DNA of 32,000 bases from Hymenobacter setariae. GTDB taxonomy: Bacteria; Bacteroidota; Bacteroidia; Cytophagales; Hymenobacteraceae. Numbering within the stretch: position 1 is the first letter of the stretch; every line of letters starts with the position of its first letter. A program made the translations under genes and the position numbers. Positions 1 through 32,000 of this stretch are shown here, piece after piece. The DNA lies in the NCBI RefSeq assembly GCF_007713685.1, contig NZ_VMRJ01000007.1, positions 198,969 through 230,968 of the forward strand, in the 5' to 3' direction. Under the pieces are notes generated by a model, which saw nothing but the letters and a program-made list of their open reading frames with translations, was not told the DNA's origin and made no database searches.

Positions 1-44
1 ACGGTAGAGCGGAGCATGTGCATACCTAGGCTTCTTTATTATTC

Positions 45-908
45 TTACAGCCGCACCAGTACATCGCGCACCTGCTCCATCAGCCACATGGGCGTGCTTG
101 TAGCTCCACAAATACCAACCGACTGCCCTGGCCCAAACCAAGAGGGACATATCTCGTCGGTTTTTGAAATAAAGTGCGTGCACGGATTGGTTTCCTTACA
201 CACCTGGTACAGCACCTTGCCATTAGAACTCTTCGTGCCCGATACAAAGACCACCTGGTCGAACTGCGCCGCAAAGCGCCGCAAGTCCAGGTCGCGGTTG
301 CTCACCTGCCGGCAAATGGTGTCGTGTGCCGTTACCGAGTGCCCGCGGCTTTCGAGCTCGGTCTTAATCGTGTAAAATGACTCCGTGCTCTTTGTCGTCT
401 GGCTATATAGCGTAATGTTGGCGGGCAGTTCGTGGTGCAGCAGCTCTTCTAGGTTCTCAAACACGATGGCTTCGCCACTGGTCTGCCCCAGCAAGCCGCG
501 CACCTCGGCGTGGCCGTGCTTGCCGTAGATGAATAATTTTTCGCGCCGGTCGAAGCTCGCCTTGATGCGGTTTTGCAGTTTCAGCACTACGGGGCAACTG
601 GCGTCAATCAGCGTCAGGTTGTTGACCAAAGCCTGCTGGTAGGTGCTGGGTGGCTCACCGTGCGCCCGAATCAGTACGGCCTCATCGCGCAATACAGCCA
701 GCTGCTCGTAGTCGATGATACGTAAGCCCTTGGCTTCTAGGCGCTGCACCTCCTCATCGTTGTGCACAATGTCGCCTAGGCAATACAAATAGCCCTGCTC
801 GTCGAGCAGGTCCTCGGCCATCTGAATGGCGTAAATCACGCCAAAGCAAAAGCCGGAGTTAGAATCGATGCGAACACTGAGGTGCAAACCGGACTGCATA
901 TCGCTCAA
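45..908 (-). CDS. ispH: 4-hydroxy-3-methylbut-2-enyl diphosphate reductase (IspH/LytB)
   Basis: The 287-aa ORF has typical IspH length. The N-terminus ...SGFCFGV..AI (first cluster Cys), HGEPP, the ASCP.V (second Cys) motif and the C-terminal SSN..L motif match the LytB family. Confidence 0.9.
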   Translation of the reverse strand: MSDMQSGLHLSVRIDSNSGFCFGVIYAIQMAEDLLDEQGYLYCLGDIVHNDEEVQRLEAKGLRIIDYEQLAVLRDEAVLIRAHGEPPSTYQQALVNNLTLIDASCPVVLKLQNRIKASFDRREKLFIYGKHGHAEVRGLLGQTSGEAIVFENLEELLHHELPANITLYSQTTKSTESFYTIKTELESRGHSVTAHDTICRQVSNRDLDLRRFAAQFDQVVFVSGTKSSNGKVLYQVCKETNPCTHFISKTDEICPSWFGPGQSVGICGATSTPMWLMEQVRDVLVRL

Positions 909-984
909 CTAACTAAAAAGGCCGGCCGAAGGTTGCTTTATTACGTTAGTAATTAGCCTTAAATCTAGGTCGCCCCTAGGTGTC

Positions 985-1578
985 TTAGCTACTTTTTACT
1001 TGCGACAGCTGCGCGGCCTGCGCTTCTGACACGTGCCCACGGTCTACCAGAAAGCCACGTACCGTGCGGAAGGCTTCATCATCGAGGCCCGAGCGCGGAT
1101 GTTGTAGAGCCGCCGCTACCAAAAACGCCTTGTCTTCGTCTACATGCTTGCTCAGCCCTAGGAAGGGCGGCAGATTGCTCTCAACCGAGAATCGGAGAAA
1201 ACGAATTTCTGCATTGGTAGGGTCCAGTGTCACAGCCTGCTCGAAGGTGCGGGCCGCCTGCTGCACATAAGTCAGCTTGTTGAGCATCGACGCGTCGCGC
1301 GCCTTAATAGCTTCAGAGGCAGCCTTGTATCCTAGCACCAATGCCTCCTGCCCTTTGTAACCGTGCAACAGGTCATAAAATTTTTCACCGGCCTCTTTAT
1401 TAGCGGCAGCTTGCTCGTAGTGGCGGCGCAAGGCAGCCGGATTGGAAGGCGACATGGGAAGCAGAATGAACGTTTGATGAGGCGCAAAACGCCTAGAAAT
1501 AGAATGTAGATGCTTATTATTCAAAGCGTTGCTAGTAACACCGAGCAGCAAAAAGGGAATAAGCAGCAATTTTCTCAT
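985..1578 (-). CDS. hypothetical secreted helical (TPR-like) protein
   Basis: The 197-aa ORF has an N-terminal signal peptide (MRKLLLIPFLLLGVTSNA) and an Ala/Leu-rich helical-repeat-like body. It lies between ispH and crtB on the same strand. No family was recognised. Confidence 0.6.
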   Translation of the reverse strand: MRKLLLIPFLLLGVTSNALNNKHLHSISRRFAPHQTFILLPMSPSNPAALRRHYEQAAANKEAGEKFYDLLHGYKGQEALVLGYKAASEAIKARDASMLNKLTYVQQAARTFEQAVTLDPTNAEIRFLRFSVESNLPPFLGLSKHVDEDKAFLVAAALQHPRSGLDDEAFRTVRGFLVDRGHVSEAQAAQLSQVKSS

Positions 1579-1668
1579 GGTCCCAAAGCTACATCACCGC
1601 TCACAGTAAGGTTCGGCAACGAGCTGGGATACACGCTTTTTTTAGTACTGCCGAGGTAGACCTAGATG

Positions 1669-2514
1669 CTACCCCACCAGCCGCAACCGATACCGCAGCC
1701 ATGAGCCGAGCAGTAACAGCAGCTTGGTATTATCGGGCAGGCGTACGCGCTCGGCCAGCACTTGGGCCGCTGGTGCCTGCCGCAGCTTATAAAATAGCTT
1801 GAGGTAATACACGTAGGCCAAGTGCACGCCCAGCCGCGCCGAGCGCGGCAACTGCTGAATGCCTACATAGGCCGCCTCAAAGTCGGCTCGGATGTCGGCC
1901 TCTATCGTCCGCTTGGTCTCATTGTCGAACTGCTCGTAGCGCAGCCCCGGGAAGTACACGCGCCCCCGGTCTTCGTAGTCCGAGCGGATATCGCGCAGAA
2001 AGTTGACCTTTTGAAAAGCGGCCCCTAGGCGCCTTGCGGGCTCACGCAACTGCTCAAACCGGGCTGGCTCTTGGTGGCAAAATACGCGCAGGCACATTAG
2101 GCCCACCACTTCGGCCGAGCCATAGATGTATTTTTCGTACAGCTCCTGGCGGTAGTTGCGGTCCTCTAGGTCCATCTCCATGCTGCGCAAAAACGCATCG
2201 ATGAACTCGTGGTCAATGCCGTACTCATTCACCGCCCATTGAAAGGCGTGCAGCACGGGGTTCAGGCTAAAGCCAGCAGCAATGGCCGCGTAGGTATCGT
2301 GCTCAAACGTGGCCAGCAGCGCCGCTTTGTCGTGGCTGTGGAAGGTGTCCACTATCTCATCGGCCCAGCGCACAAAGCCATAAATAGCATAGATAGCCCG
2401 GTGCAACTCCTTATCTAAGGTACGGATACCCAAGGAGAAGGACGTGCTATAGCGCCGCGTGATGAGCTGGGCACACGCTAAACTAGTGTCAGTAAACAGC
2501 TGTTCGTGGTTCAC
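1669..2514 (-). CDS. crtB: phytoene synthase (squalene/phytoene synthase family)
   Basis: 281 aa. It has YSTSFSLGIR, the first Asp-rich region FVRWADEIVD and a later acidic segment (NFLRDIRSDYEDRGRVYFP). It lies directly downstream of crtI. Confidence 0.9.
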   Translation of the reverse strand: MNHEQLFTDTSLACAQLITRRYSTSFSLGIRTLDKELHRAIYAIYGFVRWADEIVDTFHSHDKAALLATFEHDTYAAIAAGFSLNPVLHAFQWAVNEYGIDHEFIDAFLRSMEMDLEDRNYRQELYEKYIYGSAEVVGLMCLRVFCHQEPARFEQLREPARRLGAAFQKVNFLRDIRSDYEDRGRVYFPGLRYEQFDNETKRTIEADIRADFEAAYVGIQQLPRSARLGVHLAYVYYLKLFYKLRQAPAAQVLAERVRLPDNTKLLLLLGSWLRYRLRLVG

Positions 2515-2616
2515 GGATGAGGACTAAATATGCCGCCAAAAGTACAAGAACGGCTATTTTCTCGCTACTTACTTTGCTTGCGGACCAATAGTTCTGGTTA
2601 TTGCCAACCTAGGGCG

Positions 2617-4086
2617 CTACTTTATTTCCTTTAGCACTTCACCTGCTACTACCTGGCCCGATATCAGGGAAGGCGGCACGCCCGGCCCCGGCACCGTAAG
2701 CTGGCCGGTAAAGTACAGGTTATTGACCTTCTTGCTTTTGAGCGTTGGCTTCAAGATAGCCGTCTGTTTCAACGTGTTAGCCAATCCGTAGGCGTTGCCT
2801 TTGAAAGAGTGATAATCGGCTACAAAGTCGCGGTGGGCATAGCTGCGCTTGTACACCACATGCTCGCGAATGGGGTGGCCGCAATGCTTTTCGAGCCGGT
2901 CCATTAGCAAATTATAATATTTCTCGCGTGTGGCCTCAGGGTCATCGAGGTCCGGCGCCACCGGAATAAGCAGGAACAAGTTTTCCTGGCCAGCGGGCGC
3001 CACCGTGGAGTCAGTCTTGCTGGGTACCGAGGCGTAGAACAGCGGCCGGCTGGGCCACTGCGGCGCCTCGTATATCTCGTGCGCGTGCTGCGAAAAATCT
3101 TCGTCAAAGAAGAGATTGTGATGCAGCAGGTTATCCAGCGGGCGATTCACACCTAGGTAGAACAGCAGCGACGAAGGCGCCATCGTGCGCGAGTCCCAGT
3201 ACGCCGGCGAGTAATGACGATATTCTGGCGCCAGCACTTGCTGCTCTATGTGCTGGTAGTCGGCCCCGGCCACCACGGCATCGGCCGGCCAAAAGCCGGT
3301 AGCCGTGCGCACACCAGTGGTGCGGCCCTGGGTTACCACTATCTCCTGCACCTCTTGGTTGTACTCGATTTTCACGCCTAGCTCCTCGGCCACCGCCACC
3401 ATGCCACGCACTATCTGGTGCATGCCGCCCTTGGGATACCAGGTACCTAGGGCCAGGTCGGCGTAGTTCATGAGTGAGTACAGCGCCGGCGTGTTCTCGG
3501 GCGTAGCGCCCAAGAACAATACCGGAAACTCAATGAGCTTGAGCAGCTTGGGGTGGCTAAAGAACTTGCGGGCGTGCTTGGCCATGCTTTGCAGCAGGTC
3601 GAGTCGCACCGCGCCCTTCACTATTTCCCAGTCCACAAACTCCAGCACAGAGCGGCTAGGCAAGTGCACAAATTTGTTGATGCCTACCTCGTATTTATAC
3701 GCCGCCTGGGCCAAGAATTCATCGAGCCGCGCCGCGCTGCCGGGCTCTAGCTCCTCAAACAGCTGCCGCAGCTGCGGCATGCCCGCCGGTATACCTAGGG
3801 TGTCCTTGTCGCCAAAAATGACCTGATACGATGGGTCGAGCCGCACTAGCTCATAATAGTCTGATACCTTTTTGCCGAACTGCTTAAAGTAGTCCTCAAA
3901 CACGCCCGGCATCCAGTACCAGCTCGGGCCCATGTCAAACGTAAACCTCTCGGCCTCAAACACCCGGGCTCGGCCGCCCGGCCCGGCGTTTTTTTCGAGC
4001 AGTGTGACTTGCCACCCGGCCCGAGCCAGAAAAGAGGCCGCCGATAAACCGGCAAAGCCGGCACCTATTACTATCGCCTGGGGCAC
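2617..4086 (-). CDS. crtI: phytoene desaturase (CrtI type)
   Basis: 489 aa. The N-terminal Rossmann fold is IVIGAGFAGLSAA..LLEKN.GPGGRA. The C-terminal FAD motif is LYFTGQLTVPGPGVPPSLISGQ. Length and layout are typical of bacterial CrtI. Confidence 0.9.
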   Translation of the reverse strand: MPQAIVIGAGFAGLSAASFLARAGWQVTLLEKNAGPGGRARVFEAERFTFDMGPSWYWMPGVFEDYFKQFGKKVSDYYELVRLDPSYQVIFGDKDTLGIPAGMPQLRQLFEELEPGSAARLDEFLAQAAYKYEVGINKFVHLPSRSVLEFVDWEIVKGAVRLDLLQSMAKHARKFFSHPKLLKLIEFPVLFLGATPENTPALYSLMNYADLALGTWYPKGGMHQIVRGMVAVAEELGVKIEYNQEVQEIVVTQGRTTGVRTATGFWPADAVVAGADYQHIEQQVLAPEYRHYSPAYWDSRTMAPSSLLFYLGVNRPLDNLLHHNLFFDEDFSQHAHEIYEAPQWPSRPLFYASVPSKTDSTVAPAGQENLFLLIPVAPDLDDPEATREKYYNLLMDRLEKHCGHPIREHVVYKRSYAHRDFVADYHSFKGNAYGLANTLKQTAILKPTLKSKKVNNLYFTGQLTVPGPGVPPSLISGQVVAGEVLKEIK

Positions 4087-4167
4087 TTTTTAGTGATTAG
4101 TGGTTAGGTAGTAGTGATTTCACAATCAGTTATCAAGCACTAATAACTAACCATTAATCACTAAAAA
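4087..4167. promoter_or_regulatory. AT-rich inverted repeat in the crtI upstream region (candidate operator/promoter)
   Basis: tttttagtgattagtggttag (4087-4107) and ctaaccattaatcactaaaaa (4147-4167) are reverse complements with one mismatch. tagtgatt is also directly repeated at 4091 and 4112. The element sits between the sigma-gene terminator and the crtI start. Confidence 0.35.
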
Positions 4168-4204
4168 CGAGAGCCGCGCCTTCCGAACTGGCGGAAGGCG
4201 CGGC
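4163..4204 (-). terminator. rho-independent terminator after the sigma factor gene
   Basis: A 13-bp GC-rich stem (gccgcgccttccg at 4173-4185 with cggaaggcgcggc at 4192-4204) is followed on the minus strand by ctcgttttt. Confidence 0.55.
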
Positions 4205-4232
4205 CCTTTACAACGCAAAACGCGGCGGCAAG

Positions 4233-4793
4233 TTAGTCTTGCTCCGGCTCATCAAGAAGTACGGCTCCGGCGCGGTCGGCCCCAGCAGGGGCATACACGT
4301 GCAGAGCAGCTTTTAAGTCCTTGCGGGCGATGTGAATACGATTCTTCACAGTGCCAATCGGGATTTGCAGCTTCTCCGCAATCTCTAGGTACTTGTAGCC
4401 GATATAGTACATCATAAACGGCGTGCGGTAATCCGAGCCTAGGCTGGCAATGGCCTCGTTGATGTCGCGCACCACGAAATCGGTCGTTGCCCCGTTGTGC
4501 GTGATGTAGTTCTCGTCGGTATTGAAGTACTGGAAATACTCAGTCGAATCGATGTTCGAGCTGCGCTTGGTAATCTTGTTATAGTTGTTAATGAAGGTGT
4601 TGCGCATGATGGTGTACAACCATGCCTTCAAATTGGTACCAGCCTTAAATTTATCTTTGTTAAGCAGCGCTTTGAGTAGCGTTTCCTGGACTAAGTCCTT
4701 GGCATCGTCAGCGTCGCGGGTGAGGTTCATCGCCACGGGGCGGAGCGATGAAGATATTTTCTGCACTTGGGAAGTGAATTCCAGAGAAGTCAT
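4233..4793 (-). CDS. ECF-type RNA polymerase sigma-70 family factor
   Basis: Region 2 is DLVQETLLKALLNKDKF....LKAWLYTIMRNTFIN. Region 4 HTH is YLEIAEKLQIPIGTVKNRIHIARKDL. The ORF extends to 4838, but the Met at 4793 (MTSLEF...) gives a family-typical length. Confidence 0.85.
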   Translation of the reverse strand: MTSLEFTSQVQKISSSLRPVAMNLTRDADDAKDLVQETLLKALLNKDKFKAGTNLKAWLYTIMRNTFINNYNKITKRSSNIDSTEYFQYFNTDENYITHNGATTDFVVRDINEAIASLGSDYRTPFMMYYIGYKYLEIAEKLQIPIGTVKNRIHIARKDLKAALHVYAPAGADRAGAVLLDEPEQD

Positions 4794-4946
4794 ATTGTTG
4801 AAGGGTTCGTAGCAGAATCTTAAACAAAGGTAGACCACAAGTGAGAAAAACGGCTCGATAGCAGCAGTTTTTTTTGAATACCTGCGCCAACCCGCGTAGC
4901 CCCGCCCGATTACGCAAATAAGAGACGCTTAGGTCGTGGTCTTGCT

Positions 4947-5867
4947 TTACTTTTCTGTTAACTGCGCTTCAACTACTTGATTTATAACGGGAATTAAATC
5001 ACGAAATTCGTGTAGGCATGCCATTGGCAAGCAGCCCTCGGGTAGCTGTTTGGCTTGTACCGCCAGTGTCCCGAATAATAGTAGCGTAGCATCGGGGTAC
5101 TGCTTGCGCAGCTCGTCGGCATAGTTGTTTAACTGAGCACGAGCCGGCGTAGTGGTAAGCACGGTAGCCAGCACGGTGGGCTGGAAAGTCCGCGCCGCCG
5201 CTATGATGTCGGGCAGCGGCAGGTTGGGCCCTAGATACAGCACTTGCTGGCCGCGGGCCCGCAGGGCGTAGTTCATGAAGAGCAAGGCCAGCTCTTGCCA
5301 CTCGCCCTCAGGCAGGAAAAGCAGCCAGCGGGGTGCATCGGCTTGGCTGAGCGGAATCAGGGGCAAAGCATCGGCCGAGGCCATTAGCTCTTGGCGCAGC
5401 AGTTGCGCCACTAGGCGCTCTTGAGCCACGCTCAGTGAGCCTTCCTTCCACGACACACTCAGGCGCTGTAGCAGGGGGTAGCCGAGCCGCAGCAGGGCGT
5501 CTTCAGGGCCAAGCTGCTCGATGGCTTCATCGAAAAGGCGGTGCAGGCGGGGCTCGTCGAGGTCGAGTGTAGCGCCCAGCATGGCATTGAGGCGGGCAAA
5601 ATCGGCGGGCTGAACTTCGTTGCAAAGCGACAAGGCAGCGGTTTGGCACTCCTCTTCGCTTAGGCGCACCACCTGCGAAATGCGCTGCCCACGCGCGCAC
5701 AGTGCCGCTACGTTGAGCAGGCGGCGCAAGTCAGCCTCCCCATAGGTGCGGATATTGGTAGTAGTACGGCTGGGGCTCAGCAAGTTGTAGCGTTGCTCCC
5801 AGATGCGAATAGTATGAGCTTTGACTCCAGAGAGTTGCTCTAAATCGCTGATAGAATAACGAGCCAC
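4947..5867 (-). CDS. MerR-family transcriptional regulator with a CarH/LitR-like C-terminal B12-binding-like domain (canonical His ligands absent)
   Basis: The N-terminal MerR HTH is YSISDLEQLSGVKAHTIRIWEQRY. The C-terminus has a four-helix-bundle-like segment with W-x9-E-R, then a Rossmann-like segment LFLPEGEWQELALLF..RARGQQVLYLGPNLPLPDII resembling the cobalamin-binding domain. Confidence 0.85.
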   Translation of the reverse strand: MARYSISDLEQLSGVKAHTIRIWEQRYNLLSPSRTTTNIRTYGEADLRRLLNVAALCARGQRISQVVRLSEEECQTAALSLCNEVQPADFARLNAMLGATLDLDEPRLHRLFDEAIEQLGPEDALLRLGYPLLQRLSVSWKEGSLSVAQERLVAQLLRQELMASADALPLIPLSQADAPRWLLFLPEGEWQELALLFMNYALRARGQQVLYLGPNLPLPDIIAAARTFQPTVLATVLTTTPARAQLNNYADELRKQYPDATLLLFGTLAVQAKQLPEGCLPMACLHEFRDLIPVINQVVEAQLTEK

Positions 5868-6052
5868 GAGATTAGTGAGTAATTGGATAGCTAAAATTTC
5901 CCGTCAGTAGCGCCCAGCTACGAGCTTCGAATGGGAAAGACCTAGGTAATAAGTTGATGATTGGATAGGATATAAAATAGTTGATTGTGTCAAATTGAAT
6001 AAGCCACAAACCTATTAAATGTTTTTAACTAGGGGGCAATGCGTCTGTCTGC

Positions 6053-6526
6053 TCATTGCTCACGCCGGGCGGCCTGCTGGCGCGCCAAGCGCAAGTATTT
6101 AGGTGATACCCAGAGCAGGCCAAACTCTTCAGAATGGTCGCGGCCCTGCGTTTTGTGGTGCATCTTGTGGGCCATGTTAAGAGCCCTTAGGTACACATTA
6201 TCAGTCTTTTTCCAGAAGGGTAGCCGGCCGTGAATTAGACCATCGTGCACAAAAAAATACACAGTGCCATACGCTGCAATGCCTACCCCTACCCAGAACC
6301 ACCACCGGTCGCCATTGTCGCCGGTGACAAACAGCACGGCCGAAATGGCACCGTAAATAGCAAAAAACCAATCGTTGCGCTCAAAGGGCCGCGGGCTGGG
6401 CCGCACGTGGTGCGAGCGGTGCAGCACCCACAGCGGCCCATGCTGCACATACTTGTGCATAAACCACGCCCAAAATTCCATGAAGGCGAAGGTGGCGAGG
6501 ACGATAAGTAGATTAGCCATTAGCAA
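6053..6526 (-). CDS. crtZ: beta-carotene 3-hydroxylase (fatty acid hydroxylase superfamily)
   Basis: 157 aa. The four His clusters HKYVQH, HRSHH, HDGLIH and HKMHH have spacing typical of CrtZ. The start could be 6520 (MANLL). Confidence 0.85.
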   Translation of the reverse strand: MLMANLLIVLATFAFMEFWAWFMHKYVQHGPLWVLHRSHHVRPSPRPFERNDWFFAIYGAISAVLFVTGDNGDRWWFWVGVGIAAYGTVYFFVHDGLIHGRLPFWKKTDNVYLRALNMAHKMHHKTQGRDHSEEFGLLWVSPKYLRLARQQAARREQ

Positions 6527-6606
6527 TTAGCTGTTGGCTGTTAGTTTTTTATGCCAGTGCCGCTTTCAAAAAAAGCTAACAGCTAGCGACCAAAAGCCAA
6601 CAGCTA
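6527..6606 (-). terminator. imperfect long hairpin with T-runs between the enoyl-CoA hydratase gene and crtZ (terminator/attenuator-like)
   Basis: ttagctgttggctgttag (6527-6544) pairs with ctaacagc...gccaacagctaa (6576-6606). A/T runs lie on both sides. The pairing is interrupted by an insertion. Confidence 0.35.
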
Positions 6607-6615
6607 AAAAAATAA

Positions 6616-7422
6616 CTACCAGTCTATCTTCTCTTTGTTCAAAAACGCAGCGATGCCCCGGCGGTAATCATCGGCGGCGCGGGCGTCGGCATTGCGCTCA
6701 GCAGCGTAGCGCAGGCCTTCTTCCAAGCTCAGGGCGGGCAAATGAGCCAATAGCTCTTTTGTCATTTCCATGCTGTTGCCTGAGTTTTCGCGCACTAGGC
6801 GTAAGGCATATTCGCGCACCGCATCGGCTAGCTCGTCTTGCTCTACCAAAAAGGTAATGAGACCATAGTCAAGCGCTTGCTGCGCCGTGAAGACGTCGCC
6901 GCTGAGCAGCAGCTGCTTGGTGCGGGTTTCGCCGAGGCGGCGCACCAGAAATACGCTCACGATGGCCGGCAAGAAGCCGATTTTCACTTCCGTGAAGCCA
7001 AACTTGGCTTCGGGCACGGCAAAGGTGAAATCGCAGAGCGCGGCCAGGCCGCAGCCGCCAGCTAGGGCGTGGCCCTGCACCTGCCCGATTACCACCTTTT
7101 TAAGGGTATAAATTTGGTGAAACAGCTGCATCAGGTGCGTGCTATCGGCCAGATTTTCCTGGTAGGTATTAGCCTGTAGCTCTTGCAGATACTTGATGTC
7201 GGAACCAGCGCAGAAGACCTCGCCGCTTGCGCGCAAAATGATGACTTTAACGTCGTCGTCGGCTTCGGCAGTTTCAAAGGCTTGCTTCAGCTCAGTCACC
7301 ACATCGGCGCTGAGGGCATTGCGCTTGGCGGGGCGATTGAGTGTGATGTAAGCAAGGCGGCCGTCGACTTCGTACTGCAAGAAGCGCAGCGCCAACAACT
7401 CTTGGGTCGGATAATTTTCCAT
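6616..7422 (-). CDS. enoyl-CoA hydratase/isomerase (crotonase) family protein
   Basis: Contains ITLNRP.KRNAL, FCAGSDIK and the oxyanion-hole motif GHALAGGCGLA. The ORF runs to 7482, but the first 20 codons are hydrophobic junk and the Met at 7422 (MENYPT) gives the family-typical ~268 aa. Confidence 0.85.
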   Translation of the reverse strand: MENYPTQELLALRFLQYEVDGRLAYITLNRPAKRNALSADVVTELKQAFETAEADDDVKVIILRASGEVFCAGSDIKYLQELQANTYQENLADSTHLMQLFHQIYTLKKVVIGQVQGHALAGGCGLAALCDFTFAVPEAKFGFTEVKIGFLPAIVSVFLVRRLGETRTKQLLLSGDVFTAQQALDYGLITFLVEQDELADAVREYALRLVRENSGNSMEMTKELLAHLPALSLEEGLRYAAERNADARAADDYRRGIAAFLNKEKIDW

Positions 7423-7554
7423 AATAATAAATACGACGAAAGTTAATAAGCAGATGATGAGCGTAAACCCAGCCATGCGCAATATACTCGCTACACTCTA
7501 ACGCACCCGCACCTACCCTAGGGCAATTGGCGCGGTGGAAGTTCCCGGATAGGC

Positions 7555-9846
7555 TCAGTGCTTAAGCGTCAGGGCATAACTAAATGCTCCTTGCTCGTTA
7601 ACGTCCCAGATGCGGAAGCCTGCCGCTTGCAGGGCAGCACCTTGGCGGGCAATATATCCGCGCTGGCAGGAGGAATCAAACACTACCCGTGCTCGTGGGC
7701 CAAAATGCGCGGCCAGACCGTCGGGGTAGATACGAGCATTACGGCGCAGCACCACAATATCAGCTGGCACCAGCGGCGCGGCGCCAGCAGCCAAGCGCCG
7801 AAGCCGGCCACTCACGAAGGCGATGCGCAGGCCGCGCCAGCTGGCCAGCACTACCGGTGCCGGTGGGTAGCGCCTAGTTGAATCGACACGATACGGGGCG
7901 CCCACTAGCCGTGTAGGCACGGCTGCACCTTGCCAGCCCACACAATAGCGCGGCTGGCGCACGCGGCGCAGTATCAAGCTGGGCTTGAGGCGGTAGGTGC
8001 GCTCAGTTTCGGAGAGCGGCAGCGAGTCGGCCATTACAAACTCGGGCGCGGCGCCTTGCCAAAAACCCACTACCGAACGCCGCGGAATGCTGTATACTAC
8101 AAACTCGCGCACGGGCGCCACCTCGGCCGCCTCGGCTACCCGGCTGCCGGCATACAGTGCCAGCAGGGCCACCCCGCCGCCTACCCAAGCCAGCCGCCGC
8201 GTGGCAAAGAATGCGCACACAGCCCCAATGAGTAAGAAGATGAGTAGCGTCTGGGTTTGGTTGAGGTGCACGCCGCCCACCACCGCCCCAGGCAGCAGTT
8301 GGCCAACAAGAAAAATGTACTTATTGAATGCCCAAATAAGACTTTGAAACGCCCAACCCACGGCCCTAGGTGCCCAGTCGAGCGCTGGCAGCCATAAAGC
8401 GGGCACAGCCACGAGTCCTTTCACCAGTAGTAACACCACGCCCACGTACACTGCGATGCTGGAAATAGGCACCGCGATGAGATTGGAAAGTAGAAAATTG
8501 AACGGGAACTGATGGAAATAATATAGCCCCAGCGGGAAGGTGGCGATTTGCGCCGCGATAGATAGCGCCGTGAGTTGCCAAGCCGCATCGGCGAGCCACG
8601 CGCCCGCACGCCCTAGGCGCTGCCGGGCCGGGCGGTGCCAGCTGCGCTGGTAGTCGAGCACCCAATTGCGCACGTCGAGCCAGCGTACAATGCGCGGCTG
8701 CAGGTATACGATGCTGACCACCGCCAGAAAGGAGAGCTGAAACCCAACGTCGCAGAGCAGGTAGGGATTGTAGAGAAGCAGGCAGCAGGCCGCGGCGCTG
8801 AGGGTGTTGAACAAGCTGCTTTGGCGCTCCCAGGCCTGACCTACTATCACAAGGGTAAACATCACGGTGGCGCGCAGCACTGATGCTGAAAGGCCCGTCA
8901 GGAAGGCGTAGCTCCAGATGAGGGCTAGCCCCAGGCTAGCCGTGAGCAGGCGCCGCCGCAACGCCGAGCTGCCCAGCGGCAGCCGCGCCAGCAGCCACTG
9001 CAACGCCGCAAACAGCAGCCCCACCTGCAAGCCCGATACCGCCATAATGTGCGTGGTGCCAGTATTGGCGTAGGCCTGCTTGGTAGCGGTGTCGATGTCG
9101 TCGCGGAAGCCCAGCACCAGGGCCGTACCTAGGGCATATTCGGGCGGACTTTTGACATAGCGCCGAAATACCCCATCAAGCACGGCCGCCGCATGCTGGC
9201 TGAGTGCCACCACGGCGCTCAGTGGCGCCTGGCCCAGCACCCGGTACTGGCCCTGGTGCACGAACTGCGAATGATAAACCTGATGATACTGCAGGTAGCG
9301 GCGGTAGTCAAACTCGCCTAGGTTGGCTGGGCCTTTGCTCGGCTCGGGCGAGCCCTGCACCAGCCACACCTCGCCGTAGCGCGGGGCGGACACGGTGGCG
9401 GTGGTTTCGTGACGCGGCAAACTTACACGGATGCCGCCCGTGGCGGCTTGCCAGCGTCCCGCCACCCGCACGGCCTGCACCCGCAGCGTGGTGGCAAAGG
9501 TGTTAGTCCGCACCACGGGCGCCTCATCTATAGTAGCGCGGTAATACTCGATATGCGGTACAAAGTGCCCTAGGTGGTCGGCGCGGCGGCTTTCGGTGGC
9601 GCCCTGCACGCGGGCAAAACCCAGCGCGGCCACCGCCAGCAGGCCAAGCAGGCCCGCCGCATCGGTGGCCCCGGGCGTGGGCTGCCGTTGGCTCCAGTAC
9701 CACAGCAGCAGGTAGGCGCCCACCAGCCCCACTGCCCACGGAGCTGCGCTGCCGACCCAGCCCTGCCCTAGGTAGAGGTAGGCCGCAATGCCTAGGATAA
9801 AGGCCAGCGCTACGCGCAAGAAGGGAGCCGAAGACCAGTTAATCAT
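7555..9846 (-). CDS. comEC: ComEC/Rec2 family DNA internalization channel protein
   Basis: 763 aa and polytopic. It has an N-terminal OB-like (DUF4131-like) region and the competence-domain signature TGTTHIMAVSGLQVGLL. The C-terminal ~200 aa resemble a metallo-beta-lactamase fold, but I see no HxHxDH motif. Confidence 0.85.
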   Translation of the reverse strand: MINWSSAPFLRVALAFILGIAAYLYLGQGWVGSAAPWAVGLVGAYLLLWYWSQRQPTPGATDAAGLLGLLAVAALGFARVQGATESRRADHLGHFVPHIEYYRATIDEAPVVRTNTFATTLRVQAVRVAGRWQAATGGIRVSLPRHETTATVSAPRYGEVWLVQGSPEPSKGPANLGEFDYRRYLQYHQVYHSQFVHQGQYRVLGQAPLSAVVALSQHAAAVLDGVFRRYVKSPPEYALGTALVLGFRDDIDTATKQAYANTGTTHIMAVSGLQVGLLFAALQWLLARLPLGSSALRRRLLTASLGLALIWSYAFLTGLSASVLRATVMFTLVIVGQAWERQSSLFNTLSAAACCLLLYNPYLLCDVGFQLSFLAVVSIVYLQPRIVRWLDVRNWVLDYQRSWHRPARQRLGRAGAWLADAAWQLTALSIAAQIATFPLGLYYFHQFPFNFLLSNLIAVPISSIAVYVGVVLLLVKGLVAVPALWLPALDWAPRAVGWAFQSLIWAFNKYIFLVGQLLPGAVVGGVHLNQTQTLLIFLLIGAVCAFFATRRLAWVGGGVALLALYAGSRVAEAAEVAPVREFVVYSIPRRSVVGFWQGAAPEFVMADSLPLSETERTYRLKPSLILRRVRQPRYCVGWQGAAVPTRLVGAPYRVDSTRRYPPAPVVLASWRGLRIAFVSGRLRRLAAGAAPLVPADIVVLRRNARIYPDGLAAHFGPRARVVFDSSCQRGYIARQGAALQAAGFRIWDVNEQGAFSYALTLKH

Positions 9847-9888
9847 AAAGCGAGCCGCATGAACAGCTCCGCAATATAACTGACCAGC

Positions 9889-10323
9889 TTAGCCTAACAC
9901 CATCTTATAGTGCTGAATGTCGCACTCCTCGAACATCTCCCCTACTTTCTGAAAGCCGGTGCGCTCGTAAAGCGGAATGGCGCGCAGCTGCGCGTGCAGG
10001 TATACCTGGGCCGCGTCGGGTGCCTCGGCGCGCACATCGGCCAGCACGGCTTGCACCAGCGCGGTGCCTACACCTTGATTGCGAAACTCGTCGAGCACGG
10101 CGAAGCGCTCCAGTTTCACGCCCTTGTCAGTGGGGCGCCAACGTGCGGCGCCGGCGGGCTGGCCGTCTACTCGAACTAGATAGTGGCGGGTGGTGGCTTG
10201 GCGGTCGTGCTGGTCGTATTCGTCGTCGGCGGGCACGCCTTGTCCTTGCACAAACACTTTTTCGCGGATGGTGAAGGCAGCGTCGAGGTCGCGCAGGTCA
10301 GATACTTTGCTGGCAGTAGTCAT
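9889..10323 (-). CDS. GNAT family N-acetyltransferase
   Basis: 144 aa with the acetyl-CoA binding motif A (FRNQGVGTALV) and typical GNAT length. Confidence 0.85.
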   Translation of the reverse strand: MTTASKVSDLRDLDAAFTIREKVFVQGQGVPADDEYDQHDRQATTRHYLVRVDGQPAGAARWRPTDKGVKLERFAVLDEFRNQGVGTALVQAVLADVRAEAPDAAQVYLHAQLRAIPLYERTGFQKVGEMFEECDIQHYKMVLG

Positions 10324-10414
10324 GGGGAGAACAGTAGGAAGTTACCTAGGGCGCAAATATCCGGGCTGGGCCGCGCACCTAAGTAATAGGCAGCATTGAC
10401 AGCCTCTCCCTATT

Positions 10415-11332
10415 TTGCCTGCTATGAACGACGTTTCGCCCATTCCGCTGCACCAGCCGCAGTCGTTTATTCCGACCTTTTTTGAGCCTGACCCAGCTTT
10501 ACAAACGTTGCTCAATGGTCAGCCCGAGCAGTTTTTCATCTTGCGCGTCGAGGACATGTACCGTCACCTGCACGGGCCGGTGCCGCCCGTGCGCTCGCTA
10601 GCGCACAGCGCGCTGTTTATCACTTCGGGCGAGGCGCGCATGACCATTGGCTATGACCACTACGTAGCGCGAATCAATGACCTGCTGCTAGTGCCCGCTG
10701 GCCAAATCTATTCCTTCCGCCCCGACGACGTGAACACGGGCTACCTGTTGCACGTGCATCCCGACCTGCTACTGGCTGCCGGAGCTGGCGAGTTTGAGTT
10801 TTTGACGGGCTGGGGCCAGCCGCTTATTCACTTCGGCACGGTAGAAGCCGGTTTTGTCCAAGTGCTACTGCAGCGGCTGCTGTCGGCTTATGGGCAAGCT
10901 GGCCTTGGGGCCCTACCCTTGCTGCGGGCGTATTTAGCCGCCTTATTCACGGAAGCAGACTATGCGTATCAGCCGCTGTCGAGAGCTGGCGCTTCGGCGG
11001 CCGCTGTGCTGGCGCACGCCTTCAAGCAGCTGCTGAGCCAGCACATTCGGCATCTGCACCGGGTGGCGGCATATGCTGATTTATTGCATGTAACGCCCAA
11101 CCACCTCAACAAAGCGGTAAAATCCGTCACTGGCAAGTCGCCCACTACCTGGATTGACGAGGCCCTAGTACTCGAAGCTAAGTCGCTGCTGTTTCAGACT
11201 ACGCTGCCCGTGGCCGAAGTAGCGGCCTTGGTGGGTATAGCCGACGCCTCGTATTTCAGCCGCTTGTTCAAGAAGGTAGAAGGGCACCCGCCCAGCGTGC
11301 TGCGGCGGCCGGCGACTCGGGCCAGCTTTTGA
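10415..11332 (+). CDS. AraC family transcriptional regulator
   Basis: It has an N-terminal cupin-like domain. The C-terminal double HTH is LLHVTPNHLNKAVKSVTGKSPTTWI...VAEVAALVGIADASYFSRLFKK. An alternative start lies at 10424. Confidence 0.85.
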   Translation: MPAMNDVSPIPLHQPQSFIPTFFEPDPALQTLLNGQPEQFFILRVEDMYRHLHGPVPPVRSLAHSALFITSGEARMTIGYDHYVARINDLLLVPAGQIYSFRPDDVNTGYLLHVHPDLLLAAGAGEFEFLTGWGQPLIHFGTVEAGFVQVLLQRLLSAYGQAGLGALPLLRAYLAALFTEADYAYQPLSRAGASAAAVLAHAFKQLLSQHIRHLHRVAAYADLLHVTPNHLNKAVKSVTGKSPTTWIDEALVLEAKSLLFQTTLPVAEVAALVGIADASYFSRLFKKVEGHPPSVLRRPATRASF

Positions 11333-11437
11333 GCCTGATTGATTGAAACGTCCTAGCATCGGCTTGCTTTATCCTAACTAACAGCCTAGGGCCGGCTAGA
11401 CCTTTGTCGCAGCTTTTCACCTTGAGCTTGCTGCCTC

Positions 11438-11878
11438 ATGATTTTATCCCTCGCTCCGGCATTTGCCTGGCAAGATGCGCTGACTGCCACCTTAGTTTTT
11501 CTGATTTTCTGCCTGTTGGCTTCGCTACTAGCGGAGCCGCGCCGCCAGCAGGCAATGGCCATTTTGGTGGCAGGCGCCAGCGGCGTTTACTTCAACGGTG
11601 GCCTAGGTGCCTGGGAATACGTGTTTGCGGGAGTAGTGCTGCTGGTGGCGTATGGCGGACTGCGCTCTTACGCGCTGCTGGGCGTGGGCTGGCTGCTACA
11701 CACTGGCTGGGATGTACTGCATCACTTCTATGGCACGCCCATTATCGCGCTCGTGCCGCTGTCGTCGGCGCAGTGCGCGCTGTGCGACGCGTTGATTGCA
11801 GGTTGGTTTTTTGGCGGCGCCCCTTCTGTATATATGATAGCTGCTCGACTAGTAAAACGACCGGCCCCTCAGCGCTAA
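11438..11878 (+). CDS. hypothetical integral membrane protein (about 4 TM)
   Basis: 146 aa, hydrophobic, with plausible TM segments. It is preferred over the overlapping Arg/Ala-rich reading of the 11404 ORF. No family is assigned. Confidence 0.6.
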   Translation: MILSLAPAFAWQDALTATLVFLIFCLLASLLAEPRRQQAMAILVAGASGVYFNGGLGAWEYVFAGVVLLVAYGGLRSYALLGVGWLLHTGWDVLHHFYGTPIIALVPLSSAQCALCDALIAGWFFGGAPSVYMIAARLVKRPAPQR

Positions 11879-11889
11879 GCCTCAGCACC

Positions 11890-12339
11890 ATGTACTCTTT
11901 CGTTCTTGCACTGCACTCCTGGAACCGCTGGGCCGTGCTGCTGGCGCTACTCATGGCCCTAGGGCTTGCCTACCGCGGCTGGCTGGGGGCTCTCCCCTAC
12001 CAGCGGGCCGACCGCCTGGCGGGCAATGTGCTCACCGGGCTGCTGCATCTGCAACTGCTGCTGGGTTTCACGCTGTATTTCGGCCTCAGCCCCTGGACTA
12101 AAATGGCCGCTGCCAACCGCGCGGCTGCCTGGCACGACCCCACACTGCGCTTTTGGTCTATCACGCATATCAGCCTGATGCTCACGGCTATCGTGGTGGC
12201 CCAAATTGGCCAGAGCATTGCCAAGCGCACGGCTGCCGATGCCGCGCGGCACCGCTGGGCCGCCCTGAGCTATTCGGTGGCGACGGCGCTGCTCCTGCTA
12301 GGTATTCCGTTTGCCTCGCGGCCGTGGTTTCGGGTTTAA
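11890..12339 (+). CDS. hypothetical integral membrane protein (about 4 TM)
   Basis: This is the in-frame internal Met of the 11404..12339 ORF (MYSFVLALHSWNRWAVLLALL...). Only this distal portion looks like a membrane protein, and it starts 12 nt after the upstream stop. Confidence 0.6.
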   Translation: MYSFVLALHSWNRWAVLLALLMALGLAYRGWLGALPYQRADRLAGNVLTGLLHLQLLLGFTLYFGLSPWTKMAAANRAAAWHDPTLRFWSITHISLMLTAIVVAQIGQSIAKRTAADAARHRWAALSYSVATALLLLGIPFASRPWFRV

Positions 12340-12373
12340 TTTTACGCTTAGTTTGTAAACCAATTATTTAGCA

Positions 12374-12667
12374 ATGAATTTATTACTATCTGCCCTAGGT
12401 CGCCTGCGACTCATCAGTATTCTGGAAGGACTCTCGCTACTAGTACTGCTGGGCGTGGCCATGCCTCTAAAGTACTTGGCCGGGCAGCCGCTGGCAGTGC
12501 GCTGGGTGGGCTTGGCGCACGGCGTTTTGTTTGTGTCCTACGTGCTGCTGCTGGTGCAAAACGCCATTGAGCTGCGTTGGTCTGTGCGCAAGGTCGGCTT
12601 AGCACTGCTGCTGTCGGTGCTGCCGTTCGGAGCGTTTTATGCCGAGCGGCATTTGTTTCAGGACTAA
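12374..12667 (+). CDS. DUF3817-like small integral membrane protein
   Basis: 97 aa. The segment LRLISILEGLSLLVLLGVAMPLKY....P..V...G..HG.LF..Y resembles the DUF3817 family pattern. The family name is from memory. Confidence 0.7.
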   Translation: MNLLLSALGRLRLISILEGLSLLVLLGVAMPLKYLAGQPLAVRWVGLAHGVLFVSYVLLLVQNAIELRWSVRKVGLALLLSVLPFGAFYAERHLFQD

Positions 12668-12704
12668 CCGCTTGGCGCTAGCTGAGTAGCTGCAAAAACC
12701 TACA

Positions 12705-12819
12705 AAAAAGTCCCGACCTAGTTGGCTTGTCCTTACCCAGAACTCAAAAAGCGCCAGCCAGTAGGCCAGCGCTTTTTGAGTTTTGGGTAAGGACAAGGCA
12801 CTAAGTAGCAGGGCTTTTT
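12705..12819. repeat. nested palindromic element (copy A); probable bidirectional terminator
   Basis: The 29-nt arms 12726-12754 (cttgtccttacccagaactcaaaaagcgc) and 12769-12797 are reverse complements with one mismatch. The outer flanks aaaaagtccc.../...gggcttttt extend the pairing imperfectly. Confidence 0.55.
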
Positions 12820-12847
12820 ATTGGTCAAGAGTAAAATTCTGATTTGG

Positions 12848-13051
12848 TTAATCTGGCTTTTCCAAAATAAAGGTTGAGCAGTGATAGCCACTTTCAATAC
12901 AAGTAGCGACCTGCTTGATTACCCATCCCTCTTTAATAGCTTTGGCCGTGTCGCCTTCTGGTTTCATCTCCAAAGAGACCGCGTATGCTGCTGCAGAAGA
13001 CAGTTTTGTAGAAGCTAAGCTGATTACTTCCGTAATTACTCGTTGCGCCAT
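12848..13051 (-). CDS. small hypothetical protein (67 aa) in a low-GC islet
   Basis: It is the only ORF in the 630-bp gap. G+C is about 44% by manual count, against ~60% in the neighbouring genes. No family was recognised and coding status is uncertain. Confidence 0.4.
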   Translation of the reverse strand: MAQRVITEVISLASTKLSSAAAYAVSLEMKPEGDTAKAIKEGWVIKQVATCIESGYHCSTFILEKPD

Positions 13052-13086
13052 TGGTAGTCTATGAAAAGGTGAGCTGCCAAGCTACG

Positions 13087-13294
13087 AAAAAGCTCCAACC
13101 TCGCCGGCCTTGTCGTTACCCAAAACTCAAACGCCCTTCCGGCCATATGGCTGGAAGGGCGTTTTTGCGTGATTGCTTATCCGGTTTACCGCTTGTCAAG
13201 CGGGGTCAGCTAGCAAAAAAGGGGCATTGCGTTACCCTAGGGAAGTCCGAAAAAGATTTTGGGTAAGGACCAAGCCAAGTTGGCCGGGGCTTTT
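13087..13294. repeat. nested palindromic element (copy B), related to copy A
   Basis: The outer arms aaaaagctcc..ggccttgtcgttacccaaaa (13087-13125) and ttttgggtaaggaccaagcc..ggggctttt (13257-13294) pair imperfectly. An inner hairpin aaacgcccttccggcc/ggctggaagggcgttt lies at 13129-13164. It shares the cttgtcNttacccaaaactcaaa / ttttgggtaaggacNaag core with copy A. Confidence 0.45.
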
Positions 13295-13299
13295 CTTAT

Positions 13300-14466
13300 T
13301 TACAGCGCCTGCTCGTGGTTCACGGGCAGCTCGGTTTCGGGGAGGTCGTAGTTGCGGTCGTCGGGGTGGCGGCGGTCGCGGTAGCCGTTATTCGAGCGGT
13401 CGCCCCGCTCGTTGCGGTCGCGGTCGTAGCCTTCACGGCGGCGCTGCTTGTTTTCGGCGTCGCGTCGCTGCTCAGCCACATCAAACTTATCGTAGGCCTG
13501 CACAATTTCTTTTACCAAGCGGTGGCGCACCACGTCGTCGGCATTCATTTCGACAAAGCCGATGCCGGGCACGTCGCGCAGAATGTCCAGCGCCTGCATC
13601 AAACCTGATTTCTGGCGGGTGGGTAGGTCAATCTGGCTGCGGTCACCGTTTACCATCACCTTGGCCGAGGGGCCCATGCGGGTCAGGAACATCTTAATCT
13701 GGCTCGGCGTGGTGTTCTGGGCCTCGTCGAGCAGCACAAAGGCGTTGTTGAGCGTGCGGCCACGCATGTAGGCCAGCGGGGCAATTTCGATAATCTTGTT
13801 TTCCTGGTAAAACTTCAGCTTTTCAGCCGGAATCATGTCTTCCAGGGCGTCGTAGATGGGGCGCAGGTAGGGGTCTACCTTTTCCTTCATATCGCCGGGC
13901 AAGAAGCCTAGACTTTCGCCGGCCTCTACCACGGGGCGCGAGATGATGATTTTCTTAACTTCTTTATTCTTAAGCGCTCGCACGGCCAGCGCTACCGAAA
14001 TGTACGTTTTGCCAGTGCCCGCCGGGCCCAGCGTGAAGGTGAGGTCGTGCTTCATCACGGCGTCTACCAGCTTTTGCTGGTTGGGCGTTTTGGCCTTGAT
14101 GACACCGCCTTTGGCCCCAAACAGAATAACGTCGGGGGAGGCCGCTAGCACGCGGCCTTCGGCTTCTTCCGAAGTAGCCGAAAGGTGCAGGTTCACGTCG
14201 CGGTCGGTCACAACCCCATACTGGTGGTAGTGCTCGATGAGCGAGCTCAGGATGTCGTTGACCCGCGTGATAGCCTCGGCTGGCCCTTGCACTTTGATTT
14301 CATTGCCGCGCGACACGATTTTAGAGCCTGGAAAGGCGGCCGCAATACGACGGATATTCTGATTGTCGGCCCCTAGGAAATCGACCAGGGAGACATTTTC
14401 GAGGGTGATGACTTTTTCGACCAAGCGCGTAAAGCAGGGGGGATAGGGAAAGAGAAAGGCAACCAA
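13300..14466 (-). CDS. phoH: PhoH family ATPase with an Arg/Asp-rich C-terminal tail
   Basis: Walker A is GPAGTGKTY and Walker B is FVLLDEAQN. The PhoH signature GFLPGD is present. The true start may be the TTG near 14425 (..VEKVITLENV). Confidence 0.9.
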   Translation of the reverse strand: MVAFLFPYPPCFTRLVEKVITLENVSLVDFLGADNQNIRRIAAAFPGSKIVSRGNEIKVQGPAEAITRVNDILSSLIEHYHQYGVVTDRDVNLHLSATSEEAEGRVLAASPDVILFGAKGGVIKAKTPNQQKLVDAVMKHDLTFTLGPAGTGKTYISVALAVRALKNKEVKKIIISRPVVEAGESLGFLPGDMKEKVDPYLRPIYDALEDMIPAEKLKFYQENKIIEIAPLAYMRGRTLNNAFVLLDEAQNTTPSQIKMFLTRMGPSAKVMVNGDRSQIDLPTRQKSGLMQALDILRDVPGIGFVEMNADDVVRHRLVKEIVQAYDKFDVAEQRRDAENKQRRREGYDRDRNERGDRSNNGYRDRRHPDDRNYDLPETELPVNHEQAL

Positions 14467-14630
14467 CGTTGGGGCCTAAGTAGCAGGCAGTGCCCGGTTG
14501 GCACCATGTTTACTACCGGCCCGGCCGGGTGGGTGGGGCGGATTACCCCTATAACGGAACTACTTTTGCAGCCGTTCCAGCCTGGCGGCTGGTGACCAAA
14601 CAATACTACGAAAAAACCGGCAACTGCGGC

Positions 14631-15479
14631 ATGGGCGTACTAACGCTACTAACGGATTTTGGCTACCGCGACCACTATGTGGCCGCGCTCAAGGCCCGTT
14701 TGCTGCACTTGGCCCCTGCCCTGGCGGTGATGGATATCACCCACGGCGTGGAGCCCTACAATATTGCGCACGCGGTGCACGTGCTGCGGGCCGTATTTCG
14801 GGATTTTCCAGTGGGCACCACCCACCTCATTGCCGTGAGCGACTACGGCGCCAGCCCCACTGGGGCGGTGGCCGCGCCTGCCTGGCACGCCGCCCAGCAC
14901 CAAGGCCACTACTTTGTGGCCGCCGACAATGGCGTGCTGGCCCTGCTCTGCGATGGGGTGCCCGAACGGCTCGTGCGCCTGCGCGGGGCTACCCCCGGCC
15001 CCGCGGCAACCAGTGCCTTATTGCCGCCCCCGGCCTTCAACCCCACGCGCGATGTACTAGCGCCAGCCGCCGTGCATTTGGCCCTCGGAAAATCCCTTGA
15101 CAAGCTGGGGGCGCCTACTACCGAGCTGTATTCGCTCACCAACCGGCAGGTACGCTTGCAAGACAACCGTATCACGGGCCACGTGGTGCACGTGGACCAC
15201 TACGGCAACCTGATTACCAACATTTCGCGCGAGGCGGTGGAAGTGACGAGCCGCGACCGGCCGCCCATCATCAAGTTTGGCCGCGAAACCGTGCGCGAGT
15301 TGCGGCCGCACTTTGCCGCGGCCCCACCCGGCGAGATTGTGTGCGCTTTCAACCCACAGGGCTGCTTGTGCATTGCCATCAACCAGGGGCACGCCAGCGA
15401 GCTATTAGGCTTGTATTTTGACTCGCAGGTGGATGTGTGGTTTGAAGCTGAAAGCAAAGTAGAAGCCGTAGTGAGCTAG
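14631..15479 (+). CDS. SAM hydrolase / SAM hydroxide adenosyltransferase (DUF62, fluorinase-chlorinase-like family)
   Basis: The family-typical N-terminus LTLLTDFGYRDHYVAALKA begins at the Met at 14631. The later VDHYGNLITNI motif is present. The upstream 47 codons of the track ORF (from 14490) look non-coding. Confidence 0.8.
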   Translation: MGVLTLLTDFGYRDHYVAALKARLLHLAPALAVMDITHGVEPYNIAHAVHVLRAVFRDFPVGTTHLIAVSDYGASPTGAVAAPAWHAAQHQGHYFVAADNGVLALLCDGVPERLVRLRGATPGPAATSALLPPPAFNPTRDVLAPAAVHLALGKSLDKLGAPTTELYSLTNRQVRLQDNRITGHVVHVDHYGNLITNISREAVEVTSRDRPPIIKFGRETVRELRPHFAAAPPGEIVCAFNPQGCLCIAINQGHASELLGLYFDSQVDVWFEAESKVEAVVS

Positions 15480-15493
15480 CAATGAGTCTAAAA

Positions 15494-15541
15494 AAGCCGG
15501 TAGGAAAAAGCCTCGTGTATGAGACTTTTTCCTACCGGCTT
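15494..15541. terminator. bidirectional rho-independent terminator
   Basis: A perfect 17-bp stem (aagccggtaggaaaaag at 15494-15510 with ctttttcctaccggctt at 15525-15541) has an A-run upstream and a T-rich stem end. It lies between convergent genes. Confidence 0.7.
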
Positions 15542-15572
15542 CTGCGTTGCGCAACGGCAGTTTTTGCCGGGG

Positions 15573-15773
15573 CTACGGCGTGGCTTTGGTAGTGTCGGTG
15601 TTGGTGCTGTCGGGGCTGGGAGCCGTGACATCTACTGTTTTGCTGTCCGATACAACTTCGGCGGTTTTGCTAGGTTCGGTAGCAGCGGGCTGGCTAGAGC
15701 AAGAGGCTAGTAGGGCACCCAGTACGAGCGCCGGGCCAGCGAGCCACAGGGGGCGGCAGGAAAGCGGATTCAT
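15573..15773 (-). CDS. small putative lipoprotein (Ser/Thr/Pro-rich)
   Basis: The signal peptide with lipobox is LGALLASC. The remainder is low complexity. The start could be 15785 or 15773. Confidence 0.45.
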   Translation of the reverse strand: MNPLSCRPLWLAGPALVLGALLASCSSQPAATEPSKTAEVVSDSKTVDVTAPSPDSTNTDTTKATP

Positions 15774-16003
15774 AGTCGAAAACAAAGAAAATGAAGTGAG
15801 AATGCTAAATCTTACGTACTACTGCCCCAGAGGTTAGGCCCGAGGCTAAGTGACTTGGCAATAGGAACCCCTTGGCTGCCCACCTTTTAGCACCGTGCTG
15901 GGCAACTTACTTTTTGCCTGAGCCACCTAACGGGCCAACTACTAGCGGCCCATTGCTGTACTGCTTAGCAACCTACTCTTTTTGCTACTCCGAGCATTTT
16001 ATT

Positions 16004-16552
16004 ATGTCTGATTCTTCTAATTATTTCGCCTTCTACGGCTTGCCCGAAGCTTTCTTACTCGACGAGGCAGCCCTCAAAACCAAGTATTACCAGCTCAGCC
16101 GCGAGCTGCACCCCGACTTCCACGCCCAGGATACTCCAGCGGCGCAGGCCGAGGCGCTACGCCTCTCGACTCTGAACACCGACGCCTACCGTACCCTGCA
16201 AGACCCCGATCGGCGCATGGCCTACCTCCTAGGTCTGCACGGCTTGCTCGAAGAAGGCAGCGCCCAAAACCAGCTGCCTTCTGACTTTTTGATGGAGGTA
16301 ATGGAGCTGAACGAGCAGCTGATGGAGCTGGAGTTTGAGCCCGATGCCGAGGCTACGGCCAAGCTCGCAGCTGAAGTGACTGCCCTGGCCGATACGCTCG
16401 ATGCTGGTATTCAGCCGGTACTGGCGGGCTACGCGCAACTGCCCGCCGACCACCGCCCTGCCGCCCTAGGGCAAGTGAAGACTTATTACTTAAAAAAGCG
16501 CTATCTCTTGCGGCTTCGCCAGCAATTGGCTACCTTTGCGGCCCGCTCGTGA
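16004..16552 (+). CDS. hscB: HscB-like J-domain Fe-S co-chaperone
   Basis: Starting at the Met at 16004, the sequence NYFAFYGLPEAFLLDEAALKTKYYQLSRELHPD is a J-domain with HPD, followed by a helical C-terminal domain. The 44-codon TTG extension in the track is not family-like. Confidence 0.75.
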   Translation: MSDSSNYFAFYGLPEAFLLDEAALKTKYYQLSRELHPDFHAQDTPAAQAEALRLSTLNTDAYRTLQDPDRRMAYLLGLHGLLEEGSAQNQLPSDFLMEVMELNEQLMELEFEPDAEATAKLAAEVTALADTLDAGIQPVLAGYAQLPADHRPAALGQVKTYYLKKRYLLRLRQQLATFAARS

Positions 16553-16576
16553 ATTACCGGCCGAGCGAAAGTAGTT

Positions 16577-16658
16577 GCCTGGATGGCGGAACCGGTAGAC
16601 GCGATGGTCTCAAACACCATTACCGCAAGGTGTGCCGGTTCGACTCCGGCTCCAGGTA
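16577..16658 (+). tRNA. tRNA-Leu (anticodon CAA)
   Basis: Manual cloverleaf fold: acceptor GCCTGGA/TCCAGGT (G1-U72 wobble), D arm GCGGAACCGGTAGACGC, anticodon stem ATGGT/ACCAT with loop CTCAAAC, a long variable arm, and T arm GCCGG-TTCGACT-CCGGC. The discriminator is A and CCA is not encoded. Confidence 0.9.
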
Positions 16659-16670
16659 CTAGAAATACTA

Positions 16671-16709
16671 AAAAAGGCCCTTTCTCTAATTGAAGAAAGG
16701 GCCTTTTTT
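16671..16709 (+). terminator. rho-independent terminator after tRNA-Leu
   Basis: The stem aggccctttct/agaaagggcct is followed by tttttt. Confidence 0.7.
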
Positions 16710-16786
16710 GCTTCTATGCTTATTGCGCGTGCAACTAAAACAGCTGGCAGTCACTCTTCTAATTAGTGTTTCCTCTGGCTCCCATT

Positions 16787-17212
16787 ATGCAATACACTTC
16801 TTATTGCGCGCTTGCGACGCTACTAGCCGTTGGTGCTGCTTGCCAAAAGGCGAGCGTAAGCCCTGCGGCTACCGACCAAAGGATTGTGGGCGAATGGCAC
16901 TGGGTGTCCAGCATGGGCGGGATATCGGGAAAGCAAAATCATACCCCGGCTTCGACCGGCTCGACCGATACATGGGTCCTCAAGGCGGATAGCACTTACC
17001 AGCGGCGCACCACCCAGCCGGGCGGCGCGCAAACAACGGAGACGGGCACCTTTTCGCTAGGGTCAATCAAGAGCATTTATACTGGCCAACCCGCGCGGGC
17101 ACTAACCTTGCGCAGCAAGCAGCCGCAAACATTCGTTGTCCTAGAATTAACTCCTCGACTTGTTTTGGGCGACAATTATTACGACGGTTTTGCGCATACC
17201 TATGAGCGCTGA
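16787..17212 (+). CDS. hypothetical lipoprotein
   Basis: The Met at 16787 gives MQYTSYCALATLLAVGAAC, a signal peptide with lipobox Cys. The mature part is beta-rich. No family is assigned. Confidence 0.6.
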   Translation: MQYTSYCALATLLAVGAACQKASVSPAATDQRIVGEWHWVSSMGGISGKQNHTPASTGSTDTWVLKADSTYQRRTTQPGGAQTTETGTFSLGSIKSIYTGQPARALTLRSKQPQTFVVLELTPRLVLGDNYYDGFAHTYER

Positions 17213-17250
17213 GGCTTGCGTGTGACGCAGGCTACCTCCTATCTAGGCGG

Positions 17251-18801
17251 CTACTTACTGGTCATGAGTGCGGCCATCGTCTCGATGCCATCCCAGAGGT
17301 TACCTAGGCGAATGTTCTCGTTTTCGGCGTGCTGGTTGTTGTCGTAGTTGGCCACAGGCACGGTGAGCGTAGCGGCGCCCAGCTCCTGCTTGAACACGTA
17401 GAGTGGCAGGCTACCGCCCGAGGTGGGCAACAGCACAATGGGCTGCGCTACGGTCGATTGTACGGCCTGCACTACACTGCGCGCTACGGGCGCGTCCATG
17501 GGGGTGCGCTGGGCATTGTAGCCGGTTTCGGGCGCCACGCGCACTAGGCGCGGGTGCTGAGCGCGCTCGGCATCAGTGGGCTCGGCGCGGGTCACGAAGT
17601 AGCCTTGGTGCTGAATATGACGCACTACTTTCTCGATTTGGCGCTGATAATCATTACCTAGCACCAGGCGCAGGTCGAGCATGGCCTCGGCGGTCGTCGG
17701 GATGACGTTGGCCGCCTGCGCGCCCACGTTGGCGCTGCGCAGGCCATTGATATTTAGCGAGGGCTGGTTTAGAAGCGCTACCAGCGACTGGCCCGCGCCA
17801 TCGGGCTGGGCAAAGCCCAGCTCGCGCTGCAAGTTGGCCTCCACGGCGGGCACGCGTCGCACGGCCTCTAGCTCAGCCGCAGTGAGGGGCACTACATCAT
17901 CGTAGAAGCCGGCGATGGTGACGCGGCCAGTGCTGTCTTTCATAGAGGCCAGTAGCTGGGCCAGCCCTAGGGCGGGATTGGGTGCCCAGTTGCCGTAGTG
18001 ACCACTGTGCAGCGGGCGCTTGGGGCCATACACGGTGAGACCGACGTTGACATCGCCACGGGCGCCGAACACCACCTGCTTGCGGCCCGACTGGTGCACC
18101 GGACCATCGCAGATTATCCAGAGGTCCGACTTCAATAGGTCGCGGTGCTGGTGCAGCAGCTCGGCCAAGTGCGGCGAGCCTTTTTCCTCTTCGCCTTCGA
18201 AGAAGAATTTGAGATTAACAGTGGGCTTGATGCGGCGCTGGGCTAGGGCTTGGTAAGCTGCCAGAATGCTCATTACCCCAGCCTTATCGTCGGAACTGCC
18301 GCGGGCGTAGAGACGCCAGTCGGGATTGAGTGGGGTGCCGGGCGCGGGAAGTGGCAGCAGTTGGCCGCCGCTGGCCAATGAACCGCTGGCCAACACGGGC
18401 TTAAACGGGCTCAGGCCGGGCGCCCACTGGGCGGGGTTCACGGGCTGGCCATCGTAATGGGCGTAGAACACCAGCGTGCGAGTGGCGCCCGGCACGCGCA
18501 CCTCGCCAAACACAGCGGGCGGCACGCCGGGCGTGGTGGTCCGCAGCAATTGCACGTTGGCCAAGCCGCGCTGGCGCATCATGTCGGCGATGATAATGGC
18601 CGTGCGACGCAGCCCCGCGCTGTCGGCCGCCACGCTCGGAATGGCTAGCAGCCGCAGGTATTCGGCCAGAAGTTCGTGCTCGTGCTGCTGGCGGTACTGC
18701 CGCACCTGCTGCAAGATGGTAGCGGCCGGCACAGCTGCCAGCAAGAGCCCTAGGATAGTTACTACGCCGAGCAAACGGCCAAACGAGCAGGAGTGCTTCA
18801 T
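17251..18801 (-). CDS. M20 family metallopeptidase/dipeptidase (secreted)
   Basis: Contains AHYDGQP, RGSSDDKAG and FFFEGEEEKGS metal/catalytic motifs. A signal peptide starts at the Met at 18801 (MKHSCSFGRLLGVVTILGLLLAA). The 87 extra codons in the track read through a palindromic repeat. Confidence 0.85.
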   Translation of the reverse strand: MKHSCSFGRLLGVVTILGLLLAAVPAATILQQVRQYRQQHEHELLAEYLRLLAIPSVAADSAGLRRTAIIIADMMRQRGLANVQLLRTTTPGVPPAVFGEVRVPGATRTLVFYAHYDGQPVNPAQWAPGLSPFKPVLASGSLASGGQLLPLPAPGTPLNPDWRLYARGSSDDKAGVMSILAAYQALAQRRIKPTVNLKFFFEGEEEKGSPHLAELLHQHRDLLKSDLWIICDGPVHQSGRKQVVFGARGDVNVGLTVYGPKRPLHSGHYGNWAPNPALGLAQLLASMKDSTGRVTIAGFYDDVVPLTAAELEAVRRVPAVEANLQRELGFAQPDGAGQSLVALLNQPSLNINGLRSANVGAQAANVIPTTAEAMLDLRLVLGNDYQRQIEKVVRHIQHQGYFVTRAEPTDAERAQHPRLVRVAPETGYNAQRTPMDAPVARSVVQAVQSTVAQPIVLLPTSGGSLPLYVFKQELGAATLTVPVANYDNNQHAENENIRLGNLWDGIETMAALMTSK

Positions 18802-18868
18802 GCACCCAAGTAAGGCGATAGAAACCGAAAGGCAGTAGTGACTACATCTGTAGTCACTTGGCTGCTGT

Positions 18869-18980
18869 GTGACCCCACCCCCGGCCCCTCCCCTCCGGGA
18901 GAGGGGTGCCAACCGCAAATAGACGTTGGCAAACGTCAGGCACCCCTCTCCCGGAGGGGAGGGGCCGGGGGTGGGGTCAC
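18869..18980. repeat. GC-rich palindromic repeat element, copy 1 (REP/MITE-like)
   Basis: Perfect 42-nt inverted arms (gtgaccccacccccggcccctcccctccgggagaggggtgcc and its exact reverse complement) flank a 28-nt loop. A related copy lies at 27719-27825. Confidence 0.8.
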
Positions 18981-19127
18981 ACGTCCACCGAGCCAGGCCT
19001 ACACAAAATTCGAGACTTGCTTTAACCGCCAATAATTGACACCACCATTCACATTTTTTCACGTCATTTGGTGCTGGCTGGCGCGTGGGTTTTCAGCGGT
19101 TGGTTACGCACGCCCAGCATCCCTCCT

Positions 19128-20216
19128 ATGGCTTCATCTCGACTCGCGTTTTTCCTGCTTTGCTGGCTGGTGCTGCCCCTAGGTGGTCGGGCGCAGGCGG
19201 CGTACCCCACGCCGGTACCCGGCGATTTTACGCTGAATAATTTTCGCTTTGTGAGCGGCGAAACGCTGCCCGCGTTGCGCCAGCACTACACCACTGTTGG
19301 GCAACCTAAGCGCGATAAAGCCGGCCACGTTACCAACGCAGTGCTCATCATGCACGGCACCACGGGCGCGGGCACCAGCTTCTTGACCGACCTATTTGCC
19401 GGGCACTTGTTTGGGCCGGGGCAACCGCTGGATGCGGCCAAGTACTACGTCATCTTGCCCGATGCCATCGGCCACGGCAAGTCGAGCAAGCCCAGCAACG
19501 GGCTGCGCATGAAATTTCCGAAATACACCTACGACGACATGGTGATAGCCAACTATCGCCTGCTAACCGAGCACCTCGGCGTGGCCCATTTACGCCTGGT
19601 GATGGGCACCTCGATGGGCGGCATGGAAACCTGGGTATGGGGCTACACCTACCCCGGCTTTATGGATGCCCTGCTGCCCCTGGCCAGCCTGCCCGTGGAG
19701 ATAGCCGGCCGCAACCGCATGCTGCGCAAAATGGCCATCGACCTGATACAGATGGACCCCGCCTGGCAAGGCGGCAACTACACCACCCAGCCCAAAGTGG
19801 GCCTGGCCGGCGCTTCCTCCTCGATGATAGTGATGGGCAGCAGCCCCAAGCAAATGCAAAAGCTGGCGCCCACACGCGAGTTGGCCGAGGCCACCCTTGC
19901 CAAGACCGAAGCCAACTTCTACCGCACGCTCGACGCCAACGACTTTATCTACCAGTTCGACGCTTCACGCGATTACAACCCCGCCCCGCACCTAGGGAGC
20001 ATCAAGGCGCCGCTGTTTGCCATCAACTCAGCCGACGACCAGGTGAACCCGCCTGAGCTAGGTATTCTGGATGTCGAGATTAAGAAGGTATCCAAGGGCC
20101 GCTACATTTTGCTGCCCATCACGGACCTCACTACTGGGCACGGCACCCACTCCAACCCCGCCATTTGGGGCAGCTATTTGCAAGAATTGTTGGCCCTGAC
20201 CGATAAGCCGCAATAG
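19128..20216 (+). CDS. secreted alpha/beta hydrolase, homoserine O-acetyltransferase (MetX)-like fold
   Basis: The Met at 19128 gives a signal peptide (MASSRLAFFLLCWLVLPLGGRAQA). It has the HGTTG oxyanion region, the nucleophile elbow GTSMGG and a C-terminal GH. Confidence 0.8.
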   Translation: MASSRLAFFLLCWLVLPLGGRAQAAYPTPVPGDFTLNNFRFVSGETLPALRQHYTTVGQPKRDKAGHVTNAVLIMHGTTGAGTSFLTDLFAGHLFGPGQPLDAAKYYVILPDAIGHGKSSKPSNGLRMKFPKYTYDDMVIANYRLLTEHLGVAHLRLVMGTSMGGMETWVWGYTYPGFMDALLPLASLPVEIAGRNRMLRKMAIDLIQMDPAWQGGNYTTQPKVGLAGASSSMIVMGSSPKQMQKLAPTRELAEATLAKTEANFYRTLDANDFIYQFDASRDYNPAPHLGSIKAPLFAINSADDQVNPPELGILDVEIKKVSKGRYILLPITDLTTGHGTHSNPAIWGSYLQELLALTDKPQ

Positions 20217-20250
20217 GCTACCTGGCAACTCACGCCGCCCTAGGTCCCCC

Positions 20251-20287
20251 GCCCCACCCTTTTCAGCGAAAGGGGGTGGGGCTTTTT
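20251..20287 (+). terminator. rho-independent terminator
   Basis: The 9-bp stem gccccaccc (20251-20259) with gggtggggc (20274-20282) is followed by tttttgg. Confidence 0.6.
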
Positions 20288-20428
20288 GGTAGCTCTCGGG
20301 TGCGCAGGAAACTGGCGCCAACTCCTTCGTAAGCACGGGTTTTTATTTCTTAGGCATATACAGTATCACTATTTCTAAAATTAGCTATACCTTACAAATG
20401 AAAATATATCTTCTCATAATCCCACCCA

Positions 20429-22408
20429 TTGCTTATGGCCACTTCGACTTCTACTCCTAAGATAAAAGTGGCCGTGCTGGGCGGCGGTGTGGCCGGCATG
20501 AGCGCCGCTCACGAGCTGGCCGAGCGAGGCTTTGCGGTGGATGTGTACGAGCGGCAGCCGGTGTACGTGGGCGGCAAAGCGCGCTCGGTAGACGTGCCCT
20601 TTGACAAGCTGCTGCACCTAGGCGAAACTGCCCTGCCCCCGGCGCCCAGCCCCGGCGACGCGCGCCGCCCCGACCTGCCGGGCGAGCACGGGTTTCGCTT
20701 TTTTCCGGGCTTTTACAAGCACATCACCGACACCATGAAGCGCATTCCCTACGGTACTAATCCGCAAGGGGTGTTCGACAATTTGGTGTCGTCGCAGCGG
20801 GTACTGCTGGCGCGGTTTGGCCAGGCACCCTTGCCAGCGCTGGTCAATTTTCCGAAGACCTGCGCCGACCTCGAAACCATTGTGCAGGACCTGACCCAGG
20901 CGCACACTGGGCTCACGGCCGCCGACAAAAAGCTGTTTGCCCGCAACCTGTGGCAGATTCTGACTTCTAGCTACGAGCGCCGCCAGCAGGTGTACGAGCG
21001 CCAAAGCTGGTGGGACTTCATGCAAACCGACGCCGAGCGCCACCGCGACTCGCTGCCGCCCTTGGCACCACTGCGCCCCGTCGCGCCCGCCGACGGCAAC
21101 CTAGGAGCGCCGGCCAGTACCAAGCCCGGCGTGCCTTTTCCCTACGAAGTGTACTGTGTGGGCGGCCTCACGCGCTCGCTGGTGGCGGCCCAGCCCAAGC
21201 TGATGAGCGTGAAAACCGGGGGCGACATTTTGCTGCAATTGCTGCTGCTCATCGGTGACCCCACGGCCCACACCGACCGCATTCTCAACGGACCTACCAA
21301 TGAGGTATGGCTTAAGCCCTGGCTGGACTACCTGACCACCCTAGGCGTGCGCTACCACCACCACCGCTACGCCACGCGCTTCGAGTGCGACCCCGATACG
21401 CGCCGCATCACGGCCGCCTTTGTGCGCCCCGACGTGGGCGATGCCGAAGAGCGCATCGAGGCCGATTACTACGTGGCCGCCGTACCCGTGGAGCAGATGG
21501 CCCAGGTGCTCAAAAACAGCCCCGACCTGCTGAAGATAGACGCCACGCTGGGCTTTATCGAGAAGCTGGCGGCCCCCGGCACCAAGGCCCTGAACTGGAT
21601 GAACGGCATCCAGTTTTACCTTAACCAAGACGTGCCGCTGGCGCCGGGCCACATCATTTGTCTCGACTCGCCGTGGGCGGTCACGGCTATTTCGCAGGCG
21701 CAATTTTGGCCGCAGCACCCGCTCAGCAGCTACGGCAACGGTGAGGTGAAGGGCCTGCTGTCGGTGGACGTCAGCAACTGGTTTGAGAAGGGCCTGAATC
21801 ATAAATCGGCCGAGAAGTGCACCCTGCCCGAAATAGTGCGCGAGGTGTGGGCCGAGCTCAAGAAAAGCCTGACGCAGGCCAACGGCGAGTGCCTGCTCAC
21901 CGACGAGATGTGCGTGGGCTGCTACGTCGATTCGGACATCGAGACCGGCACTAACCAACCGCTGCCACCGCCCATCAAAAGCCCCTTCGTGGCCGACCAC
22001 AACACTGAGCCGCTGCTCGTGAACACGGCCAACTCGTGGAGCCTGCGCCCCGAGAGCTTTTGCGGCGTCGAAAACCTATTTCTGGCTTCCGATTACGTGC
22101 GCACCAACACCGACCTGGCTACTATGGAAGGCGCCAACGAGGCCGCCCGCCGCGCTGTCAATGGCATTATCGCGGCCAGCGGCAGCGGGGCGCCGTTCTG
22201 CCAGATTTGGCAGCTGCACGAGCCCGACGTGCTGGCCGTGCTGCGCTGGCGCGACCGCCGGCGCTTTGCCAAGGGCCTGCCCTGGAGCGATGCCCTAGGT
22301 GACCTCCCCACCCGCCTGTTGCACGAGGCCAACTACTGGTGGCAGCACCTGCGCCGCCCGGCGCGGCGCCCGGCCGCCGCCGTTGCCAGCACCCTTTCGC
22401 CCGCTTAA
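20429..22408 (+). CDS. FAD-dependent oxidoreductase of the amine oxidase / phytoene desaturase (CrtI-PDS) superfamily, 659 aa
   Basis: The N-terminal motif is KVAVLGGGVAGMSAAHELAERGFAVDVYE....VGGKA. The C-terminal FAD motif is LFLASDYVRTNTDLATMEGANEAARRAVNGI. A long central insertion includes a Pro-rich low-complexity stretch. Confidence 0.85.
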   Translation: MLMATSTSTPKIKVAVLGGGVAGMSAAHELAERGFAVDVYERQPVYVGGKARSVDVPFDKLLHLGETALPPAPSPGDARRPDLPGEHGFRFFPGFYKHITDTMKRIPYGTNPQGVFDNLVSSQRVLLARFGQAPLPALVNFPKTCADLETIVQDLTQAHTGLTAADKKLFARNLWQILTSSYERRQQVYERQSWWDFMQTDAERHRDSLPPLAPLRPVAPADGNLGAPASTKPGVPFPYEVYCVGGLTRSLVAAQPKLMSVKTGGDILLQLLLLIGDPTAHTDRILNGPTNEVWLKPWLDYLTTLGVRYHHHRYATRFECDPDTRRITAAFVRPDVGDAEERIEADYYVAAVPVEQMAQVLKNSPDLLKIDATLGFIEKLAAPGTKALNWMNGIQFYLNQDVPLAPGHIICLDSPWAVTAISQAQFWPQHPLSSYGNGEVKGLLSVDVSNWFEKGLNHKSAEKCTLPEIVREVWAELKKSLTQANGECLLTDEMCVGCYVDSDIETGTNQPLPPPIKSPFVADHNTEPLLVNTANSWSLRPESFCGVENLFLASDYVRTNTDLATMEGANEAARRAVNGIIAASGSGAPFCQIWQLHEPDVLAVLRWRDRRRFAKGLPWSDALGDLPTRLLHEANYWWQHLRRPARRPAAAVASTLSPA

Positions 22409-22420
22409 TCTTCGCCCGCC

Positions 22421-23098
22421 GTGCTTGCCGTTATCCTCAATCTCAAAGATTATACGCCCTTCGAGCACGTGTGCTTTGCGGGGGGCTGCCTGCTGTGGGT
22501 GGTCGTGTACGTGTTCACTATTCGCGGCATCCGCACCCGGCAGTTTGTCGATATTCCTATCATTTCGGGCTGCGCCAATATTGCCTGGGAGTTCTTGTGG
22601 AGCTGGGTGTTTCACACCGACATGGGCGAGCTGTACGTGTGGGGCTACCGAGCCTGGTTTTTTCTGGATTGCTACATCGTGTACGGGTTTTTCCGCTACG
22701 GCTACAAGCAGATTCTCATTGCGCCGCTGGCCCGGCACGCGCGGCTGGTGCTGGCCTGCGGCATCGTGGGCTGGGGCGTGATGCTGTACTTCTACATCAA
22801 GCTCTACGATGCGCCCATCAGCCACATGGGCGCCTATTCGGGCTACATTCTCAGCATCTTGATGGGCATGCTCTACCTCACGCTTTTCTTGAGTATGAAC
22901 AACCTAGGGCTGTTTTCCTACACCTCAGTGTGGTGCGCGGGGCTCGGCAATTTACTCGTGACGCTGTTCTGCTTTTCGCATTTCACCGACTGGTTTTTGC
23001 TGTCGATGTGCGCCTTCACCACGCTGCTCAATGCGGCCTACATTGCCATCTTCACCCTGCAACGCAGCCAGCCCGCCGCGCAGCTAGCCACCGTATGA
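22421..23098 (+). CDS. polytopic membrane protein with a Pyr4/PaxB-like transmembrane terpene cyclase signature (putative)
   Basis: It has a GTG start 12 nt after the upstream stop. It is 225 aa with about 7 hydrophobic segments. IPIISGCANIAWEFLWS resembles, as I recall them, the conserved C-x-N-[IF]-A-W-E segment containing the catalytic Glu of fungal Pyr4/PaxB membrane cyclases. Confidence 0.6.
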   Translation: MLAVILNLKDYTPFEHVCFAGGCLLWVVVYVFTIRGIRTRQFVDIPIISGCANIAWEFLWSWVFHTDMGELYVWGYRAWFFLDCYIVYGFFRYGYKQILIAPLARHARLVLACGIVGWGVMLYFYIKLYDAPISHMGAYSGYILSILMGMLYLTLFLSMNNLGLFSYTSVWCAGLGNLLVTLFCFSHFTDWFLLSMCAFTTLLNAAYIAIFTLQRSQPAAQLATV

Positions 23099-24498
23099 GC
23101 GAGCGCACCCGCTGGGAAAAATACCTGTGGCACCCCCTAGGGTTTAAGGGGCTGAGCGAAGAGGAGTTTAAGCAACGCACCACGGCGGTGCGGCTCACGC
23201 TGTTTACGCTGCTGGGGGCCCTGCCCTACTCCATGCTCTATGCGTGGCTGGGGTTTCCGCTGGCGCCCATCGCTACGTTTATCTACGTAGGGTTTTCGGC
23301 GCTCAATCTGCTGGTGCTGTTCATCACCAAGCGCTACACGTTTTTCACCACTACGCAGCTGGTTTTTATTATCCTGAACCCCATTATGGCGCACGTGGCC
23401 ATCGGGGGGTTTATCGACAGCAGCGGCATCATTTTGTCGGCTATTCTGAGTCCGCTGGGGGCGTTGCTATTCACCAATTACCGCACGGCGCGCATCTATT
23501 TTTTCCTGTTTGTAGCCGATGTGGTGCTGGCTGGCGTCTGGGACTGGCAACACCTCGACCAGCAACCTAGGCTGCCTAAGGAGGTGCGCACTATCAGCTT
23601 CGTATCCAACATGCTCATCATCTGCTTGGTGGTGTATTTGCTGATTGAGGACACGCTGAAGAAGAAAGAGCAGGCCCAACAGCAACTCCAAAAATCGCTC
23701 GACCACCTACAAGCCACGCAGGCCCAGCTGGTGCAGCGCGAAAAAATGGCGAGCCTGGGCGAACTCACGGCCGGCATCGCGCACGAAATTCAAAACCCGC
23801 TCAACTTCGTCAACAACTTCGCCGAGGTCAGCGCCGAGCTGCTCGACGAGCTAGAAGAAGAGCAGCAGAAGCCCCAGCGCGACGCCTCCCTGGAAGCCGA
23901 GCTGCTGGCCGACGTGCAGCAGAACCTGCACAAAATCAGCCAGCACGGGCAGCGGGCGGGCAGCATTGTGCGGGCCATGCTCGAGCATAGCCGCAGCAGC
24001 ACCGGCGAGCGCCAGCCCACCGACCTCAACGCCCTCGCCGACGAATACCTGCGCCTAGCCTACCACGGCCTGCGGGCCAAAGACAAACTTTTCAACGCTA
24101 CCCTCGCCCTCGACTTGGCGCCCGACCTGCCCCTGGTATTAGGCGCCGGGGCCGACCTAGGACGCGTGCTGCTCAATCTATTCAACAATGCTTTCTACGC
24201 CGTGCACCAGCGCCAGCAGGCCGGCGAGCCCGACTACGCGCCCACCGTGGGCGTGGCCACGCGGGCCGTGGGCAACCGCGTAGAAGTGCGCGTACACGAC
24301 AACGGCGCGGGCATTCCGGCCAACATACAGGCCAAAATATTCCAGCCCTTTTTCACCACTAAGCCTACGGGCGAGGGCACCGGCCTGGGCCTTTCGCTCA
24401 CTCACGACATTATTGTAAACGGCCACGGCGGCACGCTTACGGTCGAAAGTCAAGTGGGGGTGGGTACTACGTTTGCCATTACGCTGCCAGGCACCTAG
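23095..24498 (+). CDS. sensor histidine kinase with a membrane-embedded multi-TM N-terminal sensor
   Basis: Its start ATG overlaps the upstream TGA (ATGA at 23095-23098). It has about six TM segments and a coiled coil (KKKEQAQQQLQKSLDHLQATQAQLVQ). The H-box is AGIAHEIQNPLNF. The N box is LLNLFNNAFYA, and the G boxes are DNGAGI and GEGTGLGLS. Confidence 0.85.
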   Translation: MSERTRWEKYLWHPLGFKGLSEEEFKQRTTAVRLTLFTLLGALPYSMLYAWLGFPLAPIATFIYVGFSALNLLVLFITKRYTFFTTTQLVFIILNPIMAHVAIGGFIDSSGIILSAILSPLGALLFTNYRTARIYFFLFVADVVLAGVWDWQHLDQQPRLPKEVRTISFVSNMLIICLVVYLLIEDTLKKKEQAQQQLQKSLDHLQATQAQLVQREKMASLGELTAGIAHEIQNPLNFVNNFAEVSAELLDELEEEQQKPQRDASLEAELLADVQQNLHKISQHGQRAGSIVRAMLEHSRSSTGERQPTDLNALADEYLRLAYHGLRAKDKLFNATLALDLAPDLPLVLGAGADLGRVLLNLFNNAFYAVHQRQQAGEPDYAPTVGVATRAVGNRVEVRVHDNGAGIPANIQAKIFQPFFTTKPTGEGTGLGLSLTHDIIVNGHGGTLTVESQVGVGTTFAITLPGT

Positions 24499-24520
24499 GT
24501 GCCTGGCCAACACCTAGCCT

Positions 24521-25342
24521 ATGCGCCGCTTCAGATACCTTGTTTTCTTGCTACTCTACACGCTGCTGGCAGCGGGGCAGGCCGTGCCCTACGGCCATAA
24601 CCCAGCCGCGGGCCACTACCAGGCCGTACGTGGCGTGCGGCTTTACTACGAAGAGTACGGCGCGGGGCCGCCGCTGCTACTCATTCACGGCAACGGCGGC
24701 AGCATCCAGGACTTCAAGCAGAACATTCCCTATTTCGCCAAGCACTACCGCGTGCTGGCGGTGGACAGCCGCGCCCATGGCCAGTCAGTAGACCCCGGCG
24801 ACTCGCTGAGCTTCGAGATGATGGCCGACGACTTTGCGGCCCTACTCACCAGCCTGCGCCTCGACTCGGCCTACGTGCTGGGCTGGAGTGATGGCGGCAT
24901 TAATGCCGTGGTGCTGGCCCTGCGCCACCCTAAGAAAGTGAAACGCCTGGCGGCCACCGGCGCCAATTTCTCACCCGACTCCACCGCCCTCACGCCCGCG
25001 CTGTGGCGCCAGCAGCAGCGCGGCTACCAAGAAAACAAAGGCAAAACGCTGACCGACCTAAAGTTAAAAAACGACTGGAAGGTGTTCACGCTCGACGTAT
25101 TCCAGCCCAACATGCCGCTGCCTAGGTTGCGCCAAGTGGCAGCGCCGGCCTTCATCATCGCCGGCGACCGCGACGTGATAACGCTAGAGCATACGGTGGC
25201 CATCTACCGCCACCTGCGCCGCGCCTGGCTCTGGATAGTACCCGATAGCGGCCACGCCACCTTGCAAGAACACGCCGACGAATTCAACCGGAAAGTGGAC
25301 GCTTTCTTTCGGGCAAAGCGTATTTCAAACGCTCCTCACTAA
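24521..25342 (+). CDS. secreted alpha/beta hydrolase
   Basis: It has a signal peptide, the LLLIHGNGGS oxyanion region, the nucleophile elbow GWSDGG, and C-terminal D...SGH. Confidence 0.85.
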   Translation: MRRFRYLVFLLLYTLLAAGQAVPYGHNPAAGHYQAVRGVRLYYEEYGAGPPLLLIHGNGGSIQDFKQNIPYFAKHYRVLAVDSRAHGQSVDPGDSLSFEMMADDFAALLTSLRLDSAYVLGWSDGGINAVVLALRHPKKVKRLAATGANFSPDSTALTPALWRQQQRGYQENKGKTLTDLKLKNDWKVFTLDVFQPNMPLPRLRQVAAPAFIIAGDRDVITLEHTVAIYRHLRRAWLWIVPDSGHATLQEHADEFNRKVDAFFRAKRISNAPH

Positions 25343-25356
25343 AAAATACCCTAACA

Positions 25357-25447
25357 AAACGTCTGTCATGCTGAGCCCCGCGAAGCATCTCTCGCGCGTC
25401 CAACATGCGGTAGAGATGCTTCGCGGGGCTCAGCATGACAGACGTTT
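25357..25447. repeat. 91-bp perfect palindrome (36-nt arms); probable bidirectional terminator / REP-like element
   Basis: aaacgtctgtcatgctgagccccgcgaagcatctct (25357-25392) is the exact reverse complement of 25412-25447, with a 19-nt loop. It lies between convergent genes. Confidence 0.75.
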
Positions 25448-25472
25448 ATGTAGTTATTACACTGAATAGAAC

Positions 25473-25700
25473 TTATTCCCGCGTTAGCACCACCAGCACA
25501 ATTACTTGGCTGGGGTCTTTGGGCGAAAGCTTGTTCTCGAAGCTATCTAGCTCGTAGCCTTTCGCCAGCCACTCTTTCACCTCCGGGAAGGTTAGCAGTT
25601 CGGCTTTAGAAAAGGGCACGGGTTTAATCTTCTGGCCCTTCTTCGCCCCTTCAGAAAAGAAGGTCAGCATTTTGGTAGCCGGCAAGGTTTCTTCAGACAT
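25473..25700 (-). CDS. small hypothetical protein (75 aa)
   Basis: The ORF lies directly downstream of the M61-like peptidase on the same strand and has a Lys/Glu-rich soluble composition. No family was recognised. Confidence 0.45.
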   Translation of the reverse strand: MSEETLPATKMLTFFSEGAKKGQKIKPVPFSKAELLTFPEVKEWLAKGYELDSFENKLSPKDPSQVIVLVVLTRE

Positions 25701-25759
25701 ATTAGTGTGGATAAGTCAGTTAATCAATGTGGATAACCCACCACTATCGGGTGGCGTCG

Positions 25760-27574
25760 CTACAAATTGCGTAGCCAAGTGGCGCGGGCGGCCAGTTGCT
25801 CGGGCGTGGCGGCGGGGTCGGGCGCGAAGTAGTAGCGCTGAATTTCTTCGGCCGACGTCAGCTTGACGGGCACCTCCTTAGGGGCGGCTGTGCCGCGCCG
25901 AATGCGCAGCCCTAGGTCGGTGCCCGGTGTGCGGGCGGCCATGCGGCTCTTGCTGAGGCCAGCATAGGTAGGGCCCACCACGGGCACGTCGCCCACGGCC
26001 AGTAGCTCGTCGCCGGGCTGGATACCAGCGGCTTGCATGGCGGGGCTGGGTCGCTTGATGAACACGCTGCCGTCTTCGTGGCGGTCGTAGGCCACGGAGC
26101 CTAGGCTGGCCAGCTGGCGGCCGGTGTGGTGCGCCGCCTCGTAGCGGATGCCAATGCGCCCTAGGTACTGCTGCAAGGGCAGCGGCTCGGCGCCCTGCAC
26201 ATAGCGCTTAAAGAAGTCGCCAATCTCGGGGTAGGTCAGGGCGGTGAAATCCTGAAAGAAGTTCTGCTCTCTGATGGGGTGGTCGGGGCCGTATTTTTTG
26301 GCGAGCTGCAAGAGCACGTCGCGCAGGCCACGGGTACCGTGGCTTAGCTCCAGCAGGCGCAGGTCGAGCATGGTGGCGGTGAGGGCGCCGCGCTGGTAGA
26401 TGTTGCCGTATTGGCGCTGGCCCTCGTCGGAGAAAGACTTGAGACCTAGGCGACTGAGCGTGTATGTGGTATCGAAGTTGGCGCGGTCGGCCTGCTCCTT
26501 GTCGTGCAGCCCGGCGAGGTAATCGTTGAGTGGCACCAGGCCGCCGCGCAGCTGCATCATGTGGGCGGCCCACTCGGTCACACCCTCGTAGAGCCAGAGG
26601 TGCTCCGAGCCGGTAGGCTGCACGAAGTTGAAGTGCTCCACCACTTCGGAGTGGATGTTAAGCGGCGTCACGATGTGGAAGAACTCGTGGGCAGCAATGT
26701 CCACCACGTTTTGCCCAAACTCCGGCGTGAGTTCGCCCTCGCGCATAATGTATTCGGAGCTGTAGGAGTGCTCCCAGGCGCCGGCGCTTTTGTCGCTAAA
26801 CAGGTAGAGGAAGGCGTAGCGCTTCACCGGCAAATCGCCCCCTAGGAAGGCCTGCGCGGCGCCGAGCATCTTCTGCATGTGGCCGAGCAGCGGCTGGGCT
26901 TGCACTTGGCCCTTGGCCGAGTAACAGTAGAGGGCCACGTCAGCATTGCCTACTTTGGTGGTGGTGCTGGTGAGGTTGCCGAGCAAGAAGGGCGAGTCTA
27001 CGGCCTGGTCGTAGCTCTTGGCGTGGTAGTAACCCTCCTTATCGGGCACCAGCACGGTACCGACTTTCCAAGCATTGGGGTAGTTCAGCTTGAGGCGCAG
27101 CGGCTTGGCCTGCCAGCCCTGCGGGTAACCCAGCACGGTTTGGCCATTGACGAGGGCGTGGTCGGCCTCTAGCGACGAGCCGCACATCAGGTACACGTTG
27201 TGCTCGGGCACGGGCGTGGCCCAGGTTTCGGCAATGGTGTAGCGGATTTCGCGGGTCTTTTCGGGCTCAGCTAGCTCCCACTGGTTGGTGCTCAGCTGCT
27301 CGCTACCTAGGGGCTTGCCCTTGCTATCGAAAGCGGCAAAGTCGCGCACGTAGCGGCCCATGTCCATGACCTGGTAGGTGCCGGGCGCGGTGGCCGCAAA
27401 CTGGTACACGCCCTGCTCCTTGCTGAGCTTCGGCACTTCGAGCCGCACCTGAAATTGGTGGGCGGCTGCGGTAGGGTCCATCGAGACGGTGTAGGTGAGC
27501 TCGCGGGGCGCCTTCGAGGCGTAAGCGGGGGCCGCCGCGGCGAGCAGCAGGCTAAAAAGGGCAGCTAGTTTCAA
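25760..27574 (-). CDS. secreted zinc metallopeptidase (M61 glycyl-aminopeptidase-like) with a C-terminal PDZ domain
   Basis: It has a signal peptide MKLAALFSLLLAAAAPAYA. The zinc motif AAHEFFHIV is followed by WLYEGVTEW (gluzincin third-ligand region). A PDZ-like segment AAGIQPGDELLAVGD lies near the C-terminus. Confidence 0.75.
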   Translation of the reverse strand: MKLAALFSLLLAAAAPAYASKAPRELTYTVSMDPTAAAHQFQVRLEVPKLSKEQGVYQFAATAPGTYQVMDMGRYVRDFAAFDSKGKPLGSEQLSTNQWELAEPEKTREIRYTIAETWATPVPEHNVYLMCGSSLEADHALVNGQTVLGYPQGWQAKPLRLKLNYPNAWKVGTVLVPDKEGYYHAKSYDQAVDSPFLLGNLTSTTTKVGNADVALYCYSAKGQVQAQPLLGHMQKMLGAAQAFLGGDLPVKRYAFLYLFSDKSAGAWEHSYSSEYIMREGELTPEFGQNVVDIAAHEFFHIVTPLNIHSEVVEHFNFVQPTGSEHLWLYEGVTEWAAHMMQLRGGLVPLNDYLAGLHDKEQADRANFDTTYTLSRLGLKSFSDEGQRQYGNIYQRGALTATMLDLRLLELSHGTRGLRDVLLQLAKKYGPDHPIREQNFFQDFTALTYPEIGDFFKRYVQGAEPLPLQQYLGRIGIRYEAAHHTGRQLASLGSVAYDRHEDGSVFIKRPSPAMQAAGIQPGDELLAVGDVPVVGPTYAGLSKSRMAARTPGTDLGLRIRRGTAAPKEVPVKLTSAEEIQRYYFAPDPAATPEQLAARATWLRNL

Positions 27575-27718
27575 GAGATAAATGCGGGGTAAAGAACGAC
27601 GTACTGCGCCGCCGCGAAGAAGTTGACTAGTGACATTACTCTAGGTCCTCTCCGCTACGGCGGTTCCTCAAAGATAATCTGAGGGGCGGCTGGGCTGGGT
27701 TATTGCTCGTCCTGGCGT

Positions 27719-27825
27719 GGGACCCCACCCCCGGCCCCTCCGGGAGAGGGGAGCCAACCGCAAGCAGACGTAAGCTGTCGTCATGCTCCCCTCTCCCGGA
27801 GGGGAGGGGTCGGGGGTGGGGTCCC
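27719..27825. repeat. GC-rich palindromic repeat element, copy 2 (degenerate)
   Basis: gggaccccacccccggcccctccgggagaggggagcc ... gctcccctctcccggaggggaggggtcgggggtggggtccc belongs to the same family as 18869-18980. The left arm lacks 4 nt and has one mismatch relative to the right arm. Confidence 0.75.
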
Positions 27826-28038
27826 GAGCTAACGCTGTTCCTAATCAAGCCGAGACCTACTAGGAAAATACCATGACGCTATGCTAACCTCACGCTGGCT
27901 AGCTACCGCGACCACCAACCTCAGCAAAAGCCATCTCTGCGGTTTTGAACATAAGAATTTTAGCCAACAATACCCCCCGACTACCTCAAAACCGCGTATC
28001 AGTTATACACAACACTCTGCGCTAGCCTACCCTCCATA

Positions 28039-29076
28039 ATGCACAACCTAGTTTCCGCGCTGCAACCCGGCGACACGGTGCCCAACGGCCCGTTGCCCGA
28101 CGGCTCTACTCTATTTGAGCGGCGCGGCCGGCCTATTATCCTAGCCTTTGCCCCCACCGAATGGGACCCGGCGCAGGCGCACCAGAGCGCCATTTTTGCG
28201 CGCTTGTCGCAGGAGTTTGGCAGCGGCGTGGCCTTTGCGGAGGCAGCGCCCGAGGCGTGGCACTCGCTCGACTACCGCGGCGAGCTGGCGATACACCTAG
28301 GCGTAGCCGGACAGCGGGCGTTGCTACTGCTCGACGAAGAAGGCGTACTGCGTTGGAAAACGGTAGTCGAGCCCGGCCAGGATATACGCCCTGGGCAGGT
28401 ATTAGCGGCGCTGCAAGCACTGCGCCCCGAGCCGCTGGATGCCCCCGACCTAGCAGCTGCTAGCACAGAGGTACTAACCGGCGGAATGTCGCGCCGCACC
28501 TTCGTGATGGCCACGCTGGCGGCGGCGGCGCTGCTAGCGCTACCCAGCGTAGTAGCGGCGGCCCCGGAAACCGCTTTACCTAGCCCACCCCCTACCGACA
28601 ACCGCTCCGCTATGCTGCCTGTTGAACTGAACATTAACGGTAAGAGCCACCGCCTACAGCTCGACCCGCGCACGGCGCTACTCGATGCGCTGCGCGAAAA
28701 CCTCCACCTCACCGGCACCAAAAAGGGCTGCGACCACGGCCAATGTGGCGCCTGCACCGTGCACCTAGATGGCCACAGCGCCCTTTCGTGCCTCACGCTG
28801 GCCGTGATGGCGCAGGGCAAGGCCATCACCACCATCGAGGGCTTGGCGAAGGGCGACACGCTGCACCCCGTGCAAGCCGCGTTTATCAAGCACGACGCGT
28901 TTCAGTGCGGCTACTGCACGCCGGGCCAGATTATGTCGGCCTCCGCGCTACTCGCCGACCAGCACACGCGCCACGGCTCGGCGGTCGAAATCCGCGAGGC
29001 CATGAGCGGCAATTTGTGCCGCTGCGCCGCTTATCCCAACATCATCGCCGCCATTCAGGAGGCCCAACGCGCCTAG
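28039..29076 (+). CDS. (2Fe-2S)-binding small subunit of a PaoABC/xanthine-dehydrogenase-family molybdoenzyme, with an in-frame N-terminal redoxin-like extension
   Basis: The C-terminal 196 aa (from the Met at 28486) carry a Tat motif SRRTF, the plant-type cluster CDHGQCGACTV and the second cluster FQCGYCTPG...CRC. The upstream 149 codons are open in the same frame and resemble an AhpC/TSA-like fold without Cys. The real start could be 28486. Confidence 0.8.
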   Translation: MHNLVSALQPGDTVPNGPLPDGSTLFERRGRPIILAFAPTEWDPAQAHQSAIFARLSQEFGSGVAFAEAAPEAWHSLDYRGELAIHLGVAGQRALLLLDEEGVLRWKTVVEPGQDIRPGQVLAALQALRPEPLDAPDLAAASTEVLTGGMSRRTFVMATLAAAALLALPSVVAAAPETALPSPPPTDNRSAMLPVELNINGKSHRLQLDPRTALLDALRENLHLTGTKKGCDHGQCGACTVHLDGHSALSCLTLAVMAQGKAITTIEGLAKGDTLHPVQAAFIKHDAFQCGYCTPGQIMSASALLADQHTRHGSAVEIREAMSGNLCRCAAYPNIIAAIQEAQRA

Positions 29077-29098
29077 CCGCCCCAGCCCCTCCTAGCTC

Positions 29099-30151
29099 AT
29101 GCATCCGTTCCAATACCAGCGCGCCGAAAGCGGCGACCAAGCTGTGGCTGTCGTAGCCAAGAACCCCGACGCGGCGTTTATCGCCGGCGGCACGTCGCAG
29201 GTCGATTTACTAAAAGAAGGCGTGCACCAGCCCAGCCTGCTGGTAGATGTGGCGGGCCTGCCGCTGCGCCAAATCACTGATTTTGAAGGCGGCGTGCGCA
29301 TCGGCGCCAACGCCACTAATACCGAAGCAGCGTACTACCCTGCCATCCAGGCGCGCTACCCGGCCGTGAGCGAGGCGCTGCTGGCGGGGGCCTCGGTGCA
29401 GATTCGCAACATGGCCACCATGGCCGGCAACCCCTTGCAGCGTACGCGTTGCCCCTATTTCCGCGACTTAGACCAGCCTTGCAACAAGCGCACGCCGGGC
29501 AGTGGCTGCGCGGCCATCGGTGGCTACAACCACGTGCACGCGCTGTTTGGGGCCTCGGCAGCCTGCGTGGCTACCCACCCTAGCGACCTCGCCGTGGCCT
29601 TGTCCGCCCTCGATGCCCGCGTGCAAACCACCGGCCCCCGCGGCAGCCGCACCATCGCCTTCCCCGACCTGCACCGGCTGCCCGGCACCACCCCGCACCT
29701 TGACACCGTGCTAGAACACGGCGAGCTAATTACCAGCATCGACCTGCCCGCCTTCGCGGGCCGCTCGCACTACCTCAAGGTGCGCGAGCGCGCCTCCTAC
29801 GCCTACGCCCTCGCCTCGTGCGCCGTGGCGCTAGAGATGGACGGCGCCAAAATCAAGCGCGCCCGTATCGCCCTAGGTGGGGTGGCGCATAAGCCCTGGC
29901 GCGCCACACCGGCCGAGGCGCTACTCGCGGGCCAGCAGCCCACCGAAAAGTTGTTCCAGGCCGCCGCCGCGGCTGCCTTTGCCGACGCCAAGCCGCTAGA
30001 GCACAACGCCTACAAAATACCCATGGGCCGTAACCTGCTAGTGCGCGCCCTACTCGAAACCAGTGGCTTGCAGCCCTTGCAGGGCCCGGCCGGTACTGCC
30101 TTCGCGGCCAGCGTAGGCGGCATGGCCGGCCAGGTTGCCACTCCCAATTAA
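29099..30151 (+). CDS. FAD-binding subunit (CO dehydrogenase flavoprotein-like; PaoB/YagS-like)
   Basis: Contains MHPFQYQRA....AFIAGGTSQVDLLKEG and later ASVQIRNMATMAGN. Its position between the 2Fe-2S and Moco subunits fits this assignment. Confidence 0.85.
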   Translation: MHPFQYQRAESGDQAVAVVAKNPDAAFIAGGTSQVDLLKEGVHQPSLLVDVAGLPLRQITDFEGGVRIGANATNTEAAYYPAIQARYPAVSEALLAGASVQIRNMATMAGNPLQRTRCPYFRDLDQPCNKRTPGSGCAAIGGYNHVHALFGASAACVATHPSDLAVALSALDARVQTTGPRGSRTIAFPDLHRLPGTTPHLDTVLEHGELITSIDLPAFAGRSHYLKVRERASYAYALASCAVALEMDGAKIKRARIALGGVAHKPWRATPAEALLAGQQPTEKLFQAAAAAAFADAKPLEHNAYKIPMGRNLLVRALLETSGLQPLQGPAGTAFAASVGGMAGQVATPN

Positions 30152-30166
30152 GTAGATTCTATTCTT

Positions 30167-32000
30167 ATGCTAACCGAAGCTACCGGGCAACCGCTCGACC
30201 GCGTAGATGGCCGCCTCAAAGTGATGGGCGGCGCGCGCTATACCGCCGAGTGGGACCTGCCGGGCCTCGCCTACGGCGCGCTCGCCACGAGTGCCATTGC
30301 CCACGGCAAGGTGCGCACGCTTGATATCAAGGCCGCGCAGCAAGCCCCCGGCGTGCTAGCGGTACTCACCTATCTCAATGCCCCGCGCCTGCAACCCATG
30401 CCCGAAAAGGTGGGCGGCACGTTGTTTCGCGGCGAGGGCGGCATCACCGAAACGCTGCAGCCTTTGCAAGATGCGACCATTGCCTACGCTGGCCAGCCGC
30501 TGGCCGTGGTAGTAGCCGACACCCACGAGCACGCTCGCTACGCCGCCTCGCTAGTACGCATCACCTACGACGAAGCCAAGCCCGAACTAGACCGCGCCAC
30601 CGCCAGCCGCCAAACGCTGCCCGAAGCCTTCACAGGCAGCAAGGAAGAACCTTTGCAAGTGACCGTTGGCGACCCTAGGTCGGCCCTGGCCGCCGCGTCA
30701 GTAAAGCTAGAGCGAGTGTACGAGTCGGCCATCACGCACCACAATCCCATCGAGCAACTCGCGACCATTGCGCGCTGGGAAAAGCGCAACGGCGCCGACT
30801 ACCTGACGGTGTATGACACCACCCGCGGCGTTGACACGTTGCAAGAAGTCATTTCCGCATCCTTGAATTTACCCAAGGATAACGTGCACATTATCTGCCC
30901 ATTTATCGGCGGGGCGTTTGGGTCCAAAGGCTGGCTATATGCCCCGGCGCTGCTGACCGCGATGGCCGCCCGCGTGGTGGGACGCCCGGTCAAGATTGAG
31001 CTGCGCCGGCAGGATATGTTTAGCACGGCGGGCCAGCGCGGCGCCACCCGGCAAACCTTGTCCCTAGGTGCCACCCGCGACGGCAAGCTTACTTCCCTGC
31101 AACACGACACGCAGGCCCAAACCTCGATGGTGAGTGGCTACACCGAGCCCTGCGCCCGGGTTTCGCGCATGATGTACGCAGTGCCCAACCTGGGCTTTGC
31201 GCACCACCTCTCGCACCTCAACCTGCCCTCGCCCTGCCCCATGCGCGGCCCCGGCGAAACCGTGGGCGGCTGGGCCCTGGAGTGTGCCATCGACGAGCTG
31301 GCCACCGAGCTGAATATCGACCCGGTAGAGCTGCGTCTGCGCAACTACGCCGACAAAAACCCCGAAACCGGCAAGCCCTTTAGCAGCAAGCACCTGCGTG
31401 AGTGCTACGCCCGCGGCCAAGAGCTTATCGGTTGGGCCGCCCGCAACCCCAAGCCCCGCTCGATGCGTGAGGGCAACAGCCTCATCGGCTACGGCGTGGC
31501 CACTACTATGTACCCGGCCGCCCGCCGCGAGGCCTCGGCCCGCGCCACCATCTTTGCCGATGGCCACGCCTTGGTGCAAAGCGCCACCCACGAGCTAGGC
31601 AACGGTGCCTACACCATCTTCCGCCAAATCAGCGCCGACGCGCTAACCCTACCCGTTAACAACGTGCGGTTTGAGCTAGGCGACTCAGCCCTACCAAAGG
31701 CGCCCACTACAGGCGGTTCGGCCACTACGGCCACCGTGGGCCCGGCAGCCACGGCTGCCAGCGAGGCGGTCCTCAGCGCCCTCAAGCAGCTAGCCGCTCG
31801 CGATGCCAAGTCGCCCCTTTTCGGCGCGTCTGAAGAGGCCATTGAGGCCCGCGACGGCCGCTTGGTGCGCAAGGCCAACGCCGCTCAGGGCGAGACCTAC
31901 GCGGCTATCTTAAAGCGCGCCAAACTGCCTTCCATCAGCGCCGAGGGTACGGCCAAGCCGGGTGACGAGCGCGAGCAATTCTCGTTCTACTCATTCGGGG
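30167..32000 (+). CDS. molybdopterin-binding large subunit (PaoC/YagR-like), 3' end beyond the window
   Basis: The frame is open from the ATG at 30167 to the window end. It is not in the track because there is no stop. My translation begins MLTEATGQPLDRVDGRLKVMGGARYTAEW...AHGKVRTLD..A...PGVLAVLT, a typical aldehyde oxidase/xanthine dehydrogenase a/b hammerhead start. Confidence 0.85.
   Translation, partial: MLTEATGQPLDRVDGRLKVMGGARYTAEWDLPGLAYGALATSAIAHGKVRTLDIKAAQQAPGVLAVLTYLNAPRLQPMPEKVGGTLFRGEGGITETLQPLQDATIAYAGQPLAVVVADTHEHARYAASLVRITYDEAKPELDRATASRQTLPEAFTGSKEEPLQVTVGDPRSALAAASVKLERVYESAITHHNPIEQLATIARWEKRNGADYLTVYDTTRGVDTLQEVISASLNLPKDNVHIICPFIGGAFGSKGWLYAPALLTAMAARVVGRPVKIELRRQDMFSTAGQRGATRQTLSLGATRDGKLTSLQHDTQAQTSMVSGYTEPCARVSRMMYAVPNLGFAHHLSHLNLPSPCPMRGPGETVGGWALECAIDELATELNIDPVELRLRNYADKNPETGKPFSSKHLRECYARGQELIGWAARNPKPRSMREGNSLIGYGVATTMYPAARREASARATIFADGHALVQSATHELGNGAYTIFRQISADALTLPVNNVRFELGDSALPKAPTTGGSATTATVGPAATAASEAVLSALKQLAARDAKSPLFGASEEAIEARDGRLVRKANAAQGETYAAILKRAKLPSISAEGTAKPGDEREQFSFYSFG

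Follow-up and report, generated by a model that had tools for sequence, protein, structure and literature searches.

A conserved trio of flavoenzyme, Pyr4-like membrane protein and six-helix sensor in Hymenobacter setariae as a putative membrane signalling module

Does the histidine kinase encoded in a tight run of genes of Hymenobacter setariae belong with the two enzyme-like proteins encoded just before it, and if so, what might it sense? In the window, by which we mean the whole 32,000-nt stretch of DNA that was analysed, four genes follow each other on the + strand, and direct reading of the sequence bore out the spacings of 12 nt, -4 nt (ATGA at 23095-23098) and 22 nt given by an earlier, sequence-only reading of this DNA. 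From this spacing, the genes of the module are probably co-transcribed. The upstream gap (20217-20434) had been described as AT-rich and as holding a terminator. A terminator-like hairpin with a T-run is indeed present at 20251-20282 on the + strand (13-bp stem with 8 G-C pairs, TTTTTGG tail), marking the end of the upstream alpha/beta-hydrolase gene (19068-20216) and the 5' boundary of the unit. The AT-richness, however, applies to the last ~105 nt only (20330-20434, + strand, 30.5% GC) and not to the gap as a whole, which has 48% GC compared to 59.7% for the window. This AT-rich leader is the putative promoter region of the module and contains one weak sigma-70-like match (20391-20420) and no exact copy of the Bacteroidota TAnnTTTG motif.

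The first gene lies in an open reading frame at 20429-22408 (stop TAA at 22406-22408) with an alternative TTG start at 20429, but since homologues open with MA(V/T)STSTP, the likely start is the ATG at 20435, giving an FAD-dependent oxidoreductase of 657 aa (20435-22408, + strand). Its placement in the phytoene-desaturase (PDS)/amine-oxidase superfamily was confirmed by matches of its N-terminal part to Pfam Amino_oxidase/NAD_binding_8 and by its fold, as the AF2 model (pLDDT 77.7, pTM 0.82) matched rice PDS (5mog) best (E 4e-17, TM 0.78). The proposed CrtI-like identity was rejected; a bona fide CrtI is encoded at 2617-4086. Like PDS, ZDS and HpnE (squalene-associated FAD-dependent desaturase), the flavoenzyme carries a GxGxxG Rossmann motif at its N-terminal end and an FAD motif at its C-terminal end, but it differs from them in family-specific inserts, a C-terminal extension of ~70 aa, an identity to PDS of only ~15%, and NCBIfam scores (HpnE 68 bits, ZDS 48, PDS 37) far under the cut-offs of 283-622 bits. 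More than 7,900 homologues were found, and the motifs GEHGFRFFPGFY and TDLATMEGANEAARRA are invariant in the family alignment. Judged by sequence, the flavoenzyme thus represents a distinct, very conserved family in which the C-terminal extension is itself conserved, and the name 'hydroxysqualene dehydroxylase' given to homologues looks like over-annotation. The extra length previously ascribed to a Pro-rich insertion is real, the family norm being 560-620 aa, although it is explained only in part by Pro-rich sequence, of which there are two low-confidence, Hymenobacter-specific insertions (aa ~56-80 and ~205-232), a lineage-specific and probably disordered decoration.

The second gene (22421-23098, + strand, GTG start at 22421) encodes a 225-aa Pyr4-like transmembrane terpene-cyclase homologue (TMTC), and the suggestion of a cyclase-like membrane protein was supported by a match to Pfam Pyr4-TMTC (PF25129) with E 1e-13 and 51.9 bits against a cut-off of 27. 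The AF2 model (pLDDT 90.5) has seven helices. The TMTC has 152 homologues, some of which NCBI names 'transmembrane-type terpene cyclase', and in the family alignment E15, E57, D83, D130 and D190 are invariant, as are many Trp, Tyr and Phe residues. In Pyr4-like cyclases, which are 7-helix proteins, a conserved Glu has been proposed as the catalytic acid (PMC13307353 SI). The conservation pattern of the TMTC looks enzyme-like, and both it and the flavoenzyme are presumably active enzymes.

The third gene (23095-24498, stop TAG at 24496-24498) overlaps the TMTC gene by 4 nt and encodes the histidine kinase. Hydropathy analysis predicted six transmembrane helices in aa ~31-188 with no loop longer than ~12 aa, in agreement with the claim of an all-membrane sensor lacking a periplasmic domain. 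This six-TM input domain (aa 1-~200; 23095-23700, + strand) is followed by a signalling helix and a HisKA (H230) and HATPase_c core (23701-24498, + strand; Pfam HisKA and HATPase_c, aa 221-465), in which the H, N, G1, F and G2 boxes were all located. Among 833 representative relatives across bacteria, the six-TM domain was N-terminal in every one, and the outputs fused to it comprised Guanylate_cyc, HisKA/HATPase, SpoIIE, GGDEF, EAL, Pkinase and MCP. It resembles MASE1-MASE9, 5TMR-LYT and 7TMR-DISM in being all-membrane and N-terminal, with minimal loops and varied fused outputs. Unlike the MASE domains, the domain of the window kinase gave zero Pfam matches even at E <= 10, and only 4 of 87 distant relatives matched MASE6, weakly; we class it as a MASE-like integral-membrane sensor module outside Pfam coverage. 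Also unlike the MASE domains as described, the subfamily in the window is a constant genetic partner of two enzymes. More distant relatives were found without a nearby TMTC, so the domain also exists outside such a setting.

That partnership extends well beyond the window. The flavoenzyme-TMTC pair was found at 47 loci, 40 of which were informative in having enough downstream DNA, and a signalling gene followed directly on the same strand in 38 of these. The loci, nearly all labelled Bacteroidota, come from Hymenobacter, Spirosoma, Dyadobacter, Fibrella, Adhaeribacter, Algoriphagus, Saprospiraceae, Flavobacteriales, Saccharicrinis, Chitinophagia and Sphingobacteriales, so that the gene-neighbourhood check proposed earlier for the trio came out in its favour. 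At most loci, the TMTC and sensor genes are -30 to +30 nt apart. The signalling gene opens with a multi-TM segment, which is the six-TM domain in 32 of the 38 cases, and its output is HisKA/HATPase at 23 loci, Guanylate_cyc at eight and SpoIIE PP2C at seven. One six-TM domain with varied outputs beside the same enzyme pair is what classically marks an input domain. The window itself encodes no response regulator, as had been claimed, since no receiver domain was found in any of its ORFs of at least 60 aa; at eight related kinase-type loci, the module continues with REC and REC-Guanylate_cyc genes, indicating that kinase-type and cyclase-type versions converge on cNMP. We found no paper describing a flavoenzyme-TMTC-sensor module.

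If the two enzymes served bulk synthesis of a pigment or lipid, for example as carotenoid desaturase and cyclase, the kinase would be a neighbour or a feedback regulator. The PDS-like fold and the Pyr4-like family membership are in line with such an operon, and the window does contain a light-regulated crtI-crtB cluster without a visible lycopene cyclase. However, that cluster lies 14 kb away with unrelated genes in between, and no terpenoid genes were seen around the modules of Spirosoma, a P0100-carrying MAG contig, Algoriphagus and Limibacter, whose neighbourhoods were read in detail. The most constant neighbour is instead the signalling gene, a link that persists while the output domain changes. 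Moreover, in 185,579 species genomes, TMTC relatives turned up in only 184 genomic stretches, far below the number of pigmented Bacteroidota. A second TMTC clade is also linked to signalling proteins, forming a parallel module of an MpaB/Lcp-like oxygenase, a TMTC and a giant Pkinase-AAA_16-GAF-SpoIIE protein at ~30 loci (Ignavibacteriota, Acidobacteriota, Gemmatimonadota, Calditrichota, Leptospira and others). We thus consider an ordinary biosynthetic operon improbable.

Comparison with Hymenobacter bucti tied the TMTC and the sensor domain still more closely. DNA identity between the two species is 90-97% in the flavoenzyme gene, drops to 45-75% between about 22401 and 23700, covering the TMTC gene and sensor aa 1-200, and returns to 80-93% in the kinase core; correspondingly, the kinase core is 82% identical to that of H. 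bucti and the sensor domain 42%. TMTC gene and sensor domain have been replaced jointly as one cassette in H. bucti, where it is closest to other Cytophagales types, with flavoenzyme and kinase core kept. Across loci, pairwise identities of TMTC and sensor, calculated with kinship ignored, correlated with r = 0.80 (partial r = 0.69 given the flavoenzyme), compared to a partial r of 0.12 for flavoenzyme and TMTC given the sensor. Physical association is seen as well: in P0163 and P0166 (785 aa), the flavoenzyme is naturally fused to a 220-aa membrane domain, with a kinase gene alongside. The tie between the kinase and its upstream enzymes asserted by the sequence-only reading is therefore strongly supported by conservation, output swapping, the cassette and co-divergence, while its further step, that a terpenoid made or modified by them is what is sensed, is one we infer.

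The same exchange and strong co-variation would suit an accessory-protein complex, in which the kinase monitors TMTC conformation or occupancy by helix-helix contact, with the flavoenzyme docked and no diffusing product. Translational coupling, implying matched stoichiometry, fits this as well, and so does the weak likeness of the TMTC fold to 7-TM receptor/carrier folds (SWEET, KDEL receptor; E 0.02, TM 0.58). At some loci, the unrelated membrane protein DUF6989 stands in place of the TMTC, a substitution that fits a scaffold or partner role no less than catalysis, and in some genomes DUF6989 is fused to the flavoenzyme. On the other hand, co-replacement as a cassette would be expected just as much where a receptor has to match its ligand in specificity, and the invariant intramembrane Glu/Asp and many aromatic residues of the TMTC are common to both clades, although the distant clade has an entirely different signalling partner, which argues for conserved chemistry over a conserved protein interface. 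We regard a pure contact mechanism as unlikely, and the product rather than protein contact would be the stimulus.

Hence, with modest confidence, we propose that the first three genes form a self-contained membrane signalling module, in which the two enzymes would convert an isoprenoid already resident in the membrane, with the six-TM domain reading the outcome, which suggests an undescribed route from membrane lipid to signal. Being PDS-like, the flavoenzyme would probably act at the membrane surface on a long hydrophobic isoprenoid, and the 7-TM Pyr4-like protein would act as a proton-initiated cyclase-type enzyme. Their substrate may be a lipid already present, such as the menaquinone polyprenyl chain, a carotenoid or a squalene-type lipid; with neither a prenyltransferase nor a terpene synthase in the module, its identity is a guess. 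The input domain, translated in step with the cyclase through the ATGA overlap, would read the product within the bilayer, or cyclase occupancy, and a continuous helix would relay what is sensed to the HisKA/HATPase core. If related loci are a guide, the phosphoryl group would most likely pass to two proteins encoded at another site of the genome, a stand-alone receiver and a receiver-adenylate/guanylate cyclase, in which case the final output would be a cyclic nucleotide.

Pyr4-family cyclases are known to be paired with an epoxidase, as in Pyr5/Pyr4 (pyripyropene), HomoM/HomoB (fungal onoceroids) and the bacterial XiaH, TylF and ZigF (PMC11109268; PMC13307353). The window TMTC shares with this family the PF25129 domain, seven TM helices, a length of about 225 aa and the conservation of acidic residues inside the membrane, and its gene directly follows that of a flavin-dependent oxidoreductase, echoing 'oxidise, then protonate and cyclise'. 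In contrast to these systems, the module forms no biosynthetic gene cluster, as prenyltransferase, polyprenyl synthase, P450 and PKS are all missing from it, its flavoenzyme is of PDS/amine-oxidase type and not a class-A epoxidase, and its constant third partner is a signalling protein. 'Standalone' Pyr4-like genes have been set aside in the literature as unlikely meroterpenoid enzymes, their role being left open.

The proposed module would work like enzyme-sensor pairs such as CqsA/CqsS, LqsA/LqsS, RpfF/RpfC and AgrBD/AgrC, where enzyme genes adjoin that of a kinase with a 5-7 TM sensor, which binds a small, hydrophobic molecule that the enzymes produce. Unlike in these pairs, the enzymes are a flavoenzyme and a terpene-cyclase-like protein, the output domain is interchangeable, and there is no evidence of the signal leaving the cell. 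Among kinases that sense within the membrane and have accessory membrane proteins, BceS monitors the BceAB transporter and LiaS monitors LiaF; these likewise lack an extracytoplasmic domain, and each depends on a membrane partner encoded alongside it. The partners in the window are, however, enzyme-like rather than a transporter or inhibitor protein, and the sensor has six TM helices compared to two.

The fourth gene (24521-25342, + strand) encodes a 273-aa alpha/beta-hydrolase (Pfam Abhydrolase_1) with a GWSDG nucleophile elbow, and had been counted as part of a four-gene unit, in which it might release or degrade the signal. It lies on the same strand after a spacer without a terminator-like site and has been kept with the module in H. 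bucti (L029). Yet among 80 loci, H. bucti, the closest relative, is alone in having a positional homologue after the kinase; the other 79, including the Hymenobacter-like L001 and L002, lack it, and L005 and L009 have weak 28%-identity hydrolase matches located upstream on the opposite strand. The hydrolase N-terminus is also signal-peptide-like, as for export, unlike those of the other three products, and a -7-like TAnnTTTG motif lies at 24468, 53 nt before its ATG (about 0.5 expected by chance in the unit). An integral role of the hydrolase thus seems very improbable; genes 1-3 are the conserved unit, and the hydrolase is probably a lineage-specific passenger outside it.

The palindrome reported to close the unit exists at 25357-25447 (91 bp, no strand assigned) as a long GC-rich hairpin with 41-nt arms and a 9-nt centre, although it is near-perfect rather than perfect (arms 95% complementary). 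Its specificity to the unit was not confirmed, and since a second, unrelated palindrome with 44-nt arms occurs 6 kb away, hairpins of this kind seem to be a general feature of the genome. The element sits between the hydrolase gene and a convergent 75-aa ORF (25473-25700, - strand), folds as RNA with -84.5 kcal/mol (z = -15.6), has an 80%-similar counterpart at the same place in H. bucti, and is likely a bidirectional terminator or a REP-like element.

Direct reading of the junctions bore out the spacing of the four plus-strand genes between 20429 and 25342 that the sequence-only reading had joined into one compact unit. The stop codon of the flavoenzyme gene (TAA 22406-22408) lies 12 nt from the GTG start at 22421 of the next gene, which encodes a homologue of the Pyr4-like transmembrane terpene cyclases (TMTC). 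The TMTC and histidine kinase genes share a 4-nt overlap (ATGA 23095-23098), and the kinase stop codon (TAG 24496-24498) is separated by 22 nt from the ATG at 24521 of a hydrolase gene. On the 5' side, an alpha/beta-hydrolase gene (19068-20216) ends in a terminator-like hairpin with a T-run (20251-20282), followed by a 105-nt stretch of 30.5% GC in a window of about 60% GC, and no exact Bacteroidota -7 motif was found in the leader 5' of the module.

The gene at the 3' end did not keep its place in the unit. It encodes an alpha/beta-hydrolase with a signal-peptide-like N-terminus, and among 80 loci searched by tblastn its positional homologue was found only in Hymenobacter bucti, a related species in which the flanking genes are 90-94% identical to those of the window at the protein level; weak matches of 28% identity in two further loci (L005 and L009) lie upstream on the opposite strand. 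The hydrolase start is preceded, at a distance of 53 nt, by a TAnnTTTG sequence (24468-24475) resembling the Bacteroidota -7 motif, and a 20-nt perfect palindrome, CCAGGCACCTAGGTGCCTGG, extends across the kinase stop codon (24488-24507); either might matter for expressing the hydrolase separately. Because of its restricted occurrence and the -7-like motif 5' of its start, we treat the hydrolase as a passenger and have redrawn the unit as a module of three genes, encoding the flavoenzyme (20435-22408), the TMTC (22421-23098) and the kinase (23095-24498).

The unit had also been described as closed by a perfect 91-bp palindrome of its own, and here the description failed on both points. The inverted repeat at 25357-25447, flanked by the hydrolase gene and a 75-aa ORF convergent with it, has 41-nt arms of 95% complementarity around a 9-nt centre and a predicted folding energy of -84.5 kcal/mol. 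No further copy of its arm was present in the window or in 96 fetched loci, which rules out a multicopy element in these data. A second, very GC-rich palindrome with nested palindromes (18867-18982; perfect 44-nt arms, 28-nt centre) is unrelated to it in sequence and separates the divergent M20/M28 peptidase and alpha/beta-hydrolase genes; hence the repeat at 25357-25447 is not special to the unit, and this genome seems to carry long intergenic palindromes quite generally. Rfam returned no RNA family across 18500-26000.

The conservation of the three genes was followed in 80 loci, fetched, at one genome per species, by a search with aligned TMTC homologues (A1) and annotated by tblastn and by profiles built in this analysis. 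In 47 of them the flavoenzyme gene is immediately 5' of the TMTC gene, and nearly all of these are labelled Bacteroidota, spanning Cytophagales, Chitinophagales, Sphingobacteriales, Saprospirales, Flavobacteriales and Marinilabiliales/Bacteroidales; a search from the flavoenzyme side recovered the same arrangement in Algoriphagus. Enough downstream DNA to judge was available in 40 loci, and in 38 of these the next same-strand gene encodes a signalling protein with a leading multi-TM segment, mainly at a spacing of -30 to +30 nt from the TMTC gene and frequently overlapping it. The six-TM domain of the window kinase is common to 32 of the 38 downstream proteins, the other six, from divergent loci, carrying another multi-TM segment undetected by the sensor profile. 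The C-termini are exchanged: HisKA/HATPase in 23, class III adenylate/guanylate cyclase in eight and SpoIIE-type PP2C phosphatase in seven. The oxidase-cyclase-kinase trio is thus syntenic over Bacteroidota, with a kinase as one of several outputs. One of the two exceptions (L055) has a TM-kinase gene nearby on the opposite strand; in the other, a Sporocytophaga MAG (L073, 8887-10347, minus strand), the flavoenzyme and TMTC genes precede a photolyase/cryptochrome-like gene and one for a soluble kinase, in the place of a TM sensor, a single case that hints at a possible link to light. Two loci carry other labels: L001 ('Rhodanobacter sp.' MAG) has a Hymenobacter-like module of 79-89% amino acid identity and L037 ('Bifidobacterium sp.' MAG) a Bacteroidota-type module, and both contigs are probably mis-binned.

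The flavoenzyme, 657 aa from the ATG at 20435, belongs to the amine-oxidase/phytoene-desaturase superfamily (Pfam NAD_binding_8 and Amino_oxidase), and its N-terminal dinucleotide-binding motif GGGVAGMSAAHEL and C-terminal FAD motif TDLATMEGANEAARRA are invariant or near-invariant in 30 aligned sequences. Its family returned more than 7,900 matches, mostly of 560-620 aa and very tightly conserved; the extra length of the window protein comes from two Hymenobacter-specific Pro-rich insertions, modelled by AlphaFold with pLDDT below 50 (whole model: pLDDT 77.7, pTM 0.82). In this predicted structure the flavoenzyme has the overall fold of the superfamily, Foldseek placing rice PDS first (5mog, E 3.7e-17, target-normalised TM 0.78), followed by oleate hydratase, the nicotine oxidase NicA2, MAO, a CrtI-like desaturase and PPOX. 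Scores against NCBIfam equivalogs were all far below the cut-offs (HpnE 67.7 against 283, ZDS 47.6 against 622, PDS 37 against 569), and assignment as HpnE, PDS, ZDS, CrtI or CrtD was rejected for want of an equivalog-level match. A PDB sequence search matched within the Rossmann segment only, and a genuine, full-length CrtI is encoded separately in the window (2617-4086, minus strand). By these comparisons the flavoenzyme is none of the named enzymes. Some database names speak of an "iron-sulfur cluster", for which the single invariant Cys of the family alignment gives no support.

The TMTC, of 225 aa, matched PF25129 with 51.9 bits against a gathering score of 27 (E 1e-13), aligning residues 15-188 to profile positions 17-188 of 227, and PF25129 is present in all 120 TMTC homologues among the matches listed. 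Its AF2 model (pLDDT 90.5) has seven long helices (residues 13-39, 47-63, 70-97, 107-134, 138-158, 167-187 and 191-215), the architecture described for the Pyr4-like family (PMC13307353 SI), whose members are Glu-dependent, class-II-like cyclases that follow an epoxidase in the meroterpenoid and onoceroid pathways of fungi and in a few of bacterial origin (PMC13307353; PMC11109268). Residues E15, E57 (mid TM2), D83, D130 and D190, together with many aromatics, are invariant in 18 diverse sequences, and since the profile match is near-gapless, E57 is a plausible equivalent of the catalytic Glu (Brønsted acid) of Pyr4. No match was found in a PDB sequence search, Foldseek retrieved no solved Pyr4-like structure with the model, and the seven-TM similarities that it gave to SWEET, the KDEL receptor and cystinosin were too weak for anything to be built on them.

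The kinase is a complete class I (HisKA) histidine kinase: Pfam located HisKA and HATPase_c, and the protein has H230, the N box at 361, G1 at 402, F at 416 and G2 at 428. Its first ~200 residues form six TM helices with loops all of about 12 residues or fewer. With the sensor domain as sole query, a word-indexed search gave a single protein; an exhaustive phmmer search with residues 1-215, used in its stead, recovered 833 representative proteins in which the six-TM domain is always N-terminal. The Pfam outputs in 87 long sensor relatives included Guanylate_cyc (35), HATPase_c (25), SpoIIE (12) and GGDEF (5), besides EAL, Pkinase, MCPsignal, PAS and GAF, and such swapping of outputs is the behaviour of sensory input domains. 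Residues 1-215 of the window protein matched no Pfam model even at E <= 10, by which MASE6 (PF20966) was rejected for it, and just four of the 87 distant relatives matched MASE6 weakly at E <= 1e-4; we therefore regard the sensor as an unnamed MASE-like domain. Some distant relatives, such as a PAS-GGDEF-EAL protein and another kinase, do not adjoin any TMTC, and thus the enzyme partnership defines a subfamily, not the whole superfamily. A defence-system assignment was discarded, PADLOC giving only a Rossmann-segment match and generic kinase matches. The kinase frame stays open for ~750 nt 5' of the true ATG, over the TMTC gene in another frame (22339-24498), and mechanical ORF calling yields a spurious 719-aa 'kinase' in the window and products of 530-680 aa in L001, L002, L005 and L009; it is a pitfall when GC-rich genomes of this kind are annotated.

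The closest tie within the module is between the TMTC and the sensor. When the DNA of the window was aligned with that of H. bucti (L029) in 100-nt bins, identity was 90-97% across most of the flavoenzyme gene, fell to 45-75% at ~22401-23700 (L029 7989-9300), covering the TMTC gene and kinase residues 1-200, and recovered to 80-93% from the kinase core onwards, so that the break-points coincide with domain boundaries. The corresponding protein identities were 93% for the flavoenzyme, 50% for the TMTC, 42% for the sensor and 82% for the kinase core. Nearest to the window cassette were two other Hymenobacter-like loci (TMTC 88% and 80%, sensor 67% and 72%), and nearest to that of H. bucti were Spirosoma- and Adhaeribacter-type sequences; one recombination event has therefore exchanged the cyclase and the sensor as a pair. 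Over 33 taxa, in comparisons not corrected for phylogeny, TMTC and sensor pairwise identities correlated with r = 0.80 (partial r = 0.69 with the flavoenzyme controlled), as against r = 0.57 for flavoenzyme and TMTC (partial r = 0.12 with the sensor controlled), a co-variation that is no more than supportive of a TMTC-sensor tie. Together these data indicate that the cyclase and the sensor are bound more closely to each other than either is to the flavoenzyme.

The TMTC itself can be substituted. In Limibacter a 223-aa membrane protein of the DUF6989 family (PF22497; L096:7833-8504), not a TMTC, lies between the flavoenzyme and TM-PP2C genes, and in two metagenomic proteins of 785 aa (P0163 and P0166; L095:5089-7446) DUF6989 is fused to the flavoenzyme C-terminus, with a kinase gene adjoining. 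Such a fusion is an indication that the flavoenzyme acts in physical attachment to a small polytopic membrane protein. The idea that DUF6989 is a TMTC in disguise or else a carotenoid hydratase of the CruF kind was rejected, since it had no detectable match to the TMTC profile and has no Pfam link to any other family.

The core of the earlier interpretation, a sensor tied to two enzymes, is thus upheld by the comparative evidence, which raises the three-gene module from a plausible guess to a well-supported and apparently undescribed one, and we consider it highly probable that the three genes work together in signalling. As to how, the flavoenzyme and the cyclase-type protein would modify a lipid already in the cell, for which menaquinone or a carotenoid or squalene-type lipid would be candidates because the module holds no prenyl-chain-making gene. 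The six-TM domain would sense the result inside the bilayer, and the output domain would turn it into phosphorylation, cyclic nucleotide or, with a partner-switching protein as target, dephosphorylation. That the stimulus is a product of the enzymes is a weaker claim than that of a shared role in signalling, and we only modestly favour the full statement that includes it. The main alternative is that the sensor reads the cyclase protein itself, by contact or by activity, and both the co-replacement of the cassette and the substitution of DUF6989 for the TMTC are explained equally well by it.

Plain pigment biosynthesis, in which the two enzymes would serve carotenoid production, is unlikely. 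The window does contain a light-regulated carotenoid cluster on the minus strand (45-5867), comprising IspH/LytB (45-908), an unassigned 197-aa ORF (985-1578), the phytoene synthase CrtB (1669-2514), CrtI, an ECF sigma factor (4233-4838) and a MerR-B12-binding CarH/LitR-like regulator (4947-5867), with no lycopene cyclase visible in the window; it is, however, 14 kb from the module, with unrelated genes between. No prenyltransferase, polyprenyl synthase or tailoring gene stands beside the module in the window, and the same holds for the neighbourhoods read in detail in Spirosoma, Algoriphagus, Limibacter and a MAG contig carrying P0100, where terpenoid genes are absent near the module. Moreover, TMTC relatives occurred in just 184 genomic stretches when 185,579 species genomes were searched.

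For the signalling module, the output side agrees with the statement that the window encodes no response regulator: no receiver domain was found in any window ORF of at least 60 aa, and the kinase is an orphan in that sense. In eight kinase-type loci (L018:10092-11505, L020:10567-11987 and six more) the gene after that of the kinase encodes a stand-alone receiver of 122-128 aa, and most of these loci add a REC-Guanylate_cyc protein of 346-349 aa. These are likely the cognate regulators of their kinases, and the receiver-cyclases therefore let the kinase-type and cyclase-type modules converge on cyclic-nucleotide synthesis. For the window genome we would predict a receiver or receiver-nucleotide-cyclase protein as partner of the orphan kinase.

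A distant TMTC clade, 36-43% identical, occurs without the flavoenzyme and without the six-TM protein in Ignavibacteriota, Acidobacteriota, Gemmatimonadota, Calditrichota, Leptospira, Uabimicrobium, Myxococcota and some Bacteroidota MAGs. In about 30 loci (among L040-L079 and L086-L090, e.g., L089:2306-9384) one or two such TMTCs adjoin an MpaB/Lcp-like protein (PF09995) and a giant Pkinase-AAA_16(-GAF-SpoIIE) protein of ~1,200-1,750 aa; the TMTC gene overlaps the giant kinase gene in the loci read in detail and is duplicated in tandem in some. The invariant acidic and aromatic TMTC residues are common to both designs. Lcp and MpaB' oxygenases cut double bonds in polyisoprenoid chains, and an isoprenoid-oxidising enzyme, a Pyr4-like protein and a signalling protein therefore form a recurring design with interchangeable parts.

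A 2026 survey retained 264 of 1,107 bacterial Pyr4-like sequences as having terpenoid genes within 20 kb and set aside the other 843 as 'standalone loci' unlikely to make meroterpenoids, so that genome mining now drops about three quarters of these cyclases (PMC13307353 SI). The conserved pattern offers a testable role for at least part of this discarded set. Tentatively, and with more doubt than confidence, we suggest that the standalone cyclases, rather than being natural-product enzymes, could be the signal-generating core of widespread, undescribed signalling modules, making a cyclised terpenoid messenger from a housekeeping membrane isoprenoid (e.g., the menaquinone side chain or a carotenoid). 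The oxidative partner would be the PDS-like flavoenzyme in Bacteroidota or the MpaB/Lcp-like oxygenase in other phyla, and a dedicated receptor would drive cyclic-nucleotide synthesis, phosphorelay or partner-switching. If so, the module could be a monitor of quinone or redox state, of oxygen or of light damage, and a released product would be a possible terpenoid autoinducer in a phylum, Bacteroidota, for which we know of no established quorum-sensing chemistry.

For the proposed mechanism, the nearest analogues would be synthase/receptor pairs of the CqsA/CqsS type with multi-TM kinases, which the module resembles in gene arrangement, and intramembrane-sensing kinases with accessory membrane proteins, such as BceS and LiaS; both likenesses are of function and neither is one of homology, and no homology to CqsA/CqsS appeared in any search run. 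A literature search, in which not every journal was covered, retrieved nothing linking Pyr4-like proteins, DUF6989 or the six-TM sensor to signal transduction. The module supplies a membrane sensor domain that is new and comes with an evident candidate source of its ligand. This is seldom the case for all-membrane (MASE-type) sensors, hardly any of which, to our knowledge, has an identified stimulus. The adenylate-cyclase versions provide a direct read-out, making the stimulus of an integral-membrane sensor experimentally tractable.

Among the surrounding genes, those for M61 and M28/M20 peptidases recur one to three genes from the module, in the window (25760-27574 and 17251-19062, both minus strand) as in other loci, Spirosoma and a Bacteroidota MAG included (L081:12198-13883, L083:3564-5279 and, beside an MpaB/Lcp-type module, L086:6869-8755), which may be coincidence or residual synteny. 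Further downstream, the plus strand encodes the [2Fe-2S] and FAD-binding subunits of a xanthine-dehydrogenase/CO-dehydrogenase-type molybdoenzyme (28039-30151), presumably followed by the gene for its large subunit.

Follow-up and report, generated by a model that had tools for sequence, protein, structure and literature searches.

A bacterial relative of fungal Pyr4-type terpene cyclases in Hymenobacter setariae, encoded between a phytoene desaturase-like flavoenzyme and a membrane histidine kinase, as a candidate component of a lipid-signalling module

Pyr4-like transmembrane terpene cyclases (TMTCs) have been studied almost solely as tools of natural-product biosynthesis in fungi and actinobacteria, and all the characterised members of the family are biosynthetic (PMC13307353). 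Members from bacteria and fungi alike have seven helices (PMC13307353 SI) and carry a conserved Glu that is the proposed catalytic acid (PMC13307353 SI Fig. S1), while D218 is an active-site residue in Pyr4 (PMC6486709). The characterised bacterial cyclases include XiaE/XiaH (xiamycin), DmtA1 (drimentines), TylF (tolypodiol), GroF (gromomycins), and ZigF (zigralones) (PMC13307353). In nr, the same 2026 JACS survey identified 1,107 candidates from bacteria, and its Table S2 contains 37 Bacteroidota sequences, two of them from Hymenobacteraceae, which were counted only, none being characterised. No link of Pyr4-like cyclases to signalling is reported in the searchable literature. Among signalling proteins, the membrane domains of hexahelical class III adenylyl cyclases, such as Rv1625c/Cya of M. 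tuberculosis, have been reported to be lipid receptors (PMC11606603, PMC12505454), and intramembrane-sensing kinases are known to work with an accessory membrane protein, as in BceS-BceAB and LiaS-LiaF (10.1101/2020.02.28.969956, PMC11009047, PMC3543457).

The window analysed here is a 32,000-nucleotide stretch of the H. setariae genome. Its forward strand encodes a TMTC homologue of 225 amino acids from a GTG start (22421..23098), the N-terminus of which agrees with the starts of its homologues (e.g., 'MLGVLLNLNDY' in P0005). Residues 45-61 are IPIISGCANIAWEFLWS and residues 198-205 are TTLLNAAY. The AlphaFold2 model consists of seven long helices (pLDDT 92.2, pTM 0.85), so that open reading frame, motif residues, and model all agree with the original prediction of a protein of this length with about seven transmembrane (TM) helices. 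That prediction had also placed the protein in the Pyr4/PaxB family, and the profile search bears this out: the Pfam family PF25129 (Pyr4-TMTC) is matched with an E-value of 1e-13 and 51.9 bits, against a gathering cutoff of 27 bits, with residues 15-188 aligned to positions 17-188 of the 227 profile positions. The precomputed PF25129 domain is present in 120 of the 120 homologues listed, and NCBI labels the homologues 'transmembrane-type terpene cyclase'. Since the Pfam score is well over the threshold, the protein has seven TM helices, and the NCBI naming agrees, the Hymenobacter protein is confirmed as a genuine member of the family, related to the fungal terpene cyclases Pyr4 and PaxB. Searching the PDB by sequence returned no match, i.e., no solved structure of the Pyr4 family, and the closest solved folds to the model are other 7-TM bundles, namely SWEET transporters and the KDEL receptor (TM-scores of ~0.57). 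The gene has a dN/dS of ~0.14 (0.13-0.15), which indicates purifying selection and a gene that is still functional. The expectation that very few bacterial members exist proved mistaken, because we found 1,114 bacterial clusters (50% identity, E <= 1e-3), and the published survey likewise counts more than 1,000, including its 37 from Bacteroidota. Bacterial membership of the Pyr4-like family is therefore not new; the new part is the gene context.

The conserved Glu is evident in the Hymenobacter protein as E57 (codon 22589-22591), located in CANIAWEF, which contains an N-x-x-W-E motif. In the alignment of close homologues, E57, N53, and W56 are retained in 121 of 121 sequences, R77 and D83 are also invariant (121/121), and D130 is kept in 120. 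Family-wide, E57 is retained in 135 of 137 diverse representatives, among which D83 and D130 are also largely conserved and R77 is variable. The Glu of AWE is thus conserved, as had been anticipated. Residue 57 corresponds approximately to PF25129 profile position 59, and from this register together with the literature on the conserved Glu, we infer that E57 is equivalent to E63, the proposed Bronsted acid of Pyr4. The second acid was suspected to be replaced by Asn, and this is indeed the case: the residue is N204 (codon 23030-23032), and the position is occupied by N in 10 and by D in 111 of the 121 close homologues, and by D in 124 of the 137 representatives family-wide. Fixation of the Asn is restricted to the Hymenobacter clade, where five other substitutions accompany it, and in this clade R158 and K173 are neutralised together with the loss of the second acid. 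N204 is the likely counterpart of Pyr4 D218, judged from Pfam envelope coordinates and Glu-Asp spacing rather than from a direct alignment. The spacing is 155 residues in Pyr4, 157-158 in the longer-loop proteins P0159, P0173, and P0181, and 146-148 in P0124 and P0198; the corresponding distance from Glu to N204 is 147 because the loop is shorter. With Asn at the second-acid position, the chemistry of the Hymenobacter TMTC may differ from that of its relatives, or the protein may be non-catalytic.

The TMTC gene lies in the middle of a tight three-gene operon on the forward strand, in the order PDS (phytoene desaturase)-like flavoenzyme, TMTC, and membrane histidine kinase. The intergenic gap between the first two genes is 12 nucleotides, and the TMTC stop codon and the kinase start codon overlap as ATGA. 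Upstream, an intrinsic-terminator-like hairpin on the forward strand (20251..20282; 13-bp stem with 8 G-C pairs, followed by a T-run) closes an alpha/beta-hydrolase gene; the operon is delimited at its 5' side by this hairpin. A promoter-like site on the same strand (20391..20420), which is a consensus match only, is located in the AT-rich spacer directly 5' of the flavoenzyme gene. The alpha/beta-hydrolase genes on both sides (19068-20216 and 24521-25342) were considered as further parts of the module and rejected; their conservation does not extend even to L001 and L002, the closest relatives, and hence they lie outside it.

The first gene (20435..22408, forward strand) encodes an FAD-dependent oxidoreductase of 657 amino acids from the ATG at 20435, whereas the ORF lister starts at a TTG at 20429. 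The protein matches the Pfam families Amino_oxidase and NAD_binding_8 of the amine-oxidase superfamily and falls far under the NCBIfam equivalog cutoffs for HpnE (67.7 vs. 283), ZDS (47.6 vs. 622), and PDS (37 vs. 569). Its profile finds rice PDS (5mog) as the top match in the PDB (E = 3.9e-7), and a Foldseek search with its AlphaFold2 model (pLDDT 80.9) also returns 5mog as the best match (E = 8.4e-19, TM-score 0.81 normalised to the target), followed by oleate hydratases. Like PDS and HpnE, it has the FAD-binding amine-oxidase fold, with PDS as the best structural match, and NCBI names some of its homologues 'hydroxysqualene dehydroxylase' or 'phytoene dehydrogenase'. Unlike PDS, however, to which its identity is only ~16%, it is ~150-190 residues longer than PDS/HpnE and has insertions as well as a helical extension, itself conserved, at the C-terminus. 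The neighbour had originally been called a CrtI-like flavoenzyme; it is a flavoenzyme, but its place within the amine-oxidase superfamily is that of a distant relative of PDS and HpnE, nearer to plant-type PDS/HpnE than to CrtI.

The third gene (23095..24498, forward strand) encodes a membrane histidine kinase of 467 amino acids with HisKA (residues 221-303) and HATPase_c (residues 353-465) domains, preceded by an N-terminal 6-TM input domain (residues ~28-190, nucleotides ~23176-23664, forward strand). The input domain is compact and all-membrane, with few conserved polar residues, and has no match in Pfam. The possibility that it is a paralogue of TMTC was rejected (hhalign probability 0.4%). 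A search for homologues of the domain gave one match only, and its alignment is too divergent for a metagenome scan. A full-length relative in which the 6-TM domain is joined to a cyclase aligns to Cya (7yzi) over residues 28-405, and the profile of the TM part by itself has no PDB match. No adjacent response regulator was found among the window ORFs scanned; in some relatives single-domain receivers follow the kinase, for example in L073 (Pfam Response_reg) and, by receiver-like blastp matches, in L033 and L084. Across the loci, this one 6-TM input domain is connected to three alternative outputs: HisKA/HATPase_c, a class III cyclase, and SpoIIE/PP2C.

The gene order around TMTC is widely conserved. 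The flavoenzyme is encoded upstream of TMTC in 14 of the 16 related genome loci and in 31 of the 80 metagenome loci, and in the other large class (36/80 metagenome loci) it is replaced by an MpaB/Lcp-type isoprenoid-cleaving oxygenase; cleavage of prenyl chains by MpaB-type enzymes is described in PMC6900556. A signalling gene is directly downstream of TMTC or fused to it in all 17 genome loci, the window counted, and it follows TMTC in 16 of the 17 type-F metagenome loci with enough flank. Similarly, the type-M branch adjoins Ser/Thr-kinase-AAA16-TPR-GAF signalling proteins in 18 loci. Furthermore, TMTC and HisKA-HATPase_c occur in one polypeptide in P0159, P0199, P0267, and the 829-amino-acid ORF of L016, and other fusions join TMTC to GGDEF-EAL (P0171), to a class III cyclase (P0173), and to PAS and receiver domains (P0202). 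In these fusion proteins the TMTC domain is the sole membrane input module. TMTC is also fused to an MpaB/Lcp oxygenase (P0198). Apparent fusions of TMTC to TonB receptors (P0124 and P0252) could be merged gene calls, given the separate adjacent TonB-dependent receptor gene in L037, and were therefore excluded from the count of signalling fusions.

These data bear directly on the biosynthetic reading of the operon, in which the cyclase and the flavoenzyme make or modify a carotenoid or other terpenoid end product (a pigment, membrane lipid, or secondary metabolite) and the kinase is a mere neighbour or local regulator. Such a role would accord with a family of cyclases whose characterised members are all biosynthetic (PMC13307353), with the resemblance of the flavoenzyme to PDS, a carotenoid enzyme, and with a crtB/crtI pair in the same window (1669-4086). 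In one contrasting locus, L020, the family does occur in a canonical cluster, alongside genes for three P450s and for a prenyltransferase of the UbiA type. In the 16 related genome loci, however, neither crtB/crtI homologues nor any prenyltransferase, terpene synthase, or P450 gene is found within 8 kb of the TMTC gene, and in the window no co-located prenyltransferase (UbiA/ABBA), epoxidase (FMO/P450), or scaffold gene surrounds it. The crtB/crtI pair is 16.3 kb upstream of the flavoenzyme gene, so the original distance of 16 kb was right, but the functional link drawn from it was rejected as unsupported: crtB/crtI is missing nearby in the other genomes, and the operon promoter region and the crt intergenic regions have no motif in common. 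The wide margin by which the flavoenzyme misses the HpnE, PDS, and ZDS cutoffs also argues against this reading. In addition, neither the swapping of kinase, cyclase, and phosphatase on one input domain nor the fusion of a regulator to the cyclase domain itself is expected of a pathway regulator. We thus regard a biosynthetic end product as quite unlikely, and the stand-alone terpenoid or carotenoid modification step first proposed gives way to a role in signalling, to which the conserved partners and the fusions point.

It should be kept in mind that the loci are not phylogenetically independent and that much of the sample is from one phylum, so part of the conservation of gene order reflects vertical inheritance. 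The order could then be conserved among functionally unrelated genes, with the kinase sensing something else and the flavoenzyme and TMTC serving housekeeping lipid metabolism, and the lack of an identifiable response regulator or target gene in the window would fit this. Inherited synteny does not readily account for the repeated exchange of outputs while adjacency is kept, for the overlap of the TMTC and kinase codons, for the independent direct fusions of TMTC to signalling domains, or for the presence of the type-M branch beside Ser/Thr-kinase-AAA16-TPR-GAF proteins as well. These observations make an unrelated gene order very improbable.

A different question is whether TMTC is still an enzyme. 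It could have become a 7-TM receptor or carrier for an endogenous or environmental hydrophobic ligand, which would pass a conformational signal to the kinase, with the flavoenzyme conditioning or degrading the ligand. Its position as the only membrane input module in the fusions, the SWEET transporters and KDEL receptor as nearest solved folds, and the loss of the second acid and of the charges at R158 and K173 in the Hymenobacter clade are what such a receptor might show. The conserved Glu and buried polar residues (N53, W56, R77, D83, and D130) nevertheless fit an active site at least equally well, and the steady pairing with an oxidoreductase that acts on chains of isoprenoid-like type points to a chemical conversion in two steps. 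A purely receptor-like TMTC therefore appears unlikely to us, although the roles of enzyme and receptor are not mutually exclusive.

Taken together, we consider it reasonably probable that the Hymenobacter TMTC belongs to a large bacterial branch of the family that acts within a signal-transduction module, in enzyme-coupled isoprenoid sensing, instead of in a natural-product cluster. The position of the TMTC gene between those of a PDS-like flavoenzyme and a membrane sensor protein across dozens of genomes makes an undescribed lipid-signalling module the more likely function of the operon than a pigment or antibiotic pathway, and the conserved partners (the flavoenzyme and a signalling protein of variable output) and the fusions favour signalling over pigment or secondary-metabolite biosynthesis. 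In such a module, the monotopic PDS-like flavoenzyme would act on a long isoprenoid chain in the membrane, and the 7-TM TMTC would bind the modified chain and probably protonate or cyclise it via the invariant Glu57. The 6-TM input domain of the kinase would then respond either to the product of TMTC within the membrane or to TMTC itself, through its occupancy or turnover, the latter being an accessory-protein ('flux') sensing arrangement. This scheme presumes that the substrate is an isoprenoid, that TMTC is catalytically active despite D204N, and that the kinase senses the product or the state of TMTC. More tentatively, and with rather less than even confidence, we suggest that the Pyr4-type domain is the input of a widespread signalling system, in which an oxidoreductase (PDS-like or MpaB/Lcp) and the cyclase make a cyclic terpenoid or report flux and directly control histidine kinases, nucleotide cyclases, PP2C, and c-di-GMP enzymes, and of which the Hymenobacter version would be a remodelled form whose network of active-site charges is neutralised.

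If a major bacterial branch is indeed firmly coupled to c-di-GMP enzymes and to kinases, cyclases, and phosphatases, the Pyr4-like family would gain a role in signalling as well. Such a role would also offer a source of ligands for the orphan hexahelical membrane domains that occur in class III cyclases and in kinases and for which ligands have long been sought, and would represent a terpenoid second-signal or lipid-state sensing pathway without described precedent. The three-gene system is tractable in culturable Bacteroidota, including Hymenobacter, Spirosoma, and Dyadobacter. For genome mining in Bacteroidota, a Pfam or antiSMASH-style match to this family should not be taken as a meroterpenoid cluster.

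The comparison with known systems shows which features are shared and which are particular to this locus. The fungal cyclases (Pyr4, PaxB, AndB, AscF, Trt1, etc.) and TMTC have in common PF25129, a length of ~225-245 amino acids, seven TM helices, and a conserved Glu in N-x-x-W-E near residue 60, whereas the last-helix Asp that is conserved in most relatives is Asn in the Hymenobacter protein. Unlike the fungal genes, the TMTC gene has no FMO/P450 epoxidase, prenyltransferase, or PKS gene in its neighbourhood and is accompanied instead by genes for a PDS-like flavoenzyme and for a sensor kinase. XiaE/XiaH, DmtA1, TylF, GroF, and ZigF belong to the same family, with the conserved Glu as proposed Bronsted acid, but their genes belong to biosynthetic clusters, in Actinomycetota or Cyanobacteriota, that also encode prenyltransferases and P450s. 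In many related loci TMTC is followed by a protein of ~410 amino acids that, like Rv1625c/Cya, combines six TM helices with a class III cyclase. The shared idea is that a membrane domain reads a lipid signal; in the window, however, the 6-TM domain drives a histidine kinase, and Rv1625c has no known pairing with a ligand-making enzyme. Like BceS and LiaS, the kinase receives its input through a compact domain that lies wholly in the membrane, and it appears to be tied genetically to a membrane protein as partner, which would handle a lipid-linked substrate. The partner of BceS is an ABC transporter, whereas the putative partner of the kinase described here is a homologue of terpene cyclases.

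The original prediction read the forward-strand ORF at 22421-23098 as a membrane protein of the Pyr4/PaxB type, and both the ORF and the family assignment are correct. The ORF opens with GTG and is translated into 225 amino acids, its N-terminus agrees with the start sites of homologues by sequence comparison, and the two quoted motif strings, IPIISGCANIAWEFLWS and TTLLNAAY, are both found in the product. Pfam family PF25129 (Pyr4-like transmembrane terpene cyclases, hereafter TMTC) matches it with 51.9 bits (E = 1e-13), where 27 bits is the gathering cutoff; no NCBIfam model matches. From 5.8 billion proteins searched, 152 relatives were obtained, and all 120 homologues listed carry the precomputed Pfam Pyr4-like domain. 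The nearest among the matches listed are Hymenobacter proteins (80-94% identity), placing the window on a Hymenobacter chromosome, and homologues in Spirosoma, Dyadobacter and Fibrella already bear the NCBI name "transmembrane-type terpene cyclase". The AlphaFold2 model has seven long helices (46-sequence alignment; pLDDT 92.2, pTM 0.85).

The idea that the class has very few bacterial members is outdated. Profile searching of nr, seeded with 62 known Pyr4-like cyclases, retrieved 1,107 bacterial candidates, of which 264 with terpenoid genes close by were retained, 69% of them from Actinomycetota (PMC13307353, a 2026 JACS paper), and our exhaustive HMMER family search gave 1,114 clusters (50% identity) at E <= 1e-3. 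Table S2 of PMC13307353 has 37 entries for Bacteroidota, to which Hymenobacteraceae contribute 2, and gives no further detail on these; Bacteroidota membership is thus not new in itself. All characterised bacterial members (XiaE/XiaH, DmtA1/2, TylF, GroF and ZigF) are housed in biosynthetic clusters (PMC13307353).

The active-site residues of Pyr4 are E63 and D218 (PMC6486709), and in the supplement of PMC13307353 the conserved Glu is indicated as the proposed acid catalyst of bacterial and fungal members alike. As predicted, the Glu of the AWE motif is conserved: E57 is kept in 121/121 close homologues, together with N53, W56, W60, R77 and D83, and in 135 of 137 diverse family representatives. 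The suspected Asn in place of the second acid is also real (N204). Among the 121 close homologues, position 204 is Asp in 111 and Asn in exactly the ten Hymenobacter-clade sequences; 124 of the 137 representatives have Asp as well. From the Glu to the Asp (Asn in the window protein) the distance is 155 in Pyr4, 157-158 in three longer-loop relatives (P0159, P0173 and P0181), 146-148 in P0124 and P0198, and 147 in the window protein because one loop is shorter; from this spacing we infer that N204 occupies the putative D218 site. In the Hymenobacter clade alone, D204N is fixed jointly with N145S, S149G, R158S, K173A and L186S, the six sites being nearly invariant in the 111 other homologues, and three charged residues are neutralised together. 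Judged from these sequences, the joint loss of three charges looks like a remodelled charge network, not decay; dN/dS between Hymenobacter orthologues is 0.13-0.15. The change may have altered the chemistry or shifted the protein toward pure ligand binding.

In the window, a strong terminator-like hairpin (20251-20282) closes an upstream hydrolase gene and is followed by an AT-rich spacer containing a promoter-like site, and then by a gene for a phytoene desaturase (PDS)-like flavoenzyme (657 aa). The flavoenzyme stop codon is separated by 12 nt from the TMTC gene, whose own stop overlaps the ATG of a histidine kinase gene (ATGA; 467 aa; Pfam HisKA and HATPase_c). The trio appears to be co-transcribed and is probably translationally coupled. 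Alpha/beta-hydrolase genes lie on both sides (19068-20216 and 24521-25342), the second beginning 22 nt past the kinase stop, and no terminator intervenes; neither is kept beside the module in other genomes, closest relatives included. Farther upstream are a tRNA gene (16577-16658), the sole Rfam match in the window, and an M20 peptidase ORF (17251-19062, reverse strand) whose N-terminal extension is unusually long. One peptide string, CDPTPGPSPPGEGC...APLSRRGGAGGGVT, occurs in the translations of both strands at about 18838-19035, which suggests an inverted repeat or palindromic intergenic element, not coding sequence.

Sixteen related loci in GTDB representative genomes were compared with the module, and in 14 of them the TMTC gene is immediately preceded by the flavoenzyme gene; of the other two, one is cut at a contig end and one is a fusion. 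A signalling protein is encoded directly 3′ of the TMTC gene, or fused to its product, in the window and in 16/16 genome loci, which are not phylogenetically independent. Six transmembrane helices (6TM) are joined to HisKA/HATPase_c in the window and seven loci, to a class III nucleotidyl cyclase in four and to a SpoIIE/PP2C phosphatase in two; the remaining loci have a 1,690-aa Ser/Thr-kinase-AAA16-GAF-cyclase protein (L014), a HATPase_c protein (L015), and a TMTC fused to HisKA-HATPase_c in a single 829-aa ORF (L016:7827-10316). Among 80 further metagenome loci from an independent scan, 31 have the flavoenzyme upstream (type F), 36 have an adjoining MpaB/Lcp-type oxygenase instead, often with two tandem TMTC genes (type M; L019, L021, L043-L098), and 13, most of them truncated, have no detectable partner. 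Seventeen type-F loci extend 900 nt or more past the TMTC gene, and domain queries found a sensor gene there in 15 of them. The sixteenth, L073, has a HisKA_2 kinase and a response regulator, and L037 (1519-4164) belongs to a minority of loci in which a TonB-dependent receptor (Plug plus barrel) takes the sensor's position 3′ of the TMTC gene. In 18 type-M loci a giant Pkinase-AAA16-TPR-GAF(-cyclase) signalling protein adjoins the TMTC, and in one a 7TMR-DISM sensor with SpoIIE lies downstream. An AhpC/1-Cys peroxiredoxin is close by in eight type-M loci. The whole module also occurs, at 79-89% protein identity to the window, on a contig labelled as an uncultured Rhodanobacter MAG (L001, CAZZWL010000144.1), which was probably mis-binned.

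Fusions were also found among the best 150 family representatives. An N-terminal TMTC is joined to HisKA-HATPase_c (P0159, P0199 and P0267), GGDEF-EAL (P0171), a class III cyclase (P0173), PAS plus receiver (P0202) or an MpaB/Lcp oxygenase (P0198), and NCBI contigs show P0159 and P0173 as continuous genes. The TMTC is the sole membrane domain of the signalling fusions and keeps both Glu and Asp. C-terminal to it come a conserved soluble region of ~280 aa without a Pfam match (residues ~235-520 in P0159, P0171, P0173, P0181, P0199, P0202 and P0267; also in L016:7827-10316), a coiled coil and the output domain. Two database proteins that look like TMTC-TonB receptor fusions (P0124 and P0252) may be merged gene calls. 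Three P450s and a UbiA prenyltransferase accompany the TMTC of another locus (L020), a classical cluster. Biosynthetic and signalling-linked lifestyles thus both occur in the family, and the window TMTC is on the signalling-linked side.

The N-terminal ~190 residues of the window kinase (23095-23700) form a 6-TM input domain that is unannotated and lacks a Pfam match. The domain also occurs at L004:8650-9294, L005:3700-4344, L010:8667-9311 and other loci, always directly 3′ of the TMTC gene, and is mutually alignable across the three output types (HisKA/HATPase_c, class III cyclase and SpoIIE/PP2C). Conserved polar residues are scarce; G104 and A123 never vary, and K79 hardly ever does. A TM-only profile found no match in the PDB, and a relationship of the domain to the TMTC itself was ruled out (hhalign probability 0.4%).

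The flavoenzyme has the Pfam signature Amino_oxidase plus NAD_binding_8 and does not come near the NCBIfam equivalog cutoffs of HpnE, ZDS or PDS. Its best PDB profile match is rice PDS (5mog, E = 3.9e-7), then oleate hydratase. Foldseek with its AlphaFold2 model (pLDDT 80.9, pTM 0.86) also ranks 5mog first (E = 8.4e-19, target-normalised TM 0.81), followed by oleate hydratases, NicA2, a carotenoid desaturase and protoporphyrinogen oxidases. Database names of its homologues disagree ("hydroxysqualene dehydroxylase", "phytoene dehydrogenase", "FAD-dependent oxidoreductase"). It is a new subfamily of enzymes handling long hydrophobic chains. PMC6900556 assigns oxidative cleavage of prenyl chains to the MpaB/Lcp family, and both alternative partners point to a putative isoprenoid substrate, possibly carotenoids, squalene-type chains or the menaquinone side chain. 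The window also has a reverse-strand set (45-5867) that resembles a carotenoid regulon responsive to light: ispH (45-908), a 197-aa unannotated ORF (985-1578), crtB (1669-2514), crtI (2617-4086), an ECF sigma factor (4233-4838) and a CarH/LitR-type MerR plus B12-binding regulator (4947-5867). The proposed link to these genes from their 16-kb proximity is unsupported: no crt genes lie beside the module in the 16 related genome loci, and its promoter region shares no motif with the crt promoter regions. The proximity is no evidence for a carotenoid substrate.

The family assignment behind the proposed terpenoid or carotenoid cyclase stands; the biosynthetic reading has no more than partial support, this TMTC branch being wired to signalling and the crt link lacking support. 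Directly supported are the operon arrangement of the trio, the preserved gene order, the exchange of outputs on one input domain, the TMTC-output fusions and an invariant catalytic-type Glu. What is new is that this branch is consistently tied to signal transduction, as seen computationally in loci that are not phylogenetically independent; we found no report of this in the searchable literature. In a possible mechanism, the flavoenzyme would modify a membrane isoprenoid, the TMTC would bind the modified chain and then protonate or cyclise it, and the 6-TM domain of the kinase would detect either what the TMTC makes or its working state. The working-state option would resemble kinases whose input comes from an accessory membrane protein, BceS with BceAB being an example. 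The product option would resemble the hexahelical membrane domains of cyclases, which are reported lipid receptors (PMC11606603, PMC12505454); although the TM-only profile lacks a PDB match, the 6TM-cyclase relatives have their architecture in common with M. tuberculosis Cya, the alignment covering residues 28-405.
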